A DNA stretch of 64,000 nucleotides from an uncultured Chloroflexia bacterium (GTDB lineage: Bacteria; Chloroflexota; Dehalococcoidia; GIF9; UBA5629): contig CAWHDI010000040.1 in assembly GCA_963827985.1 (NCBI GenBank), positions 16,682-80,681 on the forward strand. Reading direction: 5' to 3'. Positions within the stretch are counted from its first letter, which is position 1. Every line of letters starts with the position of its first letter. This document shows positions 1 to 64,000 of the stretch, piece after piece. The notes beneath the pieces are model-generated. The model had not been told where the DNA came from and ran no database searches. It worked only from the letters and a program-made list of their open reading frames with translations. The translations under genes and the position numbers were made by a program.

Positions 1-55
1 TATACTGGATTCGCCGTTTAGTCATTATTAATTCCCTTCTGGATATTGGCCTCTC

Positions 56-1279
56 TTGATAAATTATCTAAAACGTAATGAAACGCTGCTTATCCTCTGC
101 ATAGAGGGCATGCTTATGCTCATGGGGATGGGCCAGGTCAGCCCCATACTGGCGCTGTATGCCCGGCAGTTTGGCATAGACATGGCGATGGTCGGCCTCA
201 TCATAACCACCTTCGCCTTTGCCAGTGCGGTCGTGGATATCCCGGCGGGCAGGATTGCCGAACGGCTGGGACGCCGGCCGACCCTTCTGGCCGGTTGTCT
301 TGTGCTGGCTGTGGGGTCCGTGGGTTGTGCGCTGGCGCCCGGATACTGGCTATTTTTGGCCTGCCGCTTTATTCAGGGCACCGGGTATGCTCTTTATACG
401 ACCACTGCTATGATCATGCTGGCCGACATAAGTACCGTGCATGACCGCGGCAATAATATGGGACTTTACATGGGCAGCACGTGGATCGGCTTCGGGCTGG
501 GACCGGTCACCGGCGGTTTTATTGGGGAGTATTTCGGTCTGCCCGCCGTATTCTACGTGTATGCCTTTTTCTGTCTGGTGGCTGCGGTTTGGGCCTACCT
601 GCGGCTTCCCGAGACACGGCCTTCCAATGCTGAAGGAGTGGTTAAACAGGCCGCTGACCAAATGTCTGCGGCGGGAGCCGGGATCAGTATCAAAGACTTG
701 CTGGTCAATCCCAATTTCATATTGATCTGCATCGTTTCCTTTTGCATATTCTTTACCAACAATGGGTCAAGGTACGAGATATTGCCGCTGCTTTCGCACG
801 ATAGGCTGGGCTTGAGTCCGGGAGAAATCGGTGTGGCTGTGACCGTCATAGCTGCAGTCAATATCATCGTGCTGCTGATTACCGGCAGGCTTTCCGACAG
901 GGTGGGTAGAAAGCCCACGGTCCTGCCGGGGTGCATTCTCATAGCAGCTGCCCTGGTGATGTGGCTGATGAGTACCAATTACCAGTTCATGATCTTGAGC
1001 TGCGTGGTTTTTGGAATAGGTATGGGTATAACCGGTCCCACCCCGGCCGCATACGTAGCCGACATACTTTCCGGCCAAAACTCCAGCACGGGCATGAGCG
1101 TCTTCAGGGCAGCCTGCGACCTGGGATTTGTCGTTGGTCCGGTTTGCCAGGGATGGCTGGCGGATATGAGCGGCTATGATTTACCCTTGATCTTCAACGC
1201 CGCCCTGCTGTTCGCGTCGCGCTGGTTTTTCACATCGTGGCTAAGGAGCACCCTTCTTTCACTGCGCGGAAAGGTATGA
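56..1279 (+). CDS. MFS transporter
   Basis: 407-aa ORF with 12 predicted hydrophobic helices and an MFS-like GRxxxRxG loop motif (AGRIAERLGRRP). The start may be at a downstream Met. Confidence 0.85.
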   Translation: MINYLKRNETLLILCIEGMLMLMGMGQVSPILALYARQFGIDMAMVGLIITTFAFASAVVDIPAGRIAERLGRRPTLLAGCLVLAVGSVGCALAPGYWLFLACRFIQGTGYALYTTTAMIMLADISTVHDRGNNMGLYMGSTWIGFGLGPVTGGFIGEYFGLPAVFYVYAFFCLVAAVWAYLRLPETRPSNAEGVVKQAADQMSAAGAGISIKDLLVNPNFILICIVSFCIFFTNNGSRYEILPLLSHDRLGLSPGEIGVAVTVIAAVNIIVLLITGRLSDRVGRKPTVLPGCILIAAALVMWLMSTNYQFMILSCVVFGIGMGITGPTPAAYVADILSGQNSSTGMSVFRAACDLGFVVGPVCQGWLADMSGYDLPLIFNAALLFASRWFFTSWLRSTLLSLRGKV

Positions 1280-1416
1280 AACAATAAGTCATGCGCCGCT
1301 CTTTATTTCTTGCGGCCCGGCCGTTTGATATTATTTAATCATCTTGTCGAGTTGATCTGTGGGACTTATAGTGGCGTGAGTGCAAGGTAATTCGAACGTA
1401 GTGTAATTAGGAGTGA

Positions 1417-2235
1417 GTGATGCAGAAATTAACGGAAAATGTATACGCGGAGGTCGGTTTCAGGGGTTGCAATCCGGGATTTGTTGTGACTGCTGATGGA
1501 GTAGTTATGATAGATACACCACAGAGGCCGTCGGATGCGTTGAAATGGAAAGAAATTATAAGTAAATTCGGTCCCGTTCGCTATGTTATCAATACCGAAC
1601 CGCATAGGGACCACTTTGCGACCAACATGTACTTCGATGGTGTGGTTGTGGCGCACGAAGGCACGCGGGAAGCGATTTTATCTATGCCGGTCCAACAGCT
1701 TGTCGATTATATTGGCATGATTGATCCGGACAGCAAAGAAAGCCTCGCCGGATATAGCCTTCGCGCTCCCACCGTGACCCTTACGCAGCAGCTCAACCTC
1801 TATGTTGGAAAGCACATCTTTCAGATAATCAGCATGCCTGGCCACACTCCTTACCAGGTTGCTGTATATATCCCGCAGGAAAAAGTTGTTTTCACATCAG
1901 ACAATGTATTCGGGAAAGTGCAGGCGTGGCTGCAGCAGGCGGTGCCCTATGATTGGCTGGAATCATTAGCACGCCTCAAGCAGCTTGATGTAGATATTCT
2001 GGTTCCGGGGCACGGCGAAATTTGCAGCCGCCGGTATTTGGACGAAATGAGTGGGTTTATAAGGGATTGGATCGATGCGGTCAATGCCGCTGTCAAGAAA
2101 GGCATATCTCTTGAAGAGGCCCAGGACACCATAACCATGATAGACCGCTATCCTATGGAAGCCGGCACCGAGTCGCTGGCGCAGGCTGTTCAGCGTATGA
2201 ACGTTGCACGGCTATATCAATTGCTCAAGTCGTAG
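1417..2235 (+). CDS. MBL-fold metallo-hydrolase
   Basis: Metallo-beta-lactamase superfamily motifs (HRDHF, PGHTP, VPGHGE). A good RBS (AGGAGTGAGTG) precedes the ATG. Confidence 0.85.
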   Translation: MMQKLTENVYAEVGFRGCNPGFVVTADGVVMIDTPQRPSDALKWKEIISKFGPVRYVINTEPHRDHFATNMYFDGVVVAHEGTREAILSMPVQQLVDYIGMIDPDSKESLAGYSLRAPTVTLTQQLNLYVGKHIFQIISMPGHTPYQVAVYIPQEKVVFTSDNVFGKVQAWLQQAVPYDWLESLARLKQLDVDILVPGHGEICSRRYLDEMSGFIRDWIDAVNAAVKKGISLEEAQDTITMIDRYPMEAGTESLAQAVQRMNVARLYQLLKS

Positions 2236-2386
2236 CACCGGAATCGTGATGGTGGTATTTTGCCATGTTTATATGGGTCAAGCAATTTTTATGTTATAGC
2301 CGTTTTGGCATTGACAGGATTTGCCGGTTGGATTAAACTACGTAACGAAAATTGGTAGGACCATCATACCCTAAAAATTAGTAGAT

Positions 2387-3088
2387 ATGAATAGAAACAT
2401 ATTCCGGCCCCTGGGTTCAGAGAAATTATCTGAGAAAGCCATCTCGCAGATTGAGAATCTGATAAATACCGGTGTTCTCAAACCCGGCGACAAACTTCCT
2501 CCGGAAAGGGAATTGTCACTGGAATTGCAGGTTAGCCGGAGCATTCTGAGAGAGGCGTTGAAAACCCTCGAAGGCCTGGGATATTTGTACAGAAGGACCG
2601 GAGGCGGGACGTTCGTCAGGGAGGTCAATGACTGGAACAGCGGGCTGTTCATGTCTGATTTGATAAAACGGGCGACGCTCTTCGACTACCTGGAAGCACG
2701 GGAAATGCTGGAACAGAAGGTCGTCCAGCTTGTAATCGAAAGGGCGTCTGATAATGAGTTGAAGGAAGTAGAAGAAATCATCTCCCTGCTTGAGACGTCC
2801 GAGTATAGCACTGAATTGGTGCTTCAATTTCACCACAAGTTGGCTTTGCTGACGAAAAATATAGTGTTGATCAAATTTATGCTGACGAATTGGGAATTGC
2901 ACAAGAACCTCGTTCTGGCCAATAACATCACCGAAGATGAAGGCCGCAGGCAGATCGTTGTAAATGAGCACAAGGCGATTCTAAAGGCTATTAAGGAGCG
3001 AAACCTGGAAAGGGCTCAGCGGGCCGTTTTGACTCACCTGAGTAATGTCAGAAAAAGTCTGGGGAGTCGTCTGGCCGCTGCAGGATAA
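2387..3088 (+). CDS. GntR/FadR-family transcriptional regulator
   Basis: N-terminal GntR wHTH (LPPERELSLELQVSRSILREALKTLEGLGYL) plus a C-terminal FCD-like helical domain. Confidence 0.85.
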   Translation: MNRNIFRPLGSEKLSEKAISQIENLINTGVLKPGDKLPPERELSLELQVSRSILREALKTLEGLGYLYRRTGGGTFVREVNDWNSGLFMSDLIKRATLFDYLEAREMLEQKVVQLVIERASDNELKEVEEIISLLETSEYSTELVLQFHHKLALLTKNIVLIKFMLTNWELHKNLVLANNITEDEGRRQIVVNEHKAILKAIKERNLERAQRAVLTHLSNVRKSLGSRLAAAG

Positions 3089-3146
3089 GTATTACTTTTA
3101 AATATAATGGTCATACCATCACACCATTTACAGGAGGGACTATTTA

Positions 3147-4512
3147 ATGCGACAGGCAAAGGTGGTAGCAGCCAACGGCATGTTGGGGACGGGTTTGAGA
3201 GCGGAGTCTATGGAGAAAGCATTAAGCTGGGACCCGGACGTAATCGGATGCGATGCCGGTAGTACAGACCCCGGGCCATATTTTCTTGCTACAGGAGGGC
3301 TGCATTTTTCTGAAGACGCCATGAAGCGAGACCTGAAGGTTATCTTGAAAGCGGCCAGAAGCAAGAATATTCCTTTTATCCTCGGGTCGGCTGGAACAGG
3401 TGGCACGGATATAGGCCTCAATAAGATCATCAATATAGTAAAGCAAATTGCCCTGGAGGAAAATCTTCATTTTCACATGGGCGTGGTTCACTCAGAGCAA
3501 AACAAGGACTACCTGGTATCAATGATGCAAGAGGGAAGAATTAAGCCCCTCAGAAACGCGCCGGTTCTGACTAAAGAGCATATAAGAAAAAGTTTGCACA
3601 TAGTGGGCATGGCGGGCATCGAGCCCTTTGTTGAATGCCTCGACAATGGTGCTGATGTGATCATCGCCGGGCGTGCCAGCGATACCTCTATTTATGCTGC
3701 TGTGCCCATTAGAATGGGGTTGCCGCCCGGTCCCGTATGGCATGCGGCTAAGACTATTGAATGCGGCTCGGCATGTGTATCCAATTGCACGTACTCGGAC
3801 TGCATGTTTGCAGCTATTGATGAAAAGGGTTTTACCATTGAGCCGCCCTCTCCTGACTTTGTATGTACGCCGACCAGCGTCGCTGCACATATGTTGTATG
3901 AAAATGCCTCTCCCTACGAATTAATCGAGCCTTCTGGAATCCTGGATACGAGGAACGCCACGTACAAAGCGGCAAGCCCGAGATCGGTAAGGGTGGAGGG
4001 TAGTACTTACAGGACAAAACCCTATACCATCAAACTTGAGGGAGCCGAACTCACCGGCTATCAGACTATAGCGATCGGGGGCGTTCGCGACCCGATTATA
4101 CTGAGACAGCTTGATTCCTGGCTGGACTGGAATCCGCTGGGGTGTGGAATGGAGGTGCTCAGAGATTTACGGCAAGCAAATCAGCAGCAAATACCAACTC
4201 AGATTCCGTGTCTATGGCCGCGATGGTGTAATGGGTGCTCTGGAGCCGGATAAAAGCATCGGGCACGAGGTGGGTATTGTTCTCGAAATAGTTGCAGAAA
4301 CGGAAGAGCTGTCGCGTGCAATCGCGTCGACTGCCTGCCATATAGCTTTGCACTTCCCTGTGCCAGAATGGATCAGCCTGATCACAGGAATGGCTTACCC
4401 GTATTCACCCTATGAAATCTATCGAGGTCCCGTCTATCAGTTTAATATGAACCATGTGGTCGAACCCCTCAGCTACAGGGACATGTTCAGCGTCGAGTAC
4501 ATGGATTTATGA
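3147..4512 (+). CDS. AtuA-family (DUF1446) acyclic-terpene-utilisation-like protein, split by one frameshift
   Basis: The 368-aa ORF 3147-4253 and the 133-aa ORF 4111-4512 are N- and C-terminal parts of one DUF1446-like protein (CDAGSTDPGPY motif). The frame changes within 4111-4253. Confidence 0.7.
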
Positions 4513-4530
4513 ACAAGGAGATTAAGCGTC

Positions 4531-4839
4531 ATGGAGAAATTGAGCAAGCTGGCGAAACTGATCCGCAGTAAAAATGCCGGGCCTTTTGAATTGACAATTG
4601 ACATAATGTTTGATAACGAAGCCAATTACGTGCGGGTAAAGAACTCCGGCGTAATATCGCCAGATTTGATCAGTGGGCTGTACAACGTTACAAAGGACAA
4701 ATTTGAAGTAATCAATTTTGATCCTGCCTGGGCAATCAAGATCACAATTCCGCGTCCAACTATTTCCGGAAGTTTTGATGATACCGATGTATATGGCGGC
4801 CAGCAATATGGCCCCCTGGTAGACCTGGATATTCCATGA
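4531..4839 (+). CDS. DUF4387-domain protein (AtuA partner)
   Basis: A 102-aa protein lies 18 nt downstream of the AtuA-like gene. The small DUF4387 protein is the usual partner of, or fused to, DUF1446. Confidence 0.65.
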   Translation: MEKLSKLAKLIRSKNAGPFELTIDIMFDNEANYVRVKNSGVISPDLISGLYNVTKDKFEVINFDPAWAIKITIPRPTISGSFDDTDVYGGQQYGPLVDLDIP

Positions 4840-5070
4840 ATGGACGGGAGAGACAGTTTTGCTGAAGCGTTTTACCGTAAAAGAGCTATCGAGCCAGGCG
4901 GGAAGTATGATCAAAAATGCCAGGGAATCGGCGGCTGACTTATAAAGGAAGGCCTCCGCCTGCGCCGATAATGTGAGGAGTGCTTCATTAAAGGAGGTTA
5001 TGGATAGCATTTTAGTAAGTCAACAGCAACGGCTCCCGGTCCATGTGAAACAAATTAATCAAGTTGGAGG

Positions 5071-6376
5071 GTGTATCAAATGAGCGATAACATCGCAAAT
5101 GCCGAATCCGGCTATCCAAGGCGTTGGGCCATCTACGCCTTTATTCTCCTGTTTCTCCTCTACGTATTTGACTATATTGACAGGTATGTAATCGTCTCGC
5201 TATATCCGTTCCTCAAAACCGACTGGGGCCTGTCTGATGCCCAGTGCGGTCTGCTCATGTCGGGGTTGGTTTGGACCCAGGTTATCTTTACGCTCCCGGT
5301 AGGAGCACTGCTTGACCGCTGGAGCAGGAAGAAAAGCATCGGCATAATGTCCATAGTATGGGGTCTCGGATCCATAGCCGGCGCCATTACCACGGGTTTT
5401 TCGCAGCTTTTTGCTACACGCTGCATCGTTGGAGTTGGCGAGGCAGGGTATGGTGCAGGTGGAACGTCTATACTTTCCAGCATTTTCCGCCCCGGGCTGC
5501 GTGCTCGGATTCTTGGGTTCTGGCAAGCTGCTATCCCCGTCGGGCAGGCCCTGGGGATATTGCTTGGCGGGCTGATTGCGGTGAAATATGGGTGGCGAAG
5601 CGCGCTGGGAATAGTCGCCATACCCGGTATCATCGTCGCTATTATGTTCTTCTGGGTCAAGGACTATAAGACCGTTGGGCTGTTTAAATCCACATCTAAA
5701 GATAGTTCAGTTCCAGGGTCTGAAAATGGGCTTCCTCGACTCGATCAAGGAACTCTTCCGTGCCAAATCGCTGATCATGGTCAATATTGCATTCCCGATA
5801 TATATGTTCGGGTCCGCAGCAATGTCAACCTGGCTGCCGAGTTATTTCAATAGATTTGGCGGAATGGATATAGCACAGGCGAGTACGCGCGCTTCAATAA
5901 TATCGATGATGGCGGTCATAGGTGCACCGTTGGGGGGCTACCTTACGGACCAGTGGGCAAAGAGGAACATTAGCGCCAGGTTACTATTGCCCGGAGTCGC
6001 GTCCGTTAGCGCAGCGGTCCTGGCCGCATCTGCCTTCTTTTTCCATGGCACGGCGCAGTTCGTAATTCTTCTGGGGTTTGGCCTTGTTGCGATAATGTTC
6101 CTTCCGGGCACCATGGCCGTTACTCAGGATGTTGTCCATCCCGGCCTTAGGTCAACCTCCAGAAGCGTCAATATATTCATCCAGAGCCTTCTGGGCACGG
6201 CGCTCGGCCCCCTGATTATCGGCGCAATTTCTGATGCATATGGCCTGGATAAGGCGATGTGGTTTATCTCTCCTTTCATATTGGTCGCCGGGATCCTTTT
6301 CTTCTGGGGATCGGCTTTCTATAAGAAAGACCTGGACGAATGTGAGAAGTGCCAGATTACTTTCGAAAACGCCTGA
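5071..6376 (+). CDS. MFS transporter, paralog of 8519-9820 and 54178-55497, with one frameshift
   Basis: ORFs 5071-5853 and 5675-6376 form the N and C halves. Alignment to the paralogs places the shift at a GGG run near 5714, where removing one G restores ...DSSVPGLKMGFLDSIKELF. Confidence 0.75.
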
Positions 6377-6453
6377 ACTAAATATGGGCTGTGCGAGCGG
6401 TGCGGCGCAACAAGCCACACCGCTCCTTACTATTCAGATAAAATAGCACTTGG

Positions 6454-8463
6454 TCAGGCGTACTCATGCTTGTCCCAGGGCTGCCGTTCTCCGCGTTGCA
6501 ATGCCGTTTCCATCCTTGCCAGACCGGCCTTAAGCTTGGCAACCTCGTCCGATTTGAAATCAGAGTTCTTGAAAGCCTGATAGAGGATTGCTCCTTCCGT
6601 CTGTGCTGGTAAAGGCAAGTCCATCAGGTAACAAATGGTCGGCACAATGTCCACCAGGTTGCAGGTCCGCTCCAGCCGGTAACCCTTTCTGATGCCGGGA
6701 CCTGTCAGTGTCAGCAGCGCCTTCAACGAACCAATTCCCCATTCGGCCGCCGGCAGTATATTGCCGTGCTGCCCCGAATACCATGGGTATATCGCGTAGA
6801 TCACATCGCCGACTCCATCGCCGTAAAGTCCCAGTATACGTGCATCTTGTTTCGATAAAGCCAGGGCAACCGGCCGTTTGCCAGTATTCGGATCGACATA
6901 GCTGAGTAAAGCATCGATTATCTGCTGTTGTACTTTCTGGTAATCTTGCGGTTCTACCACGCCCTCTGGGTCGCGGCCTTTTAGGTTGACATAAATATAC
7001 ATCGTGCGCTGCGGGAAGCATTTGGATTTATTGACATCAGGTTTTTGAAAACCCATTCTTATTTCTGCCATCAGCCCTTCTGCCCTTGAAGTAACTGGTA
7101 CGGCTGAAAGGTCCTGCTGTTCTTCGAGCACAGTGAGACCCGCAGGGACCAGTATCTTGAATGGATCGAATGGCGGGCCGTCGGGCACTGCCCCGTGGTC
7201 GGAAACGAGGATGAAAAGTGTATCCTTATCGCAGGACTCGATCAACTGCGCGAGCATCCTGTCCTGCGCCTCGTAAATCCTCAGGTGGGCGTCCCAGGCT
7301 GCCTTTCTTTTAGCTTCATCTTTAGTTAGTGCGGGGTCCATCTCGGTAAGTATCATGTGATAGGCCCAGTCCGGCGAATGGGCGTGCATGAAGAACAGGT
7401 CCCACACGTTCTTGCTTAAAAGCGCGGCCGCTGCATCAGCCAGCCATTTGGTATAGTAGTCATTTATTTCTACAAAAGTATCCAGGTCATACCATTCGAG
7501 TGCATAACCCAGTATGCCTCCCAGGTGGCCGATAATACCAGTCTCCGACTGGATCTGACTGGCAACCTCGGGCGGGTTGCTCCATCCTGAAGTGGTCCCG
7601 ATAGCGCTGACATATAAACGCAAGTTCTCAGCATCGTCGCTGAGTTCGACCAGTTTGCAGCGGAAGAAAGCCTCTTTCTCGGTACCATCTTGCATCTTAA
7701 TAAAAGTTGTTATACGGGGACTCCATTCCCCAACTGCAATGGTGCAGAAAACGTCTTTAAAATCCTTGGTCGGTGATAGTGTAACCCTGTCGTACCCGTT
7801 GTCACCCGACTGTCTGGCAAGCACGTACCAGGTGGTTTCGGCAGGTTTGACGACCGCATCCCTGAAATGCATCTTGGCCTCAAGTTCCAGCGGCTCAATT
7901 TCCTTGTTTGGCAGGTTGGCCCAGCCCTCGGCGGCTTTGAAGGTACTACGTATAGCCTGCGGGTATATACCGGTGGTTATCAATAAATTGCTGCACAGGT
8001 TCTCTCTGCCGGACATGCCGATTAGCCCGTCGCGGTTTTCGCCTACGGAGAGTCCGCTGCCGCCAACCATAATCCCGTTCTTCATTTTGGAAGGCCACGA
8101 ACCGGGGTAATTGAATACGATACACTTCTTTCCGGCCTTATCGGCGGCGTCCCACAGGTACTCAGCCTTACAGCGTTCGCTGCTGAACGCTTGCACGGTG
8201 TTCCAGTTGTACGGAGTGGTTCCAGGGTTATGGACATGAAAATCTGTTATGCCGTGCGTTCCCGGCCATGTGCCCGTGGCAATCGAAGCCCAGTTGGGTG
8301 GGGTGATAGTGGGATATGGAACAAGGCAATTATCTGCCATAACACCTCCCTCTATCAGTTTCTTAAACGTGGGCAGATGGCCCTCAGTGACATGTTTCTC
8401 AATCAGGGCTGGCAATGCGCAGTCCAGTCCTATAACAGCTACTTTTTTCGGTACGTTAGCCAT
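6454..8463 (-). CDS. Alkaline-phosphatase-superfamily type I phosphodiesterase/nucleotide pyrophosphatase family protein
   Basis: Intact 669-aa ORF with N-terminal KKVAVIGLDCALP and the ...LVSDHGA... metal-binding region typical of the AP/phosphodiesterase fold. Confidence 0.85.
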   Translation of the reverse strand: MANVPKKVAVIGLDCALPALIEKHVTEGHLPTFKKLIEGGVMADNCLVPYPTITPPNWASIATGTWPGTHGITDFHVHNPGTTPYNWNTVQAFSSERCKAEYLWDAADKAGKKCIVFNYPGSWPSKMKNGIMVGGSGLSVGENRDGLIGMSGRENLCSNLLITTGIYPQAIRSTFKAAEGWANLPNKEIEPLELEAKMHFRDAVVKPAETTWYVLARQSGDNGYDRVTLSPTKDFKDVFCTIAVGEWSPRITTFIKMQDGTEKEAFFRCKLVELSDDAENLRLYVSAIGTTSGWSNPPEVASQIQSETGIIGHLGGILGYALEWYDLDTFVEINDYYTKWLADAAAALLSKNVWDLFFMHAHSPDWAYHMILTEMDPALTKDEAKRKAAWDAHLRIYEAQDRMLAQLIESCDKDTLFILVSDHGAVPDGPPFDPFKILVPAGLTVLEEQQDLSAVPVTSRAEGLMAEIRMGFQKPDVNKSKCFPQRTMYIYVNLKGRDPEGVVEPQDYQKVQQQIIDALLSYVDPNTGKRPVALALSKQDARILGLYGDGVGDVIYAIYPWYSGQHGNILPAAEWGIGSLKALLTLTGPGIRKGYRLERTCNLVDIVPTICYLMDLPLPAQTEGAILYQAFKNSDFKSDEVAKLKAGLARMETALQRGERQPWDKHEYA

Positions 8464-8518
8464 GTGTTCCTCCTTTTAAGTACAGGATTATTTCAAGTCT
8501 CGTTTAATAAAGCTGACA

Positions 8519-9820
8519 TTATTTTTCGGCCATTAAGGTTTCGTCTACACCGGCGCTCTCCTGAAAATAGAATTTCGGCAAGATTAGATAGGCCAGCACT
8601 CCCAGGACTGAAATGGCCAGCATATACATCAGGCCGGTCTGGATCCCATGTGCGCCTCCGCCGGCGCTGTCCGATATGGTCCCAACCAGGATCGGTCCCA
8701 GTGTCGCTCCCGTGAACGAGCATATGAAGTTGGCCATGCCGATTGCGGTCACGCGGACGTTTATTGGCGTGACATCATTTAACACCGCTAGCGATGCAGG
8801 CAGTATCATGCCGTAAGTAATAGTCATGGCGACCAGTCCGATGATGAAGGAAATAAAAGACACATCTAGCAGGTACAAGGTGATAAAACCAGTCAAAAGG
8901 TTAACAAACAGCGTTAGGGCAATAAAATAGGGACGCCCGTTTTTATTGTGCTTTTGCCATTTGTCCGCCAGCCACCCGCCAAGCGGTCCGGCTATTATTA
9001 CTACAAGCGCTGTTGCGCCATAGGTTAAGCCAGCCGTCATAGTCGTCATGTTGAAAGCTCTTATCAGGAGGGTTGGCATCCATGCCGGAAAGGCGAAGGC
9101 GGTGAAATAAAACAGCGCCTGGCCGGCAATGCTTATCCAGAATGCCTTAATCTTGAAAAGCTCAACGCAGCTTTTAAGATATCTTTTGCTGAGCAATCCT
9201 TCTCCGGCCTGTTTTATAGTTTTATAGTCCGGGAGGAAAAAGGCAATGATCGCCAGTATTATTCCGGGTATCGCAAATATGTAGAACGGGGTACGCCAGT
9301 CATGCGTAGTCGTGATCAGCCATCCTCCCAGTATTAACCCGATAATTCCGCCGACATTACCTCCCACCCAGAAAATCCCCATGATCAGTGACCGGACCTC
9401 TTTTTCGAAAGACAGCGAAATCCAGCTTAAACCAACGGGAGCATATCCAGCTTCACCACTGCCGACGAAAAAACGGGCAACCAGCAGGTGCCACATCTGC
9501 GTGGCAATGCCTGTTGTAAAGGTGAAAACGCTCCAGATCAGTGCCATGATGCCGATCACCTTACGGCGGGCCCACCTGTCACCCAGGATGGACACCGGTA
9601 TCGTGAGGATGGCAATGCCCAGCGTGAACAATCCTGGCAGGCTTCCGGCCTGGGCGTCGGTGAGATTGAAGGCTGTCTTGATTGGCTGCAACCCGATCGT
9701 TAAGATTGACCTGTCGGCAAAATTGATCATGAAAAGCAGCGTAATCACGGTCAAAGCGGAAATCGCACCTGCTCCGCCAACCTTGAACTGTTTTTGCTCC
9801 ATTTCTGCCTCCTTCGTCAA
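8519..9820 (-). CDS. MFS transporter (paralog)
   Basis: 433-aa, 12-TM ORF, strongly similar to the 54178-55497 and 5071-6376 products. Confidence 0.85.
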   Translation of the reverse strand: MTKEAEMEQKQFKVGGAGAISALTVITLLFMINFADRSILTIGLQPIKTAFNLTDAQAGSLPGLFTLGIAILTIPVSILGDRWARRKVIGIMALIWSVFTFTTGIATQMWHLLVARFFVGSGEAGYAPVGLSWISLSFEKEVRSLIMGIFWVGGNVGGIIGLILGGWLITTTHDWRTPFYIFAIPGIILAIIAFFLPDYKTIKQAGEGLLSKRYLKSCVELFKIKAFWISIAGQALFYFTAFAFPAWMPTLLIRAFNMTTMTAGLTYGATALVVIIAGPLGGWLADKWQKHNKNGRPYFIALTLFVNLLTGFITLYLLDVSFISFIIGLVAMTITYGMILPASLAVLNDVTPINVRVTAIGMANFICSFTGATLGPILVGTISDSAGGGAHGIQTGLMYMLAISVLGVLAYLILPKFYFQESAGVDETLMAEK

Positions 9821-9887
9821 GAACTACTGCTTCTTAACTACTACCTCAATTAGTCAGGCGCATTCATGCTTGTCCCAGGGCTGGCGT

Positions 9888-11874
9888 TCACCGCGCTGTC
9901 AGCGCTGTCTCCATGCGGGCCAGGCCGTCCTTCAGCTTATTGATCTCCTTCGCCTTGAAATCAGGATCTTTGAATGCCTGATAGAGTACTGCGCCTTCGG
10001 CCTGGGCGGGCAGAGGCAAATCCATCAGGTAGCAGATAGTCGGCACGATGTCTATCAGGTTGCAGTTCCTTTCCAGCCTGTAAGCCTTTCTTAATGCTCG
10101 GCCCGTCAAACGTAAGGAGCCCTTTAAGGGAACCGGATCCCCACTCAGCGGCGGGCAGAATATTGCCATGCTGGCCCGCAAACCACGGATAGAGCGGCGT
10201 AAATAACGTCGCCCACCTGGTCGCCATAAAGGCCAAGGATGCGGGCATCGCGCCTGGACAGGGCCAGCGAGACGGGCCGCATGCCCGTGGCAGGATCGAC
10301 ATACATGAGCAGCGCATCTGATAATCTGCTGCTGCACCTTTTCGTAATCCGCCGGTTCCACTATTCCTTCCGGGTCGCGTCCCTTGAGGTTGATATAGAC
10401 ATACATGTGACCGCTGCGGGAAACACTTCGACTTATTGAGGTCCGGTATCTGGCTGCCACGCGGATTCCCTCCACCAGACTGGCCTCGCGGTATCCCTGT
10501 CGGGCTGCCGCATCTTCTTTGCTAGTCAGCATTGCAGCCAGGCCGGCCGTCTGACCAGGATCTTGAATGGATCGAATGGCTGCTCGTCTGCCCTACGCGC
10601 ACCGTGGTCTGAGACCAGAATAACAAGCGTGTCTTTGTCGAGAGTCTTCAGTATCTGCTCCAGCATCCTGTCCTGCGCCTCGTATATCCTGAGGTGTGCA
10701 TCCCAGGCTGCCTTGCGTCTGGCTCCGTCTTTTGTCATTTCGTCATCCATAGCCGTCAGTATCATGTGGTAGGCCCAGTCAGGGGAATGGGCGTGCATGA
10801 AGAACAGGTTCCATTCATGTCCGCTCAGCAGAATGCTGGCGCAGTCGGCCAGGTATTGTGTGTAATAATTCGTTTATTTCGGTGAAGGTATCCAGGCCGT
10901 ACCATTGGAAGATATACCGATGATACCGTCCGGTGTGCCGAAGACGCCCTCCCTGATGGATTTCTGAGGCTATCTCCGGCGGGTTGCTCCAGCCGGAGGT
11001 CGTCCCCATCGCGCTGATGTAAAGGCGAAGGTTCTCGGCGTCGTCGGATAGCTCGATCAGTTTGCAGCGGAAGAGACATCCCTCTTCACTGTGCCGTCAG
11101 CCATTTTGATCGGTGGTTATACCTGGGGGCTCCATTCGCCTACGGAAAGCGTGCAAAATGCGTCCTGAAAATCCTTCGGTGGGGGACAGGGTTGCCTTAT
11201 CGTAGCCCGTTGACTCCCGTTTGCCTGGCCAGCACGTACCAGTGTTGTCTGCCGGCTTAACCTGCAGCGTGCCTGAAACGGATATTGGCTTCCAGTTCAA
11301 GCGGGTCCTTTTCCTTCTTCGGCAGATTGCTCCAGCCCTTTGCCGCCTGGAAGCGCCCTTTGTAGCCGCGGGTATATGCCTGTCGTTATGAAGATTTCAT
11401 CACACAGGTTAATGTAGTCGTGACATGCCAGTCAGGCCATCGCGGATCTCGCCAATGGAAAGCCCGCTGCCGCCCACCATGATGCCGTTTTTCATATGTG
11501 AGGGCCAGGAGCCCGGGTAGTTGAGTACGATACATTTCTTCCCGCCTTATCGGCTGCATCCCATAGGAACTCGGCCTTGCAGCGTTCGCTGCTGAAAGCC
11601 TGGACGATATTAGAGTTTCCAGGCGACTGGTGCCCGGCACGTGGACGTGAAAGTCGGTTATCCAGTGTGTCCCCGGCCATGCGCCCGTTGCAATCGACGC
11701 CCAGTTAGGTGGTGTAATAGTGGGATAAGGCACCAGGCAGTTATCGGCGATGACACCGCCTTCGATGAGTTTCTTAAACGTTGGAAGGTGTCCCTCTGAT
11801 ATGTGTTTCTCAATCAGGTGGGGCTCTGCGCAGTCAAGGCCGATGACTGCCACTTTCTTGGGTGTATTTGCCAT
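9888..11874 (-). pseudogene. Degraded paralog of the AP-family phosphodiesterase (at least 5 frameshifts)
   Basis: ORF fragments 11386-11874 (N-terminus MANTPKKVAVIGLDCAEP, near-identical to the 6454-8463 product), 10526-10798 (middle) and 9888-10532 (C-terminus) are colinear with the intact copy but lie in different frames. Confidence 0.75.
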
Positions 11875-12040
11875 TGTATTCTCCTTCTATAAAATTGCTT
11901 GCTCTACGGGCTCTGCACGGGTTTGCGAAGCTCCACCCGCAAAATTTTCCCAAGCAGGTTCTTTGGCAAAGTATTGGTAAACTCTACGTGTTTGGGTACC
12001 TTAAAATGGAGGAAGGTATTGCTTGGAAAACTCGATGATA

Positions 12041-13533
12041 TCACTTTCGCTGCACTGCGCTTGACGTTTTAAGATAACAAAAGCTTTGATCTCCTCGCCG
12101 TATACCCTGTCCTTGACGCCTATGCAAGCTGATTCCTGAGCTTTGCGGGTGTCGGTTTATAACCTTCTCCACTTTCCTCGGGAAATATTTTCCCTGCTGC
12201 ATGATTAGGTCCTTTTGCGATCGGTTATGTGAAAAATAGCCGTCCAGGTCCTTGTACCCAATATCTCCCGAGTGTAGCCATCGTTTTTCATGGTCTGCGC
12301 CGTTTCTTCCGGCTGGTTCCAGTACCCTTTCATAATTGAAGGGCCTTTCATTACGATCTCCCCTGTCTGCCCGGCAGCCATTTCGCAATCGTTCTCGTCG
12401 AATACCTTCACCTGGTGTGCCGCCAGGATGACATTACCGATTGACCCGTATTTAGGCGGGCCGTGTGTACTGTTCGAGGTTCCGCCCGCGAAACTCTCCC
12501 GACATGCCCCAACCTTCATATATGTCCAGACCTGTCTTCTCCTTCCACTTTCGCCCCAGTTCAGGATCGAGTGGGGCTGAACCGGAAATGCAGCCTTTCA
12601 GAGAAGACAGGTCGTATTTGTCGAAATCCGGTTGATCCAGCAGGTGCACATACATGGTAGGTACAAGGGTCAACATGTTGATATGGCAGTCCTGGACCAT
12701 CCTCAGCACCCGTGCCGGGTCCCAGCGTTTAAGCATATAAAAAGAGCCGCCCACGAAACTGGTGAGAGTCAGGAAGGACAGGCCGTAAACATGCGATAGC
12801 GGCAGCACGGGCAGTGTTATTCGCCGCGGTTGAGGCCCGTGACAGTCAACGTTTCCTCAATTTCCTCGTGGGTCCTGAGATTCTTCATCTTGTAGCTGCT
12901 GCACAACGTAATTGAGTTGTTTGCGTACGCTTGACAGAAACGGCTGGTCACACTTGTCCACATCGAGTAATGGGTATGCATGACTCCTTTGGGATTGCCA
13001 GTCGTCCCGGACGTATATATAAGTGTGGCAAGATCGTCATTGTCCATATCTTGCATCGGCAATTGACCGCTCTGCTCGCTGAGCAGCTTGTCAAAATAGA
13101 GGGTTCCCGGGACATCGTCCCTGTCAATCACAATAATATTGGTTAGATCAGGGGCCCCTTTCTGAGCCTCTTTTACCCACGGCATGAAGTCGGATGTCGT
13201 GATGGTCACTTTGGCTCCGCTATCCCTGTAGATGTGTGATATCTGGTCCGGACGCAACATTGGATTCATCGGAACGATAACTGCCCCGATTTTTAAAGAG
13301 GCATGAATAACAGCGAGTATTTGAGCGCAATTCGGTAATTGGGTGGTTATGCGGTCTCCTTTTTGTATCCCCAGGGCCTTCAAAGCATTGCCCAGACGGT
13401 TTGCCATTGATTGCATTTCTGAGTTCGTATACCATTTGCCTTCGAAATGGAGCATATTGTAGGTGCCGTACATAGCGATGCTGTTATCGAAGATGGTTGC
13501 TACATTCATGCTTGCCCCCAATTTTGAAATCAA
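12041..13533 (-). pseudogene. AMP-dependent acyl-CoA synthetase/ligase, disrupted (at least 3 frameshifts)
   Basis: AMP-binding signature YTSGTTGNPKG in the 12817-13533 fragment. Downstream fragments 12452-12808, 12205-12519 and 12041-12388 continue the family in other frames. Confidence 0.75.
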
Positions 13534-13963
13534 TCTGCCGGTTAGCCTTCCGTTGTTGCTCTTTATCCATTAGACTGAATGTCTGTGCCAGGTATACCTT
13601 AAATCAATCCTTTTGCCTCTCGCTTCACCATGCGGGGCTGTTTATTTTTGTGATATTTGTTTTGGGCACTGAATACCCGGCGGGATCGTCTTTGAACGAA
13701 ATAAGAAGAGCATGCTGGATAAATCCGACGGTAATATCTTCGAATAGCGAAATATCGATGTCTTTCCATACCAGGCACATCTTGGTGACAAACTGGACCA
13801 GGCCGCCGACCAGTACAGCAGTCATCTCGGGGGGGGAACTGCGTATATCACCGAGGGCTATGCGGTCGCGATAAAATGCCTGAGTTCTTTTAATGCCCGC
13901 GGGTTGGCCATAGTTTCGATTTTCCTGGATAGACCATATAGGAGGTCCATCAAAACGAGCAGG

Positions 13964-14263
13964 TTAGCGTTCACGTTTGGCCAGTTCAAAAGCTGCATGC
14001 ACCGTATTTCTCCAGGCTTGTGCAGTATCTGGATTCTCCAGGGCGGGGAGCAGGGCATCCGCCATCATTTCCTTGTACCTGTTGACCAGGGCTTCGAGTA
14101 TGTCCTGCTTGGACTTGAAGTAAAGGTACACTGTCCCGTTGGATATACCAGCCGCCTCCGCTATTTTGGAAACACGCGCCTTATCGTACCCTTCTTCCTT
14201 AAATATTCTGCGGGCAGCGTCTAAGATCAATTCGCGTCTGTTGGGATAAGCCGTTCTACCCAT
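13964..14263 (-). CDS. TetR/AcrR-family transcriptional regulator
   Basis: N-terminal TetR HTH (RRELILDAARRIFKEEGYDKARVSKIAEAAGISNGTVYLYFKSKQDIL). Start taken at MGRTAYP. Confidence 0.8.
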   Translation of the reverse strand: MGRTAYPNRRELILDAARRIFKEEGYDKARVSKIAEAAGISNGTVYLYFKSKQDILEALVNRYKEMMADALLPALENPDTAQAWRNTVHAAFELAKRER

Positions 14264-14348
14264 AGCATAAAAAATAACTGACTGAGAATCAGTCATTAAT
14301 TTAGCAACATAAAATCTGTTTGTCAAGTTGAGTCGGATGTTGCAAACA

Positions 14349-15279
14349 TCAGGGATTTAGAGCGTCTTTAATGGTTGAGCACCGGCCCATTGCCCGTATT
14401 GCGTCTCGAATTAATTCGTCTGCCGCCAGCAGAATAGACAGGTGGTTTGCGCCTTTTATTGCCCTCGCTAATGATTTCGTCCCTGATTTCCTTCTTTGGT
14501 AACTCTGCATAGCGAAGGACTTTTTCCACGTCGAACAGTTCATCGTTCTCGCCTGCGTACAGGGCAAACGGTCTGTCGATTTTCTTGAACTGCTCCTGCG
14601 GGTTATCCGGTGTGAGCGCCATTGCCATGTTGCAGGTTATCGAATTGATGAATAAAGGCTGTTCTTTGAGTACTTCTTCCGGATAGTTGAAAAAAACCGC
14701 CATTGTATTTCCGTATTCGCGGCCTAGCGACGCCCCATATTTCATAAATACGTCTATGTCCACCCTGGCAAATGGAGTAGGATTGCCCTGTTTTTCCGTT
14801 CCAGATTTATAGCCGAACTCCGGCGACACAAATATGTATCCGGCTATATCCGGGTTGTTCCTCCATGTGAGGTAATTCAAAAGCAGGCCCCCGCCCGACG
14901 AGTGCCCTCCCAGGTACATTGTCAATTTCGGATTGGCGGCGTGGACGAAGTCGCAGAACAGGTGTACATCTTTCCAGACCTGGTCGACTGACGGTGAATC
15001 GCCCCGCGGCCCTTCCGAGTTACCGTGGCCCCGAATATCCATAAGGTAAACCGATACATTGTATTTTGCCCCGAGCCCCTTTGCCAGGTATTGATAGCCT
15101 CCCCCGCTGTAGGCCCCGCCGCCGTGCAGGAAGACCAGTGACGCAACAGGGCTTGCCGCCCTGGTCTCGTAATAGGCCAGGTTTACACCATCCGTCGCCT
15201 TTATAAAAGAAGGTTTCCCCACATCCAGTTTTTCAACGCTTGTTATTTCGTCGAAAGAGAATGATTCACCCTTTTTCAT
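14349..15279 (-). CDS. Alpha/beta-hydrolase (lysophospholipase-like), C-terminal frameshift
   Basis: LVFLHGGG and the GGHSSGG nucleophile elbow. The C-terminal hydrolase segment (AIKGANHLSILLAADELI) lies in the overlapping ORF 14349-14567. Confidence 0.75.
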
Positions 15280-15438
15280 GTTGTCCTCCCGGGTTCCCCG
15301 ATTAGCAGTTTTTGCTTGTATTTGTTATGACATATCCATGGGATTCAATCAAATCCCGGTCAAATATTACCTTTATATTGTACAGTTATCCATTCCCATA
15401 TAAAATAATTAATCAAATGAACTTCGAGGAGGATTTAA

Positions 15439-15930
15439 ATGGAGTGGCAGCAGGTAATTATTGACACTTTCAAGCGGTCCACGGACACATTGGATAAAGC
15501 CCTTGCTAATCTGTCTCAGGCCGATTTGAACAAACAGCCCGGTCCCGATTCAAACAGCATCGGCTGGGTCGCCTGGCATCTGTCGAGAATTGAGGACAGG
15601 GCCATTTCCCGCATGTCCGGCCGGGATCAGGTCTGGATCAAAGACGGCTGGTATACTAAATTTAACCGTTCCGCTAACCCCGAGGACACCGGCTTCAAGC
15701 ACACGCCCCAGGACCTTGCGGCATTTAAATGTCCTGATGTCGTAAGCCTGTTGGAATATAATCATGCTGTGCTTGTAAATACCGAAACATTCCTCAAGGG
15801 GCTTTCCGCTCAGGACCTGGACAAAAAGACCGGTCATCCTCTATTCACAACGGTGGGATCGTGGCTGGCAGTAACACTTACCGATATTCTTCAGCATTCC
15901 GGTCAGGTTGCCTACCTGCGAGGTCTTTGA
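15439..15930 (+). CDS. DinB/YfiT-family (DinB_2) protein
   Basis: Four-helix-bundle metal-binding family (WHLSRIEDR...HSGQVAYLRG). Confidence 0.8.
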   Translation: MEWQQVIIDTFKRSTDTLDKALANLSQADLNKQPGPDSNSIGWVAWHLSRIEDRAISRMSGRDQVWIKDGWYTKFNRSANPEDTGFKHTPQDLAAFKCPDVVSLLEYNHAVLVNTETFLKGLSAQDLDKKTGHPLFTTVGSWLAVTLTDILQHSGQVAYLRGL

Positions 15931-15958
15931 CAGGCAAAGGCTGGTCAGACGTCTAACG

Positions 15959-16155
15959 CTATTGCTTTAAAGCGTCAGCGATAGCCCGCGCCCAGGAACC
16001 TGTTGCGTCCCAATCGCGGAAGTCCCCGGTAGGTGCCTTCACGTTCTTGATCACCCATTTCTCGAGGAAACTCATCTTCTTAATATCGATGGCCCCGGGA
16101 ATTCCGCTGTCATTCCATGTTTTGAGGCATATGCCACCAGTATTGTGTTTTTCAT
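15959..16155 (-). pseudogene. Flavodoxin-like gene remnant (N- and C-terminal pieces only)
   Basis: Translation MKNTILVAYASKHGMTAEFPG, then after a frame change ...DWDATGSWARAIADALKQ*. This is a flavodoxin-type start and end with no middle. Not in the ORF track (under 60 aa). Confidence 0.3.
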
Positions 16156-16181
16156 CTGACCGGGTCTCCCCTGTTAGATTG

Positions 16182-16826
16182 CTAAGGATTGGAATTCACG
16201 CCGGCCACGCGTATCATCCAGTTCACTTTAGTCTTGTCTCCGTACCACAGATCATGGCCCGAAGAGTCCTTTTTCCAGTACGGCCAGGCTTCCAGTATCT
16301 GGTCGGATCCGCCGTCTCTCACCGTCAGCTCCGAATGGCTGTTTACAACGCTATCGTCTGCTCCCATGCGGAATTCTCCCCAGCGCCCATCATCGGAATG
16401 GATCTGTACATAGAAATGGTCCGTTACAACTACGTCAGGAACACTTATGTCCACCCACGCGGTCGCCGGATTGAACTGTGTTTTGCTATCGTACGGGTTG
16501 ACCGGTAATTTTGTATCCGGATAGCTGGCTTGATATATGACCTTCTTGTCGCCATCCCAGATCTGCAATTCGATGGACTTATCTTCATATTTGCCCCAGG
16601 CGGCAACCATCCCGTTTATGCGTACTCTCTTGATGGTAAATTTGCTTGAAGGGGCGGTAAATGAGACCAGGTAGCCCGTGAAACTTGGCGGGCTGACCGA
16701 CAAATACTCTTTAAGTGAGTTATTGTCGTATTTAATTTCCATTTCCGCCGCCGGCTTATTGCACGATGCAGTGACGGTCAAAACCACCGGCAGGATAAGC
16801 GCCGCCAAAACCCATATTTTCTTCAT
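16182..16826 (-). CDS. Hypothetical secreted lipoprotein
   Basis: Signal peptide MKKIWVLAALILPVVLTVTASC with a lipobox-like Cys. No recognisable domain. Confidence 0.6.
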   Translation of the reverse strand: MKKIWVLAALILPVVLTVTASCNKPAAEMEIKYDNNSLKEYLSVSPPSFTGYLVSFTAPSSKFTIKRVRINGMVAAWGKYEDKSIELQIWDGDKKVIYQASYPDTKLPVNPYDSKTQFNPATAWVDISVPDVVVTDHFYVQIHSDDGRWGEFRMGADDSVVNSHSELTVRDGGSDQILEAWPYWKKDSSGHDLWYGDKTKVNWMIRVAGVNSNP

Positions 16827-17001
16827 GTCAAGGCATAGCTTATCACAATTTTCCGTATCAAATGAAGTACAGCCCTTACATCGCGCACAATTTAATTAAT
16901 TTGTAATATGCCGCTAATTAAAAATTAACATTGCCTTGCTAAACTGTTTTTATTGGAAATTAGTTATATATATCAACGAATTAGAATAAGGAAATATAGA
17001 T

Positions 17002-17349
17002 ATGGTTATCGATTGTAAGATAAATCCGATGGTTCGCAACGGCCTTCTCTCGTTTGTGAGGGAGAACAATCTCAGCAGCATGCAATTTGAGCTGCTTCGG
17101 TTTGTCGGGCGTCACCCCAGGGCAAAACTCAGCTTCTATGTTATCGCTAAAGCGCTCGGTACTGCCGGCGTCGAACTTGGGAATGCCCTGGTGGGCCTGA
17201 TTCAAAATGATATCATGATGGCTGAAATAAACGAGAACGGGCTCAGCACGTATTACCTTTCAGGGAACAGTACAATCGAAATGAATGTGCGGGAATTGGC
17301 AGCCTTGGACTGGAGCGAGGCTCTCAGTCTGAAGAAGCGGCTGGAATAA
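17002..17349 (+). CDS. Hypothetical small protein, possible winged-helix DNA-binding
   Basis: 115 aa. The MQFELLRFVGRHPRAKLSFYVIAKALG segment resembles a MarR/wHTH recognition region. An AT-rich promoter-like region lies upstream. Confidence 0.45.
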   Translation: MVIDCKINPMVRNGLLSFVRENNLSSMQFELLRFVGRHPRAKLSFYVIAKALGTAGVELGNALVGLIQNDIMMAEINENGLSTYYLSGNSTIEMNVRELAALDWSEALSLKKRLE

Positions 17350-17361
17350 GTGACAGCCCTG

Positions 17362-17845
17362 CTATTTCTGCTTTCGTCGGGATAGCAGCTTCATAACCAG
17401 GAAGTAGGCCAACGGGACCATCTGGTAAAGCATGCCCAGCCACGCCGCTGTTACGCCGTCAAGCATGTTCAACTCACCCGAAGCCGTGAAGTAATAGAAC
17501 GCGTAAATCGACAGAGGCAGGTAAATCACGCTTCCTGTGATGACGCCGGGGACATAGCCCCGTAGCCTTATCGAGCCGCCCAGGTGCGCCATGCCGTTAA
17601 TAAAGAGCAGGCTCGCTGCCGACAGGCTGAAGGACAGGTTGCTGCGGCCTACGAACAGCACTATGATGCACAGCACCAGTTGCAGGCCGTTTATCACGAT
17701 GGCCGCGGGGACGGTGACGAAAGGAGCGAAACCCGGGTTCATTTGTCTTCATGACAGCCATGAACCCGCCCGGGAAGAAAAACTCTTCCACCATGTGCAG
17801 TATCGATGCTATTAAGAAACCTGCAAAGATCCAGTTCATAGCCAT
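17362..17845 (-). CDS. HXXEE-domain membrane protein, frameshifted
   Basis: N-terminal fragment 17597-17845 contains the HMVEEFFFPG (HXXEE) motif. The C-terminal membrane part is 17362-17742. The junction coincides with a short inverted duplication at about 17710-17760. Confidence 0.5.
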
Positions 17846-17860
17846 TCCAAATGTGTAAGT

Positions 17861-18439
17861 TTAATATATATAAGGGACAAGTCGCCAGGTCCTTTTCCTG
17901 TAGTCCTGGTATTGATTACCGAAATGCCGTACCAATTCTTTTTCTTCCACCTTGATGCGCCGCATTATTCCGATGACGGGAAGCACAATGCATAGTGCAA
18001 GTGAAATCCAGTTGGCAAGGGCGATTCCCAACCCGAGTGTCGTGATGAGCATTGCCAGGTATGACGGATGCCGGATATAGCGGTATGGGCCGGCCATTAC
18101 CAGTTCGTGGTCTGCCTGGATTTTAACCTTTCCTGTAAAATATTTTCCCAGGACAGCAATAACATACCGCCGGAATATAATACCGCAAATCATGACAAAT
18201 ACACCCATCCATGTCAGCCAGTCACCAAGCACTACCAGACGGCCGAAGTCCAGTATTACGGGAAGCCACGCGACAATGAAACAGATCGCAAGAAGTATCC
18301 AAATCAGTCGTTGCGTTCCTCCATCAACCTCTTCCTCAGTTCCCCTCCTGGTGCGGACCGCGAGTACGATCTCCGATATCAGGTAGTAATATTCGGCAGC
18401 ATTGATAACCACTACAGCTGCTATTATGCTTGCACTCAT
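17861..18439 (-). CDS. Isoprenylcysteine carboxyl methyltransferase (ICMT/PEMT) family membrane methyltransferase
   Basis: Multi-TM protein with C-terminal RYIRHPSYLAMLITTLG...ELVRHFG, characteristic of the ICMT/phospholipid-MT family. Confidence 0.75.
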   Translation of the reverse strand: MSASIIAAVVVINAAEYYYLISEIVLAVRTRRGTEEEVDGGTQRLIWILLAICFIVAWLPVILDFGRLVVLGDWLTWMGVFVMICGIIFRRYVIAVLGKYFTGKVKIQADHELVMAGPYRYIRHPSYLAMLITTLGLGIALANWISLALCIVLPVIGIMRRIKVEEKELVRHFGNQYQDYRKRTWRLVPYIY

Positions 18440-18635
18440 ATATTTCGAATTCTTTACTCTGGCGCATGCAAAGGGTTATTATCGCTGACCATACGCCTCC
18501 GACTGTTCCCATAATATCAGTTTGCACCTCTTGTCTCAAACTGCCGTGCCGCGGTAACGGAAGGCTGGTGATGCAGTTTACTGCATCACCAGCCTCTGAA
18601 TATCACTCACCCCAGCCCTTCCTCCAAAACAGTTT

Positions 18636-19268
18636 TCATTTTCGGGCGATTATCGATTGAAAAACAAACGGAAATGGCGTTTTGATGCTGTAGTTGGTTA
18701 TGCCCGATTTTTCCAGAATCGCCTTGACGTCGGATATTGAACAAGAGGCTCTAATTGAAGCCATGTCTCCACCGCTGAGTGGCAGCCGCCTCAGCCAGGA
18801 GGTTCGCTTGAAGTCGTATATATACAAAGCTCCGCCATCCTTGACGGCATTCCAAAGATTGCGGATGGTCTTTACCGGTTCCTTCCAGTGATGTAACGAG
18901 AAGGTAGAGTATACCAGGTCGAACTTCCCAAGTCGGAACAATTTATTCTCATCATTTGCGTCAGCCACGTAACAGTGGATTCTATCTTGCAGCCCGCTCG
19001 CTCGAACGTATTCATTAGCTACCGTGACCATGTCGCCTGAAATATCGGCAGTGGTGATATGTGCCTGCGGATCAGCTTCTGCCAATGCAATTGCCAGCAG
19101 CCCTGGGCCTGCCCCAATTTCCAGGTAATTGTCACCCAAATTGAGGGTCCTCACATCTTTCAGCAAAGGCCTGAATAAAAGCCTGGTATATTTCTTTTGT
19201 CCTTCTGCATATTTTCTGGCTCTGTCTATTCCTGTGATAGCTTCTTCTTGTTCTACTCGTTCCGGCAT
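18636..19268 (-). CDS. Class I SAM-dependent methyltransferase
   Basis: Motif I LEIGAGPGLLAIALA followed by acidic motif II (Methyltransf_11/25-like). Confidence 0.8.
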   Translation of the reverse strand: MPERVEQEEAITGIDRARKYAEGQKKYTRLLFRPLLKDVRTLNLGDNYLEIGAGPGLLAIALAEADPQAHITTADISGDMVTVANEYVRASGLQDRIHCYVADANDENKLFRLGKFDLVYSTFSLHHWKEPVKTIRNLWNAVKDGGALYIYDFKRTSWLRRLPLSGGDMASIRASCSISDVKAILEKSGITNYSIKTPFPFVFQSIIARK

Positions 19269-19310
19269 TTTTTTGCTCCTTCACTGATATCTCAGCGGGG
19301 TATGTGCCTG

Positions 19311-20081
19311 TCAGTCCCTCTTCCAGCTAAGTTTGGAATAGAGGAAGATGCCTGTGCCCAGCAGGACGAGGGACAGGACTACTGTAGTTATTACCTGTTC
19401 CGCAGTAAGTGGATTATAGCCGGTGACGGTTTCGCCCAACAGGAAGTAACTTGCTGACGATCCGGCCGATGCCACCGGGTAGATGCGGGCGAAAGCTTTC
19501 AGGAAATCAGGCAGTGAGCTATAAGGGATGAAGATGCCTGACACGAAACTGGCCACAACCGATATTCCGACTCCGCTGAACATGGCGCCCTGCACGCTGC
19601 GTACCAGTGAACCGATAATCAGGCCGATGCCCGCAGAGCAGCCGATGACCAGCAGCAGGAATCCTGCGACCTGCGGAAGACCGGTGGACACATTGAACCG
19701 TGCGCCGGCAACCAGTCCAATTGTTGTTACGATGGCGGCCGTCAGCATGGAAAGCGTGAATAAAGCCAGCACGCGGCCGCAGAAATCAAGGCCGGGGTTG
19801 ACAGGCATTGATTTCAATTTGGTAAGCAGGCCGTCTTCCCTGTCGCGTGCGATGTTGCTGGCAAGGTTTGACATTCCTGCCAGTGTCAGCGCAAAGATGA
19901 CCATTGAAATGGTGACTTCGCCCCTGGCGAAGGGCACTATACCGTCGGGAACGCCATTCAGCGTGGCAAGGTTGAAGACGATCAATAGTATAACCGGCCA
20001 GGCTATCGTCCAGAACAGGACGGCCCTGTTCCTGAGGAACCCTTTGATTGTCTTGGTGAATGTGGCGGTGATCTGGTTCAT
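19311..20081 (-). CDS. ABC-2 type transporter permease
   Basis: 256-aa, 6-TM protein. Its start overlaps the stop of the upstream ATPase by 4 nt. Confidence 0.8.
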   Translation of the reverse strand: MNQITATFTKTIKGFLRNRAVLFWTIAWPVILLIVFNLATLNGVPDGIVPFARGEVTISMVIFALTLAGMSNLASNIARDREDGLLTKLKSMPVNPGLDFCGRVLALFTLSMLTAAIVTTIGLVAGARFNVSTGLPQVAGFLLLVIGCSAGIGLIIGSLVRSVQGAMFSGVGISVVASFVSGIFIPYSSLPDFLKAFARIYPVASAGSSASYFLLGETVTGYNPLTAEQVITTVVLSLVLLGTGIFLYSKLSWKRD

Positions 20082-21010
20082 TTCTTATTGACCTCCTGTA
20101 TATGTGTGTCCGTGACCTTGAAAAATACGTCTTCCAGCGTAGGTTTGGATACTTCGGCCCGGATAACCCGGTATCCCGCCTGGTCCAGTGTCCTCGTTAT
20201 CCTGGGCAGTATCTGTCCGCCGTCCGGCGCATAAATCCGGTAACCGGCCTCGCTTTCTAGAACCTTTTGCTGGGAACTGAAGCCTTTTATCAGGGCGGCC
20301 GCCCGTTCATTCCTCACGGATGTGTCTATAGTTATTGCATCCTCGGCTGCGTAAGCTGCTTTAAGAGCGTCGGGCGTATCCTCGGCGACGATCTTTCCCT
20401 TGTTGATCAGTCCCACCCTGGAGGCCGCTTCGGCATCGGCGCCGATGTGGGTGATCAGGAAAACGCTGGTCCTTTTGTCTTTGATGCCCTGGACCATGTT
20501 GAAGAAATCCCTCCGTGCCGCCGGATCGAGGCCAGTGGTTGGCTCATCCAGGATCAGGATGCGGATGTCCGGAAACAGGACGGTCGCCGCCTCGAGTCTT
20601 TTCCTCATGCCGCCCGAGTAATGCGCCACTCTTTTGTTGGCATCGCCATTCAGTCCGATTTTATCGAGCATTTCATCCACCATCTGGCGGCCCTCTTTTC
20701 CGGTGTAGCCGAGGAGCCCGGCGAAGTAGGCCAGGTTCTCTCTGCCTGTGAGCAGGGGCGCCGAGAAATTATCCTGCGGCACATATCCGATCATTCGCCT
20801 CGCCTGGTCCGGCTTCTTTCCGTAAATCTCCAGTGTACCGCTGTCGAAGGTTGTTACCGATGCCATTATGGAGGACAGCGTCGTCTTTCCCGACCCGTTG
20901 GGTCCCATGATCGCATAGAATTCACCTTCTTCCAGCTTCAGGTTTATGCCGTCCAGCACTTTGTGATCGCCATAGTTTTTCTTAAGGTTTTCGATTGTTA
21001 CTGCGTACAT
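20078..21010 (-). CDS. ABC transporter ATP-binding protein
   Basis: Walker A GPNGSGKTT, signature SGGMRKRL, Walker B ILILDEPTTGLD. Confidence 0.9.
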   Translation of the reverse strand: MYAVTIENLKKNYGDHKVLDGINLKLEEGEFYAIMGPNGSGKTTLSSIMASVTTFDSGTLEIYGKKPDQARRMIGYVPQDNFSAPLLTGRENLAYFAGLLGYTGKEGRQMVDEMLDKIGLNGDANKRVAHYSGGMRKRLEAATVLFPDIRILILDEPTTGLDPAARRDFFNMVQGIKDKRTSVFLITHIGADAEAASRVGLINKGKIVAEDTPDALKAAYAAEDAITIDTSVRNERAAALIKGFSSQQKVLESEAGYRIYAPDGGQILPRITRTLDQAGYRVIRAEVSKPTLEDVFFKVTDTHIQEVNKK

Positions 21011-21338
21011 AGTTCATCTCCTCGTATTTCTCGGTCAGTATCGAAATGTAATGCCAGCGGTCGGTCAATAACTAATTACCTCCTGTTGTTGATGCCCCCA
21101 GTTTACAGGTGGATGCGGCTCTCTGCGCCCCTCATGGGAATGGTTACACTCCCTGCTCAAAGGCGGGTTATTACTGGCCAACCGGCCAGGTTAAAGCTCG
21201 CCCACAGTACAGATCTCAATCCCTCACAACGCAGGGCGAATTATGGGAACGTCGCCTGTACACTTGGAGTATCGAAACAGTCGAGAACGGAATCAGCAGG
21301 AACTGATTTCACAATCCAATAAAACTGGGAGGTTTAAC

Positions 21339-21629
21339 ATGTCATACAATGAAACGGAAAACAAAACAGCGCAGAACAGCGGTTCGAGCAGTGGAGGGTC
21401 AAGCTATTGGGACCGGAAAGAACGCCGCAGGGAATTGAAAAGGGAGTTGAGGGAACTAAGGCACTGTCATCCAGGCCACGGCATATTTGCCGGCGTCTTG
21501 ATACTTTTGATAGGTTGTCTCTTCCTTGCCGGCAATTTCTTCTACTTTAATGTTGCCATGTGGTGGCCGGTGATTCTTGTTATCGTGGGTATTTCCATCC
21601 TCGTCCGCAGCTTTTACTGGTGGGACTAG
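21339..21629 (+). CDS. Small membrane protein with charged N-terminus and two TM helices (LiaF/LiaI-like TM region)
   Basis: MSYNETENK... then basic RKERRRELKRELRELRH, then two hydrophobic helices. Sits directly upstream of a NarL-type histidine kinase. Confidence 0.55.
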   Translation: MSYNETENKTAQNSGSSSGGSSYWDRKERRRELKRELRELRHCHPGHGIFAGVLILLIGCLFLAGNFFYFNVAMWWPVILVIVGISILVRSFYWWD

Positions 21630-21784
21630 ACAAAGGACCTGTCGCCGGTCAGCTGGCGGCGCTGCCGTGATGCTGACTGGCGGCAATGGGATATAATGGT
21701 TGCGCGTGTGCTGGGAGGCTCCGCGCATTGGTTTCGGGTACTAATGCTCTGAAAGTCTAAAAGTAATGTCCAAAGATAATTACG

Positions 21785-23286
21785 ATGGCAAAGCCGGAGA
21801 TACGGCAGAAAATGCGGCCGGCCGGCGTCTCTCCAAAGAAGATTACAAGGATTGGAAACGGGCGCAGAAAGAACTGCGCCGTCAGAAGCGGCGTAACGAT
21901 CCTGGACAGGTACCTGTTCGTTGGGCTGCTGCTCTTGGTTTTGGCATCCGTCTTTTTTCTTGTCCAACTGCACTATCTGAACGCCGGCAACTGGCTTGGC
22001 GCTTTTATGATTGGCCTGGGTTTGATACTGATCATCACAGGCATCCAGAGATCAGTTGCTTCCGGGCGCCGCCCTTTCCTGCCTATGAGGTTGATCGGTG
22101 GTGGAGTAGTGCTGTGCTATGGAGTGGCGGCACTGCTTGGTTTAAATGACTGGTGGCCGTTGGCCCTGGTCGTGGTGGGTCTCGCCTTGCTTTTCACCTT
22201 CCTCTTTCTTCAGCGCGAAGCCAGGAAGCGCCGGATTGTGCAGGAAACGTTGCGTGAGAGCGAGGTCAAGTACGGCCATATCATCGATAATGCCAACAGC
22301 ATAATTATGGAAGTTGATCCCGGGGGTAACATTACCTTTGCCAACAAATTCGCCCGCGATTTTTTTGGTTATGAGGGAGGGGAAATTATCGGCCGCAACA
22401 TGGTAGGTACCATCGTGCCGGATACCGGCCCCGCTGGCGACGGGCAGAAATCTATGATTGGGGATATTGCGGAGCATCCCGATAAGTACCTGCACACTGA
22501 AACGGAGAATATTCTGCGAAGCGGAGCAAAAGCCTGGATTATCTGGACCTATAAGCCCGTATTCGATGAAGATAACAATCTCAAGGAAATATTGTGCATC
22601 GGCATCGACAGGACGGAGCAGAAGAAAGCCGAGGACCTGGCGGCGCAGCAGTTGCAGGAAAAAGCGGCGATGGAAGAGCGCAGTCGCCTTGCACGCGACC
22701 TTCACGACGCTGTGAGCCAGACCCTGTTCTCGGCCAGCCTGATTGCTGATGTGCTGCCTCGTCTGTGGGAGAAGAATAAGGAAGAGGGATTGAAAAGGCT
22801 GGAAGAGGTCCGCCAGTTGACCCGTGGTTCCCTGGCCGAGATGCGTACGCTGCTGTTCGAGCTGCGGCCGGCCGCTCTGGCGGATGCCGAACTGGGCGAT
22901 CTGCTGCGCCAGCTTGCTGAGGCGGTCAATGGCAGGGCGCGACTGCCGGTGACGGTGGAGATCGGGGGGACTGTGAAATTCCCGTCGATGTAAAAATCGC
23001 GCTCTATCGGATTGCTCAGGAGGCGCTGAATAACGTGGCCAAGCATTCCGGGGCCAGCCGTGCACAGGTTACACTCCATTGCGAGTCTCACGAGGTGGCA
23101 TTGCATATTATTGACAACGGGCACGGCTTTGATTCATCGCAGGTGGCGTCGGGCGGTTTTGGATTGGGCAATATGAACGAGCGGGCCGGCCAGATCGGCG
23201 CATCGTTGAAAATCGACAGCAAGGTCAATGAAGGCACCGAAATTACGGTTATCTGGAATGACCATGCCGGGGAGATGACAAAATGA
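21785..23286 (+). CDS. Sensor histidine kinase (TM + PAS + HisKA_3 + HATPase), frameshifted in a G6 run
   Basis: TM region, PAS-like segment, H-box EERSRLARDLHDAVSQTLF (HisKA_3/NarL type). The HATPase part (LYRIAQEALNNVAKHSGAS...DNGHGFD) is in another frame (ORF 23035-23286). A 7th G in the G6 run at 22964-22969 would restore ...VEIGGDCEIPVDVKIALYRIAQEALNN. An alternative N-terminus in ORF 21766 carries a basic region like that of the 21339 product. Confidence 0.8.
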
Positions 23287-23923
23287 CAGGACTAAATCAA
23301 ATACGAATACTGCTGGCTGACGATCATACTGTGGTACGCAGCGGGCTGAGTGCAGTGCTGGCGATGCAGGATGATTTCAAAATAGTCGGTGAGGCAGGTG
23401 ATGGTGAAGAGGCCCTTCGGCTCTGTGAAAGCCTCAGCCCGACGTGGTATTAATGGATCTTTTAATGCCGAAGCTCGATGGCGTAGCTGCCACGAGAGCG
23501 ATAAAAGAGCGCTGGCCGCAGGTCCAGGTCATCGCCCTGACCAGCTTTAAGGAAAAGGAATATGTGGAAGGCGCCCTCAAAGCTGGCGCCAACGGCTATC
23601 TGCTGAAAAATGTCTCGGCTGATGAGCTTGTGACAGCAGTGCGGCGAGCGGTTGTCGGGCAGCCCAGCCTGTCGCCGGAAGCGGCGCAGGTGCTGATTCA
23701 GAAGGTGAACGAGCCCCCACAGCCGGGACTGGATATGACGGGGCGCGAAAAGGAAATATTGGCCTTAATGGTAGAAGGGCTTTCCAATAGCAAAATTGCG
23801 GAACGTCTTACAATTAACCAATCGACCGTAAAATTTCATGTGAGCAATATCCTGGGCAAGCTCGGAGTCACCAGCCGGACCGAAGCCGTGGCCCTGGCCG
23901 TGAAACGCCGCCTTATAGAGTGA
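23283..23923 (+). CDS. NarL/LuxR-family response regulator, one frameshift in the receiver
   Basis: MTGLNQIRILLADDH...LCESLSP then a frame change (ccgacgtgg should read ccggacgtgg, giving SPDVVLMDLLMP). The receiver and C-terminal LuxR HTH (EKEILALMVEGLSNSKIAERLTINQSTVKFHVSNILGKL) are in ORF 23444-23923. Confidence 0.8.
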
Positions 23924-24048
23924 CCGTGGGTAGGGTTTTATCCTGGCTGGATGGGCAGGTCAATAACTGGCCGTAAGTTCATTGTTCAAAGAGTAGCCGC
24001 GGCATACAATTGCCTCATAATAAACAGTTTACTTTGAGGAGGCCCAAA

Positions 24049-24830
24049 ATGCTGTCAGCCGGAAAGTATATTGCTATTGCAGTTCTACTCATAACTATCG
24101 TTGCGTCGCCGTGCGTCGCATGTCAGGGCTATATTGTCGGCTCAGGTCCACTGGTAACGAGGGAATATAATTTCAGCGATTTTTCCAATGTTGAAATAGG
24201 GCGATTTTTCGGCGGCTTCGATGCGGACATTTCTGCATCTGATACTTACGGTGTCTCGATCACCATGCCGGAGAATCTGGTCCCGTATGTGGACGTCTCC
24301 CAATCGGGCCGGACATTGAGGATTGCCATGAACGCTATGGTAAACGGCGGCGAAGGGCCCAGGGTATCCATCAGAATGCCGGATCTGCGCAGTGTCAATT
24401 ATTCTTGGGGGTCAAGAGGTAAGGTAAGCGGATTCAAGTCATCCCATGAAATGTCCGTTTTATGCTCAGGGGGTGGCAATGTTGACCTTGATATTGAGGC
24501 GGGAAGCACGGATATCAATCTGTCCGGGGGCGGCACTCTTACCGGGCATACTGCTTTCACCGACGCCAGGATGAACTGTCTCGGGTGGCTCCACATATGG
24601 AATTGACAGGGTCGGGCAGCGGTACCGCCCGGCTGAACGCTTCCGGCGGCAGCCAGGTAAGACTGTCGGGCCTAACTGTTCGAAACGCTGAAGTCATGCT
24701 CAGTGGCGGAACCGGAGCGGATATATCTGTAAGTGACAAACTCAGCGTGAATCTGAGCGGGGGCTCGGGACTGCACTATAAAGGCAGTCCCGAGATTGTG
24801 GCGAAGTTATTTCCGGATTCTCCGAATTAA
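24049..24830 (+). CDS. DUF2807/DUF4097-like 'adhesin head GIN-domain' beta-helix protein (LiaG-like), frameshifted near 24590
   Basis: Signal/TM MLSAGKYIAIAVLLITIVASPC, then repetitive Gly/Ser-rich beta-strand repeats (NLSGGG, LSGGTGADISV, NLSGGSGLHYKG) continuing from ORF 24010-24606 into ORF 24585-24830. Confidence 0.6.
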
Positions 24831-24867
24831 CTCGTGATTAATTCACGTAAAACGTATTAAAGCCGCT

Positions 24868-26061
24868 CTACCGGTAGATCGAGGCGTTAACCCAGGTTGC
24901 CCAGTCCTGTGTTGCGTTCGCATTGTTGGCATCCACGTCCAGGATGAAGTCGGCCTTTTTCCCGGCATAAGCTGAGAGTGGAACGTCAATCGTCGCCAGT
25001 GAACCGTTATAAGGCTTCGTGACATTTGCAATCCAGACATTGCCGGCAGTTGTGCGGATCATGACTTTGAATGTCACGTTACCGGCGCTGGCGCCCTTGA
25101 TAAATCCAACTTGCGAGTAAAAATGATCGTTGGCCTGCACAGTGTACGAACTGGCCATCTGGATGTAGGCCCCCTGGATAAGGCCGCCTGTGACCCACTG
25201 CGGATGAGTCTCCAGGACCTGAGTATAGACCTTGTCATCCTCCAGAGTAGCGTTGGTTCTCCAGAGGGCAAAGCCCCTGTTATCCGTGTCGAGGCCGGGG
25301 AAGGGCAAGGTGGTATTGCTTTCCCATGAAGCTGCCGGCGCCTGGGCCACGAAATCAAAAACGGTCGTTGTTAAAGGTATATGTGGCAGAGGGAACGGCA
25401 GGGTCGGCGTAGAAGGGGAACTGCCGCTTACAAGCACCTGGGTACCAGCGGTTACGCTGCCGTAGGAATTGGCTGCTGTGAGAGCATATACCGTCGAGCT
25501 TCCCGGTGATACTGTTGCGGATCCGCTGGCCGCCACGTTGCCTATCCCCGGTTGGATATTTACTGAACTGACATTGGATACGCTCCAGCTTAGTGTCGAT
25601 GAACTGCCTGATGAGATGCTGTTGGGGCTGGCCCCGAACGAGTTGATAACGGGCATGCCTGAGCTTGACGGTGGAGTGCTAGGCAAGCTTGAGCCCGAGA
25701 TTATTACCTGTGTCGTGGCAGTTGTACTGCCTGAGGAATTGGAAGCGGTCAGTGTGTATAACGTACTTGTCGAAGGTACAACCGCTCTCGTTCCGCTGAC
25801 GGCCACATTTCCTATCCCGTTGTCCATGCTTACGCTGGTGGCCCCCGTTACGCTCCAGGTCAGAGTCGCCGCGTTGCCGGCGGAAATACTGGCGGGGTCG
25901 GCGCTGAAAGAGTTTATCACCGGCATTTGCCCGGATGGGGACGAGGGAGTGGGTGTTGGTGTTGGTGCCGGCGTGACAGGAGTTGTGGGGCTAGCCGGGA
26001 TATATATACATCCGCATGCCAATATTAAGATTGAGACCATAACCAGTAACAGTTTTTTCAT
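24868..26061 (-). CDS. Secreted lipoprotein with two tandem ~88-aa Ig/PKD-like repeats and a C-terminal domain of unknown function
   Basis: Start MKKLLLVMVSILILACGC (lipobox), Pro/Thr linker, then repeats beginning MPVINSFSADPASIS... and MPVINSFGASPNSIS.... Confidence 0.7.
   Translation of the reverse strand: MKKLLLVMVSILILACGCIYIPASPTTPVTPAPTPTPTPSSPSGQMPVINSFSADPASISAGNAATLTWSVTGATSVSMDNGIGNVAVSGTRAVVPSTSTLYTLTASNSSGSTTATTQVIISGSSLPSTPPSSSGMPVINSFGASPNSISSGSSSTLSWSVSNVSSVNIQPGIGNVAASGSATVSPGSSTVYALTAANSYGSVTAGTQVLVSGSSPSTPTLPFPLPHIPLTTTVFDFVAQAPAASWESNTTLPFPGLDTDNRGFALWRTNATLEDDKVYTQVLETHPQWVTGGLIQGAYIQMASSYTVQANDHFYSQVGFIKGASAGNVTFKVMIRTTAGNVWIANVTKPYNGSLATIDVPLSAYAGKKADFILDVDANNANATQDWATWVNASIYR
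25402..25926 (-). repeat. Tandem in-frame ~265-bp duplication encoding the two Ig-like repeats
   Basis: Protein repeats at aa 76-165 and 166-250 of the 24868-26061 product share MPVINSF.A.P.SIS.G...TL.WSV.....V....GIGNVA.SG...V.P.S.T.Y.LTA.NS.GS.TA.TQV. Confidence 0.6.
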
Positions 26062-26607
26062 TTTTGAATTCCTCCCCTTTTTAGACTTATTCGGTACCCA
26101 AGCCCGGTCATCATGAAGCTTACTGTTAACCCCTCCCAACAATATTAGCAAATTGTTAGGATGTCATATTGTAAACGAAGCTGACTAAATATTCCACCAT
26201 CGTGTCCTGCCCCCCTGTTTCAATTGTAGCGGTGAACTGCCCGCATCGCCAAACAACGGTCTCTGCAACGGTGTTTAACCCGTCTTATAGAAATGAGCGC
26301 CGTCTCCCTTTACCACCAGGGCTATCAAGAATAATTGCTCCTTGGATTCTGAGTTTTGAAATGTTTAGTGTTTCGTGTTTAGAACTTAGAATTTTCCCCC
26401 TTTGTTTGGAATTTGGTATTTGGAATTTCCCTTCGTACCAAACGAAACGGTACACGGTCCTTAAGTATCAGCCTGACTGTCATGGGGGCGTTGAATCCCG
26501 ATCTATCGGGATTATAGCAAATGTTCCCCTTTCTCTTCAGGGAGAGGATATCCATCCCATTATTATTTTGGCGCAGCCGGGGCTATAATAAGTCCGGAGG
26601 TGGTTAT

Positions 26608-26913
26608 ATGGCTGTGAGAGCTAACAAAAAGTCCGAGGCCGTGCTGGGTGGTGCGACGGGTGAGCAACGTTTTTATGCAGTTGACGGATGTGTGTACAGC
26701 GGTTTGCCTGATATGGCCGATTGCCTGGAGCACATGTCTTCCGATTCATTCAGTCATCACGTTACGTCAGCCAACAACGACTTCGGCAATTGGGTCAGGG
26801 ATGTCTTGCATGACGGTAAGCTGGCATCCGATCTGGACAAGGCCGCCAACGCCGCTGATATGGCACGGATAGTCCGTTACCGCATTCACTGGCATCAGCG
26901 GACCAAACATTGA
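26608..26913 (+). CDS. Hypothetical protein
   Basis: RBS GGAGGTG 6 nt before the ATG. 101 aa, no recognisable domain. Lies between the noncoding 26200-26600 region and the transposase. Confidence 0.5.
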   Translation: MAVRANKKSEAVLGGATGEQRFYAVDGCVYSGLPDMADCLEHMSSDSFSHHVTSANNDFGNWVRDVLHDGKLASDLDKAANAADMARIVRYRIHWHQRTKH

Positions 26914-27700
26914 CCGGCACGTTTACAAGCAAGGAAACGTTTCAATATCCGGATCCAACGACGGGTAAACTGTGTCCCCAATAACTAGCCGGGCTTCGTC
27001 ACGGGGCGTTTTAAACTCGAATCCAACGACGGATTTCTTGACCTGTAAGTGTCTGGTTTGGTCGCCAAAGGTCATTTTAATGCCATAGATGTACGCCCAT
27101 AGATGATCGGTCATAATAACTTTTGGAATCCTGCCAGTACGCTGATAGGCTTCTTTTAGAATGTCCTGCACGTCCTCTACCCTCTTGGTCGGGGATAATT
27201 TGGATGCGATAAGAAAACGGGTTTTTACGTCTATCACGTCCAATAGCCAGTAATCTTTTCCACCTATGTTAATTACAGTTTCATCCGCAAGCCACACGTA
27301 CCCGACTTCGGGCTCGCATCGGTTTGTTACGTTGACAGTACCTTTTGTGAATTGTGAAATCCAACTATATACACCATAATCCGACACGTCCATGTCGTAC
27401 AGTTGCCGTAGTTCTTGCCGGATGCTATTAACTGACATTCCCCTGTAATGCATCGAAATCGATGCAGCGATGGCATTTATAGAGGTTTTCATGTGTTCCA
27501 GTGTGTCTTTGGTATTAAACCTGTGATTACATGAATGGCCAAGGAAATATTGTTCACCTGTATTTGTTCCGTCTTTTACAACATCCGTGGAATTGCAGTA
27601 TTTACAGGTAATCGGTTTAGCTTCCATATAGTCCATATTTTCAGTCTAACAATAAGAGACTCCAAGTGGCAATAGTTTTGAGTTTGACTGCACTGGTATA
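26900..27700 (-). mobile_element. IS1-like insertion sequence (ends not defined)
   Basis: Transposase CDS of IS1 size. I could not identify terminal inverted repeats by eye. GC is intermediate between the host and the adjacent AT-rich island. Confidence 0.4.
26923..27636 (-). CDS. IS1-family transposase (single-ORF InsAB-type, Zn-finger + DDE)
   Basis: 237 aa. N-terminal CKYCNSTDVV...GHSCNHRF zinc finger, then DDE-like YVWLADETVINIGGKDYWLLDVIDVKTRFLIAS...IMTDHLWAYIYG. The size matches fused IS1 InsAB (~232 aa). Confidence 0.65.
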   Translation of the reverse strand: MDYMEAKPITCKYCNSTDVVKDGTNTGEQYFLGHSCNHRFNTKDTLEHMKTSINAIAASISMHYRGMSVNSIRQELRQLYDMDVSDYGVYSWISQFTKGTVNVTNRCEPEVGYVWLADETVINIGGKDYWLLDVIDVKTRFLIASKLSPTKRVEDVQDILKEAYQRTGRIPKVIMTDHLWAYIYGIKMTFGDQTRHLQVKKSVVGFEFKTPRDEARLVIGDTVYPSLDPDIETFPCL

Positions 27701-27744
27701 CTGGTTTTGATTACCCAATGCATTTATCAAAGAGGTAACTCAGT

Positions 27745-28320
27745 ATGGGAACGAATAATAATAGAAAACAGAATTCGCTTATTGATGAAACTAAAAGTCT
27801 TTGTGCAATCGGAAGAGGGGTAATACTGACCAATGCCACATGGATAGAGAATCTATTGACCTCAATTATTGCAGATTGCTTTGAGCCTACTGATAAAGAC
27901 AATTCCAGTATGGGGTTTGAAATCCCACTTACCGATAAGGCTATAGCATTAAAAGGAATAATTCTAAAAAGAATGGATTTCCGTGATAAGATAGAAGTAT
28001 TTACAGAGTGCGTTCAAGTGGCGAACCCGACAGTTTATAAGGACAATCTGCCGCTAATTAAGTGTATTACTAAGGAACTGAACACACTTCGAGAATTTCG
28101 CAATTTGCTTGCACATTCACCAGCCGATTGGTCATGGACTCAGGATAACCATATTTTCACAATATCACAGTACAAAAAGGAGCTATGCAAACTCTCAAAA
28201 TCGATGAAGACCGATTGGAATCAGAAATTAACAGGGGGGCTAAGGTGTGGGCACTCTTACTTCAGCTATGGCATCTTATCAATATCAGACCTGAATACGC
28301 CCAAATCTATGCTAAACTGA
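27745..28320 (+). CDS. HEPN-domain protein (Abi/Swt1-like Rx4H motif), putative RNase
   Basis: 191 aa, AT-rich. Helical protein carrying LREFRNLLAHSP, i.e. R-N-x3-H (Rx4-6H), the catalytic signature of HEPN RNases of abortive-infection and TA systems. Confidence 0.55.
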   Translation: MGTNNNRKQNSLIDETKSLCAIGRGVILTNATWIENLLTSIIADCFEPTDKDNSSMGFEIPLTDKAIALKGIILKRMDFRDKIEVFTECVQVANPTVYKDNLPLIKCITKELNTLREFRNLLAHSPADWSWTQDNHIFTISQYKKELCKLSKSMKTDWNQKLTGGLRCGHSYFSYGILSISDLNTPKSMLN

Positions 28321-28401
28321 GTACAGTAACAAGGGCACAACATCATGAATGGTTTAAAAATATTCGTTCCCCACAAAAATAGGAACTACAAACTCGTAAA
28401 A

Positions 28402-29301
28402 TCAATCAAATAAATCTAACTGTTCCCCGCCAGATATTACCTCTATTACTTTCACCACTTCATAGCTGGTTTTTAATACTTCGCCCGCATAATCATAATG
28501 ATGTGTTTCCTTTAATAGCACGTGTATCGCATCCCCCGGTTCGATTTTAACCCTTCTAGCTTGAAACTCAGCAAGCCATTCCTTGTCACTTATCATGGCA
28601 AGAAAATTCCGTTTCTCTTGTCGTAATTCCCATTGAGACTCACCGAGATAGTCAGGCTTCTTCACCTTAACTATTTGCTCGGTTTCATTTTCTATACGTT
28701 TGCTTTCAAGTAATTCATCTATTGACTCAGGAGCCATGTTGAACTCAAGGTTGAATTCGGCCTTGTCCACACTCGTAATATAGGATGCCTTATCCCCCGG
28801 CAATAAAAGTTTCGTACCCTCCGATATCCTCTGGATACCCTCCAATAAAGCACGGGGTTGGATTGGTTCATAGTCATCAAGCCAACGTACTTTTGTCTCG
28901 TGCGCCGCAACGTCAATTTGTCCTATCAACGGTTTTAAATCTGAGATGCTAGTAATTCGTACCTTGCCATCTAAGAAATTAATCATCAGGAATTTGGCTT
29001 TTACTAAGAATTGGCCAACTATGGGTTTCCACTCCAGATTGTAAAGAGCATCATCTGGAATTGCACGGAGCAAGTTGCTGAACCATGTTCTAAGAGAACC
29101 AGCTTCTATATCTTCCAATAGAAGAACTGGCTCTATTTTATTATCGATGACACCTACCAGTGACTTATCAATAAATTGAAATGTCTCTATTAGGTCATGT
29201 GTGACTTGGAATATTCGAGATGGCCTCTCAGATTTCTTTAAGAAATCTATTTCCAAGCGAAAATCCGCTTTTGGGATTTGCATTTTGCCCCATTTTATCA
29301 T
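28402..29301 (-). CDS. Hypothetical 299-aa protein (no recognisable domain), second gene of a two-gene AT-rich operon
   Basis: Clean ORF 45 nt downstream of the proteasome-like gene on the same strand. Codon composition is AT-rich like its neighbours. Confidence 0.6.
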   Translation of the reverse strand: MIKWGKMQIPKADFRLEIDFLKKSERPSRIFQVTHDLIETFQFIDKSLVGVIDNKIEPVLLLEDIEAGSLRTWFSNLLRAIPDDALYNLEWKPIVGQFLVKAKFLMINFLDGKVRITSISDLKPLIGQIDVAAHETKVRWLDDYEPIQPRALLEGIQRISEGTKLLLPGDKASYITSVDKAEFNLEFNMAPESIDELLESKRIENETEQIVKVKKPDYLGESQWELRQEKRNFLAMISDKEWLAEFQARRVKIEPGDAIHVLLKETHHYDYAGEVLKTSYEVVKVIEVISGGEQLDLFD

Positions 29302-29346
29302 CTACGAACCACCAATATCAAAATGCTCGTTGACGACAAATTATTC

Positions 29347-30126
29347 TTATGGTTTGCATATCCAGTCTGATATACGTTTGAAACCAATTCTTTTCTCAAT
29401 TCCAGTTTGTATTTCTTTGATCTCGGGTTGGTCAACTAACTTGAATCCTTCGTGTTCCGTTATAGTAGCCATCTGTATATCACCACCTATATAAGGAACA
29501 TATGAACAGGTTTCGGTTATTGCCATTATTACAATCCGTTTAAGTGACTCAATGGGAAGTTCGCTATTAGCCAAGCTCTTTTGCAAGCCTAGCCTTTTGA
29601 ACCAGTACTCACAAATAATGCCTTTTCCATGTATACGATAGCCTATTACTTTATCTGGTACCATCGGTAAGCCCCCATGAGCAGGTAATTCAACACAGAT
29701 TACACTTGGTTTATCTTCTTCATATCCACATATAAGCATGTTCAGATTAAAACCACGAATCAATGTCCTAACAACTTCATCCCCAAGACCTTTGATTCTT
29801 TTCAGTGCATCGTCCTGAACAATTTGTATATATTCTATGTATAGTTCTCTAAAATTTGCCGAAGGCATAAGCTTGGATTTTCTAGCCATCTCGTCAATTA
29901 ACCATTTACGATAGCCTTCTTGCGATCCTATTGACGTGCAGCCGACATTCTCCGTAATTTGCCAAAGCTTTTGTGAATAATCATTAAATCCAGTAAAAAT
30001 CTCGCCTGTATCCGTGAGACTCAACCTGCTATCTGTAGCCAAAACTATCCCATCTATCCCGATAAAAGCCATTGCAATACTCATTGATGTATCCCTCCCA
30101 CAACTAAAATGTCTGTCATATCGCAT
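29347..30126 (-). CDS. Proteasome beta-subunit/HslV-like Ntn-hydrolase family protein
   Basis: Near-N-terminal MSIAMAFIGIDGIVLATDSRLS...SQKLWQITENVGCTSIGS matches the proteasome-beta/HslV core (GxDGVVLAADTR...K(I/L)F.I...G.AG). 259 aa. The true start may be a downstream Met, leaving a short propeptide. Confidence 0.55.
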   Translation of the reverse strand: MRYDRHFSCGRDTSMSIAMAFIGIDGIVLATDSRLSLTDTGEIFTGFNDYSQKLWQITENVGCTSIGSQEGYRKWLIDEMARKSKLMPSANFRELYIEYIQIVQDDALKRIKGLGDEVVRTLIRGFNLNMLICGYEEDKPSVICVELPAHGGLPMVPDKVIGYRIHGKGIICEYWFKRLGLQKSLANSELPIESLKRIVIMAITETCSYVPYIGGDIQMATITEHEGFKLVDQPEIKEIQTGIEKRIGFKRISDWICKP

Positions 30127-30574
30127 TTTATCATGGGTATCAAGAAGCCAAGAGAATCCGTTATCATTTTTTTTCGTCCTCCAATGCTCTATAATTTGGG
30201 ATCATTTTCCTCTCGAGATATAATAGAACCCCTTTGGGAGAGGGCAGGGTGAGGGTAAAACACTGGTATAATAACCCTCATGTCAAAACTTGTTCTCGAT
30301 CTCCACGACATATTTAATAAAGGCTGGAGCATCGATGCTGAGCTCAACAGGATCGTAACTGAAGCTGTAGCAAAAAGATTACCCTGGTTGAGATTATTCC
30401 TGGCAAAGGCTCCGGCCAACTGAAAAAGCGTGTTTTACGCTTTCTCGCTCAACCTGACATAAAGAAGCTCTACCACCGGGTTGAAAAAGACGACAAGAAC
30501 TTCGGCAGAATTTTTATCCATTTCCGCTTCTGAAACCGGACCTCAAATTGCAGATTGCACCCGGTGAAGGATAC

Positions 30575-30606
30575 AGGGCCGCCGCATAATGGGCGGCCCT
30601 GCTTTC
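30575..30606. terminator. Perfect 9-bp stem / 8-nt loop hairpin (AGGGCCGCC-GCATAATG-GGCGGCCCT) with a weak T tract
   Basis: Seen directly at 30575-30600, between the AT-rich island and the 3' end of the ALDH gene. Possibly a bidirectional terminator. Confidence 0.4.
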
Positions 30607-30664
30607 AATCGGCTTTAACTCGGTCACGGTCCAGGCCGGGAATTTATTCTTGAACTGGCTTTCA

Positions 30665-32215
30665 CTACTTGCCCTCGTTCTGCATCTTCTGCAGGAACGG
30701 CAATACTTTGAAGAAGGCCTTGATTTTCTGGGAAGTGCTTTGCGAGTACATGAACTTCATAGCATCTACCATTCCTTCCAGGCTGCCTTGCAGTACCGGG
30801 TAATGGTAGAATTCCTTCTTGGCCTTATTGGTATTCTCGGTAATGGATTTTATATCGGTAAACGCCCTCAAACCGACCTCGCTGTGATAGCATCCGATGC
30901 CTGATTCCTTGACGCCTCCGAAGGGCAAGGCCGGAACGGCGAACGTTATCAATGCATCATTGATATTGACCGAGCCGGTCTTGATCTTGGCAGCGATTTT
31001 TCTCCCTTCCTCGATGTCTCTGGTAAATACTGCCCCCGAGAGGCCGTAAGTTGTGCTGTTAGCAATCTTGACCGCTTCGTCTATATTGTCATAGGGTATT
31101 ACCGGCAGCAGCGGGCCGAATGTCTCATTCTTCATCACTTTCATGTCCAGTGTGACATCCGTGAGCACGACGGGAGGCAAGCACATGCCGTCCAGTTTGC
31201 AGTCCATGACTCCTTCGGGCAGCAGCTTTGCCCCTTTGGCCTTGGCGTCCGCAACCTGGTCTTCCACGATTTTATACTGCGATGTCATGGTCATGCTGCC
31301 CACGCAGCCTGTGGCCGTCCCGGATTTGAGGTTCTTTACGATGGCCATTAGCTTTTCTATGAATTGGTTGTAGACGGGACGTTCCACCAGGCATATCTCC
31401 ATGCCTATGCAGGTCTGGCCGCAATTGCTGAATGCGCCCCACGCTACGGCATTGGCGGCCCTGTCCAGGTCGGCGTTCTTCGTAACGATGGCAGCGTCCT
31501 TGCCGCCCAGTTCCATGATGGACGGAACGAGCCTTTCAGCCGCCTTCATATTCACTTTGCGGCCGATCTCCGTGGAACCCGTGAAAAAGAACATATCGAT
31601 ATCGGGGTTTTCTATCAGCGCCTGTCCCGTCACGGATCCGTTACCGGTAGCTATATTGACAACTCCCTCAGGCAACCCGGCTTTTTCCAGGAATTCCCTC
31701 ACCATGATCCCGCAATCGGTCGTCTGGCTGGAAGGCTTTAGTACCACCGTGTTGCCGGCGGCGATGGCTGAGATCACAGGACCTACCGACAGGCAGAAAG
31801 GATAGTTCCAGGGAGAGATTATTGCAACCACTCCCTTAGGCTCATATACATAATATAATTTCCTCCCCGGCATCATGGGATTTCCTTTCACCTTGACGGG
31901 GGCCAGGGTCTTGTCAGCGGTCTGGGAGTAATAATGTGTTACGTCGCAGGATGAATATACATCAGCCAATAGCGCCTCGAATTTGGTTTTACCGTTTTCG
32001 GCCGATACCCGTGCTGCGTAATCAAGTGCATTTTCGGTCAGTACCTCCGCGGCACGTGCCAGTATCTTCATCCTTTCCTTGATAGGGGTTGCCGACCACG
32101 TCTCAAATTTCTTGCGGGCTTTTTCTACCAGGGCGTCGACCTCTTTTCTGTCCATCTGCGGGTACGAAGCGACTTTTTGACCGGTCATCGGGTTGATTAC
32201 ATCAAATGTACTCAT
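30665..32215 (-). CDS. NAD(P)-dependent aldehyde dehydrogenase
   Basis: 516 aa, PF00171-type ALDH (GSTEIGRKV, ELGGKDAAIV, catalytic Cys in NCGQTC). Confidence 0.9.
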   Translation of the reverse strand: MSTFDVINPMTGQKVASYPQMDRKEVDALVEKARKKFETWSATPIKERMKILARAAEVLTENALDYAARVSAENGKTKFEALLADVYSSCDVTHYYSQTADKTLAPVKVKGNPMMPGRKLYYVYEPKGVVAIISPWNYPFCLSVGPVISAIAAGNTVVLKPSSQTTDCGIMVREFLEKAGLPEGVVNIATGNGSVTGQALIENPDIDMFFFTGSTEIGRKVNMKAAERLVPSIMELGGKDAAIVTKNADLDRAANAVAWGAFSNCGQTCIGMEICLVERPVYNQFIEKLMAIVKNLKSGTATGCVGSMTMTSQYKIVEDQVADAKAKGAKLLPEGVMDCKLDGMCLPPVVLTDVTLDMKVMKNETFGPLLPVIPYDNIDEAVKIANSTTYGLSGAVFTRDIEEGRKIAAKIKTGSVNINDALITFAVPALPFGGVKESGIGCYHSEVGLRAFTDIKSITENTNKAKKEFYHYPVLQGSLEGMVDAMKFMYSQSTSQKIKAFFKVLPFLQKMQNEGK

Positions 32216-32390
32216 TGTGTTTCACAAACCTCCTTTTTTATTTCAACCAATAGGCAACTGGCATTTTCATTCAATATTGAGTTGCACCCATGGAACTGCG
32301 GGTGTCTGCTGGAGTGCATAGTTAGGCAGGGAAGACCTGTCTACATTGAGGATAAACGATATAAACGCTGGAAATCTCTTCCAGCCATGC

Positions 32391-32575
32391 GGCCTCTGGA
32401 ACAAATTGTTCGCTCTCCTTTCCAAACTTGGGAGGCGCCACCGTTTCCAGTGGTACCCTCGGGCTTTCGCCACCGGCCGGGTAAACAATGCCTTTTCGGT
32501 TTAGTTATCCGGCTCGAAGAGTTCGTATTTAGTTAATGGTGCAAAAATAGCATGCTTAAGTCAATATGTCAATGG
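32391..32575 (-). promoter_or_regulatory. Copy 1 of a ~185-bp conserved promoter + leader element upstream of the ALDH gene
   Basis: About 90% identical to 35984-36168. Read on the minus (gene) strand it has TTGACA-17 nt-TATTTT, then a GC-rich leader with paired segments. Confidence 0.6.
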
Positions 32576-32801
32576 GTATCCGATGATCACCCATACCGTG
32601 TCATCACGAGTTGGCCCTACGCCCTAACATGTCATCACGAGAAGACCGAAGGTCGACGTGGTGATCTCCTCTTCGGCAGGCCGGGACGTAGTAGATTGCC
32701 ACGTCCGGGTTCCATCGGGCGAACTTGTCCCTACCATCAAAAGAAAACGGGGTGGTCCGGGACCGGACCACCCCCGATTTATCAACGCTGGTATCGACAG
32801 C

Positions 32802-35468
32802 CTAGTATGCTTCCTGATACAGCTTGATTATGTCGTTGGGATCGTTGACCGGCCGTCCGTTAAAGATGACTGCCGTATCGGCTATGGCGTGGAAAGCGCA
32901 GATCGGCAGGTTCTCTTCCGGCACGCCGACGTCACGCAGCTTCGTGGGATGTCCTACCTTCTTCATGAGCGCTTCAATGGCGTCTGCCGCGGCCAGGGCG
33001 GCCTCTTTGTCCTGCATGCCTTTGATATTTACGCCCAGCGCATGCGCCACCTGTGCCAGCTTACCGGCAGATGTTTCCACGTTGTAACGCATCACCTTGG
33101 GCAGGACGATGCCGCAGGCTGCCCCGTGGGGCACATGATGCAGCGCGCCGATAGTGTGTGCCATGCCGTGCGCCAGCCCGACCTGTGCAACGGTAAAGGC
33201 CCATCCTGCCATGGTGGCCGCCAGTTGCATATTCAGCCTGGCCTTCTCATTCTTCCCGTCTTCTGCCACCAGCGGCAGGTTCTCATTGATTATGCGTATG
33301 GCCTGCAGGGCCATGCCGTCGCAAATAAGATTGGACATGGTGCTGGTCATGGCCTCGATGGCATGCGTCATGGCGTCCATGGCCGTCGTCACGGTCAATA
33401 GCCTGGGCAGTGACATCGTAAACCGCGGGTCCAGGATGGCCACGTTTGGCGTGATCCTGGCGTCCACTATGAAGAGCTTGCGCCCTGCGCCTTTGCTGGT
33501 TAATACGGCAACATTGGTCACCTCACTGCCCGTACCGGACGTTGTCGGGATGGCGATATGAGGCGTTTGCGGCTCTGTCAGCACCAGCATGTTCAGATGG
33601 TCGTTGGCCTTGCCGCCGTTCTTAAGCGTTACGCAGACGCCTTTGGCGGTATCGATAACGCTGCCTCCTCCTACGCTCACCACGCAGTCCGCCTTCATTT
33701 CCCGTGCAGCATCGGTTGCTGCATCCACTGATTCGAGGTCGGGGTCTGCCGGCACTTTGTCGAAAATACCGGCGCAGAAATTGCCCAGCGCATTTTTCAC
33801 CAGGTCGGCCAGTCCGGCCTGCCTCACGCCCGGGTCAGTCAGGATGATTGCCCGCTTGCAGCCCAGGTCAACAATGGCTTTGCTGATTGCCGGCAGCGAT
33901 CCGTGTCCGGCGACCACGTTGGTAGGACAGTTATATCCGAAGCCGTCCACCCGTTTGTAATCCGACATAATCTGGAAAGTCATATTGGTTTTGGCGTCCG
34001 CCATGGAATTGACATGCACCCGCTTAATCTGGACATACTCGTGCAGGCCGGCGACACCCAGCTCACGCCCGACGCCTGACTGCTTGTATCCGCCGAATGG
34101 GCAATAATCGGCAAAGATGTGGTAGTTATTGATCCACATCGTGCCGGTGCGCACCTGGGCGGCAATCCTCTCGGCACGGGCGGTATTGGATGAGAATACG
34201 CCGCCGCCCAGTCCGTAGATGGAGTCGTTGGCAATCTCCACCGCCTCTTCGTCGCTGCTGTATTTCATAACGCAGACTACAGGCCCGAAAATCTCTTCCT
34301 GTGCGATGCGCATTTTATTGTTCACCTTGGCGAAGATAGTCGGGGCATAATAATATCCGCCCTTGATGCCTGCTACCTCCACACGTTTGCCGCCGGTTAT
34401 GAGCTCGGCCCCCTCTTCTTTGCCGATCTTAACGTAGCGTTCGACGGTTGCCAGCTGTTCCTTGCTTACCAGTGGCCCCTGGTGGCTGGTGGGGTCCATC
34501 TGGTAGCCGACACGCAGGGCTTCGGCCCGCTTCTTCATTTTGCCGAGGAACTCGTCATATATCTTGGCATGTACCAGTACCCGCGTGCCGGATTCGCATA
34601 CCTGCCCCTGGTGGAAGAACGTGCCGAAGCAGGCCCCTTCTACTGCCAGCTCCATATCAGCGTCATCGAGTATGATATTGGCCGATTTGCCCCCCAGTTC
34701 CAGTGTCACTTTTTTGACTGTCTCCGAGGCCATCCTCATGATCTCACGGCCGACTTCTGTGCTCCCGGTAAAAGCGACTTTATCCACGTCGGGATGCGTG
34801 CAAAGCACCTTGCCCAGCTCTCCGCCCGGACCGGTTATGACATTTAGAACGCCATCCGGTATGCCTGCCGCTTTGGCTGCCTCTGCGATGATGCAGGCGG
34901 TAATCGAAGTGTTCGAGGCCGGCTTTAACACAATGCAGTTGCCCATTGACAGCGCCGGCACTATCTTCCAGAAGGCCATGGTCATGGGGTAATTCCAGGG
35001 TATGATCCCCACGCAGACGCCTATCGGCTCCCTGCGTATATATTCGCGTCCCGGGGCGAACACGTTGCCTGAGGCAGGTATTTCCTCCTCCCACGGGAAT
35101 TTGGTGGCGGCTGCCAGGCTCAGGTTGCGTATAAATGAAATGCCCAGCAGCGGTTCATATTTGGCCAGTCCCATAACATGGCCGGCATCCATGGATTCTG
35201 TTGCCGCCAGCCTTAATCCCTGCTGGGCAATCTGGTCGGCAAAATCCTGCATCTTGGCCATGCGTGCCCGTGGTGATAGCCCGCTCCATACTCCGCTCTT
35301 GAAAGCCTTGCGGGCAGCTGCTATGGCAGCCTCCGCGTCCTCCTTGCCCGCCCGTGCCAGCGTGGCAATCGGCATTTCCGTGCCCGGATCGATCGATTCG
35401 AATGTTTTCCCGCTTGCCGCATCCACAAATTTGCCATCGATAAATAGCTTGTACTGGTCCACTGTCAA
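32802..35468 (-). CDS. Bifunctional aldehyde dehydrogenase (PF00171-type) / iron-containing alcohol dehydrogenase fusion protein
   Basis: 888 aa. N-terminal ~490 aa is a classical ALDH (ELGGKSANII, catalytic Cys in QGQVCESGTR). C-terminal ~390 aa is Fe-ADH (GGGSVIDTAKG, metal-binding His cluster GLAHGMAHTIGALHHVPHGAACGI). Confidence 0.85.
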   Translation of the reverse strand: MTVDQYKLFIDGKFVDAASGKTFESIDPGTEMPIATLARAGKEDAEAAIAAARKAFKSGVWSGLSPRARMAKMQDFADQIAQQGLRLAATESMDAGHVMGLAKYEPLLGISFIRNLSLAAATKFPWEEEIPASGNVFAPGREYIRREPIGVCVGIIPWNYPMTMAFWKIVPALSMGNCIVLKPASNTSITACIIAEAAKAAGIPDGVLNVITGPGGELGKVLCTHPDVDKVAFTGSTEVGREIMRMASETVKKVTLELGGKSANIILDDADMELAVEGACFGTFFHQGQVCESGTRVLVHAKIYDEFLGKMKKRAEALRVGYQMDPTSHQGPLVSKEQLATVERYVKIGKEEGAELITGGKRVEVAGIKGGYYYAPTIFAKVNNKMRIAQEEIFGPVVCVMKYSSDEEAVEIANDSIYGLGGGVFSSNTARAERIAAQVRTGTMWINNYHIFADYCPFGGYKQSGVGRELGVAGLHEYVQIKRVHVNSMADAKTNMTFQIMSDYKRVDGFGYNCPTNVVAGHGSLPAISKAIVDLGCKRAIILTDPGVRQAGLADLVKNALGNFCAGIFDKVPADPDLESVDAATDAAREMKADCVVSVGGGSVIDTAKGVCVTLKNGGKANDHLNMLVLTEPQTPHIAIPTTSGTGSEVTNVAVLTSKGAGRKLFIVDARITPNVAILDPRFTMSLPRLLTVTTAMDAMTHAIEAMTSTMSNLICDGMALQAIRIINENLPLVAEDGKNEKARLNMQLAATMAGWAFTVAQVGLAHGMAHTIGALHHVPHGAACGIVLPKVMRYNVETSAGKLAQVAHALGVNIKGMQDKEAALAAADAIEALMKKVGHPTKLRDVGVPEENLPICAFHAIADTAVIFNGRPVNDPNDIIKLYQEAY

Positions 35469-35818
35469 CCTCCTTTTATTAGCCTTTTATTATATTGACT
35501 GATCTTTATATCGCAGACACCGAACCCATCCCATTCGCTGATCGGTTTACTGGATGTGACTGAAAACCCTTTCCTGCCATGCTCTTCCGCATAACTGATA
35601 TTGATGTCCCCGCTGATTGCATACGTGTCAGGACTGATACTAAAAACGACTCCGCCTGTTTCAACGGTCAGATCGCCCTCATGTGCTGCCTCGGCGGACA
35701 TTACCAGCGATGCGTCGCAGCATCCGGTAAATCCCAGGTCAATGCGGATGAACTTTTGCAGGCCCTTTCCTTCTAATAACGAAAGGATGGCCTGCGATGC
35801 CACGGGACCCAGCGTCAA
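35465..35818 (-). CDS. HesB/IscA-like (Fe-S cluster biogenesis fold) small protein
   Basis: Pattern IRIDLGFTGCCDASLVMSAEAA..GDLTVETGGVVFSISPDTYAISGDINISY fits the HesB/IscA-like beta-sandwich but lacks the C-terminal CGC. It overlaps the fusion gene start by 4 nt, so it is first gene of that operon. Confidence 0.5.
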   Translation of the reverse strand: MTLGPVASQAILSLLEGKGLQKFIRIDLGFTGCCDASLVMSAEAAHEGDLTVETGGVVFSISPDTYAISGDINISYAEEHGRKGFSVTSSKPISEWDGFGVCDIKISQYNKRLIKGG

Positions 35819-35983
35819 TATTGAAATTGCTCTATCCTCCCCCTGTCTTTATTGTATATTGGGTCTTGAGATGCGCAAAAGTTGTAGCAAGTGATCGTCC
35901 GCTTGCACGCGCAGTAAGGGAAGGCGCAGTTGGAGATGCAGAAAATAACCGCCATTGGCGCTGGAAACAGATTACACCCATGG

Positions 35984-36168
35984 GGCACCTGGCACAAATT
36001 GTTTACTCTCCTTTCCAAATTTGGGAGGTGCCGCCGTTTCCAGTGGTACCCTCGGGCTTTCGCCACCGGCCGGGTAAACATGCCTTTTTGGTTTAGTTAT
36101 CCGGCTCGAAGAGTTCGTATTTGGACAATGGCGTAAAAATAACATGCTTATGAGAATATGTCAACTCA
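35984..36168 (-). promoter_or_regulatory. Copy 2 of the ~185-bp conserved promoter + leader element (upstream of the HesB-like/ALDH-ADH operon)
   Basis: Direct repeat of 32391-32575. TTGACA-17-TATTTT on the gene strand. Confidence 0.6.
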
Positions 36169-36272
36169 GATTGAGTTTCTTGGCGGCGGCCATTTCTTAT
36201 CTTGAAAGAAACGAAGACGCGGCAGATTGCATCCTGCCGGTGGGATAACTCCTGTTTGGTAGTGGTATACTG

Positions 36273-37199
36273 TTGGCGCATCCAATTATTTCGGCAGGAG
36301 AGACTGGAATGGAAGCAGTATTGCAGTGGGGCTTAAACCTTATTATCGCAATCCAGCAGGTCCACGGTCCGGCGCTTGATGCCATTTTCCGCGCCATTAC
36401 CTTTGCCGGGGAGGAGCAGTTCTACCTGGTGCTGCTGCCCCTTATTCTCTGGTGTTTTGATTATGGCTTCGGCGCAGTAATGGCAGTCTTCTTCATGATT
36501 TCGACTTCTGTTAACGTCGCCGTGAAGGACATTTTCCAGCAGCCTCGTCCCTTCGAGCTGAATCCGTCAGTTAAATTGTCCGACGCCACAGGGTACGGGC
36601 TTCCCAGCGGCCATGCGCAGATATCTCTGACTGTGTGGGGTTCGCTTGCCGACCGGCTAAACAAGAAATGGTTCTGGATTGTGGCCGCCGTCGTCGTCCT
36701 TCTTATTTCTTTCTCTCGCATCTACCTGGGTGTGCATTTCCCAACCGATGTGTTTGCTGGCTGGATCATCGGCGGCATATTGCTGGCCCTTTACATCGTA
36801 TATCGGGCGCGGGTCGAGCAATGGCTGGCCGGGCTTAATATCGGCTTCCAACTTTTACTTGCCATTGCCGTTCCGGCGCTGTTCCTTTTGCCTTATCCCT
36901 CTACTGATGCCCTGACCGGTTCAGGTGCTTTTCTCGGTATAGGCGTTGGCCTGATATTCAAATCGCGTTATCTATCTTATAGCACAGCAGGACCATGGTG
37001 GCAGCGCACTGTTCGTTTTATCGTAGGCATCGTGGTTTTATTTGCGCTTTACCTTGGACTTAAAGCCGTATTCCCTCCCGACGCCTCTGCTGCGGGTCCG
37101 GCGTTCCGCTTTGTGCGCTATGCTCTCATCGGGGGATGGATTATCATCGGCGCTCCATGGTTCTTCCGTGTAACACGGCTGGCCAGAGCTTCTGCCTGA
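36273..37199 (+). CDS. PAP2-family phosphatase (phosphatidic acid phosphatase type 2 / undecaprenyl-PP phosphatase-like)
   Basis: Motifs KDIFQQPRP, PSGHA, SRIYLGVHFPTD within a 6-TM protein. Confidence 0.8.
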   Translation: MAHPIISAGETGMEAVLQWGLNLIIAIQQVHGPALDAIFRAITFAGEEQFYLVLLPLILWCFDYGFGAVMAVFFMISTSVNVAVKDIFQQPRPFELNPSVKLSDATGYGLPSGHAQISLTVWGSLADRLNKKWFWIVAAVVVLLISFSRIYLGVHFPTDVFAGWIIGGILLALYIVYRARVEQWLAGLNIGFQLLLAIAVPALFLLPYPSTDALTGSGAFLGIGVGLIFKSRYLSYSTAGPWWQRTVRFIVGIVVLFALYLGLKAVFPPDASAAGPAFRFVRYALIGGWIIIGAPWFFRVTRLARASA

Positions 37200-37239
37200 T
37201 CGGCATTGCGGATCCATGGGCGCGTTATCGCCGCCAGCG

Positions 37240-37767
37240 TTACATCGATTCGCCGGACAGTCCCTGCAGTGATCGCAGTACCATGATCTGGCCCAGGTGG
37301 CGGTTTCCATGGGTCATCACCGTTTGCATTATATGGCGCAGTTTCGTCTGTTCGCCCTGGCCCTGTACCAAAACCCTGGTCTGCAATTCTTCTTCGCTGA
37401 TATTGGCCAGGTAAGGCTCGATATCCGTCCAGACGTCGCGTGCATACTGCAAAAATTCGTTCAGGCTGGGCAGCCTTAAGGCGTTGGCCTCGGCACGCGC
37501 CATGCCCGTCCCCTGCGCTACCTTGGGGAGCCCCCATTTTTCGAAAAGCCCCTGTCTGATCCAGACGGGCGGCTTGCGGTTCTGGCAGACGAAATTGATG
37601 ATATTATCTTCCGTGCGTACAAAGTGCCAGGCGTGGAAAGCAATATGGCAGCAATTATCGTTTGGCAGGAAATACAGTTGCTCATTGCTCAGGTTGCTGA
37701 TGGAATCCTGGTAATCTGCGTTGAGGTTCCCGATAAAATGCGTCAGGTACGCGTTTATAATTATCAC
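37240..37767 (-). CDS. DinB/YfiT-family (DinB_2) protein
   Basis: Second DinB_2-like four-helix-bundle protein in the window (HAWHFVRTED...THGNRHLGQI). Confidence 0.75.
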   Translation of the reverse strand: MIIINAYLTHFIGNLNADYQDSISNLSNEQLYFLPNDNCCHIAFHAWHFVRTEDNIINFVCQNRKPPVWIRQGLFEKWGLPKVAQGTGMARAEANALRLPSLNEFLQYARDVWTDIEPYLANISEEELQTRVLVQGQGEQTKLRHIMQTVMTHGNRHLGQIMVLRSLQGLSGESM

Positions 37768-37794
37768 TGCCGCCCCCTTACCTTTTGACTTTTT

Positions 37795-38229
37795 CTATCT
37801 CTTTTCAGCCCTTGTCTTCAGGGCGAGGTTCATTTCTTGGAATCCTCTCAGTGTGTCCCGGTCCAGGCTGCGTACCAGCATCGGGACAAGCAGTCCGCTG
37901 AATATTTCGTGCTGAATGAATCGGACTCGGTCTGGACCCAGCGGCTCAATTCTGAGGATGTGCTCCCCATCGAAGAGTCCGGGAATAAGTAAATGTCCCA
38001 ACCAGCGAAGCTCATTGTTTGGCTCGGCTTTGAGTACAGTCGGACGAAACCGCATGCCTCCGGCGCCCTGGGGCTGAAGATAGACATCGAGCTGTGCCCC
38101 TGTCTTCACCTGCCCGCTCGCCCGTCGCATGAATGGGTTCCATTCCGGGAAGGCCGCAAAGTCGGTCAGTACCTGCCATACGCGCTCGGCCGGCGCCTGG
38201 ATTTCAATCTCGCTGTCCAGCTCCTTCAT
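37795..38229 (-). CDS. SRPBCC (polyketide cyclase/Bet v1-like) family protein
   Basis: Start at MKELDSE with GGAGG 9 nt upstream. PERVWQVLTDFAAFPEWNP motif of Polyketide_cyc2/SRPBCC. The longer ORF start at 38403 is unlikely. Confidence 0.75.
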   Translation of the reverse strand: MKELDSEIEIQAPAERVWQVLTDFAAFPEWNPFMRRASGQVKTGAQLDVYLQPQGAGGMRFRPTVLKAEPNNELRWLGHLLIPGLFDGEHILRIEPLGPDRVRFIQHEIFSGLLVPMLVRSLDRDTLRGFQEMNLALKTRAEKR

Positions 38230-38315
38230 GTCCCTTATCCCTCCTCCCTTGTATTCCCATTCTCTCTTCTCGCAGCCTCCCCGTGCGGCATCCTCTTGCA
38301 ATGCCGCGCCGTCTG

Positions 38316-40024
38316 TCAGGAGCGGCTTTCCTTTAACAGTTTCTTGATAACATCCGTCAGCCCATCCAGGGGCTTTATATCCGCCTGCTGTTCCCTGCGC
38401 CATTTCAGTTCCACGCTGTTGGTCTTGAGCGTGCGTGCGCTTATGACGACGCGCAGCGGGATTCCTATCAGGTCGGCGTCATTGAATTTTACTCCCGGCG
38501 ATTCCTCCCGGTCGTCAAAAAGTACCTCTACGCCCGCCGCTGTCAGCTCGGCGTAAAGTTTTTCCGCCGCCTCCATTACCTTGCTGTCCTCTACCTTCAG
38601 AGCGCACAGGTATACTTCGTAGGGAGCGATGGGCACTGGCCACATTATGCCTTTGTCGTCATGGTTCTGCTCCACTGCTGCCGCCAGCAGCCTGCCGACG
38701 CCGATGCCGTAGCATCCCATGATGCAGGGCTTGTTCGATCCGTCCTTGTCCAGGTAATAGGCGCCCAGCCTTTCGCTCAGGAAAGTGCCGAGTTTGAACA
38801 CGTGTCCCACCTCGATGCCCCGCTGCGACGATAGTTCGTGGCTGCACCGGCTGCAAACCCCTCCGGCGCAGGCCTTCGCGATATCGGCGACTATATCCGC
38901 TTTGAAGTCCCTGGGATAGTTCACATTCTTAAGGTGCGTGTCCTTTTTATTGCCCCGGCCACGAAATTCGTGCCCGAGCTTGATCGAATCGTCGGCCACG
39001 ATCTTGATGCCCCTTCAGGTTGACCGGCGAGGCGTATCCCGCCACCAGTCCCGCTGCCTGGTTCTCAGCTTCCGTCGCAATATGCAGGTCGTTGCACTTC
39101 AAGCAGGTTCTTCAGCTTTATCTCGTTTACTTCCAGGTCGCCCCTGATTACCACGAACACCGGTTCACCGTCGGCCGTGTAGAACACGGATTTCAGTGTC
39201 TGGTCGGCTTTGACGCCTAAGAATAGCGCCACTTCCTCGATGGTCTTCAGGCCGGGTGTGGAGACTTCTTCCACCGGCAGGGGCTCTTCTTTCTTTTCCG
39301 GGGCTTTTGATGCTGATGGCCTTTTCCGCGTTGGCGGCATAGTCGCAGTGCAGGCAGTAAATGATTTCGTCTTCGCCGCTTTCGGTTATCAGCATGAATT
39401 CATGCGAGCCTTGCCGCCGATGGCCCCGCTGTCGGCTTCCACCATCACCGCGGGCAGCCCGCAGCTGGCGAAGATGTTCTTGTAGGCCTGCACCATCTTC
39501 TTATAGCTTTCGTCCAGTCCGGCCTCATCCGTGTCGAAGCTGTAAAGGTCCTTCATGATGAATTCGCGCACGCGCAGCAGCCCGCCCCTGGGCCTGGGCT
39601 CGTCCCTGAATTTGTTCTGTATCTGATAGGGCAGCTGCGGCAGGTCGCGGTAGCTTTGCACGGCCCGCCTCACCAGGTCGGTGATCACTTCCTCGTGCGT
39701 CGGCCCGATCGCCAGCGTATGCTCTTTGCGGTCCTTCACGGTGAAAAGCGTTTTGTCGAAGGACGGCAGCCTGCCGGATTTCTCCCACAGCTCTATTGGT
39801 TGCAGGGACGGCATATTCAGTTCCTGCCCGCCGGCTTTGTCCATCTCATCCCGGATGATGTTTTCTATCTTCTTTAATACCTTCCAGCCCGTGGGCATGT
39901 AGGAATATACCCCCGCCGCCACCTGCTGGATCATGCCGGCACGCACCAGGAACCGGTGGCTTGCCGTATCTGCATCTGAAGGGGCTTCCTTTAAGGTCCT
40001 GCCCAGTAGTCTGGAAAAGCGCAT
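38316..40024 (-). CDS. proS: Prolyl-tRNA synthetase, broken into at least 4 frames in this assembly
   Basis: Fragments 39389-40024 (class II motifs, YMPTGWKV, RPRGGLLRVREF), 39165-39395, 39065-39340 and 38316-38999 (anticodon-binding/C-terminal GCYGIGVGRLL) are colinear ProRS segments in different frames. Confidence 0.8.
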
Positions 40025-40128
40025 GTTACTATCCTCTTCTTATAAATGTAATAGGGTATTTTAGAATATTTGGCCGTGAATTTAAAAGATTGAGCGGGCG
40101 ATGCAACGAATCGTTGTGCAGAAGAAGA

Positions 40129-40615
40129 TTACATAATCTTTTTGATGGGCTGCCTGATGCCGAGGGGTGCGCCGATCTCGTTGAAGACCTTGTCGATGGC
40201 CTTTTGGAGATCGTTCTTGTTATTGTTTTTCATCAGGTTGTGACGGATTGCCACCAGGCGCGCTATTGAGTTAGCTGCGGTGGTTTGCAGGTCTACCCGG
40301 TCTGGGTTGTCTGTTATCAGGTTTAGCAGTTTGACCCGCATGATGGCGATCTCATCGTCTATCCCCTCGACTTCGCGGGCTTCCTCGAGTTGTTCCTTCT
40401 GGGTTTCATTCAGGGTTCGACTGTAGAATCCGTGCTTCCGTGCATTGTGGTTGCCTCTTGGGGCGCCGCCCCGGTTCTTTCGTTCTTTCATATCGTACTT
40501 TGAGTAGTCCGTATACGATTGCCAGCGCTGCCAGCTCGTATTTCTCTTCCTGTAGTGCCTTTTCAAGCAGACTGACTTTCATGGTATTGGCGTTATTATA
40601 GGTGTGTAGCTTCAT
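40129..40615 (-). CDS. Small basic protein with a GAPRGNHNARKHGFYS motif (phage small-terminase-like/DNA-binding?), possibly frameshifted
   Basis: ORFs 40406-40615 and 40129-40566 overlap in different frames. The GNxNAxKHGxYS motif recurs in some phage-associated small proteins. Function is uncertain. Confidence 0.35.
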
Positions 40616-41434
40616 CGCTGTATAGTGGATTCTGTCGCAATGGGCTTTATCTCAAATAACACCGGCCACAGCTTACCCGTCACAAATAGCCGTCCCGTTT
40701 TTGCATCGTATGCAATCCCGTTCAATACATCTGGCGTGTTCCCGTATTTTTGTCTGTCCAGCAGCCCGGTCAGGTCTATCCACCGGCGCACCATTCCATC
40801 CTTTGCGGTCGATTATCGCTATCCTGTTTGTAAGCCATACGTTGGCGTATATCTCGCCGTTTATGTACTCCAGTTCATTGATCATATCTATCGGTCTTTC
40901 GGGGTCATGTACATTGATCTGCCCGGTTGTCTTCAGTGTGACCGGGTCCAGTAGCCGCAGGGTGGACGTGCCGTCGCTCATGATCAGGTGGACTTCATCG
41001 TGCGTTATCCCCCATCCCTCCCCTGTATATGGAAACTCGCGCAGCAGCTCCAGTGTATTTTTATCGTAGATAAAGCCTTTTTCCGAGTCCAGTGTCAGCT
41101 GGATTATGCTGTCCTTGTATATAGTGATGCCCTCTCCATAATACTGGTCGGGCAGCCTGATCATCTGCAATATCTTGCCTGTCTCCAGGTCAACCTTCCG
41201 TATGGAGGAGTCCCCGTATAGTCCCGTTCCCTCGTACATAATGCCGTTTTCAAATACCAGTCCCTCGGTGAATGCCTCCGGGTCATGCGGAAACGTATTG
41301 ACTACCTCGTACGTATAAACTGGAATAGTCTGGTTCGAGCTTTTAAAGTCGGCACACGCAAGCGCGTAAACGCAGACCGTAAGGGCTGTCAAGGCTAAGA
41401 AAAGTGCCCTGGCATAATAGCGTTGTGTTGTCAT
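40612..41434 (-). CDS. Glutaminyl-peptide cyclotransferase (glutamine cyclase, beta-propeller type), C-terminal frameshift
   Basis: NTFPHDPEAFTEGLVFENGIMYEGTGLYGDSSIRKVDLETGKIL is typical of plant/bacterial-type QC. The C-terminal blade (DVLNGIAYDAKTGRLFVTGKLWP) is in ORF 40612-40794. Confidence 0.75.
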
Positions 41435-41618
41435 GTTAGATTCAGCCCCGCGGTGAAATTGCCGGTTTACTGAGTGTGCAAATTCATCGTAATATGACAG
41501 ATTTTATCACCTTTGGGGCTGTTGTGGTCCCGCTAGCCTGCATGCGTCGTTTTGCATCCGGTCATCCCTGGGCTGATAATAATAGGTGCGCTCCATTTTC
41601 CCCGTGCCTTGGAGTTGA

Positions 41619-42798
41619 TTGGTGATGATGAATAAGGGAAACTTGGCACATCTGGCGCTGAGATTTGTCATAATCATCGGCATTGTCAATCTATTTGCAG
41701 ATTTCACTTATGAGGGGGGCCGCAGTATCATGGGGCCATTCCTCGCCACGCTTGGAGCAAATGGCACGATTGTCGGTTTCGTCGCAGGGTTCGGAGAATT
41801 ACTGGGATTTGGTCTTCGTTCCGTCTCGGGTTACATCGGCGAAAAAACACGGAAATTTTGGGTTATTACTTTCATCGGGTACACCATTAACATGTTTGCT
41901 GTTCCGGCCCTGGCGCTTGCCGGGAACTGGCAGACTGCCGCAGCCCTCATGATCCTGGAAAGGACCGGGCGGGCCATCAGGCGGCCTAATGTAGAGACAA
42001 TGCTCTCCTACACTACTGGACAAATGGGGGCAGGGTGGGTATTCGGCTTGAATGAGGCGCTGGACCAGGGAGGTGCAACGGTCGGCCCGCTGATTGTTGC
42101 TCTCGTTCTCTACTTGAAAGGGGGATACCGCGAACAGCTTTGCAATCCTGATTATTTCCGCCCTTTTATGTTTGGCGGTACTGGTGGTCGCCAGAATTCT
42201 ATATCCGCGTCCGCAGGATTTCGAACCGAACAGCGCCAAAATTTCTTCAGACAAAAGGATTTTCCCAGGCGTACTGGCTTTATGTCCTGGGAGGAGCATT
42301 GATCGCAGCCGGCTTTGCTGATTTCGCCCTGATTTCCTTTCATTTCCAGAAAGTGGCCAGCGTTTCCAGCGAAATTATCCCGGTCTTATATGCCGTTGCA
42401 ATGGCGACAGGTGCGATTGCCGCCTTTGTTTTCGGCAGATTGCTCGATAAAATAGGATTTACGGCCTTGCTTATTGCTTTTTTCGTCTCTGCATTTTTGC
42501 GCCTTTTGTGTTTCTGGGAGACTTTAGTCTGGCTCTTGTCGGTATGGTCTTGTGGGGAATCGGGCTCGGGGCACAGGATTCGTTAATCAAGGCCGTACTC
42601 TCGGGAATTATCGTCAAGGAGAAACGAAGTACTGCCTTTGGCGTTTTTGACACCGGCTTTGGCATTGCCTGGTTTCTTGGCAGCGCAGCTATGGGACTAT
42701 TATATGACCGGTCGATTCCTGTTCTAATTGCTTTCTCTGTTATTATGCAACTCGCCGCGTTGCCGGTTTTTCTATTTGCAAAAAACAGGATTAAGTAA
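41619..42798 (+). CDS. MFS transporter, split into 3 frames
   Basis: ORFs 41619-42302, 42299-42586 and 42508-42798 are consecutive TM segments of one MFS-like protein. Confidence 0.65.
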
Positions 42799-42824
42799 TG
42801 GGCCGGTAATATGAGCTCAATCTC

Positions 42825-43784
42825 TCATGCAATCGACTCGCGCACCAGTTCAACGACGTCTTTCACTTCGATTAAATTTTCTTTGCCTGAAGTGAGGACT
42901 GCATCTTCAAACATGGTCATGCAATAGGGACAGGAAACGGCCAGTACCTGTGCCCCGCTTTCGATTGCCTGGTTGATACGCAATTCGGAGAACCGCTGCC
43001 CGCTCTTTGACTCCAGCCAGAGACCTCCCGAGCATCCACCGCAGCATAATGAATTTGCGTGATGGTCGCTCATTTCAACCAGGTCCACCCCCGGGATGCT
43101 GCGCAAAATGCGCCTGGGCTCCTCGTAAATGCCCTGGTACCTGCCCAGGCAGCAGGAATCATGATAGGCAACCTTTTCGTCAATGCTTTTGCGGAATTTA
43201 ACCCTGCTTGCGCTTATCAGCTCATCCATGTACAGCGCAATATGAGTTACCTCGAAATTGGCGCCAAATTCCGGGTACTCGTCTTTTAAAGTATTATAAC
43301 AATGAGGTGATCCGGTCAGTATCCTCTTCACGCCTGCTGCCTTCAGCGCCCGGATGTTATTCGATGCCAGGTTAGCAAAGAGCCCCTCTTTACCTGCCTT
43401 GCGGATGCTCTCGCCGCAGCAGGAAATATCTCCGTCGAGTACGCCGAAATCTACCTTTGCGGCATTGAGGACTTTTATCATGGATTCGGCTGCCTTACGG
43501 CACCTCTTGTCATAAGCCTGGTAGCAGCAGGTGAAGAGCATGATGTCAGTCTCTGCTGTATAAGCTCTTATACCCGTTTCCAGCGCCCATTTGGTGCGCC
43601 CTTCCCGCGGTTCGCCCAGCGGGTTGCCCACGCCGGCCAGGTTGGCAGCGACGGTGCGGAGAGAACGGGGGATTGAACCTGCTCCAACCTCGGAGATGAC
43701 CCTGCGCAAGGACCCTATCATTTTCGGTATATCCACGCTGCGGGCAGGCCTGCGCGCAACTATCTGCAGCCGACGCATTTCCAT
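42825..43784 (-). CDS. hdrB: Heterodisulfide reductase subunit B-like protein (two CCG domains)
   Basis: Two cysteine-rich CCG domains (LFTCCYQAYDKRCRK...ISCCGES and DSCCLGRYQG...SLCCGGCSGG). Last gene of the apr-qmo-hdr cluster. Confidence 0.8.
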   Translation of the reverse strand: MEMRRLQIVARRPARSVDIPKMIGSLRRVISEVGAGSIPRSLRTVAANLAGVGNPLGEPREGRTKWALETGIRAYTAETDIMLFTCCYQAYDKRCRKAAESMIKVLNAAKVDFGVLDGDISCCGESIRKAGKEGLFANLASNNIRALKAAGVKRILTGSPHCYNTLKDEYPEFGANFEVTHIALYMDELISASRVKFRKSIDEKVAYHDSCCLGRYQGIYEEPRRILRSIPGVDLVEMSDHHANSLCCGGCSGGLWLESKSGQRFSELRINQAIESGAQVLAVSCPYCMTMFEDAVLTSGKENLIEVKDVVELVRESIA

Positions 43785-43969
43785 ATCTCCTCATTCCCAA
43801 AATCCACCATCCAAGCTGGTGCTTGATGTATCAGGCTGCGCACACCAAAGCTGCCGCCGATGTTCCAGGGGCAGACAGCAGTGCATGTCCCGCACTGGTA
43901 ACAGTGCTCCAGGTCCTGCCCTCCCTGCAGTTTCAGCGTGTCTGTAATCTCAGGTGTTATCTCAGCCAT
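43760..43969 (-). CDS. hdrC: Heterodisulfide reductase subunit C-like 2x[4Fe-4S] ferredoxin (C-terminus in other frames)
   Basis: CYQCGTCTAVCP plus a second cluster CVGC..(frame change)..SCAQACP. The HdrC-like tail VDIPKMIGSLRRV is in the hdrB frame. Confidence 0.7.
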   Translation of the reverse strand: MAEITPEITDTLKLQGGQDLEHCYQCGTCTAVCPWNIGGSFGVRSLIHQAPAWMVDFGNEEIWKCVGCR

Positions 43970-43987
43970 CTTTGCTATCTTCCAGAC

Positions 43988-46118
43988 TTACAAATCCTTG
44001 TAGGGGTTCGGCCCGATCTCGATGATTCTATCGAGGAATTCGTTTAAAATGCCGGGCAGTTTGCCGTATTCTTCCATCGAGAGTTGCACTACGCGGAGCC
44101 GCTCCGGTTCAAGTGCCAGCTTATTGAGGGTGTCCTGCATCTTCTGGATCCTTGTTTCTGTAAGTTCGCTCCCGGTGATATTGTGGCATTGATAATCGTC
44201 CCCGTGCTTGCAGCCAACCATGATAACGCCGTCGATGCCTCTGGAAAGTGCATCTGTAATCCAGACCATGTTTATCGATCCCAGGCACCTGACCGGTATT
44301 GTCCGGATGAACGGATTGAATTGCATGCGATGGATGCAGGCCATATCAAGTGCCGGGTAAGCATCGTTTTCACACAGGAACGCAAGTATGCGCGGCTTAT
44401 TTTCATCGGCCTCAGGTATCTCAATGGCCTTTATCATCGATCCTGTGCTGTCAACCGAATAATCGGCAAATGATATGATCCTTTCGGGACATGCGCCCAT
44501 GCAGATGCCGCATCTTCTGCACCGCGTCGGATTTGGCAGCGGATTGAACTTGTCGTCCTCGTCATACATGCCGAAGGGGCACTCTTCAGTGCATCTTTTG
44601 CATTGAGTGCACCTTGCCATGTAAAGCTCGGGGTAGCTTTTATCGCCTGCCCTGGGATGCGTAGACACTCCCCTGGCAGCCATTTCTATGCATTGAATAG
44701 CCTTGAGGGCTGCGCCGTTGGCATCCTCGTGGCTGGAGAGACTATCCATAGGCTGCCTGGCACAGCCCGGCAGCGTAGATGCCTGTCCGGCGGGTTTCGT
44801 AGGGGAAACAGATAAAATGGGAGTCAGGGAACCCGTATTTAAGTTCCGGCAGTTCTTTGCCCTGCCTGTATGACAGGTTGAGCACTGGCGGGGTGGATGG
44901 GACCATGCCGGTTGCCAGGATAACCAGGTCGACATTCAACTTTACTCTCTCGCCCAGCAGCAGGTCTTGCGCTTCCACCGTAATCCCGTTAGCAGTGGTA
45001 GTAACTTCCGGCGTCTCAGTTTTGGACAGGAATATGGACCCCGCCTCCTGGACATTCCTGTAAAAGTCCTCGTATAGCGAGGGTGTGCGGATGTCTTTAT
45101 ATAGAATATAGGCTTTTGCATCAGCATTATTCCCGGTAAGGTAGAGCGCCTGCTTCAGTGAGGTCATGCAGCAGAAGGACGAGCAATACGGCAGATGTTC
45201 GCTGTTCCGCTGCCCGGCGCACTGGATGAATACTGCACTCTGAACAACCTTGCCGTCCGAAGGACGTTTTATCACGCCATCGAAGGCCAGTTGTTCCATT
45301 TGGAGGTTGGTGATGATGTCAGGATGGCTGCCGAAACCGAGGTACCCCAACCGGGCGGCATTGTACGGTTGAAAGCCGGTGGCCACAATTATTGCGCCTG
45401 CTTTGATTTGTTCAGTCCCGCCGGGACCCTTCAGGGAGACATCAAACATGCCGGGGGAGCCCTCGATTCTCTCCACTTCGGTGGACTTGCAGACCCTGAT
45501 CATAGCGTGATTTTCGACGCTGCCGACAACCCCGGCTGTCCCGGTCTCTTCCGGTTCCTTGTACGGGGGGCGCTTGGGATACTGGCGATATAGCTTGTTC
45601 ATCCATCCGCCCAGTGACGGGCTTTTTTCCACCAGGCAAACCTCGTATCCTGCTTCTGCCCCGCCCAGTGCGGCGCTCATGCCCGTGATACCGCCGCCGA
45701 TCACCAGGATGGTCTTGTTGACCTGCGACAAGAACGGTGTTGCGCGTGATATTTTTACAGCCCTGGCAAGCCCCATGCGGAGGTGGTCTTCCGCCATTGC
45801 TTGTGTATCTGGATCGCCCGCTGGATGGGACCATGCCACCTGCTCTCTTAAATTCACCCTTTCCTGCACTACGGGATGGTCAAAATTGAAACATTCTTGT
45901 TTCACTCTCGGTGAGCAGGCCCCGATCACTACGGTATGCGCACCGCCAGCCAGGCCCTCATCGATCAGCATCCTCCCTTCCACGCTGCACAAGCATGGGT
46001 GAATCTGGTAGATGTCAGCATGATATTGCGTGGCAGCTATATTGAGCAGCCTGTCCATGGACAGGGCTTCCCCGATGCCGCATCCGCTGCACAGGTATAC
46101 GGCAAGCTTATTTTCCAT
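43988..46118 (-). CDS. qmoB: QmoB-like protein: HdrA-like FAD oxidoreductase fused to ferredoxin and MvhD domains (one frameshift near 44745)
   Basis: ORF 44742-46172 (start MENKLAVYLCSGCG, FAD motif ILVIGGGITGMSAALG, ends ...GIYAAGLCQ) continues in ORF 43988-44935 as PMDSLSS...ALKAIQ, then 2x[4Fe-4S] (CTQCKRCTEECP, CRRCGICMGACP) and the MvhD/FlpD domain (RILAFLCENDAYPALD...VGCKHGDDYQCHNITGS). Confidence 0.75.
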
Positions 46119-47379
46119 TGGCCTGCCTTCTCCTGGCTGAGTGGATTGATTTAAGGACGGCGCCTGTCGCATCCCTGGTTGACGAACTCACGTCCATCGG
46201 CCTCTTGGCACATCCCGCAGCATAGATTCCCTTCGGGCCATTGACCACGAACCCGCGATCATGGGCACTGGCCCCGCCGGGAAGCCATTCTGTCGCAGCA
46301 GGGACCATGCCGGTGGCCAGCACGGCCATATCTACCCTTTGCCTGACGATTTTGCCCTGCGACGTATCCTCAACTTCAACTATAAGGTCCTTTGTTGCCG
46401 GGTCTTCCTTTATTCTTGAAACCTTCCCGCGTATGAGCGAAACGCCTTTCATGTCATGGATATGCTGGTAAAAATCTTCCTGTGTACCAGGCGCCCGTAT
46501 GTCAATGTAATAGACGATGGCACTGGCGTCAGGGTTTCTCTCCTTTATGTAGGTGGCCTGCTTGAGCGAAGCCATGCAGCAGACGCCGGAGCAGTAGGAC
46601 AGGTGGTTTACGTCTCGTGAACCGGCGCATTGTACAAAAGCCACTGTGGATACCGCCTTTCCGTCCGAAGGGCGGACAATCGGCCCGCCACGCAGCCCGG
46701 TGGTTGCTGCCAGCCTTTCCATCATCATGTTGGTTATGACGTTGGGGAACTGGCCGAAGCCTAGCCTGTCAAGGCGGGCAGCGTCATAGGGCTGCCATCC
46801 TGTGGCCACTAATATCGAACCGCAATCAACGGTGATTTGCCGGTCGCACATCTGCAGGTCGATGGCCCCGTAGCGGCAGGCGGTGACGCATTTACTGCAC
46901 TCGATGCCCCGGCATGTTTTACTGTCCACCGTGTAAATCTGTGGAAAGGCCTGCTCATGCGGCAGGTAAATGGCGCCGGTGTTGTTCCACCCATAATTAA
47001 AATCGTCCGGCCTCTGTACCGGGCAAACACCTGCACAGTCACCACAGGCCGTGCACCTGTCGTTCACCTTGCGGGGCGACAACCGGACCGTGGCCTTGAA
47101 ATCGCCTTCCGTGCCCGAAATAGATTCCAGGCCGGCGTGCGTGAACACCCGTATCCGCGGATTGTTCCTGATGCGCTTGAAATTTAACTCGAGGCCGCAG
47201 GTAGGTGGGCACAGCTTGGGGAAATAGCGGTTCATCCTGATGGCCATGCCGCCCAGGAATGGTTCCTTTTCGATCAGAACTATGTTTTGGCCGGCGTCAG
47301 CCGCTTCAACCGCCGCGGTTATCCCGCTTACTCCTCCTCCCACTACCAGGATATCGGCTGAAATGACAGGCTCATCCAT
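46108..47379 (-). CDS. qmoA: QmoA-like HdrA-type FAD-dependent oxidoreductase
   Basis: 423 aa. ILVVGGGVSGITAAVEAADAG FAD fold, YFPKLCPPTCGLE motif, inserted 2x[4Fe-4S] ferredoxin (CTACGDCAGVCP, CSKCVTACRYG). Size and motifs match QmoA. Confidence 0.8.
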   Translation of the reverse strand: MDEPVISADILVVGGGVSGITAAVEAADAGQNIVLIEKEPFLGGMAIRMNRYFPKLCPPTCGLELNFKRIRNNPRIRVFTHAGLESISGTEGDFKATVRLSPRKVNDRCTACGDCAGVCPVQRPDDFNYGWNNTGAIYLPHEQAFPQIYTVDSKTCRGIECSKCVTACRYGAIDLQMCDRQITVDCGSILVATGWQPYDAARLDRLGFGQFPNVITNMMMERLAATTGLRGGPIVRPSDGKAVSTVAFVQCAGSRDVNHLSYCSGVCCMASLKQATYIKERNPDASAIVYYIDIRAPGTQEDFYQHIHDMKGVSLIRGKVSRIKEDPATKDLIVEVEDTSQGKIVRQRVDMAVLATGMVPAATEWLPGGASAHDRGFVVNGPKGIYAAGCAKRPMDVSSSTRDATGAVLKSIHSARRRQANGK

Positions 47380-47394
47380 ATCCGGCCAACGTCA

Positions 47395-49279
47395 TCAGTC
47401 AACCAGTTGGATGACGTCCCTCTTAAACACCGACCATTTTGCGGAAGCGGGGTCCCAGCGGCAATTGACGAAACATCGCCAATTATCCTGGTCCAGCCGG
47501 GGGACATCCGCCCGGAAGTAATAACCGGGCCACCTGGTCTCTTCCCTGAAAAGTACAGAACGGACATGTGATTCGGCCTGCCACATCCTGTGCTGGTTCT
47601 CCCAGCACCGCATGAGCTCGTGCAGGTTTTCGGCCGCCAGTTTTTCTGCATCCTCACGGAGGAAGGCCAGCAGTTCAAGGCCCTTCTCCAGGGAAGAGTT
47701 TGTTGGTCGTAAACTGGGTGGAGGCGCCCCCTGCGTACTCATCCATGATCTTTTGCAGCCGGAACATGAACTGCTTCGGCTTGATATAGTTCTCGCTGAC
47801 GTCCGGGTTGTCTGTCAGTTTGCCGTGCTGGTCAAATAGTTCGAGGGGCTTGAGCAGGCGATTCTTGAGGTCTTCGACCTGTGCAATATCGATTTTCACC
47901 GGCTCCGGATGGTCGACTATATAGGCAATCGCTGCTTTGGCGGCGATCCTTCCCTCGCAATGCGAGCCGTCGGAAAACTTGTGGCTGGATGCGCCGGACG
48001 CATCGCCTGCGCAGAATATCCCTTTCACCGTGGCCATGCGGTTATAACCCCAGAAGTACTCTTTGGGAGAAAGGTCTTCCGGGCCGCTGACCCAGGCTCC
48101 TGAGCTCCTGAATGCGAGCCGATGAAGTAAGGTTCGCAGGCCTGTATCTCTGAAGGCTTCTCCTCCGGCTGGTGTTGGTGCCTGCCCAGAGAATTGATTG
48201 GGAGATCGTCATATCCAGGAAATCTTCCCAGGCTTCCGATTCGACCTCTTTCATGCGTTTCCTTCGTTCTTTTTCATCGCTGATGGCGGCAGAGCATCCT
48301 GGCAATGGCCTCTTCAGTTCTCATGTACATGGGGCCTTTGCCCTCTTTCTGATCGAGCATCATCAGGTAATTTCTCAGGTTGGCGGGGATAGGTTTGGCC
48401 GATCCGTATGGCCCCCAGTTCTCAAGGTCTTTCTTTCGTTCTTGCATGTAGTCCTGGCCGAGAGCGTTGGTAGCGATGGACTTGAACAGCAGGAACCATG
48501 CGCCGACAGGCCCGTAAGCATCTTTGAAACGCACCGGGATAAAACGTACTTCCTGGCAGGTCATCTCACAGCCGCTCTTCAAAGTAAAATAGGCGCTTGA
48601 GCCGCTGTTGAAGGGGGGATACCAGCTTCTGCCTAGCCCTTCGCCCACCGAGCGCGGCCTGAATACGTGCACAGCTCCGCCCATGGCCACCAGGACTGCT
48701 TTGGCCCTGAATACGTAGAACTTATTTTCCGCGTGCTGAAACCGACGGCTCCCGCTACCCTGTCTCCCTCGATAAGGGGCTCCACTATAAATACACGCTC
48801 ATAAATATTGTCATTTCCAATGGTCGCCAGTGCGTTGCGGGCAGCCTCTGCAACAATGTTTTTATATGATTCACCGTTGATCATGACCTGCCAGCCGCCT
48901 TCGAAAACGTAGTTGCCTTTTTCATCTTTCCAGATGGGTAGCCCCCACTTTTCGAAGAGGTGCACGGTGCTGTCCACATGGCGGGCAATATCATAGACAA
49001 GGTCTTCGCGGGCGATGCCCATCAAGTCGTTCCTGACGTAGCGTACGTAGTCTTCCGGGGTCTTGTCCCTGCTTTTCATGCCGACATACATATTGAGGGC
49101 GGAAAGCCCTGTGCGACTGCGCCGCTGCGCTCAATGGCGGCCTTGTCGACCAGCGTTACCTTCAGGTTGTGCTTTTTGGCCCAGTAGGCCGCCTCCACGG
49201 CGGCTCCACAGGCGGCCATGCCGCCGCCAATGATCAGCAGGTCGGTGTTAACTTCTACGGTCTGTATATCTGACATCAT
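47395..49279 (-). CDS. aprA: Adenylylsulfate (APS) reductase alpha subunit, broken into at least 6 frames in this assembly
   Basis: N-terminus MMSDIQTVEVNTDLLIIGGGMAACGAAVEAAYWAK...LVDKAAIERSGAVAQG is diagnostic for AprA. Colinear fragments 48633-49091, 48274-48690, 48042-48305, 47675-48037 and 47395-47742 complete the protein. Confidence 0.85.
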
Positions 49280-49295
49280 CGGTGTCTCCCGAAAT

Positions 49296-49745
49296 TCATT
49301 TCTTGAGTGTCGGCAGCTTTTCGATACCCAGCGATTCCGGCTCGGTAAAGAGGAGGGGACTCTTCAGGTCCTCTGCCTCAGCAACAGTTTGGAAGCCCCC
49401 GTCGGGTACGGCCGATCCCTCGGGAGTAGTCCGCGTGCGAAACTTAAAGCGCTTGATGGACCCGTTGCGGAATTTCACAGTCCACAGGATGCTGTCGCTG
49501 CCTCTAAGCGGCGTAACACTCGCTCCCAGCGGTACAAAATCGGCATATCCTCTGACCGCGATGGCCTGCTGGGGACAAATTTTCACACAGCTATAACACT
49601 CCCAGCACATGGAAGGATCACGGTTGTACGCCTTTTGAGTATCTGCGTTCAGTGCCATCAGGTCATTCGGGCAGATGTACTGGCAGGCGGTCTTGTCCTT
49701 GCCCTTGCAGCCGTCGCACTTGCTCATTATTACGAAACTTGGCAT
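49296..49745 (-). CDS. aprB: Adenylylsulfate (APS) reductase beta subunit
   Basis: MPSFVIMSKCDGCKGKDKTACQYICPNDLMALN...CWECYSCVKICPQQAI...RGSDSILWTVKFRNGSIKRFKF matches the AprB iron-sulfur subunit almost motif for motif. Confidence 0.9.
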   Translation of the reverse strand: MPSFVIMSKCDGCKGKDKTACQYICPNDLMALNADTQKAYNRDPSMCWECYSCVKICPQQAIAVRGYADFVPLGASVTPLRGSDSILWTVKFRNGSIKRFKFRTRTTPEGSAVPDGGFQTVAEAEDLKSPLLFTEPESLGIEKLPTLKK

Positions 49746-49760
49746 AGCTTTTTACCTCTT

Positions 49761-50615
49761 TTACATATAACCGAGGCCGCGCAAACGTTTCATCATTTTT
49801 TCTTTATCCTGGCGCCGGCCTGCTCTCTCTGTAGTGTGTTCGAGGTCCTGTTCCCAGGCAGGGACGCCGGGGGCCGCTATTGCGCTGGTGGTCTTGGCTC
49901 CCAGCGAACGGTAACCTTTCTCGTACAGAATGCAGTAGGGTATTTTAAATACCTGGTACGTATTCCACAGGTCCCTTTCCGTGAAGTGCAGGATGGGCTT
50001 GATGCGGACGTGTTCGGGGATGAGATAAGCAGCCTCTTTTTTCTCAAAATAATCATCCTCGGCGCGGGCGTTCTGCTCGTCCCGCCTCAGCCCCTGGAAA
50101 ATTGCCTTGACCCCAAACTGCTCAATATACATGTTGAACATGACTGTTTTCATCAGGTGATTGCCGGTGTATGATTCCGCCTCGAAGGGAAAAGTGTCTT
50201 CCTTGTAGTCGATACGCTTCAGTTCAGCCTGGTTCCTCTCGTTCAGGTCCTTGACCTTGACGATGTTATTTAATTTGCCGCCGGCGGCCTTGATAACATC
50301 GTCGTTGCGCATCCACGTCAGGTCCAGTTTCCATTCTGCCGCATATCGGTTCATGAAATCGTGTATCTCATCGAACGTATCAAATTCGTCGATGGTCATG
50401 ACCTTGGGGAGCTTAATTTTATCCTCTGCGCAGACCTGGCGGATGATCCAGAGTGCAAGGGTGCTGTCCTTGCCGCCCGTCCATGTGATAGCCATGTCGT
50501 CTATTTTGAACTTGGTGAATGACTCCCGCACAACTTCTTTTGATTTATCGACAAGCGCCTTGCAATTCTTTTCCAGGTCAGTCATTGTATCCTCCCGTTT
50601 CATATCTTTGTCCAT
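49761..50615 (-). CDS. Phosphoadenosine-phosphosulfate-reductase-family (ATP-PPase fold) protein lacking the C-terminal catalytic Cys motif
   Basis: P-loop-like ITWTGGKDSTLALWII and GLRRDEQNARAED motifs of the PAPS_reduct family. No ECGLH/Cys-cluster tail. Ends 16 nt upstream of aprB. Confidence 0.7.
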   Translation of the reverse strand: MDKDMKREDTMTDLEKNCKALVDKSKEVVRESFTKFKIDDMAITWTGGKDSTLALWIIRQVCAEDKIKLPKVMTIDEFDTFDEIHDFMNRYAAEWKLDLTWMRNDDVIKAAGGKLNNIVKVKDLNERNQAELKRIDYKEDTFPFEAESYTGNHLMKTVMFNMYIEQFGVKAIFQGLRRDEQNARAEDDYFEKKEAAYLIPEHVRIKPILHFTERDLWNTYQVFKIPYCILYEKGYRSLGAKTTSAIAAPGVPAWEQDLEHTTERAGRRQDKEKMMKRLRGLGYM

Positions 50616-51808
50616 CGTCTTATTCTTGGTTTTAGCATTGCTTCCAATGTGGCTGTTTCTGTAGAAGACCGCGCAATATTGTTTAGCTCACCGGGGTCTT
50701 TCCTGAGGTCATATAGCTCCGGCGATTTGGTATCCGCCCTGTAGATAAGTTTCATGTCCCCCTTGCGGCAAAAATACACGTCTTTGCCGATATCGCCGCC
50801 TTTGACGCTTTTCTGGTCGATGGCTTCCCCGAAGGCGCATTTATTGGCGTATTTGCATGCAGGCAGCAGGGATTGGCCTTTGAATGACTGAGGCGGTTCG
50901 AGCCCGAACAGGTTCAGGATGGTCGGAGGTATATCTGCGCTGCTGACAACTTCGCCCCGGCATGAATTTCCTCCTGTCCCATATATAAGGAGGGGAACAT
51001 CGATCAGTTCCGAATATAGCTTATCGTCGTGGGACAGGCCGCCGTGTTCGTTGAATTCATCACCATGGTCGCTTGTAATGATAACGGCCGTGTCCTTGAG
51101 GATACCCATGCCGTCCATTGATCGGAAGAACGATTCTACATAGGTATCGACTTCCCTGACGTGGACGTCATACAATTTCTTCAGCAGCGCCACTTTTGCA
51201 GGGTCGGAGACATCCCTCTTCAGCAGAGTGTTCTCGAATAGTTCATACATTTCATCCTGGTTGATGGTTATGGACGGGTCTACCATGTCGACATAGCGCC
51301 TTTCGGGCATATAGGGTTCATGGACATCCATGTAATGGAGCCAGAGAAAGAATGGGGCATAGGTTTTTGATTTAGTGTGTTGCGACAACCAGTCCGTAAC
51401 CTTTTTGTTAATGACATTGCCGCGTATGTAAGGTATGCGCTCGTCATCGAGGTCATCATCCAGGGAGTCATAGAAGGTATCCCATCCGCGGTCCCAGCCG
51501 AGCATTGCGCTGCAATAAGGGTTGGAATGGAATCCTGCGGTATAAACGCCTACCTGTTTCAGAACTTCCGAGACCAATGTGCGCCGGGGATCCAGCCCTT
51601 CCGGTTTGCCGTAATCAAGGTAATAACCCGAACACAGGATGGCGGGAAAGGATGCCTGGGTATACGGCCCTGCGCTCTGGCACCCGGTGAACACCGTGCT
51701 GCGGTCTTTGAGGGAATCAATGAACGGGGTCAATCCCCTGGTATTCCCGTACAGCCCGAATACATCCTTCCGGGTTGCATCCAGTGTTAATAAGACAACA
51801 TTTTTCAT
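50600..51808 (-). CDS. Sulfatase (alkaline-phosphatase-superfamily sulfuric ester hydrolase)
   Basis: LTLDATRKD, GPYTQASFPAIL and ITSDHGDEFNEHG sulfatase motifs. No classical C/S-x-P-x-R site seen, so possibly a sulfatase-like hydrolase or transferase. Confidence 0.8.
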   Translation of the reverse strand: MKNVVLLTLDATRKDVFGLYGNTRGLTPFIDSLKDRSTVFTGCQSAGPYTQASFPAILCSGYYLDYGKPEGLDPRRTLVSEVLKQVGVYTAGFHSNPYCSAMLGWDRGWDTFYDSLDDDLDDERIPYIRGNVINKKVTDWLSQHTKSKTYAPFFLWLHYMDVHEPYMPERRYVDMVDPSITINQDEMYELFENTLLKRDVSDPAKVALLKKLYDVHVREVDTYVESFFRSMDGMGILKDTAVIITSDHGDEFNEHGGLSHDDKLYSELIDVPLLIYGTGGNSCRGEVVSSADIPPTILNLFGLEPPQSFKGQSLLPACKYANKCAFGEAIDQKSVKGGDIGKDVYFCRKGDMKLIYRADTKSPELYDLRKDPGELNNIARSSTETATLEAMLKPRIRRWTKI

Positions 51809-51839
51809 AGCTATTATTTACTGAAACAGGGGCCGGGCT

Positions 51840-53164
51840 TTAATATCCCAGCCGTTTCATCCTTGATTCCATCTTCTTCTTTTTGTCGGCATTGGTTGAA
51901 CTGGGCCTGGGAGCCTGGACGGCATCCGATTGGTCGGTGGACAGTTCACTGGAAGCTGTGCCTTTCACCAGCATTTCTGAAGTTCTGCCGGAGATAGGTC
52001 TCAAATTAGGGTTGAATGCTTCAGGTCCGTATAGCCTGTTCCACATGTCCATTTTATCTGTATCAAACTTCTTGCCCTGCAGGCCCGGGTAGTCGGGATC
52101 AAAGCGATGGCAGCGGAATGTGCAGTTACTCAGACCATAAGGTGAAAGGGTGTCCCTGTGATTGTAAAAAGGCACTATGTATTCCCAGACGATTTCGCCG
52201 GTGGGGTTTACTTCGAGGAAACGCCCCATACCGCCTTCGCAGATCAGGGTGTTGCCGTTGGGCTGCCTTTCAGCGCCGCCGATATAGGTTGTAACGAAAT
52301 CTACCGGGTTCTCCGGCCTGTATTCCCACTCAACTTCATTGGTTTTGGGGTTTACTTCGAGAACACGGCTGCCCTCCGGTGGGAAATAATCGACGTTGTA
52401 CCTGTTGTTATTAAGCACAAGAATGTTGCCATTGTCGAGCATTGTCGGGTTGTGCGGCATGGAAAGGAAACCCTTGCCCCAGCGCCACTTAATATCGCCG
52501 GAATTTCTGTCGACGATAAAGAGGTTATCGCAGCCGAAGGAGCAGATCATCAGGTCGCCATTGGGCAGTTCTTCCAGTGAATTGAGCCCTACCCAGGCCA
52601 GCCTCATCTGCAGCGGTGCGAAACAATCAAGTTCGTAATCAAAATGCTTGTAACCTATCCACTCCCAGGCTATTTTACCTTGTGGAGTGATCTCCTGTAT
52701 TACGTTGCCGTGCAACGGTAAATCTGCTCCAGAATACTCTTGGGCGAAATCCCGCCCTGCACTTTGGCAGCCACATCTTCAGGTAAGGGTACATATTTCA
52801 TAATCATGGTATTGCCGTTCTTAAGGCGTACGCGGTCATGGGCATCCATGTTATCCTGATCATATTTCCAAACAACTTTGCCATCCCAGTCAATCTCGAC
52901 GACGCTTTTGCATACCGTCGGTACTGATGATGGCGGGGCGCCCACGTCTTCAATGCCGCAAAGTATGTTGCCGCTGGGAAGCAGGTCGGCGTGCAGTCGA
53001 ACCCATCCCGGCAGCTTCCAGCGGTGTACGAAACGGCCCTGCATATCGATTAGCCAGGCGCTGCCCGGGACCTGTGTCATGGGGCTGAACATGGTGAAGC
53101 CGTTATACGCTTTGTGCGGCTGATATTCGGTGACAGATTGCAATGCTCTTCTTGCTGGTGACAT
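51840..53164 (-). CDS. Arylsulfotransferase (ASST)-like beta-propeller protein, one frameshift near 52705
   Basis: ORFs 52700-53164 (N-terminal) and 51840-52715 (C-terminal) carry repeated blades (GNILVLNNNRY..., NGNTLICEGG...) resembling ASST/aryl-sulfate sulfotransferase propellers. Confidence 0.55.
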
Positions 53165-53363
53165 ATGTATTTACCTCCTCTCAGTGTGAGAAATAGTTAT
53201 ACTTGCCGGATTTAAATCTATTACTTTGAATAAGGATTAGCAATACTCAGGCCGTAGTATTTTCGCAAACGGTTATGGAGTTGACGGGTGGTATTATGAA
53301 TGTGGGGGCCGGCTTCCGCGATACTAATTCAACTACTATCGCAGTAGTAGGGTGGGGATTAGG

Positions 53364-53993
53364 TCAGTAGTGGGCTATCAGCCATGCCGCCGCTTCGCCG
53401 CGCGTGTGCAGGCACACCTTTTTCATGACGTTGCGCATGTGTACTTTGACCGTGTTCTCAGATATTGACAGGGCCGCCGCTATATCCTTATTAACATTGC
53501 CTTTACCGACCAGTGAAAGCACCTCCCTTTCCCTGTTTGTCAGCAATGGCACACGGACATGTACCTTTTTCTGCAGCCCGTCAAAAGCATTCAATACGTT
53601 ATTTGCCATTTGGGGTGAAACCACCAGGTCGCCATCGGCAATTAATGTAATGGCTTTTATCAGGTTGTCAACACTGGTGTCCCGGGTGATGTATCCCGAT
53701 GCTTCATGATAAATAATTGTGCCCAGGTCCCTTTGCTCATTAGGCCATCCGAACATGAGTATTTTTACATCGGGCGTATCACGATGAATGAGTGGTATTG
53801 CCTCATTGTACGGGCAAGCCCGTATTTCAGAATCGAGTAGTATGACGTCCGGCTTTTCACGCTGGGCTATTTTAATCAGCTCAAATCCTGTGCTGCACAC
53901 CCCTGCCACATGTATCTCTGCATCAGCTTCCAGCAATTTTGGCAGGCTTTTACAGATGATATCCATGGTGTCTGCAACAATTAGTTTTATCAC
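53364..53993 (-). CDS. LuxR/NarL-family response regulator with atypical receiver
   Basis: The receiver has the phospho-acceptor region DVILLDSEI, but the acidic pocket is IVADTMD rather than DD. C-terminal LuxR HTH (REREVLSLVGKGNVNKDIAAALSISENTVKVHMRNVMKKV). No cognate kinase adjacent. Confidence 0.8.
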   Translation of the reverse strand: MIKLIVADTMDIICKSLPKLLEADAEIHVAGVCSTGFELIKIAQREKPDVILLDSEIRACPYNEAIPLIHRDTPDVKILMFGWPNEQRDLGTIIYHEASGYITRDTSVDNLIKAITLIADGDLVVSPQMANNVLNAFDGLQKKVHVRVPLLTNREREVLSLVGKGNVNKDIAAALSISENTVKVHMRNVMKKVCLHTRGEAAAWLIAHY

Positions 53994-54177
53994 AGCAACT
54001 CCCGATTTTCTGAGGCCGCACGTATAAAAAGGCCGTAATAATACCAGGGTATTAGCCGCACAAACACTATATCAAGCAATATTCATAATATCAAGGTTCA
54101 GCATCAGACTTCGAAGTATTATCAAAATATAACCCTTCGTTGGTATTGCCAACTGCCGGAATTAGGACTAGATTAAG

Positions 54178-55497
54178 TTGATTTATGCAGCGAAGGGGGT
54201 AATCCACCTGATGCAAGAGAAAGAGAGATACAAGGTCGGCGGAAGGGGAGCTGTATTTGTACTTATTATCCTTTTCCTGCTCTATGTCCTGAACTTCGCT
54301 GATAGGGCCATAATGTCAATAGTGCTTGAGCCTATGAAGAAGGCCCTGCAATTGAACGACGCACAGGTTGGGGCCACGCAATCCATTTTCCTTCTTGGAG
54401 TGGGCCTGCTGATGATACCCGGCTCAATTCTTGTGGAAAGATGGAGCCGCCGCAAGACGCTGGGGGTCATGGCCATTATCTGGAGTCTGGCTACCTTTGC
54501 CACCGGCCTTGGCACAAAATTCTGGCACCTGATGACAGCCCGTTTCACGGTTGGCATTGGGGAAGCGGGCTATAACCCCGGTGGCACAGCCTGGTTGTCC
54601 CTGGCCTTTTCGAAGAAAGTAAGAGGAAGGATACTGGGCATTTTCCAGTCGGCAGGCCAGTTGGGAACGGCTTTAGGGCTTATGATTGGGGGGTTGCTTG
54701 TGACGCAGACCGGCGATTGGCGGGTTCCTTTTTATGTTTTTGCCATACCGGGTGTCATATTAGGCATTCTAACCTTCTTCCTTCCGGACTATGCAACGAT
54801 ACGTGAAAAAGGCGAAGGTGTAATTAACAGGAAATTTTTTTCCGAGGTATTCAGTCTTTTTAAAATTAAGACATATACTCTCAACGTGATAGCCCAGTCC
54901 TTCTATGCCTTTGTCACTTTTACCTTGATCGGGTGGCTGCCTGCCTTGCTCATGAGATCGTTTGGTATAGATGCATTCCAGGCGGGAATGATCAATGGGT
55001 TGACCGGGTTGATAGTCATAATAAGTGCGCCTCTGGGTGGTTTTCTGGGTGACAGGTGGCAGAGGAAGAAAGCAGGTGGCAGGGCCTATTTCCTGGTAGT
55101 TGCCATGCTGCTTTATTCAATTACCGGCATCCTGATGATTGTTTCAACCGGTGGCCTGCTGCCAATATACATTGTGATGGCGCTGGTAACCGCATTTTGC
55201 TCAGGGTTGGTATTGCCGGGCTTGTTCGCCCTGTGGACCGACGTATTGCCGGCCAAACACCGTACCACCGGCATCGGTATGGGTACTATGATTTCACTAA
55301 TTATAGGTGCCGTTCCGGGTCCCTTGTTTCTCGGCTCGGTTTCAGATGCGTTTGGCGGTGGTGCTTCCGGCTTGAGAGAGGCATTTCTGTGCTTGATGCC
55401 CATGGCATTCGTAGCAACAATAATGTACTTTTTCATGTCCAGGTATTATCCTGCAGACAGTGCCAATATCAGCGACGAAGTATTTGCAGAAAAATGA
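54178..55497 (+). CDS. MFS transporter (paralog of 8519-9820)
   Basis: 439 aa, 12 TM. Conserved DRAIMSIVLEPMKKAL and GIGEAGY motifs shared with the two other copies. Confidence 0.85.
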   Translation: MIYAAKGVIHLMQEKERYKVGGRGAVFVLIILFLLYVLNFADRAIMSIVLEPMKKALQLNDAQVGATQSIFLLGVGLLMIPGSILVERWSRRKTLGVMAIIWSLATFATGLGTKFWHLMTARFTVGIGEAGYNPGGTAWLSLAFSKKVRGRILGIFQSAGQLGTALGLMIGGLLVTQTGDWRVPFYVFAIPGVILGILTFFLPDYATIREKGEGVINRKFFSEVFSLFKIKTYTLNVIAQSFYAFVTFTLIGWLPALLMRSFGIDAFQAGMINGLTGLIVIISAPLGGFLGDRWQRKKAGGRAYFLVVAMLLYSITGILMIVSTGGLLPIYIVMALVTAFCSGLVLPGLFALWTDVLPAKHRTTGIGMGTMISLIIGAVPGPLFLGSVSDAFGGGASGLREAFLCLMPMAFVATIMYFFMSRYYPADSANISDEVFAEK

Positions 55498-55562
55498 CCT
55501 TGATCGCGGATATTTGTCACACGGTCTGAACATAGTGCGCTCGGACCCGTGGCAGATTCGTT

Positions 55563-55820
55563 TCAGCGGTAAATGTCTTTACGTTGAGCGACCGCTACTA
55601 TCCAGACCGTAAGTTCATTATCCTGGATTGAATATACCATCCGGTAGCGTCCTTGCCTGATGCGATATCTTTCTTGTCCGGTCAACTTTTCACAGCCCGG
55701 TGGGCGGGGATCGCTGGATAGTGACTTAATTCGCTGGAGAATCTTCTTGATATCTTTTTGAGGAATTACTCTGAAGTCCTTTTCAACCGAACTTTTGAAA
55801 TAGACTTTATATTCGCCCAT
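55563..55820 (-). CDS. RelE/ParE-family type II toxin
   Basis: 85 aa, basic, RelE/StbE-like fold pattern (...RYRIRQGRYRMVYSIQDNELTVWIVAVAQRKDIY). Overlaps the upstream antitoxin gene by 14 nt. Confidence 0.8.
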   Translation of the reverse strand: MGEYKVYFKSSVEKDFRVIPQKDIKKILQRIKSLSSDPRPPGCEKLTGQERYRIRQGRYRMVYSIQDNELTVWIVAVAQRKDIYR

Positions 55821-56040
55821 CTTTTTTTAGCCTTTTGACCATTTCGTCGTAGCTGATCAGGGGTTCTTTCTCACGCACTTCAAAAGCCGTAATATCCGCA
55901 GCATCTTCTGCCAGTGCCTCTCGGACCGCATCGTTTACAAGGTCCGATAGCGATCGCGAGATGGAAACGGCCTTCAACCGAAGAGCCCTGTGCAAATCGG
56001 GATCCAGATATATAGTGGTACGTTTGCTTTGTTTATCCAT
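55807..56040 (-). CDS. Ribbon-helix-helix (CopG/ParD-like) antitoxin
   Basis: 77 aa. N-terminal RHH (TTIYLDPDLHRALRLKAVSISRSLSDLVNDAVREAL), encoded immediately upstream of the toxin. Confidence 0.75.
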   Translation of the reverse strand: MDKQSKRTTIYLDPDLHRALRLKAVSISRSLSDLVNDAVREALAEDAADITAFEVREKEPLISYDEMVKRLKKDGRI

Positions 56041-56222
56041 AATAGCATTCCCCCATGTTGGCTAATCCATAACATAGTAGCATCATAGCGTCAAAACGTC
56101 TAGATGTCTTAATGCGTACCCATGCAGTCGTGTTGCCTGGAGTGTTTATCGCAGTATTCCCATCATCGTGATACAATCTTGAGATTCTGATACTTGGTGC
56201 TGAAAGGATATCAACTGAACCC

Positions 56223-57370
56223 GTGATAGATACGCAATCTCCCGCGGAAACGAAGGCAGCTTCGCGCCTGCTCTTCGTCGACAACTGGCGTCTGGCGCTG
56301 ATTATCCTCGTGGTCGTGCACCACGTGGCCCTTGTCTACGGGGCGGGTTCGCCATTCTACTACATGGAGCCTCCGTACCAGGACCCCTGGGCCTTCCTGA
56401 CGCTGCTAATATTCGTGCTAGTCAACCAGTCCTGGTTTATGGGTGCCTTCTTTCTGATTTCTGGGTACTTCACACCACAGGCCTTCGACAATAAGGGAGC
56501 AGGCTCTTTCCTTAAGGACCGGTTGCTTCGTCTTGGCATTCCCCTGGTAATATTCATATTTGTTCTCAGCCCGGTCTCGTACATTGGCGTTTACAACATG
56601 CCCGCCAGTTTGGGCGGGATCACGGGACCGTTTGCCTGGGACCAATACCCCAAACTCCTCGGTCCGGGAATTCTCTGGTTCGTTGAAATGCTGCTAATCT
56701 TCGATTTTGGCTACGCTGCATGGCGCAAGCTGACAAAGAATCGCACCTCAAAGGTGCGGCCGGTACAGGGCCGCCCCGCTATTTGGCGATAGGCATCTTC
56801 ATCGTGGTACTGGCGCTGGCGAGCTATTTGCTGCGGATCGTGATGCCGATGGGAAAATCCACTCCTGTGCTTGGCTTTCCGACTCCCGGTTACATTCCTC
56901 AGTACCTGAGCTTATTTGTACTGGGTGTTGTCGCATATCGTCGCAACTGGTTCGAGACAATCCGCAACTCGATGGGCAACATGGGCCTGGCTGTAGCGGC
57001 GGGGGCGACAATCCTGCTGTTTCCGCTTGCAACCGGCGGCAAATTGTATTTTCTCGGCAATGGGACCTGGCAATCCGCCGTCTACGCGCTCTGGGATTCG
57101 ACCGTTGCGGTTGGGATGTGCCTGGGTCTGATCACGGTGTTTAGACGTTTATTCAACCGGCAGGGAGGGCTCGCCGCTTTCCTTTGCCGGCATGCCTATA
57201 CCGTATTCATTATCCATACCCCGGTTCTCGTTTTCCTTGCGCTGGCGCTGCGGGGAATCGATCTTGAGCACCTGCTTAAGTTCCTTCTCGTATCAATCAT
57301 CGCGGTCCCGCTTTGCTTTGCTGTTGCCTGGCTGGTACGAAAGATCCCGTTCGCATCGCGGATTCTCTAA
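56223..57370 (+). CDS. Acyltransferase-3 family membrane O-acyltransferase, one frameshift near 56750
   Basis: ORFs 56223-56792 and 56720-57370 together give a ~10-TM Acyl_transf_3 protein (LLFVDNWRLALIILVVVHHV...). Confidence 0.7.
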
Positions 57371-57403
57371 CCTGTGACAGTAATTTCATTTTGCGAGGTT
57401 GAC

Positions 57404-58199
57404 ATGAAAAACAAGCTGTCCAAATCTGCATTGATCACCGGTGCATCGTCGGGCATCGGTGAAGCCTATGCGCGGCTGTTGGCTTCGCTGGGCTACGATC
57501 TTGTTATTGTTGCCAGGCGCAAAGATCGGCTCGTGTCCATTGCTGAAGAGTTGCGGGTAAAATACGGCATATCAGTGACCGTGCTGGAGGGTGATCTCTG
57601 CAATGAAGATGACCTCGTCTCAATCGAAGAACAAGTCCGTGGTATCTCCAATCTCACGGTTCTCATCAACAATGCCGGCTTCGGTACTCTTGGCCCGTTT
57701 GCCGATGTGGATATCAGCAAGTCTCTGGATATGATTGCTCGTGCACGTAACAGCGCCGACTCGTCTGGTTAAAGCCGCTCTGCCCGGCATGCTTGCCCGG
57801 CATGAGGGCAGTGTAATCAACGTGGCTTCGGTGGCGCCCTTCTTGCCTGTGGCAGGTAACGTGATCTACAACGGAACGAAGTCCTATTTAATTGCATTCT
57901 CTGAGTGCCTTCAGTTGGAAGTGAAGGGTGCCGGCATCAGGGTGCAGGCGCTTTGCCCCGGATTTACCCGCACCGGTTTTCACTCGGTTGACGAATTTAA
58001 AGACGTCGATTTTTCTACCATCCCTGCTTTCATGTGGATGCAGGCAGATAAGGTAGTGGAGCAATCCTGGCGGGCCTTGGGAAAGAAGGTTATCTTCATT
58101 CCCGGCTTTATTAACCGCATGACCTGTACGCTCTTTAGCGGATTATTTAGATACGTCGCAAGCAAAAGACCTGTTAGGCCCGCGGTTCAGAAAAAATAG
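57404..58199 (+). CDS. SDR-family short-chain dehydrogenase, one frameshift near 57740
   Basis: TGASSGIGEAYA (Rossmann), NNAG, then catalytic YNGTKSY in ORF 57735-58199. Confidence 0.75.
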
Positions 58200-58278
58200 T
58201 AGCTCGATATTGAAAGGACACTATCCCGCTGCCCTGGATTTCATGCTTTCGGAACAATGCCTTTCTTCTGCTCCATAT

Positions 58279-59250
58279 TTACTGGTCGGCCTTTAGCGTC
58301 CCTTCAGAGAGGGCTTTTTTGAATATTTTGATGGATTCGCCGACACCCCGGGCAAGCGGCGTAACCCGAAGTGCTCCCAGCAATGCGATAAGGGGCGCAT
58401 TATCAATCTGCTCCGGGAATGGAAGCGGTTTATCATCGTAGGTAATGGTCCCCCTGGCAGATGGTTCAGCGGCCTCGATCTCCCTGATAATATCGTCCAC
58501 GCCAACTGTCTCGCCTCCCAGGTTAAAGACTTCGGCTCCCTTAAAGTCCACCCGGGCGGCGTCAATGTAAGCCTTGGCTGCGTCATCCGCGTACTGGAAG
58601 CCAAATCGGCCTCCGTAAGAGATGTTATAGGGCTTTCCCGCTGCCGCAGCGAGCATGGCCTTGGTGGGAGTTGACGTAAGGCCCTGGTCCCTGCCGGGGC
58701 CGTAGACTACATAAGGACGTATCCCAATACTTGAAATACCGTTATCCAGCCAGTAAACCCGCGCCGTTCCTTCATTTGCCTGCTTATAAACACCGTAGTG
58801 CGAACGCGGTTTTAGAGGCGCATCGTGCGTCAGTATCCCGGCTGGATATTCGCTTCCCAGGCCGTAAACGGCCGTGCTGCTGGCATAAACCACACTGCGG
58901 ATGCCGCACCGTCCGGCTGCCTCGAATATATTTACCGTTCCCTGGACGTTCACTGCGGCGCCCAGCGGCGGATCGGCTTTGCAGAAAGGGAGCTGCATGG
59001 CGGCCAGGTGTATGATGTGCGTAATTTTGTTCTCGGACAGGGCGTGTTCTATGGCTTTTATGTCGGTGATGTCGCCCGTGATGAATTTAACACCGGATAT
59101 TTCCTTCTCGCTCATGATCAATTTCAGGCGGTGCATCGATCCTCCCCTGACCAGTGCGCATGTAAATACACCTTCACGCACGAGATTGCGCACCACCCAG
59201 GCCCCGATGCAGCCGGTTGCTCCCGTGACCAGGAAACGTTCCCATTTCCA
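58279..59250 (-). CDS. NAD-dependent epimerase/dehydratase (extended SDR), N-terminal frameshift
   Basis: Body in ORF 58279-59196 (YASSTAVYG, YGVYKQANE). The Rossmann N-terminus FLVTGATGCIGAWVVRNL lies just upstream with no start codon in frame. One G fewer in the GGG run after ATG (about 59255) gives MERFLVTGATGCIGAW. Confidence 0.75.
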   Translation of the reverse strand, partial: WKWERFLVTGATGCIGAWVVRNLVREGVFTCALVRGGSMHRLKLIMSEKEISGVKFITGDITDIKAIEHALSENKITHIIHLAAMQLPFCKADPPLGAAVNVQGTVNIFEAAGRCGIRSVVYASSTAVYGLGSEYPAGILTHDAPLKPRSHYGVYKQANEGTARVYWLDNGISSIGIRPYVVYGPGRDQGLTSTPTKAMLAAAAGKPYNISYGGRFGFQYADDAAKAYIDAARVDFKGAEVFNLGGETVGVDDIIREIEAAEPSARGTITYDDKPLPFPEQIDNAPLIALLGALRVTPLARGVGESIKIFKKALSEGTLKADQ

Positions 59251-60030
59251 TTCCTCCGGCTATTCACCCATCCGCAATCGACCAGAAGGTCGGTGCCGGT
59301 GATGAACGACGCTGCATCGCTCGCCAGGAAATATATCGACTCGGCGATCTCGGATGGATCGGCCCAGCGTTTGAAGGCCTGCTCGGCCTCTCTCAGTTTC
59401 TTGACTTCTTCATAGGACTTCCCGGTTTTCGCCGATTCTATCTTTATATCGCTCCTGAGCATGGGCGTATCCACTGAGCCGGGACTTACCGAATTTACAC
59501 GTATGTTCCATGGGGCGAGCTCCCAGGCAAGCGCCCTGGTGAGCGCGATTATTGCTCCTTTCGTTGCGCCGTAAAGTGAATGATCGATTTGTCCCACATG
59601 GCCCGAGACCGAGCCCATGTTCACAATTGAGCCGCTCTTCTGTTTCTTCATTACGGGAATTACGTGTTTGCAAAAGAGGAAAATGCCCCCCAGGTTAACA
59701 TTTACAACGCGCTGGTATTCATCCCAGAGGATCTCATCCAGGGGGCGCACCAGCACGATCCCGGCGTTGTTATTCAGCACGTCGATACGGCCGTGCATCT
59801 GCATTATTTTTTCTATGGACGAGGCGACATCATTTTCGCTTCGCTACATCGCATTGCCAGAAGGCGCAATCTCCGCCTGCGGCATTAATCTCATTCTTGA
59901 CTTCATTGCCTCGATCTGAGATGTCCAGCATGACGACAGCGTATCCTTTGTGTGAAAACAATCGTGCAACAGCTTCGCCTATGCCGTTAGCGGCGCCCGT
60001 AACAACTGCAACATTCTTTGATGAATTCAT
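59124..60030 (-). CDS. SDR-family oxidoreductase (3-oxoacyl-ACP-reductase-like), frameshift near 59810; 3' end uncertain
   Basis: N-terminus in ORF 59830-60084 (VAVVTGAANGIGEAVA), body in ORF 59124-59804 (NNAGI, YGATKGA, VDCGW). The ORF-derived stop overlaps the next gene by ~130 nt, so the true end is probably nearer 59260. Confidence 0.7.
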
Positions 60031-60034
60031 CGTT

Positions 60035-60823
60035 TCACCTTCCGTCAAGTCCCAGTATTTTTCGTGCCTGCTGCACGCTGGCAACCGGCCTCCCCAGTGA
60101 GCGTGAGATCGATGCGATTTCGTCCACCAGTTCGTGTGTTTTTGCCTCCTTGCCTGACTTCAAATAGGGGTAATCCTCGGTCCCCACGCGCACGTGATCT
60201 CCCTGCAGGATGGCAGCCGTGAGTATCTTGATCTGGTCCTCATGCATGATACTGACCGCAACTGCGCAGCCCGGAGGAAGCAGCCTGCGGCGGTACAGGT
60301 ATTCCTCGATGGTGGGTGGTGACCATGTGCCTCCCGGCCAGCCGAAAAACATCGTGGTTATATAGGGAGGCTTGAGCAGCTTCTTACTAATTAGATAATT
60401 CAGGTTCCATATGGACCCTGCATGCCACACCTCGAACTCAGGCGCAACGTGGTATTTAGCGCAGAGCCTGGCGTATTTCTCAAGTTCCTGCTTCGAATGG
60501 AGCTTGAGGCAATCAACCTTGGCAAACGCTTCATCATGGTGGTTCAGTATTATTGAGAGCATGTCGGCTTTTTCCCTGTAGACGTCCATCCGCTCTTCAA
60601 TTTCCAGGCTGGACATGCCGCACTGGACTATGATGTCGCACGAGGAGCGCACGGCGCGGATGACCTCTATCCATTGCCCCTCGGCATGTGTGTGGAGTAC
60701 CGTGGCGCCCTTCTGCAGGCAGCGTTTAGCTTCCTGGGCTATCGCTGCCGGCGTCCGGGGATATTCCACGTCGGGCTTCAGCCAGCAAATATTGGGGGTC
60801 GCGACGATGATAAGTGGGTCCAT
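60035..60823 (-). CDS. BKACE-family (3-keto-5-aminohexanoate cleavage enzyme-like, DUF849) protein
   Basis: 262-aa TIM-barrel. MDPLIIVATPN...HTHAEG...GTEDYPYL pattern of the beta-keto acid cleavage enzyme family. Confidence 0.75.
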   Translation of the reverse strand: MDPLIIVATPNICWLKPDVEYPRTPAAIAQEAKRCLQKGATVLHTHAEGQWIEVIRAVRSSCDIIVQCGMSSLEIEERMDVYREKADMLSIILNHHDEAFAKVDCLKLHSKQELEKYARLCAKYHVAPEFEVWHAGSIWNLNYLISKKLLKPPYITTMFFGWPGGTWSPPTIEEYLYRRRLLPPGCAVAVSIMHEDQIKILTAAILQGDHVRVGTEDYPYLKSGKEAKTHELVDEIASISRSLGRPVASVQQARKILGLDGR

Positions 60824-60869
60824 TACATTCTCCTGGTATCAAAATTATCGTTTTCCGGCAGCCGCCGCA

Positions 60870-61993
60870 TCAAAGGCTGACTATATGCTTATCCAGCGAT
60901 GTGATCTTGCGGCATCCGGACTCGGTGACTACATAACAATCTTCTACACCGATAAGTATCTTTCCAAAGGACTCCCATGCTTCGATTTCAAACACCATAT
61001 TCTTTTCAAACGGGCGGTCCATCACCTGCAGCGGGCCGAAAAGGTGCTGCTCCTCGCATTCCAACCCGATGCTGTGCCCGATGGCAAAAGTCATCCCCTC
61101 AGTCTTCATGGTTTTATAGAATGCAGTAGCTTCCGCATTGAGTTCCTTGATATTCACCCCGGGCTTGACCTTCTTTTCGTAATACTCTTGCAGCACGATA
61201 AGACGGTCGATGATCTCCGCCGCCTCTTTTGGTACGGGACCTAAAACAACGTGGCGGTTTACGTCGGAAACATATCCCTTGTACACCGCGCCAAAATCAA
61301 AACGGGCGATATCACCCTTTTTTAACACTGTCCCGATGCCCGGGGCCTCAGGATCGGATTCTCCGATACTCAGCGTCAGGTGGTCCCATACCTCGGCGCC
61401 CTCCTCGATAATCGTTTTTCGCGCCAGCATGAGGAAATCGTTATCGGTCATGCCCTTTTTAGCCGCTTTGATACAGGCCGTGATGGCCTTCTCCGTAATC
61501 TGCGTGGCTTTTTCAATGCGCCGGATCTCCTCTTCGCTTTTGATTAATCGCATTTCCAGCAGGACTTCATCTGCCATTACAACTTCAGCTGGCGGGACTT
61601 TTCTGAGCAATATAGTCGAGCACGTATTTGGGAGCCAGGGATTCGACGCCGATCCGCTTGCCTTCCATTCCCCATTTCTTTATCTTGGCCATGATGGCCC
61701 GGACGGTCTCTTTCTGCCCGATAGTCCCCTTGTGATCGGCTATCCAGGAAAACTTATCCACGCTTTGAAACAGGTCCCAGTTAAACAGGGACGAGTCGCC
61801 GTCACGGTTGACCATCGCTACATTGGGATATTGATTGCCCAACGCGAATAAAATTGGATTCGGGCTGGCATGCAGAACGGGCATGCCGCTGGTATAAAAA
61901 ACATTGACGGGACTTGTAACGATCATCAGGTCGAGATTGTGTTTATTGAGCGTTTCCTGCATGCGTTTGCGGTCATAACCTATCGGTGTCATG
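60870..61993 (-). CDS. M24-family metallopeptidase (creatinase/Xaa-Pro aminopeptidase-like), frameshift near 61600
   Basis: Creatinase-N-like domain starts at MTPIGYDRKRMQETLNKHNLDLMIVTSP, with a perfect RBS GGAGGTG 6 nt upstream at about 62000. The pita-bread catalytic domain is in ORF 60870-61610 (DFGAVYKGYVSD, HSIGLECEE, EIEAWES). Confidence 0.7.
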
Positions 61994-63669
61994 CGTTTCA
62001 CCTCCGGCAGCCGTTTATTTATGGGAATATGTGCGGCAAGTTTGTGTAAAATACTTACTGTTCCTGCGGTCTTCTCTATCGCTGCTAAATCTTCGCGGGT
62101 GACGGCTTTTCCCGTCTGGGCCGATAAATATCCCATCAGGACCGCGGCGATTGCGTTTTTCGCCTGCTCGGGAGTAAAATCCGGCTCTCTGTTTTCCAGG
62201 ATGCACTTCGCAAAATACTCATCCTCGCAGCGCATTGAAATGTTGTAGTATGAAGGAAACGGGGCGTGTTCAATGTCCGGTTCGTACCATTGATTTTTAT
62301 TTGCTCCCATTGCATCATGGCTTGAAAAAATGCGGACGGGTTTCTCCCACATGTGATTTTCTACAATTGTCCCCTTGCTTCCGTAAATCTCCAGGCTGTT
62401 AAATGCAGGGGTCACCTGCGTGAAGCTGACCACGACTTCCGCCACAATTCCCTGGCCGAAGCGGGCCATTGCCAGGGCGTTGTCCTCTGCCTTTTCGGGC
62501 AGATTTATTGCCTGTTTGGAAAGTGTCACATAGATGGATTCCACATTATCTTCCAGAATCCATTGGAGAGCCGCGAATTTATGCGCTCCCATGTCCATAA
62601 ATGCCCCGCCGCCGGCCTTGATCGGGTCTCCTTTCCAGAAGTCCGGCTGGCTCAACCCCTCAAGTTCATTTACTCCTTCGTAGGCTCTCACCAGGTTGAC
62701 ATCGCCGATCAATCCCTGCTTGATGGCATCGTGGATATACTGGTGTGCGGGCAAGAAACGGTGGTTTTCTGCGATCATGAATTTTACGCCGGCTTCCTTT
62801 GCTGCCTTTATCATCCGGTCGCAATCTTCGAGTGTTGTCGCCATGGGTTTTTCACACAAAATATGCTTACCCGCCGCGGCAACCCGTGATACCAGGTCGG
62901 CATGGAACGCATGCGGTACCATGATCAGGACAGCATCGATGTCACTCTTGAGAAATTCGTCCAGGTCACTGTAAGCCTGCATCTTATTGGCCTTGTATCT
63001 CCTGGCCACCTTTTCTGCGCGCTTCTGGTTTTTGTCATATACCGCAACAAATTTTAGATATGGTGAGTTGGCACACGCAGGGCCATGGAAATCCCACACG
63101 GATCCCACTCCGATTACACCGAATTTGACGTATTTGCCTTCAGGTTCGCCATCCGCCTTGCGCACCGATTTACCTTTTGCGAGCGGCTCTTCCTGGACGG
63201 TCCCACCTGCGGCTAACGGGGATTGACCGGGCTCTAGATCCAATTCCTCCCGGATCAAGTCAACAAGGGTCCGGAATTTGATTGCGTCAGGCAGATTTCC
63301 GTCGACTTTCAGGTCTCCGTTCATGTACGCCGCGGTGGCATCAACCTGGCCCGTGAAGATTCCCGCGCCCAATTGTGCAGTCATCTCCAGCGTTATGTCG
63401 GGCGTCTTAATATCTCCTGCGCCCATCTCGAATTTGCCGTTCTGGATATTCAGCCATACGTCGGGATAGCCGGAAAATTTAAACTGAAACTTGCGGTTAA
63501 ACCCCGCCACTTCATCCCTGGTTTCATCGATACTATTGGCGACCTGGATAAACAGAGTGAAATAATCCTGGAGGTCGTCCAGGCTGAATGTCCCGCCTTC
63601 AATCCGCTCCAGCATCCTCTGCTTTAAAGCCTCGTCAACTGCCTGCATATTATCTACTTTCCATCCCAT
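61994..63669 (-). CDS. SCP2 sterol-carrier domain fused via a low-complexity linker to a Gfo/Idh/MocA-family NAD(P) oxidoreductase
   Basis: N-terminal SCP2 (GFNRKFQFKFSGYPDVWLNI...AAYMNGDLKVDGNLPDAIKF), Pro/Glu/Gly linker, then GFO_IDH_MocA (KFGVIGVGSVWDFHG...LCEKPMATTLED). The reading frame runs on without a stop into the M24 gene. Confidence 0.6.
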
Positions 63670-64000
63670 AATGACTTACTGCATACCTCCTTCAGATTGA
63701 TATCTCAAACAATGAAAAGAAAGCTACTCAAAATAAATTGGGGGAACGCTAAACAGGCGTATCTTAAGGTCTCTAATATTATTTGTCAATCAGGTATGCC
63801 CGTCCGTTGGATTGGTAGTACGTCACTCATGGGAATGGCACAAGCCGCTATGTTGTTACCACTGCGCAAAACATCGGGATGTTCATCCGGCCATGCATAC
63901 GATTATGCTATGCCATTTTGTATTTTGATCTTGATGGCAAGTGATGAATCCCTGCCCGTGCGGAATGCAATCATGATAAATTGAACATGAGATTGCGCTG

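Follow-up and report, generated by a model that had tools for sequence, protein, structure and literature searches.

A low-GC islet in an uncultured Chloroflexia bacterium as the probable remnant of an insertion sequence that carried independent accessory genes

The low-GC islet found at approximately positions 27033..30250 (GC 0.396, not assigned to a strand) of a 64,000-nt stretch of DNA from an uncultured Chloroflexia bacterium, hereafter the window, is probably the remnant of a decayed insertion sequence (IS) that carried passenger genes (a tIS), and its three genes would be independent accessory genes rather than a dedicated three-gene immune system. We assign this reading a probability of about 0.65.

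Results

Composition and setting of the islet

GC content is 0.39 across positions 27640-30260, compared with ~0.53 in the flanks and a window mean of 0.514. At the 2.6-kb scale this segment is the GC minimum of the window, ~3.7 SD under the mean, and the second-lowest 2.6-kb value outside the islet is 0.475. The first-pass annotation, made by a model from the sequence alone, had reported a fall from ~57% to ~37%; the composition profile bore out the fall itself and set the figures at ~53% and 39%. The three ORFs lie where they had been placed, at 27745-28320 (+), 28402-29301 (-) and 29347-30126 (-), and their richness in Lys, Ile, Asn and Glu, described as pronounced, is only mild (0.29-0.31 of residues vs 0.25 in the neighbouring ALDH). 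As for the strong hairpin said to close the islet, those at 30230-30281 are modest, with 61 nt folding at -16.5 kcal/mol, and the strong one is found at 30574-30601, past the Smr-like gene and outside the islet end.

The Logan contig L097, an independent assembly, matches window positions 30280..27003 exactly, and both islet edges are break points of that assembly. If L097 has a 30-nt k-mer overhang at each end, as we presume for a k=31 Logan assembly, the island-specific bases would be ~27033-30250. The islet is flanked by a DUF5752-like gene and a Smr-like gene within a metabolic neighbourhood; the flanking genes in the window have housekeeping functions, and neither a prophage nor a defence island is present among them. 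Composition and gene context therefore support the earlier view of a horizontally acquired islet, physically joined to an IS, amid ordinary metabolic genes.

A truncated IS6-family transposase adjoins the islet

As had been noted, a transposase gene (26923..27636, - strand) abuts the islet. Pfam (rve and DDE_Tnp_IS240), NCBIfam and tblastn searches identified its product as an IS6-family transposase that has a zinc ribbon at the N-terminus and is truncated. In tblastn with full-length relatives of 343-373 aa, homology was restricted to residues ~9-200 (nt 27612-27037) and ended at nt 27034-27037, upstream of the N-x-I-E-R segment that we take to bear the catalytic Glu. Beyond that point the ORF reads on for ~37 codons of unrelated sequence (26923-27033); the missing remainder was not found when all frames were searched, and the far end of the IS is also gone. 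The window protein scored 81.1 bits on the IS6 profile of NCBIfam (NF033587), under the 125-bit cut-off, a low value that we attribute to the truncation of this gene copy. Among its relatives, those at L001 (130.9) and L010 (129.7) passed the cut-off and those at L008 (118) and L018 (112) were slightly under it. On the IS1 profile (NF033558, cut-off 100) the window protein obtained 49.9 bits and full-length relatives 60-72, and the N-terminal zinc ribbon, which alone is of IS1/IS1595 type, scored 23.5 bits in the window protein and 35-47 in relatives against a cut-off of 28. With scores below the IS1 cut-off, the gene first called an IS1 transposase is better described as a truncated IS6-family member with an IS1/IS1595-type zinc ribbon.

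The window yielded neither a statistically supported terminal inverted repeat nor a target duplication. A weak candidate for a surviving terminal repeat (30253..30279, - strand) abuts the start codon of the Smr-like gene; it is the best local match to the L018 terminal repeat on that strand, with a score of 22 that 27% of shuffled sequences also reached and that is thus without statistical support.

The islet carries two intact genes and a probable pseudogene

The first intact gene (29347..30084, - strand), with a GGAGG ribosome-binding site upstream, encodes a proteasome-beta-like Ntn hydrolase. The start is most likely Met15 (nt 30084), as in public gene calls, which gives a protein of 245 aa; the proteasome-beta/HslV-like protein of 259 aa previously described is a genuine Ntn hydrolase whose length was probably overestimated. 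Removal of the Met, which is predicted, would bare a Ser1 nucleophile, with no propeptide, and Asp17 and the equivalents of Lys33 and Gly47 are all present. The window protein reached 21.5 bits on Pfam Proteasome PF00227, slightly under the cut-off of 22.4, and four homologs carry a precomputed PF00227 annotation. The family profile aligned over its full length with archaeal proteasome beta subunits (E 1.7e-6 to 1e-4), including 3h4p_a (E 1.7e-6), on which Ser falls over Thr1. With a limit of E<=1e-3 the family spans 485 representative clusters, and with one of E<=1e-10 it spans 161. In a set of 152 members, Ser served as nucleophile in 86 and Thr in 49 (Ser/Thr in 135/135), a Met came directly before that residue in 132/133, and the rest of the catalytic set was conserved as Asp in 141/141, Lys in 138/140 and Gly in 99/143. 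No gene for an HslU AAA+ unfoldase or other ATPase was found in the islet, adjoining it or beside the homologs examined.

The second intact gene (28402..29301, - strand) encodes a 299-aa LAPAL_fam / PDC-S42-like protein, hereafter LAPAL. This product had been presented as an uncharacterised partner with no recognisable domain, and is in fact already catalogued: it scored 86.3 bits on the NCBIfam LAPAL_fam profile NF053583 (cut-off 60), with residues 15-289 covering profile positions 2-291 of 292. The match to PADLOC PDC-S42 (E 8.7e-10) is partial, restricted to residues 198-298 (profile 201-299 of 302), that is, to the OB domain, and the N-terminal two-thirds of the window protein is unmatched. 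The listing of this family as a defence candidate upholds, for this one product, the defence link that had been suggested. NCBIfam annotates NF053583 as "putative phage structural protein", a label from which our results depart, as nothing favours a structural role. LAPAL consists of a new N-terminal helical domain, for which no structural match was found, and a C-terminal OB fold whose probable ligand is nucleic acid. As in the PDC-S42/LAPAL_fam family at large, no partner gene is constant from locus to locus, and restriction-modification and Abi-type neighbours are frequent.

The remaining gene (27745..28382, + strand) is HEPN-like (Rx4H) and a probable pseudogene. Alignment with the homologs P0130-P0139 located a frameshift near 28180-28190, within an A-run; the gene is ~14 residues short of its 218-220-aa homologs, whose C-terminus aligns to the other frame (ORF 28185-28382), and the frameshifted sequence is identical in L097. 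HEPN Rx4-6H RNases belong to Abi, toxin-antitoxin and CRISPR-accessory systems. The window protein shares with them a helical make-up and the Rx4H motif: EFRNLLAHS is invariant in the alignment, with R119-N-L-L-A-H124 in 11/11 sequences, and weak PADLOC CARF_HEPN/Csx1 matches were obtained for 1/11 members (best E 2.7e-4). It differs from them in having a frameshifted copy in the window, no conserved antitoxin or partner and no significant profile or fold match. Pfam gave no significant match (one member hit DUF4145 at E 0.042), a PDB profile search returned 0 matches at E<=10, and Foldseek with an AF2 model of P0130 gave a best E of 0.34, with no HEPN protein in the top 50. The 191-aa HEPN protein with an R-N-x3-H motif that had been proposed therefore retains the motif (RNLLAH), and neither the HEPN profile or fold nor the intact frame.

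The three genes do not travel together

We then compared the neighbourhoods of the three families. None of ~22 distinct proteasome-like loci contained LAPAL or a HEPN-like gene, and the HEPN-like gene was absent from 80 genome and 19 viral/phage LAPAL loci; its own homologs occur in unrelated contexts, never near LAPAL or proteasome-like genes. The first-pass annotation had proposed a self-contained immunity or toxin system of HEPN RNase, Ntn hydrolase and partner, and had itself named a lack of co-localisation as a ground for abandoning the proposal. The enclosure of all three genes in one low-GC islet, the invariant Rx4H motif and the partial match of LAPAL to a PADLOC candidate speak for such a system. 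Against it, two assemblies show the frameshift in the HEPN-like gene, which lies on the opposite strand, the HEPN assignment lacks profile or fold significance, and no joint occurrence of the three families was seen at the other loci sampled. Since the genes do not co-localise elsewhere, the three-gene system is largely refuted by the annotation's own yardstick, and we regard it as extremely improbable.

The only co-localisation revealed by the neighbourhood comparison concerns the other two families. In the window, the proteasome-like and LAPAL genes stand in tandem on one strand, 45 nt apart, both intact. A proteasome-like neighbour was also present at 1/80 genome LAPAL loci (L067, Ca. Binatia), where the proteasome-like gene is a distant relative (hhalign 97%, E 1.7e-11) situated 345 nt from LAPAL, and where an IS1595 transposase and a restriction-modification methylase adjoin the pair. 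Because both families are rare, two adjacencies exceed what random placement would give, and the two genes might form a module in which, for instance, LAPAL senses or recruits and the Ntn peptidase is the effector, the IS being just the carrier. We consider this unlikely: the L067 genes are divergent rather than co-oriented; a proteasome-like gene is missing from the other 79 genome loci and from 19/19 viral/phage loci; and LAPAL is missing from all of the ~22 proteasome-like loci. The neighbours of the closest LAPAL homolog (80% identity) also differ from those in the window, small ORFs or a transposase come after the nearest proteasome-like homologs (55% and 50%), and common residence on mobile elements could account for rare co-occurrence. 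Less likely again is a broader proposal, in which the two would make up an IS-borne two-gene conflict system of an undescribed kind: LAPAL would recognise invader nucleic acid or an invader's DNA-binding protein, and cleavage of a host or phage target would then fall to the propeptide-free proteasome homolog, LAPAL more generally being a defence gene repeatedly captured by zinc-ribbon DDE IS, and these IS being vehicles of immune genes.

For the decayed-tIS reading, the same proteasome-like/LAPAL tandem and the second, independent adjacency at L067 are contrary evidence, in that they argue for some functional link between the two genes.

Relatives of both intact genes are carried by insertion sequences

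Both cargo families are found on IS elsewhere. At L001, 47-nt inverted repeats enclose a proteasome-like gene, a transposase and a 127-aa ORF, and at L008 a 50%-identical proteasome-like homolog is followed by a transposase of the same type. LAPAL homologs lie inside the same IS type at L018 and L010, within repeats of 28-31 nt that have the inner motif GGTTGAT/GGTTGGT in common. Passenger genes and transposase between terminal repeats were seen at L001, L010, L018, L032, L044, L062, L064 and others. Perfect 8-bp target duplications were found at the LAPAL loci L064 and L062, and none was seen at L001, L010 or L018. The carriage of the window genes by an IS is inferred from these relatives and from the adjacent truncated transposase, since the window has no supported repeats or duplication of its own.

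In 20/80 species-representative genomes a transposase lay <600 nt from LAPAL (IS1595 in 13, IS1-like in 6, ZF-IS6 in 1), and in many of these transposase-adjacent loci terminal repeats bracket the pair. The restriction of this link to three related zinc-ribbon DDE families, within terminal repeats, together with an OB fold that suggests nucleic-acid binding, would also suit LAPAL as an accessory factor of these transposases, perhaps one that assists them by binding DNA or that regulates transposition, rather than a defence protein. This is decidedly improbable, given that no transposase adjoins LAPAL at 75% of its loci, that the orientation and position of LAPAL relative to the transposase vary, and that copies in prophage genomes stand alone near the genome ends. 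To our knowledge, most IS1595, IS1 and ZF-IS6 members lack LAPAL, which also counts against such a role.

A phage origin was weighed in the same way. LAPAL was found in 2 phage records and 17 IMG/VR contigs, and in two phage genomes it lies amid accessory genes near the genome end; the proteasome-like homolog L004 is within a phage-like contig of many small ORFs, and there is a phrog_3243 match. The islet might thus be a prophage remnant or moron instead of IS cargo. Against this, no integrase, structural or other phage gene occurs within ~10 kb in the window, the islet is just 3.2 kb long and abuts a transposase, and the proteasome-like profile had no matches in IMG/VR or phage records. We hold this origin to be very improbable. 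The proteasome-like family as a whole is found on IS, integrase islets and phage-like contigs.

Discussion

In the reading that we favour, a decayed cargo-carrying IS, a zinc-finger IS6-type tIS would have inserted between the DUF5752-like and Smr-like genes, its DDE transposase presumably moving the whole unit via terminal inverted repeats. A later deletion would have taken the 3' third of the transposase gene, catalytic Glu region included, along with the element's far end, so that the unit would now be immobile. The window genes are likely to have arrived on such an IS; alternatively, the islet could derive from a pseudo-compound IS6 transposon with one copy lost. The Ntn hydrolase, the LAPAL_fam protein and the frameshifted Rx4H protein would be independent accessory genes and not one machine, and the intact ones may have a part in the conflicts of mobile elements with phages or hosts. 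As for function, we guess that LAPAL provides defence or exclusion as a single gene, by sensing or binding nucleic acid, and that the hydrolase is a stand-alone peptidase.

A false lead would thus be removed, the HEPN-proteasome "system" being a chance gathering of cargo on a dead IS. What takes its place is LAPAL, an OB-fold family and PADLOC candidate that is recurrent cargo of IS1595, IS1-like and zinc-finger IS6 elements, and a small family, also IS-borne, of Ser/Thr proteasome homologs that lack a propeptide and whose catalytic residues are strictly conserved. The recurrence of LAPAL as an IS passenger, in ~1/4 of the genomes sampled, suggests that accessory or defence genes can be transported by IS of simple structure. 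Were a function found for either family, the inventory of mobile-element conflict genes and the known functional range of proteasome homologs would both grow. We know of no description of a proteasome-like hydrolase and LAPAL as IS cargo.

Siguier, Gagnevin and Chandler (2009; cited in PMC7986276) are said to have described IS1595-family IS with passenger genes. The LAPAL homologs inside IS1595-type elements, with repeats of 28-47 nt and, at L062 and L064, 8-bp duplications, resemble these; the window transposase differs in being IS6-like. The tIS concept and the zinc-finger clade of IS6 were described by Varani et al. 2021 (PMC7986276). Their features recur here in a DDE transposase of ~340-370 aa that has a CxxC zinc finger at its N-terminus and an IS6-family score, and in relatives (L001, L010 and L018) that hold passenger genes annotated without function inside inverted repeats, whereas the window copy is truncated and has no demonstrable repeats or target duplication. 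ISDsp3 of Dehalococcoides is an IS6-family tIS with a hypothetical passenger gene (PMC7986276), to which we liken the window element by description, its closest relatives coming from Chloroflexota or Dehalococcoidia genomes and metagenomes.

Proteasome-like homologs known from prokaryotes and from phages comprise HslV, BPH, Anbu, PPH, AAH and others (Fuchs et al. 2021, PMC8665760), and the criteria for such homologs, Thr1/Ser1, Asp17, Lys33 and Gly47 on an Ntn fold, were taken from that work. The window protein has this fold and set, lacks a propeptide as most non-canonical homologs do, and belongs to a family that, like some of theirs, spreads via mobile elements. It is likened to them by these criteria, and differs in its ~245 aa and in insertions relative to the beta subunit. 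Unlike HslV, it has no adjacent HslU-type ATPase, and its gene is borne by IS or integrase islets.

Composition of the islet and its preferred reading

The first-pass annotation, made from the sequence alone, had described an AT-rich island beside an IS1 transposase that would carry a self-contained defence system made up of a HEPN protein, an Ntn hydrolase and a partner. The transposase ORF (26923-27636, minus strand, 237 aa) and the three ORFs, namely those of the HEPN-like protein (27745-28320, plus strand, 191 aa), of LAPAL (28402-29301, minus strand, 299 aa) and of the proteasome-like protein as called from sequence (29347-30126, minus strand, 259 aa), were found where it had placed them. 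The drop in base composition is also real, although its size (57% to 37% GC) had been overstated: we measured a GC content of 0.39 over positions 27640-30260 and of 0.396 over 27033-30250, with 0.53 on both flanks and 0.514 window-wide. This is the lowest-GC 2.6-kb stretch of the window, ∼3.7 SD under the mean, the next lowest elsewhere reaching 0.475. Enrichment of the ORFs in Lys, Ile, Asn and Glu is present but mild (0.29-0.31 versus 0.25 in the adjacent aldehyde dehydrogenase, ALDH). The strong hairpin that had been said to close the islet was misplaced, since only modest hairpins lie at the right edge (30230-30281). Probably, the one meant is the GC-rich hairpin at 30574-30601, past the next gene, which has a 10-bp stem (CAGGGCCGCC/GGCGGCCCTG) and lies in a 56-nt stretch with a folding energy of −33.9 kcal/mol. 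The Smr-like and ALDH genes converge on it from either side, and it is probably a bidirectional terminator.

The islet stands alone among housekeeping genes and pairs a truncated transposase of the zinc-finger IS6 type with two gene families that are carried inside intact insertion sequences (IS) of the same type elsewhere. In our best reading, it would be a decayed cargo-carrying IS (transporter IS, tIS) or, alternatively, a collapsed IS6 pseudo-compound transposon, in either case with cargo genes independent of each other. IS with passenger genes are already a known kind of element, and each of the two cargo families is either catalogued itself or akin to a catalogued family. Two by-products of modest interest are that IS repeatedly carry LAPAL and that a family of proteasome homologs is associated with mobile elements.

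A truncated IS6-family transposase

The transposase matches the Pfam families rve and DDE_Tnp_IS240. Its assignment to IS1 did not hold, since among the NCBIfam profiles IS6 scored best (81 bits), followed by IS1 (50 bits), both under cut-off, and the scores of relatives in two comparison loci, L001 and L010 (131 and 130 bits), lie above the IS6 cut-off. Full-length relatives beside homologs of the cargo genes measure 343-373 aa and all carry an N-terminal zinc ribbon of the IS1/IS1595 type. Judged by sequence, these proteins and the window transposase fit the zinc-finger clade of the IS6 family, as set out by Varani et al. (PMC7986276). Homology of the window copy ends at nt 27034-27037, around residue 200, and nothing further of the transposase was found in any frame. 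This end precedes the N-x-I-E-R segment, which we take to be the carrier of the catalytic Glu; hence, the gene encodes a truncated and, by prediction, inactive IS6-family transposase.

We searched positions 26000-31000 for inverted repeats and aligned the repeats of loci L001 and L018 to the window. The best candidates (27696-27711, plus strand; 30278-30258, minus strand; and a GACAGAC...TTTTAGTTG motif at 30117-30101) were rejected, as 60% and 27% of shuffled sequences equalled their scores. Thus, no terminal repeats better than chance were present in this interval, and no further copies of the transposase or the islet were found within the 64-kb window.

A look-up of the window LAPAL gave a single match, a 3.3-kb Logan contig (run ERR10755942) that is identical to window positions 30280..27003. 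This contig breaks at the islet, its two ends lying ∼30 nt beyond the positions at which low GC and homology to the transposase cease. Assuming an assembly with k=31, such overhangs fit the k-mer overhangs left at branch points of the assembly graph. The breaks suggest, as a hint only, graph branching due to presence/absence polymorphism or to repeats in the sampled population.

The HEPN-like gene and co-occurrence of the three genes

The Rx4H motif of the HEPN-like protein is real, because E-F-R-N-L-L-A-H-S is invariant in 11 homologs, most of them of 218-220 aa. The assignment as a HEPN protein fared less well. The window gene has a frameshift within an A-run near 28180-28190, its conserved C-terminus resuming in the ORF at 28185-28382, and ∼14 residues are also absent; the frameshifted sequence is identical in an independent assembly. 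The window protein had no significant match in Pfam, NCBIfam, PHROGs or PADLOC, and a PDB profile search gave nothing at E≤10. One of the 11 members showed weak PADLOC CARF_HEPN/Csx1 matches (best, 2.7e-4). The AF2 model of one homolog, P0130 (pLDDT 79.8), consists of helices plus a beta hairpin; no significant match to it was returned by Foldseek (best E, 0.34). Neighbourhoods of the homologs were unrelated and contained no LAPAL, proteasome-like gene or transposase of the window type.

Co-localisation of the three genes was mostly absent from the proteasome-like and LAPAL loci examined. On the proteasome-like side, about 22 distinct loci were compared, none of which carried a LAPAL or HEPN-like gene. 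A homolog with 55% identity is followed by small ORFs and another with 50% by the same IS6-type transposase, while a 35%-identical homolog lies together with a transposase in an IS that has 47-nt inverted repeats at its ends; others adjoin tyrosine integrases or sit in phage-like contigs. On the LAPAL side, comprising 80 loci from species-representative genomes and 19 viral or phage loci, the HEPN-like gene was found in 0 of 80 and 0 of 19, and even the 80%-identical LAPAL homolog has neighbours that differ from those of the window. With a frameshifted HEPN-like copy and the three genes mostly apart elsewhere, the self-contained three-gene HEPN system is very unlikely.

The main alternative to independent cargo is that the proteasome-like protein and LAPAL work as a pair. 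In its favour are their tandem arrangement in the window and an adjacency in locus L067 (Ca. Binatia), the sole LAPAL locus with a proteasome-like gene, which is distant (hhalign 97%, E 1.7e-11). There, the proteasome-like gene (minus strand) lies 345 nt from LAPAL (plus strand), divergently oriented. Given one such locus on the LAPAL side, we consider a working pair unlikely. An IS1595 transposase, followed by an 892-aa restriction-modification methylase/specificity fusion, lies beside the pair in L067. The L067 block (4709-8121 of chromosome CBDBEO010000004.1) has a GC content under that of its flanks and represents a second independent adjacency. A 15-nt inverted repeat around it was set aside as close to chance (∼0.4 expected, by a rough estimate).

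LAPAL as a passenger of insertion sequences

The 299-aa protein of the islet, initially thought to have no recognisable domain, passes the NCBIfam LAPAL_fam cut-off over its full length (86 bits; cut-off 60), and its last 100 residues match the PADLOC candidate PDC-S42 (8.7e-10). It also matches phrog_3243. We found 255 homologs across many bacterial phyla. In the AF2 model (pLDDT 80.7), a helical domain at the N-terminus is followed by an OB fold at the C-terminus.

The commonest Pfam families among 145 immediate LAPAL neighbours were DDE_Tnp_IS1595 (12), its zinc ribbon (9), IS1 (5) and IS240 (4), followed, after transposases, by Mrr, DNA methylases and AAA_21. Using custom profiles, a transposase was located within 600 nt of LAPAL in 20 of the 80 loci (IS1595, 13; IS1-like, 6; ZF-IS6, 1), in varied orientations. 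At least 11 loci have terminal repeats of 19-47 nt on either side of the unit formed by LAPAL and the transposase, among them L032 (41 nt, 2.3 kb), L044, L064, L062, L045, L039, L019, L037, L018 and L010. Two of these are intact IS1595-type elements flanked by perfect 8-bp target duplications: L062 (3686-6891; 28-nt terminal repeats; duplication GATATTTT) and L064 (5295-7928; 47-nt terminal repeats; duplication ATGAAGAA). Two others are tIS of the ZF-IS6 type in which LAPAL is accompanied by cargo ORFs with no Pfam match, of 289 aa and 264 aa in L018 (3998-7750) and of 156 aa in L010 (4099-6967). The adjacent transposases, the bracketing repeats and the target duplications indicate that LAPAL is truly carried by IS as a passenger gene, across three related transposase families. 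A further, slim possibility is that LAPAL assists zinc-ribbon DDE transposases in transposition.

In two phage genomes, LAPAL was located close to the genome end in a group of accessory genes rather than within a structural module. Based on the PADLOC candidate, the restriction-modification and Abi-type neighbours and the carriage by prophages and IS, we regard LAPAL as a putative single-gene conflict factor of mobile elements that would act in defence or exclusion through nucleic-acid binding by its OB fold. We found no literature directly relevant to ISMhu11, PDC-S42, the LAPAL motif, anti-phage proteasomes or defence passengers of IS.

In Syntrophaceae genomes (L027/L028), the gene 10 nt upstream of LAPAL (4222-5976) encodes a 584-aa protein in which an N6/N4 DNA methylase is fused to an Mrr-like or inactive restriction endonuclease domain; related proteins flank LAPAL in L058, L070 and L072.

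A proteasome-like hydrolase with a nucleophile behind the start codon

That the remaining cargo gene encodes a proteasome-type Ntn hydrolase was confirmed by a full-length alignment of the family profile with archaeal proteasome beta subunits (3h4p_a, E 1.7e-6), in which the Ser after the conserved Met falls on Thr1, and by conservation of the catalytic set. An exhaustive search yielded 485 representative clusters at E≤1e-3, falling to 161 at the stricter E≤1e-10. Across 152 members (median length, 243 aa), Met precedes the nucleophile in 132/133, the nucleophile is Ser in 86 and Thr in 49, and, of the other catalytic residues, Asp17 is conserved in 141/141 and the equivalent of Lys33 in 138/140. 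A conserved "GRD" upstream of Met-Ser, considered as a propeptide or repeat, was rejected because it corresponds to a GGAGG ribosome-binding site. Together with the Met before the nucleophile, this most likely places the real start at Met15 (nt 30084), so that the gene spans 29347-30084, in agreement with public gene calls. Exposure of the nucleophile is therefore predicted to need only Met removal. Most non-canonical proteasome homologs are without propeptides (Fuchs et al., PMC8665760), a trait that the proteasome-like protein shares. No HslU-type ATPase was found near the gene, and no viral matches were found in IMG/VR or phage records. From its sequence, we take the hydrolase to be a putative active stand-alone Ser-Ntn peptidase.

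Genes flanking the islet

The flanks are ordinary, with a histidine kinase, an ABC transporter, two aldehyde dehydrogenases and a PAP2 protein, and no phage genes or defence island were present among them. An ORF on the left flank (26521-26913, plus strand, 130 aa), whose true start is uncertain, shows a weak DUF5752 match (22.2 bits; cut-off 23). On the right, a small Smr-domain-like gene (30280-30533, plus strand) starts exactly at the islet edge and is frameshifted near 30385, its N-terminus being encoded in frame 0 but the conserved "LVEIIPGKGSGQLKKRV..." part in frame +2; this reflects either pseudogenisation or an error in the assembly. Further downstream, two Moco (molybdenum/tungsten cofactor) riboswitches on the minus strand, scoring 62 and 67 bits, lie at 32399-32531, upstream of the ALDH gene (30665-32215), and at 35992-36123, upstream of a fused ALDH/Fe-ADH gene (32802-35468), and point to a bacterial host with cofactor-controlled aldehyde metabolism.

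Follow-up and report, generated by a model that had tools for sequence, protein, structure and literature searches.

The window, a 64,000-nucleotide stretch of a contig from an uncultured Chloroflexia bacterium, contains a 3.3-kb insert that stands out by its GC content (0.39-0.44 vs ~0.52). At one end of this insert lies a gene for a proteasome-like Ntn hydrolase, and at the other a shortened transposase gene. Between these two, a gene for a 299-residue protein of the LAPAL family and an open reading frame of 191 codons are lodged. The coordinates of these genes, and of the signals that precede the protease gene, are collected in Table 1; other loci are referred to by our labels (L002, L010 and so on).

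Table 1. Features of the low-GC insert and of the 5' region of the protease gene, in window positions.
Feature	Positions	Strand	Basis and remarks
Low-GC insert, decayed transposon remnant	26918..30247	.	3.3 kb; GC profile, blastn against L021
IS6/IS240-type transposase, 3'-truncated, N-terminal zinc ribbon	26923..27636	-	237 aa; relatives have 332-373 aa
191-aa open reading frame	27745..28320	+	Opposite strand, between LAPAL gene and transposase; also annotated on the identical contig L001
LAPAL-family/PDC-S42-like gene, 299 aa	28402..29301	-	Independent cassette lodged in the element; NCBIfam, PADLOC, other contexts
Proteasome-like Ntn hydrolase, corrected coding sequence	29347..30084	-	245 aa plus stop, begins MSIAMAFIGIDGIVLATDSR; open reading frame, public protein, conserved residues, fold
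14 extra codons of the 259-aa frame, MRYDRHFSCGRDTS	30085..30126	-	Probable 5' UTR/promoter; overlap with -10 box, Shine-Dalgarno sequence inside, starts of relatives
Shine-Dalgarno sequence GGGAGGGA	30092..30099	-	Spacing of 7 nt to the ATG at 30084; kept in L010, L002 and L006
Extended -10 box TGATAAAAT	30125..30133	-	Overlaps the ATG of the long frame; alignment with relatives, consensus match only
IS6-family-type left inverted repeat (IRL) GGTTCTATTATATCTCGAGAGG	30209..30230	-	Pattern match; 146 nt ahead of the start codon

The long open reading frame reported in the preliminary description is intact, running without interruption over positions 29347..30126 of the minus strand and encoding 259 amino acids. 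Its first residues, which had been taken for a Ser/Thr-rich N-terminus, are however unlikely to belong to the protein. Conservation among homologues upstream of Met15 is found at the level of DNA and consists of an extended -10 box, with the equivalents TGATAGAAT, TGGTAGAAT and TGATACAAT in relatives, and of the Shine-Dalgarno sequence. A public protein of 245 residues (P0001) is identical to the window protein from Met15 on, and most relatives begin exactly with Met-Ser or Met-Thr. Because of these three observations, the stretch MRYDRHFSCGRDTS is very probably untranslated. A cleavable propeptide ahead of a Ser or Thr nucleophile, which had been suggested as a point to check, was considered and ruled out on account of the -10 box and the Shine-Dalgarno sequence that occupy the upstream DNA.

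The corrected gene encodes a stand-alone, 245-residue member of the proteasome (T1) Ntn-hydrolase superfamily. The Pfam profile PF00227 matches the protein with an E-value of 2e-4 and 21.5-21.7 bits, just missing the gathering score of 22.4, and it matches 37 of 50 relatives at E < 0.01, the best of them at 1.2e-9. TIGR03634 returned an E-value of 2e-5 with 24 bits (cut-off 224), and a profile of the family, when compared with PDB sequences, matched the beta subunit of M. jannaschii with an E-value of 1.7e-6. Together, these three matches place the resemblance to proteasome subunits well beyond chance. All scores against curated NCBIfam families lie far under their cut-offs, for close and distant members alike, and the protease matched no defence model in PADLOC. 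An AF2 model of the window protein (pLDDT 84, pTM 0.86) displays the four-layer alpha-beta-beta-alpha sandwich that characterizes MEROPS T1 and PF00227, and a Foldseek search with this model identified the beta subunit of T. acidophilum (E 2.4e-11). Both the fold anticipated in the preliminary description and the motifs quoted there (the nucleophile region, GxDGxVLAxD and a Lys33-like lysine) are present in the protein.

The catalytic residues of proteasome beta subunits can be located in the sequence. Ser2, the predicted mature Ser1, is in register with Thr1, and Asp18, 16 residues further on, corresponds to Asp17; Lys39 and Gly53 are the equivalents of Lys33 and Gly47. In an alignment of 50 members sharing 20-55% identity, Asp18 and Lys39 are invariant, and Met1 and Ser2 are at least 90% conserved; Ser2, Asp18, Lys39 and Gly48 are all invariant among the eight closest. 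Gly53 is largely conserved. No such conservation is seen at the counterparts of Ser129, Asp166 and Ser169, which vary (K154, V/P and I), so that activity is not guaranteed. Glu191 in helix H4 is invariant and might stand in for the missing supporting residues of the active site. The model also contains an extra helix after H2, formed by residues 102-111.

The insert can be delimited by comparison with L021, a related genome in which blastn reveals an HD-domain gene in place of the insert and synteny that ends at position 30248. The same syntenic genome carries genes labelled by Pfam as GcpE/IspG, an RseP-type M50 protein and GerE-type regulators, which point to a bacterial origin. The transposase of the window (Pfam rve, E 9e-11; DDE_Tnp_IS240, E 3e-6) has a reading frame that stops at the synteny breakpoint, and pairwise identity among the transposases of the window, L010 and L002 is 46-52%. 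Three matches to the IRL pattern occur in the 64 kb where 1.5 are expected, which is not significant by itself; the repeat in front of the protease gene gains its weight from its position at the synteny breakpoint and from its conservation in other loci. No right inverted repeat (IRR) was found in the window, where the right end of the element is lost; since only the left repeat is present, the mobility of this copy cannot be shown. The protease gene is probably a passenger just inside the IRL of an IS6-family (IS240-type) element that has decayed here, and the unrelated LAPAL cassette and the 191-aa frame now lie between cargo and transposase. These observations support the placement of the protease gene in horizontally acquired DNA, in agreement with the mobile-island setting described before. 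We recognised no AAA+ ATPase, alpha subunit, ATP-grasp, transglutaminase or alpha-E gene near the protease gene (18-36 kb; the frames at 18-26 kb were inspected only visually, and Pfam labels were taken from the syntenic flank), which likewise agrees with the earlier account. That account had overlooked the transposase as the conserved neighbour, and the location of the gene within the inverted repeats of an insertion sequence.

Homologous contigs include an intact element of the same type. In L002, a 2.7-kb IS6-type element is enclosed by an IRL (GGTACTGCTAGGTTTTAGTTGAT) and an IRR (GGTTCTCCTAGCTTTTGGTTGAT) of 23 nt each and bordered on both sides by the 8-bp direct repeat CCTGAAAG, a target-site duplication; duplications of 8 bp and GG tips are typical of IS6 elements (PMC7986276). 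The element holds a proteasome-like gene, a DDE_Tnp_IS240 transposase (E 1.7e-19) and a 127-aa open reading frame, and no internal IRL was found inside it. The transposase comes after the proteasome-like gene in both L002 and L010, and the spacing between IRL and gene is confined to 122-159 nt across four loci (the window, L010, L002 and L006).

Other relatives are carried by transposons of a different kind, and the clade thus rides in intact elements of two unrelated families, IS6-type and IS1595-type. The transposases of L017, L030, L036 and L019 contain the IS1595 Pfam domains PF12762 and PF12760, and the IS1595-type elements with proteasome-like cargo measure ~2 kb. Inverted repeats of 31-35 nt enclose gene and transposase in L036 and L030. 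Those of L036 are 31 nt long and 87% complementary, and are accompanied by the 8-bp duplication ATATATTA; L030 has no clean duplication, and in L017 and L019 the repeats are weak or hard to define. The core shared by the repeats turns up again at the right end of L017 and, in L008/L009 and L040, upstream of the gene. A second insertion-sequence copy in L030, close to the extra repeat motif, was considered and discarded, as no transposase is present at that site. In L032, a copy without transposase is enclosed by inverted repeats, and in L018/L027 the homologue lies between housekeeping genes, again without a transposase.

These elements also reveal a much higher rate of divergence in the cargo than in the transposase. 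From the stop codon of the cargo gene to the right terminus, L017 and L036 agree at 75% of nucleotides, whereas identity between the two cargo proteins is only 26%, and DNA-level conservation in the cargo gene persists only in its first 54 nt, which code for the active site. Family representatives with E < 1e-10 number 161. Searches of viral and plasmid collections gave no further relatives: tblastn found no homologue in INPHARED phages or PLSDB plasmids, IMG/VR returned none with either the family pattern or the protein of the prophage-like L041, and a PHROG search of L006, a contig whose small frames give it a virus-like look, produced no matches.

Stand-alone prokaryotic proteasome homologues have been described before by Fuchs, Alva & Lupas (PMC8665760, 2021). 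Orphan homologues in bacteria are numerous, and in this only survey of them they come without a genomic context that hints at function; no context is reported and transposons are never mentioned. The window protein shares many traits with the WPH/PHI-type 'group II' of that study, whose members are likewise stand-alone proteins of ~240 residues without propeptide, with a Thr1/Ser1-Asp17-Lys33 triad, C-terminal H5-type helices, and neither an AAA+ partner nor an informative operon. It also shares with WPH and group II an equal resemblance to alpha and beta subunits. The likeness to the WPH/PHI/PMI clusters (representatives include WP_040339656.1 and WP_012956871.1) is one of traits, namely similarity to both subunit types, the helix after H2 and the lack of a propeptide, and not of clustering. 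Compared to the published homologues, the window gene is distinguished by being insertion-sequence cargo, and its close clade by having a Ser instead of a Thr nucleophile and by its concentration in Chloroflexota/Dehalococcoidales MAGs, as seen in part from a contig search with the alignment of the eight closest members. We found no literature report of a transposon-cargo context for proteasome homologues.

Among characterized systems, the archaeal and actinobacterial 20S beta subunits are the best match to the window protein in both fold and sequence, with the same sandwich architecture, the nucleophile at position 1, Asp17, Lys33, the Gly47 region and an 'AGYD' motif. The window protein is nevertheless not a canonical 20S beta subunit. 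It reaches 24 of the 224 bits of TIGR03634, it has no alpha-subunit gene nearby, no ATPase and no propeptide, and it differs in the Ser for Thr exchange, the lack of conservation at Ser129, Asp166 and Ser169, and the additional helices behind H2 and at the C-terminal end. As in HslV and CodW, the nucleophile would be exposed by removal of the initiator Met alone, and Bacillus CodW also uses an N-terminal Ser; an adjacent hslU AAA+ gene and the compact subunit of ~175 residues that mark HslV are, however, both absent here. Anbu is set apart by its partners, as no ATP-grasp, transglutaminase-like or alpha-E genes were recognised at the window gene or at those homologues whose flanks were examined, and no Anbu chain appears among the 60 best PDB sequence-profile matches.

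We consider it probable that the protein is a stand-alone Ntn hydrolase with a Met-Ser start, likely active, that is carried as the passenger of an insertion sequence. Transcription would start at the gene's own conserved extended -10 promoter, and translation at the Met-Ser codons. Methionine aminopeptidase may then strip the Met and leave Ser1 as the N-terminal nucleophile, an exposure that would make a propeptide and autoprocessing unnecessary. The catalytic core would be composed of Ser1, Asp17 and Lys33 with a Gly47-type oxyanion position, and because this core is retained, the protein is most likely active, as a hydrolase of amide or peptide bonds that does without a dedicated ATPase. 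A more ambitious proposal, which we regard as tentative and rather unlikely, makes the protease a working part of transposon biology. In this view the transposon would encode a Ser1 protease that needs no ATP and shares with the transposase a transcript started at the left-end promoter. Its substrate would be a specific target that changes quickly, such as the transposase itself, a host factor restraining transposition, or a defence protein of host or phage. This proposal would explain why the gene is retained in two unrelated insertion-sequence families, why it survives as a transposase-less cassette, and why its body changes so much more rapidly than the neighbouring transposase while the N-terminus with the active site stays fixed.

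An inactive scaffold or regulator of proteasome fold, alpha-like or akin to an inactive beta subunit and with an N-terminus conserved for assembly, appears unlikely. Subunits of these types lose Thr1, Asp17 and Lys33, whereas in the 50-member family the equivalents of the latter two are invariant and the exact N-terminal Met-Ser/Thr is preserved to at least 90%; the part of the cargo gene that alone remains conserved as DNA is, moreover, the part that codes for the active site. It is improbable, but in line with several observations, that the fold serves a non-degradative purpose such as sequence-specific transpeptidation or ligation, or the cleavage of one defined target (a transposase, host factor or phage protein). 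Connectase (PMC7980362, PMC8665760) offers a precedent for such a reaction on a proteasome fold, and one family member matches the connectase N-terminal domain weakly (E 1e-3). The combination of a fixed active site with a rapidly evolving body would fit a specific target that changes, and the helix of residues 102-111 occupies a site at which, according to Fuchs et al. (PMC8665760), ring formation may be blocked.

The preliminary description had pointed to the 299-aa gene, which lies at 28402..29301 downstream of the protease gene, as a possible functional partner. A two-gene system, in which the protease processes or activates its neighbour or the two form an effector pair, could draw on the shared orientation of the genes, the 45 nt that separate them, and the match of the 299-aa protein to the defence-candidate model PDC-S42 (PADLOC, E 9e-10), which covers only the C-terminal 100 residues. 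It could also draw on the setting of a homologue in L015, which has a restriction-modification methylase on one side and an nSTAND NTPase on the other. NCBIfam assigns the protein to the LAPAL family (NF053583, 86.3 bits, above the cut-off of 60), and AF2 predicts a helical N-terminal domain followed by an OB-like C-terminal domain. This family comprises at least 255 clusters. A LAPAL neighbour is absent, however, from all other proteasome-like loci examined, and the LAPAL homologues in L012/L013 (80% identical), L014 and L015 are found without a proteasome-like gene. For lack of co-occurrence the two-gene system is largely refuted, and we judge it highly improbable. DNA similarity between the window and L012/L013 is restricted to positions 28400-29325 and ends at the borders of the LAPAL gene, so that this gene behaves as a discrete cassette, and a promoter-like site precedes it. 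The 299-aa gene is a separate cassette, neither conserved partner nor operon mate of the protease. Profile searches found no family for the adjacent 191-aa frame.

Finally, it is barely credible that the transposases are incidental neighbours at a hotspot of recombination or insertion, as the variety of mobile-element genes nearby (IS6-, IS1595- and IS3-type transposases, a tyrosine recombinase) and the lack of any such gene in L018/L027 might suggest: this is contradicted by the target-site duplications of L002 and L036, which lie outside both cargo and transposase, and further opposed by the absence of an internal IRL in L002, the constant spacing between IRL and gene in four loci, and the transposase-less copy with flanking inverted repeats.

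The passenger role of this clade in two insertion-sequence families, with mobilisation proven by target-site duplications, provides the first reproducible context for orphan proteasome homologues and brings a protease into the so far short list of insertion-sequence passenger genes. It makes tractable experiments on Ser1 and on transposition possible. For annotation, the start codon of the protease gene is corrected and two adjacent, unrelated cassettes are separated. The finding also extends the IS6 family, for which a single passenger-carrying element had been recorded. This element, ISDsp3 of Dehalococcoides sp. BAV1, is the sole transporter insertion sequence (tIS), as elements with passenger genes are called, listed for the family, and its passenger is termed 'hypothetical' (PMC7986276). 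ISDsp3 resembles the IS6-type elements described here, L002 above all, in its IS6/IS240-type zinc-ribbon transposase, GG-tipped repeats, 8-bp duplication and a passenger inside the repeats, and its host likewise belongs to the Dehalococcoidia. With a length of 1,456 bp and a transposase of 319 residues, it is unlikely to be the same element, being too short for a 245-aa cargo. The IS6-type element with the proteasome-like gene is larger, at 2.7 kb, and the cargo it carries is found again in elements of the IS1595 type.

The proteasome-like gene lies within the boundaries of insertion sequences (ISs), with target duplications in two element types, and it is this context as IS cargo that makes the gene noteworthy. 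In a Chloroflexi MAG (L002-L005, homologue P0005) and in L010 (P0003), it is followed, in the same orientation, by a zinc-ribbon IS240-type transposase, of which the window holds a related copy. The transposases of the window, L002 and L010 share 46-52% mutual identity, comparable to the 34-49% found among their proteasome-like neighbours. In L002, the left and right terminal inverted repeats (IRL and IRR) bracket the gene, the transposase and a 127-aa ORF, and no second IRL was found between cargo and transposase. An 8-bp direct repeat, CCTGAAAG, stands on both sides of the element; GG tips and 8-bp duplications are the signature of the IS6 family (PMC7986276). The insertion site is the loop of a palindrome (GGACAGA-CCTGAAAG-TCTGTCC; flanks 7525-7577 and 10278-10292). 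At 30 nt upstream there is a comparable hairpin, GGGACAGGTCTTTAGACCTGTCC, possibly a REP-like repeat serving as target. In intact IS6-type elements, cargo and transposase may share a transcript from the left end.

The IRL of L002 also precedes the start codon by 122-159 nt in L010 (179-200), in L006 (8962-8983) and in the window. L006 is a 14-kb contig (1-14060) that carries P0004 with this IS6-type repeat among ~30 tightly packed small ORFs, for which no Pfam or PHROG match was obtained except for one methyltransferase; its architecture is virus- or plasmid-like in appearance.

Features of the window and of the L002 element
Feature	Sequence	Position	Strand	Remarks
IS6-type transposase copy	window	26923-27636		3'-truncated; from Pfam domains and sequence comparison
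191-aa ORF	window	27745-28320	plus	
299-aa LAPAL / PDC-S42-like gene	window	28402..29301	minus	starts 45 nt downstream of proteasome-like gene
Proteasome-like gene, long ORF	window	29347..30126	minus	259 aa, intact
Proteasome-like gene, corrected CDS	window	29347..30084	minus	from public protein, DNA conservation and relatives' starts
IRL	window	30230→30209	minus	GGTTCTATTATATCTCGAGAGG
Smr-domain gene	window	30280-30534	plus	frameshifted: 47-aa ORF, remainder in another frame; directly outside IS left end
IRL	L002	7578-7600		GGTACTGCTAGGTTTTAGTTGAT, 23 nt
IRR	L002	10255-10277		reverse complement GGTTCTCCTAGCTTTTGGTTGAT

The copy in the window occupies a low-GC patch at 26-30 kb (0.39-0.44, versus about 0.50-0.55 elsewhere in the window). 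A blastn comparison with the related genome L021 (GCA_040961665.1) revealed synteny on both sides of the insert, on the left through an aldehyde dehydrogenase and the Smr-domain gene to position 30248, and on the right, from 26917 downward, across a 130-aa gene and one for a surface protein. L021 contains an HD-domain gene between these flanks, and the window contains 3.3 kb of low-GC DNA there. The left breakpoint lies 17 nt outside the start of the IRL, the right one coincides with the end of the transposase ORF and no IRR was found in the window, which argues for a decayed, passenger-carrying IS6-type element. This element has retained its IRL, promoter and intact cargo gene and lost its right end; it has also taken up the LAPAL cassette and the 191-aa ORF, which stand between cargo and transposase. 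The 191-aa ORF returned no match in Pfam, NCBIfam, PHROGs or PADLOC; its segment ...LREFRNLLAHS... holds an R-x4-H motif, which we take to be reminiscent of HEPN RNase active sites. When its frameshift is repaired, the translated Smr gene matches Pfam Smr with an E-value of 1.5e-12, and L021 13646-13933 is 81% identical to this stretch. The intergenic stretch bounded by the Smr gene and the DUF5752-like 130-aa gene (window 26918-30247; L021 13934-15468) holds an IS remnant in one genome and an HD/HD_5-domain gene in the other, and such unlike cargo at the same place in two related genomes suggests a hotspot of insertion or replacement.

A second type of element carries the gene in L017, L030, L036 and L019; there, a convergent transposase bearing the Pfam domains DDE_Tnp_IS1595 and Zn_ribbon_IS1595 comes next. 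In L036, 31-nt inverted repeats (87% complementary) surround gene and transposase, and if 5790 and 7782 are taken as the termini, ATATATTA stands on both sides as an 8-bp duplicate. The repeat core, GCAATTATCCCTYRACAACAGGGA, is also present at the element ends of L030 and L017 and, in L008/L009 and L040, ahead of the gene. In L008 (10001-11357), a convergent IS3-type transposase (HTH_21/rve/rve_3) overlaps P0008 (200 aa) and cuts it short at the 3' end; P0008 still has this motif upstream. In L032 (1-1260), the gene has an IS6-type IRL-like sequence on one side and an IRR on the other, in a cassette of ~1 kb without transposase, and it belongs to the L017/P0006 subclade, carried elsewhere by IS1595-type elements; the cargo therefore seems mobile between IS frameworks. 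The reading frame in L032 may be degenerate. In L030, a 380-aa ORF (9683-10825), judged TnpB-like by eye on its N-terminal sequence, and a solitary IS1595-type repeat motif (12003-12026) are found 2-4 kb downstream of the cargo-carrying element.

Other surroundings are more varied. A tyrosine recombinase lies upstream of the gene in L007/L028, and no mobile gene was found nearby in L018/L027. On the 408-kb contig of L041 (4451-10474), a distant MT-type relative (24% identity) is flanked by terminase-like (Terminase_6C, E 3e-4, below the cut-off) and portal-like (P22_portal, at the cut-off) genes and is possibly prophage-borne; no relatives were found in IMG/VR.

L017 and L036 are 74.6% identical in nucleotide sequence over the stretch that begins at the cargo stop codon, spans the transposase and reaches the right terminus; within the cargo gene, only the first 54 nt, encoding the active-site N-terminus, can be aligned. 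Identity is 76% between the transposases and 26% between the cargo proteins. On these alignments, the cargo would either be evolving much faster or have been exchanged among elements.

The preliminary description had proposed a proteasome-type Ntn-hydrolase fold, and the structural comparison bears this out. The window protein matches Pfam Proteasome with E 2e-4 (21.5 bits; gathering score 22.4) and the archaeal beta model TIGR03634 with E 2e-5 (24 bits; cut-off 224). As a single-sequence query against PDB sequences it reached only E 0.15, versus 1.7e-6 for the M. jannaschii beta subunit and 2.6e-6 for an alpha-5 subunit with a profile of the eight closest homologues; to judge by these searches, the resemblance is genuine, though distant. 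An AF2 model built from the 8-sequence alignment (mean pLDDT 84.3, pTM 0.86) returned the T. acidophilum beta subunit as top Foldseek hit in the PDB (E 2.4e-11, TM 0.72), with Anbu at E 1e-9. In the fold comparison, 20S alpha and beta subunits gave values of 20-21, Anbu 19.3, HslV 15.1, Connectase 13.7 and BPH 13.4; within the superfamily, the protein stands closer to 20S/Anbu than to HslV/BPH. The model adds to the canonical beta-subunit architecture a helix after H2 (residues 102-111, of lower confidence) and two C-terminal helices.

The Ser/Thr1-Asp17-Lys33 core is conserved: Ser2 precedes Asp18 by exactly 16 residues, which keeps the Thr1-Asp17 register, and Lys39 and Gly53 align with Lys33 and Gly47. 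The positions aligned with Ser129, Asp166 and Ser169 of 20S beta are not conserved in the family. All of 50 members sharing 20-55% identity with the query have D18, K39 and E191, and conservation is ≥90% at M1, S2, G9, G12, S19, L40, G120, Y121 and Y160. A word-indexed search of 5.8 billion clusters returned only 8 clusters of this family, and an exhaustive profile search 485 representatives below E 1e-3 (161 below 1e-10, 46 below 1e-30); no curated Pfam or NCBIfam model reached threshold for close or distant members. Genome matches came from Chloroflexi/Dehalococcoidales MAGs, one alphaproteobacterial MAG and, more distantly, one Bathyarchaeota MAG.

The Ser/Thr-rich N-terminus noted previously, with its candidate propeptide, did not hold up. 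The identical public protein (P0001) has 245 aa, the first of which is Met15 in the numbering of the long ORF. For several homologues the called ORF is longer, with an N-terminal extension that seems conserved as protein (…GRD[DT]SMSIA…). Aligned as DNA, the homologues retain an extended -10 box (TGATAAAAT, TGATAGAAT, TGGTAGAAT or TGATACAAT) and a Shine-Dalgarno sequence, GGGAGGGA, 7-9 nt ahead of the Met-Ser ATG. In the window, the long ORF's ATG overlaps with the -10 box (30125-30133) and is therefore probably absent from the mRNA. Since most relatives in the exhaustive search also start exactly at M-S or M-T (MS in close members, MT in more distant ones), the gene begins at Met-Ser behind its own promoter and Shine-Dalgarno sequence, and the supposed N-terminus is very probably an untranslated 5' UTR or promoter. 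Methionine aminopeptidase prefers a small second residue, so removal of the initiator Met would expose Ser1 as nucleophile. The protein may then be an active, ATPase-independent amide or peptide hydrolase.

A stand-alone proteasome homologue is as such of a known kind. Fuchs, Alva & Lupas (2021) described 22 new families of prokaryotic proteasome homologues, which have the conserved triad, lack AAA+ partners and, beta and HslV aside, carry no propeptide; some are spread by phages, transposons go unmentioned, and there were "no genomic contexts… suggestive of a specific function" (PMC8665760). By character, the window family is like their WPH/PHI-type group II in resembling both alpha and beta and in its helical insertion after H1/H2. 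The IS6 review lists one passenger-carrying member only, ISDsp3 of Dehalococcoides BAV1, with a "hypothetical" passenger; this element measures 1,456 bp and encodes a 319-aa transposase, which leaves too little room for the proteasome-like gene. Full-text literature searches returned no paper tying IS passenger genes to proteasome homologues. That such a homologue, fixed in its active-site N-terminus and hyper-divergent in its body, recurs as cargo in two IS families appears undescribed so far.

The 299-aa neighbour had been suggested as a partner, which its distribution contradicts. It matches NCBIfam NF053583 ("LAPAL motif-containing putative phage structural protein"; 86 bits versus 60), and its C-terminal 100 residues match the PADLOC candidate PDC-S42. 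Its AF2 model (pLDDT 85) combines a helical N-terminal domain with an OB-fold-like C-terminal domain, for which the best Foldseek hits, SSB and the LysRS N-domain, reached only E 1e-2. With at least 255 clusters, the family is a large one; its members come from Chloroflexota, Deltaproteobacteria, Ignavibacteriae, Cyanobacteria and Bacteroidota. The gene is absent from every other proteasome-like locus examined, and no proteasome-like neighbour was found beside the 80%-identical copies in L012 and L013, or in L014, where it adjoins HTH_17 genes and a transposase. DNA similarity to L012/L013 is limited to 28400-29325, so the gene acts as a discrete cassette, a widespread one of a single gene. 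The label "putative phage structural protein" does not obviously suit these contexts. In L015 (4668-5582), likewise without proteasome-like neighbour, the gene is flanked by an N6_Mtase/Methylase_S restriction-modification methylase and a Metallophos-nSTAND NTPase, surroundings that resemble a defence island.

Follow-up and report, generated by a model that had tools for sequence, protein, structure and literature searches.

Two copies of the Moco/Tuco riboswitch aptamer precede adjacent aldehyde dehydrogenase and BdhE-type transcription units in an uncultured Dehalococcoidia bacterium

The stretch of DNA analysed here (64,000 nucleotides, hereafter the window) contains a direct repeat, each copy of which consists of a sigma-70-type promoter directly followed by a Moco/Tuco riboswitch aptamer (RF01055). 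One copy precedes a gene for an aldehyde dehydrogenase (ALDH) and the other precedes a small HesB-like ORF and a gene for a BdhE-type ALDH-alcohol dehydrogenase fusion. The core idea of a first-pass annotation, i.e., a promoter and a structured cis-regulatory leader common to two adjacent aldehyde-oxidising units, is thus borne out. The RNA element is not new: both copies are full-length members of a known riboswitch class. The novelty is the gene context, in the window and in related uncultured Dehalococcoidia; an ALDH/BdhE context for RF01055 was not found reported in the searchable literature. The whole explanation (Moco/Tuco riboswitches on split units, sensing of a pterin cofactor and probable repression of cofactor-independent aldehyde oxidation) is considered to have about an even chance of being correct.

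The segments 32391-32575 and 35984-36168 are identical at 164 of 186 aligned positions (88.2%, one 1-nt indel), close to the 90% given by the first-pass annotation. In a repeat search the similarity reaches 32352-32572 vs. 35945-36164 (82-88%), and beyond the repeat span the flanks drop to about 41-49% identity, i.e., to background. The promoters read earlier as TTGACA-17 nt-TATTTT on the gene strand are present in both copies on the minus strand (32544..32572 and 36136..36164), and both carry TG (extended -10), i.e., TTGACA + 17 nt + TG-n-TATTTT. Promoter 1 is kept in loci L042/L043; promoter 2 matches at 10 of 12 positions, with TG. The -35 hexamer TTGACA is invariant across the homologous leaders. 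About 12 nt separate the end of the conserved promoter from each aptamer, and the inferred start for promoter 2 lies about 6 nt ahead of aptamer 2. The leader had been described as GC-rich; its GC content is 0.51-0.52 vs. 0.514 for the window, which is not notable. The plus-strand ORFs noted across the element are present (32177-32536 and 35797-36096), and no sign of coding was noticed in them. Upstream of promoter 1, but not of promoter 2, lie two 12-nt direct repeats that may be bound by a protein. An IS-type integrase is encoded 5 kb from the repeat.

An Rfam scan and a covariation check in homologous loci had been proposed, and both were run. The aptamers (copy 1, 32399..32531; copy 2, 35992..36123; both on the minus strand) match RF01055 with 62.2 and 67.3 bits, respectively, for a gathering threshold of 36 bits. 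Both matches cover model positions 1-135 (model length 135) and are not truncated. With E values of about 1e-12 to 1e-15 they are far beyond chance, and they are the only Rfam matches within the 64 kb. Copy 2 has the architecture P1-P5 with a short P3 (GGC-GAAA-GCC). This short P3 is present as G-GGC-GNRA-GCC-C, its loop varying within GNRA only (GAAA, GCAA, GCGA, GUGA). P4 is invariably closed by GAAA, and in P2 the bulge CUAAAC...GCAU(U)GU falls on the tetraloop-receptor positions of the RF01055 model (CUAa...AuGg). The invariant core comprises CGAGCC, AGGG, GGAAAC, CCUCCC and UUGGAAAGGAG. The single core deviation, CUUCGAG for CUCCGAG, is also found in TupA-like- and ECF-linked copies.

The RF01055 stems have 92.7% paired cells in 13 homologous leaders, vs. 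31-50% in slid controls. In these leaders both partners vary at 5 of the P2/P4 base pairs; for P4, compensatory changes are seen at 3 pairs. P2/P4 are thus kept by compensation. P1, P3 and P5 are invariant and therefore uninformative for covariation. The helices drawn by the first-pass annotation mostly differ from the conserved ones. CCGGUGG:CCACUGG overlaps P3 and P4 and shows no compensatory change in the 13 homologues, where it is 99% paired through one-sided transitions opposite wobble-capable U/G bases only. GGCACCU...AGGUGCC stands out in copy 2 (z = -2.5) and is at chance level in copy 1 (z = 0.1); pairing of this type is not beyond chance in the other homologues either.

Membership in RF01055 makes a molybdo- or tungsto-pterin cofactor the likely effector, rather than the aldehydes or alcohols envisaged in the earlier plan of reporter fusions. 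In this class the presence of P3 goes with the Moco type and its absence with the Tuco type; this is a correlation, not a binding test (Regulski 2008, PMC2408646). As read from the predicted architecture, the presence of P3 points to Moco by the published rule, Tuco being possible as well. It must be kept in mind that direct ligand binding in vitro has never been demonstrated for the class, type member included (PMC2408646).

The downstream genes are those announced by the first-pass annotation (ALDH; HesB-like + ALDH-ADH), the HesB/IscA likeness being weak. Unit 1 consists of the NAD(P)-type ALDH (516 aa, 30665..32215, minus strand; PF00171, 4.9e-143), with a Shine-Dalgarno GGAGG at 32229-32233; among solved structures it comes closest to aromatic and aliphatic aldehyde dehydrogenases. 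Unit 2 begins with the small IscA/HesB-like ORF (35465..35818, minus strand), which has no Pfam match and a match below cutoff to NCBIfam IscA_HesB_Se (6.6e-9). It continues with an 888-aa fusion (32802..35468, minus strand; Pfam Aldedh + Fe-ADH + ADH_Fe_C). Both domains of the announced ALDH-ADH were thus found, and the type is BdhE: PDB 9LDL (BdhE; chain 9LDL_C) matches the fusion over residues 4-888 (E = 0, 1307 bits), while the NCBIfam AdhE model gives 324 bits vs. a cutoff of 951. On these alignments the fusion is assigned to the BdhE family, not to AdhE. The stand-alone ALDH and the ALDH domain of BdhE share merely 33% identity.

A strong intrinsic terminator after BdhE (32749..32774, minus strand; 11-bp stem with 9 G-C pairs, then GUUUUCUUUU) separates the two transcription units. 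It is kept in L042/L043, with changes on both stem strands. Each unit has its own promoter and riboswitch in the 5' UTR. The start codon lies 183 nt beyond the aptamer in copy 1 (ATG, 32215) and 173 nt beyond it in copy 2 (TTG, 35818), in line with the spacing of about 180 nt upstream of each minus-strand operon noted before. In a domain search the downstream genes contain PF00171 ALDH and Fe-ADH domains only, and no molybdopterin-binding domain. BdhE is NAD-linked, its activity having been assayed with NAD(H) (PMC12454647). Going by their domains, ALDH and BdhE are independent of the Mo/W-pterin cofactor. The usual context of RF01055 (Moco/Tuco synthesis, Mo/W transport, cofactor-using enzymes) is not that of the two copies of the window.

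At least 11 further distinct contigs of Dehalococcoidia type carry RF01055-ALDH(-BdhE) leaders. ALDH orthologues with 72-94% identity are preceded by RF01055 in L004, L007, L012, L013, L017-L019, L026, L027, L032, L042 and others, and the aptamer always faces an ALDH or BdhE gene about 165-185 nt away. A metagenome pattern scan, blind to gene context, recovered 19 loci, all of which are RF01055 (19/19). ALDH orthologues follow 11 of them, and the other 8 have canonical neighbours, i.e., moaA, TupA-like, TonB, ABC or ECF transport genes.

Several layouts are observed: one riboswitch ahead of ALDH-(HesB)-BdhE (L004, L013, L017), the order BdhE-terminator-promoter-riboswitch-ALDH (L042/L043) and riboswitch-HesB-BdhE (L036, whose riboswitch is a truncated orthologue of copy 2). 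ALDH and BdhE flank a HesB-like homologue in L013/L027; in L036-L041 such a homologue precedes BdhE. The split layout, in which each unit has its own riboswitch and a strong terminator stands between the units, also occurs in three other samples. The operon, single in relatives (ALDH + HesB-like + BdhE), has been split in the lineage of the window, each half having kept a copy of the promoter and riboswitch. In the relatives the operon goes on into an acyl-CoA ligase and an enoyl-CoA hydratase.

The way in which the aptamer would be coupled to expression was looked for in the leaders. The GGAG of the aptamer is distinct from the ribosome binding site, the real one being about 170 nt downstream. 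In copy 1 a hairpin noted B:C, GCUGGAA-GAGAU-UUCCAGC (32367..32385, minus strand), is part of the RNAalifold consensus of 12 leaders, where it is supported by a U-A to C-G compensation. It is preceded by A (UGUUCCAG, about 32395-32404, minus strand), a near-copy of the 3' arm of B:C. The hairpin is listed as terminator-like in copy 1, and a canonical U-tract is found there only, not in most homologues. The candidate antiterminator A:B has an A.C mismatch in L013 and L007. Copy 2 has a weak terminator-like hairpin, CGCC-AAU-GGCG then GUUAUUUUCU (35940..35960, minus strand), kept in L036; the stem has just 4 bp, so its function would be a putative one. Constrained folds show no consistent switch between states. 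With P1 imposed, the ribosome binding site is predicted to be less accessible in most leaders. Pairing of the P1 3' strand with a downstream CU-rich tract was rejected, being not beyond background. Candidates for the read-out are a terminator of unconventional type, Rho and a long-range masking of the ribosome binding site.

Concerning function, the RNA would bind the metal-pterin cofactor, and this binding would set the expression of aldehyde/alcohol oxidation enzymes that need no such cofactor. Most likely, high cofactor would lower ALDH and BdhE and low cofactor would raise them: when the cofactor is plentiful the two enzymes could be dispensed with because Mo/W-pterin aldehyde oxidoreductases, e.g., aldehyde:ferredoxin oxidoreductase (AOR), can then do the job. 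We propose, tentatively, that a clade of uncultured Dehalococcoidia has recruited the Moco/Tuco riboswitch as a cofactor-sparing switch, derepressing ALDH and BdhE at Mo/W-pterin scarcity. In riboswitch-less relatives HesB-BdhE adjoins an Fe-ADH, a MoaD/ThiS-like gene and an AOR of the tungsten type (615 aa, AFOR_N/AFOR_C). Neither the 64-kb window nor the flanks of the riboswitch-bearing loci contain an AOR, Moco-biosynthesis or Mo/W-transport gene. AOR enzymes usually contain tungsten, whereas the P3-present architecture gives Moco by the rule; this counts against the proposal. In Aromatoleum a tungsten AOR can replace an NAD(P)-ALDH (PMC6365974). The direction documented for the class is OFF, in the case of E. 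coli moaA (PMC2408646) and also of fetABC1/focA in E. limosum (PMC11725836).

The opposite direction, in which the cofactor turns ALDH and BdhE on and the oxidation enzymes are made only when a Mo/W-dependent upstream step works, appears rather unlikely. This step could be an alcohol-producing Mo hydroxylase or an AOR reducing acids to aldehydes. The chain GGAAAGG (3' core of the aptamer) / CUGUUCC (A) / GCUGGAA (B) / UUCCAGC (C) permits two states, {core:A + B:C} or {aptamer + A:B}, and fits an ON switch just as well: if B:C terminates, the ligand-bound aptamer would favour read-through. However, a canonical U-tract is missing after B:C in most leaders, compensatory changes do not preserve A:B and folding gives no consistent switch. 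The CoA ligase and hydratase genes further along the operon of the relatives recall a catabolic pathway, and the adjacency of BdhE and AOR in other genomes is consistent with co-use, but no ON member of the class is documented in PMC2408646 or PMC11725836.

A different ligand or the absence of any RNA function must also be considered. Variants with changed ligands are known among other riboswitch folds, and the class does not normally have this gene context; one can thus imagine that the Moco fold is here a specificity variant sensing another molecule (from aldehyde/alcohol metabolism, or another pterin). It is nevertheless improbable: the conserved core positions all fit the consensus of the family, bit scores of 59-68 match the 58-72 of the canonical moaA/transporter members in the same scan and CUUCGAG is shared with copies linked to transport genes, as seen above. 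Still less probable is that the repeat is mobile or dispersed, or is a protein-operator site duplicated in the DNA, and has no RNA function. Such a reading would account for the duplication of about 220 bp, promoter included, and might draw on the nearby integrase and on the 12-nt repeats. However, no terminal inverted repeats were found in the repeat search, the flanks fall to background identity and it is the transcribed aptamer that is best conserved, its base pairs showing compensatory changes. Moreover, the element is not a dispersed repeat because only two copies exist in 64 kb and the homologues are always 5' of the same genes, every one pointing toward the same families.

For annotation, a duplicated leader that looked unexplained is a known riboswitch, which is worth recording. 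If the cofactor-sparing switch is true, cofactor-independent isozymes would for the first time be seen under the control of this riboswitch class, and there would be a first physiological clue to BdhE as the NAD-linked counterpart of the tungsten AOR route. The recently defined BdhE family would gain a testable role alongside tungsten AOR, and Mo/W supply would be tied to alcohol/aldehyde turnover in Dehalococcoidia that are abundant in the subsurface and in peat. The B12-type rule of the cofactor-independent isozyme, of which metE and nrd under cobalamin riboswitches are examples, would likewise extend to Mo/W-pterin cofactors. Moreover, the two paralogous leaders, with intact aptamers and diverged downstream regions, are a natural pair for dissecting the coupling to expression.

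The closest known system is the Moco RNA motif (RF01055; E. coli moaA leader; PMC2408646), with which the copies of the window share P1-P5, the conserved junction nucleotides, the 5'-UTR location, the P4 GAAA tetraloop and the receptor-like CUAA...AUG bulge in P2; P3 is optional there and present here. In the searchable literature the class is described ahead of genes for cofactor biosynthesis, for Mo/W and Fe transport, for cofactor-dependent enzymes and for FocA. On the contrary, the targets are here NAD(P)-dependent ALDH and BdhE, not Moco biosynthesis, Mo/W transport or Moco/Tuco enzymes. Unlike in the described Moco RNAs, the GGAG of the aptamer does not serve here as ribosome binding site. 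The host group, Dehalococcoidia (Chloroflexota), is absent from the 2008 list of Moco RNAs (PMC2408646).

The Tuco riboswitches of E. limosum (wor1, tupABC, fetABC1/2, focA; PMC11725836) are comparable in that one family serves several operons of one genome, that some targets have no part in making or using the cofactor (iron transporters, FocA) and that the setting is aldehyde metabolism (there the W-dependent WOR1). They differ by the lack of P3 and are assigned to Tuco, whereas the copies of the window have P3; the controlled aldehyde oxidiser is there the tungsten enzyme itself and here a cofactor-independent NAD enzyme. The proposed cofactor-sparing logic is that of cobalamin riboswitches repressing B12-independent isozymes («Isozymes of B12-dependent enzymes», PMC3766115), with another aptamer class and ligand; the OFF direction and the cofactor-dependent isozyme are here putative. 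Finally, the fusion resembles BdhE (convergent ALDH-ADH fusion, Konno et al. 2025, PMC12454647; PDB 9LDL) by its end-to-end alignment, domain order and length (about 886 aa). That paper mentions neither riboswitches nor tungsten, and molybdenum solely in passing, in an unrelated remark about insertase fusions. Both the riboswitch and the nearness to AOR described here bear on the physiological role of the BdhE family.

The two copies of the element, 32391-32575 (copy 1) and 35984-36168 (copy 2), are identical at 164 of 186 aligned positions (88.2%, with one single-base indel), which bears out the repeat noticed in the first-pass annotation. By repeat finding the similar stretches are longer, 32352-32572 and 35945-36164; beyond this span identity is 41-49%, i.e., the level for unrelated sequence. 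Read on the minus strand, both copies open with TTGACA, 17 nt and TG-n-TATTTT; the promoter proposed for the gene strand is thus present twice, with a TG in addition. The end of copy 1 is 183 nt from the ATG of a 516-aa ALDH (aldehyde dehydrogenase, PF00171; 30665-32215, minus strand). The end of copy 2 is 173 nt from a small ORF (35465-35818, minus strand), which is followed by an 888-aa fusion of ALDH and Fe-ADH (32802-35468, minus strand); the distance of ~180 nt to two minus-strand operons is therefore correct. The leaders had been described as GC-rich, which they are not (GC of 0.51-0.52 vs. 0.514 for the window).

The Rfam scan that had been suggested, run on the entire window at curated thresholds, gives exactly two matches, both to RF01055, the aptamer of the molybdenum/tungsten-cofactor (Moco/Tuco) riboswitch with stems P1-P5. 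Both cover the full model (positions 1-135) on the minus strand: 36123-35992 in copy 2 (67.3 bits) and 32531-32399 in copy 1 (62.2 bits), for a threshold of 36. A permissive rerun at the locus (E <= 1) matched no further family to the leaders and added nothing credible. The promoter ends ~12 nt 5' of the aptamer, thus the RNA would begin a little 5' of P1. The repeat comprises a promoter, a known riboswitch aptamer and the first stretch of the downstream leader; the RNA, in a promoter-proximal 5'-UTR position, belongs to the known class RF01055 and is not a new one. The idea of a shared cis-regulatory leader RNA was right in kind; its identity as RF01055 had been missed and most of the proposed helices were wrong. 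CTCGTGATGACA occurs twice in direct orientation, at a distance of 31 nt, at 32591-32641 (minus strand), ~20-70 nt 5' of the -35 of promoter 1 and within a ~120-nt stretch missing from copy 2 and from the otherwise collinear homologous loci L042 and L043. This pair could be a transcription-factor site peculiar to the ALDH unit.

In 13 distinct leaders of the ALDH/BdhE type (BdhE being the ALDH and Fe-ADH fusion family), 92.7% of the P1-P5 positions are paired, vs. 31-50% when the partners are slid. Both-sided changes occur at five pairs of P2 and P4, while P1, P3 and P5 are invariant within this narrow clade; the covariation check proposed for homologous loci supports P2 and P4. P3 is a short GGC-GNRA-GCC hairpin, the only loop variants of which are GAAA, GCAA, GCGA and GUGA. 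In published work the presence of P3 is correlated with Moco and its absence with Tuco (PMC2408646; restated in PMC11725836), which is a correlation and not a binding test. It must be added that one P3-bearing sibling is located before a TupA-like gene, a call that is itself under the NCBIfam cutoff.

The CCGGUGG:CCACUGG helix of the first-pass annotation is pairable in all homologues, but it shows only one-sided transitions opposite U or G and zero compensatory changes. It also overlaps P3/P4, which carry compensatory support; it is thus rejected as a family helix and might at most form transiently as an alternative. Pairing between the 3' strand of P4 and the leader is conspicuous in copy 2 alone and is not a common feature. 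ORFs overlap both aptamers on both strands (plus: 32177-32536 and 35797-36096; minus: 32267-32488 and 35815-36081). A leader peptide was discarded: resemblance among the sense-strand ORFs is confined to the conserved parts of the RNA, and homologues differ in frame, start and stop.

The nearest relatives of ALDH and BdhE are from uncultured Dehalococcoidia. A search of genome contigs for relatives gave one close relative only, its upstream sequence being truncated. Among the homologous loci fetched for comparison, RF01055 is located 5' of the ALDH orthologues of L012 (86% protein identity), L013 (77%), L004 and L007/L008 (76%), and is absent from those of L009, L014 and L016 (75-68%). Public metagenome contigs were also scanned independently of gene context, by exact match to the 21-nt core segment CCTCCCAANTTTGGAAAGGAG. 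All 19 loci obtained have an RF01055 match. ALDH orthologues are downstream in 11 of them, and in several a HesB-like gene and BdhE continue the same operon. The remaining eight have textbook or transporter contexts: moaA (2), TupA-like binding protein (2), TonB-dependent receptor, ABC binding protein, ECF component, and one without Pfam match. The link of the riboswitch to ALDH/BdhE is conserved; assemblies that carry the riboswitch include GCA_041653995.1, GCA_964437795.1 and GCA_016927965.1. L042 and L043 (ALDH 94% identical) have, in order, the 3' end of BdhE, a terminator, a promoter, the riboswitch and ALDH, and in L036 (BdhE 97% identical) HesB-BdhE is preceded by the 3' portion of a riboswitch of the copy-2 type; as judged from these sequences, the split layout of the window is not a one-off. 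The context-blind loci and the recurring layout refute the alternative named in the first-pass annotation, i.e., a dispersed repeat or MITE. Borderline matches to the NiCo riboswitch (RF02683; 38.4-39.1 bits, gathering 37) were found in L007 (7498-7579, minus), L008 (1618-1699, minus) and L026 (2013-2094, plus). They fall within the 5' part of a gene for a short-chain dehydrogenase, divergent from the Moco-ALDH leader, which is odd for a Ni/Co sensor, and may be false positives.

The stand-alone ALDH is of the classical NAD(P) type, its nearest solved structures being benzaldehyde, 4-hydroxybenzaldehyde, phenylacetaldehyde and betaine-aldehyde dehydrogenases. The fusion protein aligns end to end (1307 bits) with PDB 9LDL, i.e., BdhE, a family of ALDH-ADH fusions for which an origin independent of AdhE was described in 2025 (PMC12454647). 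The small ORF is weakly IscA/HesB-like (NCBIfam 6.6e-9, under the model cutoff; no Pfam match). The ALDH domains of the two proteins are only 33% identical; gene duplication is therefore rejected as the source of the two units, the leader having been duplicated and the genes not. A G+C-rich hairpin of 11 bp, with GUUUUCUUUU after it, separates BdhE from promoter 1. This indicates that the two units are transcribed separately, and accounts for the need of a sensor in each. One operon is split into two riboswitch-headed units. In L034 (11692-14140) a truncated remnant of ALDH (194-aa ORF, 68% identity over 109 aa) comes after the riboswitch, and BdhE after that, an arrangement that could be an intermediate toward a riboswitch-BdhE unit resembling copy 2.

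Several other genes of the window may be mentioned. Prolyl-tRNA synthetase (38316-40024, minus) is in three consecutive ORFs (core domain, editing domain, core plus anticodon-binding domain), and the equivalent place of L012 has a single intact 565-aa gene. An AMP-binding gene (12817-13533) and an MFS gene (5071-5853) are also apparently truncated. These cases suggest assembly frameshift errors or pseudogenes. An integrase-core (rve, DDE) ORF at 26923-27636 (minus), ~3 kb downstream of the ALDH gene, is probably from an IS element. A heterodisulfide-reductase-like set at 42825-47379 (minus; a CCG-domain protein and two FAD/4Fe-4S oxidoreductases) fits an anaerobic lifestyle. Sulfatase, arylsulfotransferase-like and phosphodiesterase-family genes are present at 50600-52715 and 6454-8463 (minus), and several MFS transporters are scattered across the window.

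The RNA would sense a metal-pterin cofactor, and this sensing would set the level of NAD(P)-using alcohol/aldehyde-oxidising enzymes that do without that cofactor. Repression of ALDH/BdhE by the cofactor is favoured, with about an even chance of being correct; activation is considerably less probable. The arguments for repression are: (i) the documented direction of the class, i.e., OFF control of moaA in E. coli (PMC2408646) and of fetABC1 and focA in E. limosum (PMC11725836); (ii) the same oxidation is carried out by Mo/W-pterin aldehyde oxidoreductases, a tungsten AOR (aldehyde:ferredoxin oxidoreductase) being able to replace an NAD(P)-ALDH in Aromatoleum (PMC6365974); (iii) in related Dehalococcoidia without the riboswitch, one cluster contains HesB-BdhE, a MoaD/ThiS-like gene, Fe-ADH and a 615-aa AFOR-type AOR. 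These clusters (L037, 5575-13387; L039/L040/L041, 5572-12813), which also contain SCP2, are flanked by TetR regulators and adjoin genes of the benzoyl-CoA-reductase/2-hydroxyacyl-CoA-dehydratase type (BcrAD_BadFG, HGD-D). The main gap in the argument for repression is that no AOR, Moco-synthesis or Mo/W-transport gene was found in the window or in the fetched riboswitch-bearing flanks.

The leader downstream of the aptamer can be read in favour of either repression or activation. In leaders of the ALDH type, box A (CUGUUCCAG) comes after the aptamer, and then a hairpin of boxes B and C (GCUGGAA...UUCCAGC), in which three sequences have C-G in place of U-A at the third pair. An antiterminator-like A:B pairing is possible, but the U of B becomes C in L013 and L007 without a matching change in A; box A is also pairable with GGAAAGG of the aptamer itself. 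The chain can thus be OFF or ON, depending on which pairing counts and on whether B:C acts as a terminator. Only in copy 1 does a U-rich tail come directly after B:C, hence an intrinsic terminator is not favoured as the general read-out. Copy 2 has lost B:C and has a 4-bp CGCC/GGCG hairpin, then GUUAUUUUCU, kept in L036. Constrained folding of the leaders gave no consistent switch. Sequestration of the ribosome-binding site is also not favoured: accessibility decreases slightly with P1 forced in most leaders, but the partners differ between leaders. Anti-aptamer pairing of the purine-rich 3' side of P1 (GGAAAGGAGAG) with a CU-rich tract ~50 nt downstream was dropped, its energies being ordinary (z of 0 to -1.4 in 13 of 14 leaders, vs. 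400 random genomic 50-mers). In all leaders there is a C>G stretch that begins 45-67 nt after P1 (mean excess 0.17 vs. a background of 0.089, sd 0.07), which is within only the top 3-32% of the background per leader for a best window picked post hoc. It might be a Rho loading site, a modest signal to be taken as a lead only.

ALDH/BdhE was not found as a gene context for RF01055 in open-access text. The 2008 description of the Moco riboswitch (PMC2408646) gives cofactor synthesis, transport and cofactor-using enzymes as contexts, and the E. limosum study (PMC11725836) extends these to iron transporters and FocA. Riboswitches are not mentioned in the BdhE paper (PMC12454647). A 2013 regulon survey has a category of «isozymes of B12-dependent enzymes» for cobalamin and nothing analogous for Moco. 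What would be new here is the regulon context of a known riboswitch class, unreported in the searchable open-access literature.

Follow-up and report, generated by a model that had tools for sequence, protein, structure and literature searches.

Why do genes for an arylsulfotransferase-like (ASST-like) propeller, a sulfatase-fold enzyme and a PAPS_reduct-family protein stand directly upstream of aprBA, which encodes dissimilatory APS reductase? This question was raised by a 64-kb stretch of DNA, analysed as a whole and hereafter called the window. The first-pass annotation had read the linkage as "organosulfate respiration", a pathway feeding organosulfate-derived sulfate or sulfonucleotides into respiration.

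Organization of the aprBA locus

The genes run on the minus strand in the order LuxR regulator, ASST-like, sulfatase-fold, PAPS_reduct-family (hereafter CysD-like), aprB, aprA, qmoA, qmoB, and hdrCB (Table 1). All of the genes named in the first-pass annotation were found at their coordinates on this strand, including the response regulator beyond the ASST-like gene. From the ASST-like gene onward, the intergenic gaps are 14–31 nt. The gap between the ASST-like stop codon and the sulfatase-fold ATG is 31 nt, in line with the earlier statement that these genes lie within 32 nt of each other, and that between the CysD-like stop codon and the aprB ATG is 15 nt. The 16-nt overlap previously described between the sulfatase-fold and CysD-like genes is an artefact of the longest-ORF call (49761–50615), because a ribosome-binding site (GGGAGG) precedes the ATG at 50585 by 5 nt and all of the homologs, each 274 aa long, begin with MT(D/E); the true gap is 14 nt.

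Table 1. Features of the aprBA locus and its upstream genes, with window coordinates
Feature	Position	Strand	Supporting match or remark
MFS transporter, OATP-like	54178..55497	+	divergent; Pfam MFS_1 206 bits, OATP 55.8 bits
NarL/LuxR-type response regulator	53364..53993	-	Pfam Response_reg and GerE
ASST-like beta-propeller, ~441 aa	51840..53164	-	PF14269 40.9 bits, PF05935 33.5 bits
ASST-like C-terminal tail, KKKMESRMKRLGY-COOH	51843..51881	-	R[LM]xx[LFMA]GY motif
Sulfatase-fold (alkaline-phosphatase superfamily) enzyme	50600..51808	-	Pfam Sulfatase 128.6 bits
CysD-like PP-loop protein, 274 aa, cassette anchor	49761..50585	-	Pfam PAPS_reduct 87 bits
CysD-like C-terminal tail, KEKMMKRLRGLGYM-COOH	49764..49805	-	LGYM invariant in 75 sequences
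aprB, dissimilatory APS reductase beta subunit	49296..49745	-	TIGR02060 201.8 bits, cutoff 135.65
aprA, APS reductase alpha subunit	47395..49276	-	three-frame reading, six 1-nt indels
qmoA, HdrA-like flavoprotein	46108..47379	-	NCBIfam HdrA2-like match
qmoB	43988..46118	-	one frameshift near 44765
HdrCB-like Fe-S/CCG-domain protein, in QmoC's place	42825..43969	-	frameshift near 43760

The order from the three upstream genes, the cassette, into aprBA is shared by at least four further genomes or contigs (L001/L002, L007, L008, and L009) at a dS of ~0.5–0.9 from the window, and therefore the arrangement is not due to chance. The response regulator, which lies 199 nt from the ASST-like start, is 81–83% identical to the orthologs at the same position in L001, L007, and L008. 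L001 has two MFS genes in the position of the MFS transporter, which is 64–75% identical to them, and the position is likewise occupied in L007; the transporter is a candidate importer of an organic anion.

Four of these genes are interrupted by 1-nt frameshifts: one each in the ASST-like gene, qmoB, and hdrCB, and six, uncompensated, in aprA. In the ASST-like gene, a missing nucleotide near 52730 divides the reading between two frames, for which tblastn gave 96% and 91% identity to the unbroken L001 protein; orthologs without the frameshift are 441 aa long. Frame-corrected aprA comprises 622 codons with no in-frame stops, and is 93.4% identical to the L001 ortholog (dN/dS 0.041), which itself passes TIGR02061 (902 bits, cutoff 641.75). 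The qmoB segments match residues 1–451 and 451–709 of the L001 protein, those of hdrCB are 87% and 76% identical to an L001 protein of 381 aa with Fer4 and CCG domains, and qmoA has 79% identity to its positional counterpart in L001. Elsewhere in the window, genes for an acyltransferase, an SDR, and a class II aminoacyl-tRNA synthetase are also split. Since the dN/dS of aprA is ~0.04 and other window genes are split as well, the frameshifts represent sequencing or assembly errors, not decay. The dN/dS values were 0.054 for the ASST-like gene and 0.039 for the CysD-like gene, and purifying selection on the cassette genes is as strong as that on aprBA (dN/dS 0.04–0.10).

In the canonical sat-aprBA-qmoAB-hdrCB operons of two Chloroflexota loci (L085 and L086) and of Desulfofundulus (L087), the closest apr loci, the order from aprB to the HdrCB-like gene is identical to that of the window, AprA is 74–80% identical, and the HdrCB-like architecture is shared by L085 and L087. 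In contrast, the slot before aprB is occupied by sat in all three (together with DUF6955 in L087), and by the ASST-like, sulfatase-fold, and CysD-like genes in the window. The linkage to aprBA is thus unusual, as had been claimed. No sat was found within the 64-kb window, and in the loci of the window clade that were examined, aprBA adjoins the cassette with no Sat at the locus. The Chloroflexota MAG that carries sat-aprBA at L085 also has a cassette at a separate locus (L006), whose own sat is a relic of the last 64 codons. This decay is neutral with respect to the direction of any sulfuryl transfer through the cassette.

Properties of the cassette proteins

The CysD-like protein shares the PAPS_reduct/adenine-nucleotide alpha-hydrolase fold with CysD and CysH, and falls below every NCBIfam cutoff (CysD, 78.8 versus 195; CysH, 50.8 versus 154). 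Alignment gave 26% identity to E. coli CysD and 20% to CysH, and the best sequence and fold matches in the PDB are FAD synthase and FMN adenylyltransferase. Across the cassette loci, the protein is 51–94% identical, and the motifs TWTGGKDS, GNHLMKTV, RRDE, and ER.GR.QDKE are invariant. It resembles CysD in its canonical PP-loop (TGGKDS, degenerate in CysH), H..MKT, RRDE..R, ER.GR, and C-terminal GY(F/M), and CysH in having a mobile tail beyond the Arg motif. However, it differs from CysD by the absence of an insertion of ~50 residues and of a CysN partner, from CysH by the absence of the tail Cys and the Fe-S cysteines, and from both by its own insertion of ~29 residues with an invariant F.FEAES. 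The absence of the cysteine of the C-terminal ECGLH, and the low CysH score, confirm the earlier view that it is not CysH. These features suggest a CysN-independent protein that resembles CysD.

For the sulfatase-fold enzyme, all 49 sequences compared carry GPYTQ(A/S)(S/A)FP, so that Thr replaces formylglycine; T50 aligns with the formylglycine Ser of 7oz8. The C/S-x-P-x-R motif is missing, and the protein scores 100.8 against an NCBIfam arylsulfatase cutoff of 481. Therefore, simple hydrolytic release of sulfate would not be the expected chemistry; "sulfatase" is, as judged from the sequence, the name of a fold only, and the assignment to a sulfate-ester-cleaving enzyme in the first-pass annotation is not supported. 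Members of the sulfatase family with a Thr nucleophile are usually phosphoryl transferases. In 41 loci the sulfatase-fold gene immediately precedes the CysD-like gene, and in one (L065) the two are naturally fused, whereas the Syntrophaceae-type cassettes lack the Thr-nucleophile enzyme.

ASST-like genes are present in 58 cassette loci. The window protein has conserved residues H109, H238, and R300, and ends in a long low-complexity linker followed by the C-terminal tail. It shares PF05935/PF14269, the beta-propeller, and the conserved His and Arg with E. coli AssT, Desulfitobacterium AST, and Cpz4, although the similarity is very low; its best solved relative is 9kf4 (E = 7.5e-8), compared with E ~0.1 for E. 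coli AssT. The ASST assignment is thus remote and the substrate class uncertain. No signal peptide was detected in this protein or in 70 of 73 relatives, and the other cassette enzymes lack one as well, from which all are read as cytoplasmic; in contrast, the known PAPS-independent aryl sulfotransferases are periplasmic. Also unlike these, the ASST-like gene shares its operon with genes for nucleotide-sulfate enzymes, and the RLxxLGY tail is found on some paralogs. Sulfuryl transfer by ASST-type enzymes follows a ping-pong mechanism, with covalent sulfo-enzyme intermediates and carrier phenols, and Cpz4 of caprazamycin biosynthesis uses a dedicated sulfated carrier molecule (PMC13426309).

The C-terminal RLxxLGY tail is common to four cassette enzyme families of unrelated fold. 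A search for R[LM]xx[LFMA]GY followed by 0–2 residues at the C-terminus returned only two occurrences in the six-frame translation of the window, and 104 among 1141 neighbourhood ORFs, all 104 of which belong to the four families. The CysD-like tail aligns with the tails of CysD (SMELKKRQGYF) and CysH (LKRECGLHEG), and corresponds in position to the mobile CysH tail that bears the catalytic Cys. The AlphaFold model of the tail is of low confidence (pLDDT below 50).

Distribution and genomic partners of the cassette

The cassette was found at 76 genome loci in more than 10 anaerobic phyla, with hosts including Dehalococcoidia, Syntrophaceae, Desulfarculales, Atribacterota, Aerophobetes, Actinomycetota, Binatia, Acetomicrobium, and Clostridia. 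These results mark the trio as a real, ancient, and conserved cassette, read as cytoplasmic. No publication on it was found in the literature, and the gene set is widespread and apparently undescribed.

Its usual neighbours are ATP sulfurylase (Sat), TauE, and importers of organic anions. Of 73 genome loci, 49 include a bona fide Sat (NF003166, 534 bits, cutoff 387) in the cassette, often beside TauE. The Syntrophaceae, Atribacterota, Aerophobetes, Acetomicrobium, and Actinomycetota, in which the cassette is common, are mostly fermenters or syntrophs, and in these lineages it pairs with Sat and TauE. A cassette Sat was present in none of 10 SRB-named or apr-linked loci, compared with 49 of 63 others (Fisher p = 3e-6). 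The importers depend on solute-binding proteins and comprise TRAP (24 and 19 loci) and TctABC (17, 15, and 8 loci) systems. GntR, LacI, and two-component regulators also accompany the cassette, as do NPP-like genes in 11 loci. The cassette neighbourhoods contained no biosynthetic genes, no CysC (APS kinase) or CysN, no flavin or cofactor genes, and no recurrent metabolic partner besides Sat, TauE, and Apr.

Because Sat adjoins the cassette in so many of the loci, its connection with APS metabolism does not depend on aprBA. In contrast, fusion to aprBA is confined to one Dehalococcoidia clade. The initial interpretation is therefore partly supported, and "organosulfate respiration" would represent a particular application of a module with wider use.

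A candidate sulfuryl relay to APS

The best explanation, to which we assign somewhat less than an even chance, is a sulfuryl relay that would carry sulfuryl groups from sulfate esters to APS, to be reduced by Apr here and converted to ATP by Sat elsewhere. We infer the sulfate-ester substrates, APS as product and not substrate, the role of each enzyme, and that the tail serves for docking or as a carrier. The compound taken up by the MFS transporter here, and by TRAP or Tct importers elsewhere, would be an anionic sulfate ester and probably an aryl sulfate. Its sulfuryl group would be accepted by the ASST-like propeller or, in certain genomes, perhaps by a sulfatase-fold or NPP-fold enzyme that bears the tail. 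Transfer to AMP would take place on the CysD-like protein, aided by the coupled Thr-nucleophile sulfatase-fold partner, to give APS, with the enzymes docking mutually via their common tail. In most lineages, Sat would turn APS and PPi into ATP and sulfate, the latter exported by TauE, whereas in this Dehalococcoidia clade APS would pass straight to AprBA-QmoAB-HdrCB and be reduced. If so, the Sat-bearing lineages gain substrate-level energy conservation, and the present cell respires organic sulfate while bypassing ATP-dependent sulfate activation.

APS as the common denominator of the cassette's associations argues for the relay, as do the position in the sat slot before aprB, the sat relic at L006, the distribution of cassette Sat among SRB loci, the shared tail, and the purifying selection. 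The importers, GntR regulators, and missing signal peptides, together with the lack of biosynthetic genes, CysC, and CysN, are signs of substrate uptake and use. There are also partial precedents. In sulfur oxidisers, Sat runs toward ATP and is co-transcribed with apr; in the sat-aprMBA system of Allochromatium vinosum, the APS that yields ATP with PPi comes from sulfite oxidation (PMC3779200). Syntrophus aciditrophicus makes ATP from AMP and PPi with Acs1, the activated acyl group coming from acetyl-CoA (PMC4992975). The logic of both matches the proposed Sat-containing cassettes, whereas the source proposed here, a sulfate ester, has not been described previously. The ecological idea that sulfate respiration in sulfate-poor sediments draws on organic sulfate esters has been advanced from Desulfatiglans single-cell genomes, in which hydrolytic formylglycine sulfatases were suggested as a source of sulfate for subsurface sulfate reducers (PMC6129605). 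Those sulfatases require C/S-x-P-x-R and a maturase, and the free sulfate is then activated with ATP; the window enzyme, by contrast, has Thr in place of the motif and is coupled to a nucleotide-binding protein.

Several points count against the relay. A canonical PP-loop is typical of ATP-binding, PPi-releasing enzymes, and that of the CysD-like protein is no less compatible with adenylyl transfer than with sulfuryl transfer to AMP. The double presence of this protein and Sat is not accounted for. Ordinary aryl sulfates probably have a lower sulfuryl-transfer potential than APS, and APS formation would therefore need to be pulled by Sat or Apr. Moreover, the association with Sat and Apr and the lack of Sat in the SRB loci would be expected just as much of a cassette that uses up APS. 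Such a reversal, which we consider unlikely, would have APS donate its sulfuryl group via the CysD-like protein by CysH-like chemistry, with the tail Tyr for Cys; this APS would either be the product of Sat acting on ATP and sulfate or be at hand in sulfate reducers. The ASST-like enzymes would then sulfate imported phenolic or other acceptors, in a PAPS-independent sulfation or detoxification with TauE exporting the product. Sulfuryl transfer from APS to a phenol is thermodynamically downhill, the missing APS kinase would make APS and not PAPS the donor, and the alignment with the catalytic CysH tail fits. The ASST family, too, consists of transferases, with carrier-mediated two-step sulfation in caprazamycin biosynthesis (PMC13426309). 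However, each sulfation would cost two ATP equivalents in Syntrophaceae, Atribacterota, and Dehalococcoidia, which live near the thermodynamic limit. The importers and the three types of regulator look like substrate-induced catabolic operons, biosynthetic genes or other recurrent partners are absent, and an APS-draining cassette makes little sense at the head of aprBA-qmoAB-hdrCB in the place of sat.

The CysD-like gene occupies exactly the sat slot and retains the CysD motifs, which could also mean that its product is a G-protein-independent ATP sulfurylase replacing Sat. The ASST-like and sulfatase-fold enzymes would then only free sulfate inside the cell, to be activated with ATP as usual, and a sulfatase-derived supply for subsurface sulfate reducers has been proposed (PMC6129605). 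We regard this as distinctly improbable, since a complete Sat co-occurs in the 49 loci, often adjacent, and two enzymes for one reaction are unexpected; the score is far under the CysD cutoff, the CysD insertion and CysN are both missing, the sulfatase-fold enzyme lacks formylglycine, ASST-type enzymes are not hydrolases, and the common tail is left unexplained. It is less probable again that the adjacency to aprBA is without function, a mobile or recombining cassette having landed there, for example by recombination via a shared sat gene, and acting on an unrelated phosphoester or nucleotide cofactor, possibly by FAD synthase-like chemistry. The restriction of the linkage to one clade, the PDB matches to flavin-nucleotide enzymes, the usual phosphoryl transfer by Thr-nucleophile relatives, and the NPP-like genes would suit such a reading. 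Against it, the fusion has been kept in at least five genomes at these dS values, with its short gaps and under strong purifying selection, flavin and cofactor genes are missing nearby, no metabolic partners other than Sat, TauE, and Apr recur, and the sat relic at L006, like the distribution of Sat among SRB loci, points to APS.

Gene order and reading frames upstream of aprBA

Genes for an ASST-like beta-propeller, a sulfatase-fold protein and a CysD-like PAPS_reduct-family protein, referred to here as the cassette, directly precede aprBA in the window and are followed by qmoAB and an hdrCB-like gene. The gaps from the ASST-like gene to aprB are 31, 14 and 15 nt, each gene is preceded by a Shine-Dalgarno sequence, and the junctions from aprB to hdrCB measure 15–19 nt, except for that of qmoA and qmoB, which overlap. 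The layout from the ASST-like gene to hdrCB looks like a single predicted operon of ~10.3 kb, and the spacing between the regulator and the ASST-like gene is 199 nt. A promoter and terminator consensus scan of 42–56 kb was uninformative, because the site counts were no higher than in shuffled sequence. The 16-nt overlap of the sulfatase-fold and PAPS_reduct genes, as read in the first-pass annotation, vanishes with the conserved start (ATG at 50585, with GGGAGG 5 nt before it), which fits the 274-aa length of all the PAPS_reduct homologs.

Features of the window, with coordinates and strand
Feature	Position	Strand
NarL/LuxR response regulator	53364-53993	minus
ASST-like beta-propeller	51840-53164	minus
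Sulfatase-fold protein	50600-51808	minus
PAPS_reduct-family (CysD-like) protein	49761-50585	minus
aprB	49296-49745	minus
aprA	47395-49276	minus
qmoA	46108-47379	minus
qmoB	43988-46118	minus
HdrCB-like Fe-S/CCG protein	42825-43969	minus
MFS transporter	54178-55497	divergent from cassette genes
Moco/Wco riboswitch, 67 bits	35992-36123	minus
AdhE-like protein, 888 aa	32802-35468	
Moco/Wco riboswitch, 62 bits	32399-32531	minus
Aldedh protein, 516 aa	30665-32215	
Low-GC island	26000-30000	
PAS-HisKA_3 histidine kinase, then second LuxR-type response regulator	21785-23923	plus
Second locus	6454-9820; 5071-6376	minus; plus
NPP-like PF01663 protein of second locus, 669 aa	6454-8463	
Split genes (MFS, class II aminoacyl-tRNA synthetase, Acyl_transf_3, SDRs)	5071-6376, 38316-40024, 56223-57370, 57374-58199, 58279-59804	

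The ASST-like gene is split over two frames in the assembly, and comparison with an 82%-identical contig located 1-nt uncompensated indels, mostly at short homopolymers, in aprA (six), qmoB (one) and hdrCB (one). In that contig's frame, aprA matches it at 93.4% identity across 622 codons, with zero stops and a dN/dS of 0.041, on a par with the values of 0.037 for aprB and 0.039 for the PAPS_reduct gene. Unrelated genes elsewhere in the window, for an acyltransferase, an SDR and a class II aminoacyl-tRNA synthetase, are split likewise. Given the low dN/dS, the lack of stops and the splitting of genes throughout the window, the frameshifts probably stem from sequencing or assembly errors, and aprA and the ASST-like gene are unlikely to be pseudogenes. 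Frequent 1-nt indel errors appear to run through the assembly, but the indel density in aprA (six in 1.9 kb) is clearly above that of the neighbouring genes.

Cassette proteins and their C-terminal tails

The PAPS_reduct protein carries the expected domain (PF01507, 87 bits vs cutoff 22.5) and scored below the curated cutoffs of the models for CysH (NF002537, 50.8 vs 154; TIGR02055, 37 vs 235) and for CysD (NF003587, 78.8 vs 195; TIGR02039, 49.3 vs 396.6). The catalytic Cys of the CysH ECGLH motif is absent from its tail, KRLRGLGYM, and none of the 75 family members has a Cys there. The earlier proposal that the protein is not a CysH reductase is borne out, because the tail lacks Cys and the scores lie under the CysH cutoffs. 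Membership in CysH is rejected on the motif as well as the cutoffs, and that in CysD on the cutoffs.

In the alignment of the 75 members, which are 51–94% identical, the canonical PP-loop TWTGGKDS, the CysD-type motifs H..MKT, RRDE..R and ER.GR (matched to Escherichia coli CysD by alignment), a family-specific insertion F.FEAES and the C-terminus LGYM are invariant. The window protein shares with CysD the PP-loop, these three motifs and a C-terminal GY (CysD ends in GYF), but the ~50-residue insertion of CysD is missing. No CysN homolog (E <= 1e-5) was detected in the window or in 86 loci from other genomes and contigs, and no CysC was found near any PAPS_reduct family member. In a Foldseek search of the PDB, FAD synthase, TtuA, APS/PAPS reductases and CysD scored about equally, so the fold does not discriminate among them. 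The AlphaFold2 model (shallow 12-sequence alignment; mean pLDDT 71.7, <50 in the C-terminal 50 residues) is silent on where the tail docks. An exact-sequence look-up of the window protein returned no record.

For the sulfatase-fold protein, the fold is assigned by Pfam (PF00884, 128.6 bits), and the metal-binding residues D10 and D15 and the SDHGDE motif are kept. The formylglycine motif C/S-x-P-x-R is absent, however, and T-Q-A-S-F stands at that position, with T50 invariant in 49/49 sequences and aligned with the FGly Ser of 7oz8. In addition, the scores lay below the cutoffs of the curated arylsulfatase (100.8 vs 481) and choline-sulfatase (85.7 vs 433) models. Membership in the true sulfatases, as the gene had been annotated at first, is ruled out by the motif and the cutoffs. 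Because Thr sits at the formylglycine position and the motif is missing, the protein is a predicted Thr-nucleophile member of the alkaline-phosphatase superfamily and not a classical sulfatase.

The ASST-like propeller exceeded the Pfam thresholds of PF14269 (40.9 vs 27) and PF05935 (33.5 vs 24.2), but its kinship with characterised enzymes is remote (E ~0.1 to E. coli AssT). H109 and H238 are conserved in 94–99% of 71 relatives, and an Arg is also kept. H238 aligns with a His of 9kf4; the match to AssT is too weak (E ~0.1) to equate it with His436. The ASST enzymes characterised to date are periplasmic (PMC13426309), whereas a hydrophobic N-terminus or signal peptide is absent from the window protein and from 70/73 relatives.

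Four cassette enzyme families have in common a C-terminal tail, defined as R[LM]xx[LFMA]GY followed by 0–2 residues. The tail was found in all 71 complete CysD-like proteins, 22–25 of the 78 ASST-like proteins, 10/11 NPP-like phosphodiesterase-fold proteins and seven proteins of a second sulfatase-fold paralog, a distant one whose nucleophile position is likewise occupied by Thr. Conversely, it was absent from Sat, the ATP sulfurylase (0/46), from ~1000 other neighbouring ORFs and from the main sulfatase-fold proteins, apart from a fusion protein that has the tail of its CysD-like half. A long low-complexity linker precedes the tail in the accessory enzymes. Where a genome lacks ASST, the sulfatase-fold paralog with the tail stands next to the CysD-like core instead. 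The tail aligns with the C-terminus of E. coli CysD (SMELKKRQGYF) and with that of E. coli CysH (LKRECGLHEG), where the Tyr lies four residues past the catalytic-Cys position; the peptide alone had no match in the PDB. We read the tail as a putative docking peptide, possibly with a carrier role. The main sulfatase-fold proteins (~50 loci; 50600-50650 in the window) end in a distinct motif of their own, KPR(I/V)RRW followed by 1–4 residues.

Connection to APS and proposed sulfuryl transfer

Searches with the PAPS_reduct protein identified 2603 relatives in a metagenomic protein collection and 76 loci in species-level genomes, in Dehalococcoidia, Syntrophaceae, Desulfarculales, Desulfobacteraceae, Atribacterota, Aerophobetes, Actinomycetota, Binatia, Latescibacter, Clostridia and Acetomicrobium. 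Clustering of all ORFs around the cassette loci placed the sulfatase-fold gene directly upstream in 41 loci, ASST-like genes, often as two or three paralogs, in 58, and a complete Sat (NF003166, 534 vs cutoff 387) in 49, plus one relic. The other neighbours were TauE (22 loci), TRAP DctQM (24) and DctP (19), TctA (17), TctC (15) and TctB (8), the NPP-like protein (11) and GntR regulators (10). Among the 135 remaining unlabelled same-strand neighbours, no further partner recurred in >6 loci. In the chromosome-level record of a Deltaproteobacteria MAG (L065, CP070673), the sulfatase-fold and CysD-like genes are fused into one 707-aa ORF (8684-10807). The cassette is open to testing, because one locus (L071) belongs to a MAG assigned to the cultured species Acetomicrobium hydrogeniformans.

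Corrinoid methyltransferase genes (MttB-like, URO-D-like, B12-binding) adjoin five cassettes (L019, L048, L064, L076 and L056), a hint of methylated substrates, e.g. methoxylated aromatics or choline-type compounds.

The window aprB passes its equivalog model (201.8 vs 135.65), as does the AprA ortholog (902 vs 641.75) to which the frame-corrected window aprA was compared. The nearest relatives of the AprA of the window's Dehalococcoidia clade are those of other Chloroflexota (77–80%) and Desulfofundulus (74%). In these relatives, sat comes before aprBA: two Chloroflexota loci (L085, L086) have the order sat-aprB-aprA-CxxCxxCC-qmoA-qmoB-hdrCB, with sat directly before aprB, and Desulfofundulus (L087) has sat-DUF6955-aprBA-qmoAB-hdrCB, whereas the window has the cassette in place of sat, and no Sat homolog was found within its 64 kb. 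Judged by this order in the relatives, the cassette occupies the sat slot before aprB. An aprBA-qmoAB-hdrCB array after the cassette was observed only in one Dehalococcoidia clade (the window, L001/L002, L007, L008 and L009), in agreement with the earlier remark that the linkage is not a standard arrangement. Response-regulator orthology to sat-apr or cassette regulators was uninformative (~30% identity to all).

One MAG, GCA_042572325.1, contains both arrangements: an intact sat-aprBA-qmoAB (L085, 7229-8413) and, elsewhere, a cassette (L006) whose sat is a relic of the last 64 codons only (4731-4982). A cassette Sat was present at 0/10 apr-linked or SRB-named loci vs 49/63 others (Fisher p = 3e-6, with groups assigned by crude taxon names and loci that are not phylogenetically independent), and at 0/5 vs 31/37 when only loci with complete flanks were counted. 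Taken together, the sat slot, the sat relic and the Sat/SRB pattern suggest that APS is the metabolite connecting the cassette with a variable partner, Sat or Apr.

In the Desulfofundulus operon (L087, 8143-8433), sat is followed by the gene for the small protein DUF6955 (PF22271). The same holds for nine cassette loci (L025, L031, L032, L043, L049, L051, L054, L060 and L080), and DUF6955 seems to be a Sat-associated protein.

The simplest account, to which we give somewhat less than an even chance, is a forward relay in which imported sulfate esters would donate their sulfuryl group to AMP to form APS. Where a cassette contains Sat, this enzyme would convert APS and PPi to ATP, and in this Dehalococcoidia clade, AprBA would reduce APS without ATP-dependent activation. 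The relay is proposed because solute-binding-protein-dependent importers accompany cytoplasmic transferase-type enzymes and a nucleotide-binding CysD-like core, and because Sat with TauE, or Apr, is the variable partner in the absence of APS kinase and biosynthetic genes. Operation of Sat toward ATP is known in sulfur oxidisers (PMC3779200), and ATP formation from AMP and PPi in Syntrophus (PMC4992975). The relay retains the core of the initial idea, that organosulfates feed into respiration, and differs from the published Desulfatiglans-type proposal (PMC6129605), in which hydrolytic sulfatases merely supply free sulfate, in that APS would be formed directly.

Several points weaken the forward relay. 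The PP-loop, canonical and invariant, is suggestive of ATP/PPi chemistry, Sat coexists with the CysD-like enzyme, the thermodynamics of APS formation from aryl sulfates are uncertain, and the part played by the Thr-nucleophile enzyme is a further weak point. An alternative ATP sulfurylase combined with ester hydrolysis appears quite unlikely, and a function of the cassette unrelated to these reactions is more improbable still. The genomic arguments fit the reverse direction, an APS-dependent, PAPS-independent sulfation of acceptors, equally well, except for operon logic and ecology; we consider this reversal unlikely, though less so than the alternative sulfurylase.

For the forward relay, a more specific version, which we regard as a long shot, makes the tail Tyr the sulfuryl carrier, a tyrosine-O-sulfate 'swinging arm' that delivers the group to AMP and yields APS without ATP. 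The ASST-like or sulfatase-fold enzymes would load the Tyr from sulfate esters, the tail would swing into the CysD-like active site, where CysH puts its catalytic Cys, and the sulfuryl group would be handed to AMP, with no ATP used. If this is true, fermenters and syntrophs would gain ATP from sulfate esters via Sat, and sulfate respiration in this Dehalococcoidia clade would be activation-free.

The two ATP equivalents spent on sulfate activation are the main energetic burden on organisms that respire sulfate. A direct sulfuryl route from organic sulfate esters to APS would remove this cost, and could supply ATP through Sat to organisms without sulfate respiration. If true, it would represent a new energy-conservation mode for energy-starved sediments and aquifers, would explain at the molecular level how organic sulfur can fuel 'cryptic' sulfate reduction, and would give bacterial ASST-like enzymes a physiological role; that of bacterial ASTs is still poorly understood according to a 2026 review (PMC13426309). 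With the direction reversed, the cassette would still be a PAPS-independent, APS-dependent sulfation system with a peptide tail common to four enzyme folds. Full-text literature searches for the cassette enzymes, APS, organosulfate and the host taxa turned up no account of the cassette, of the aprBA fusion or of the tail. We rate the locus as an apr operon variant in which an undescribed cassette stands in for the sat module, because the apr operon itself is of the standard type and every part comes from a known superfamily; it would amount to a new biochemical route if the relay or the Tyr carrier holds.

Additional features of the window

In the second locus, the NPP-like protein has no RLxxLGY tail. 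An adjoining MFS gene encodes a protein that shares 43% identity with the L001 orthologs of the MFS transporter beside the cassette, and a further, frameshifted MFS gene also adjoins the NPP-like gene. The low-GC island (0.39–0.44 vs ~0.52 elsewhere) has a strongly negative GC skew and may be horizontally acquired DNA. The two Moco/Wco riboswitches (Rfam gathering score 36) lie upstream of the genes for the AdhE-like and Aldedh proteins; these aldehyde-dehydrogenase-family proteins are not molybdoenzymes, which makes their genes unusual regulatory targets.
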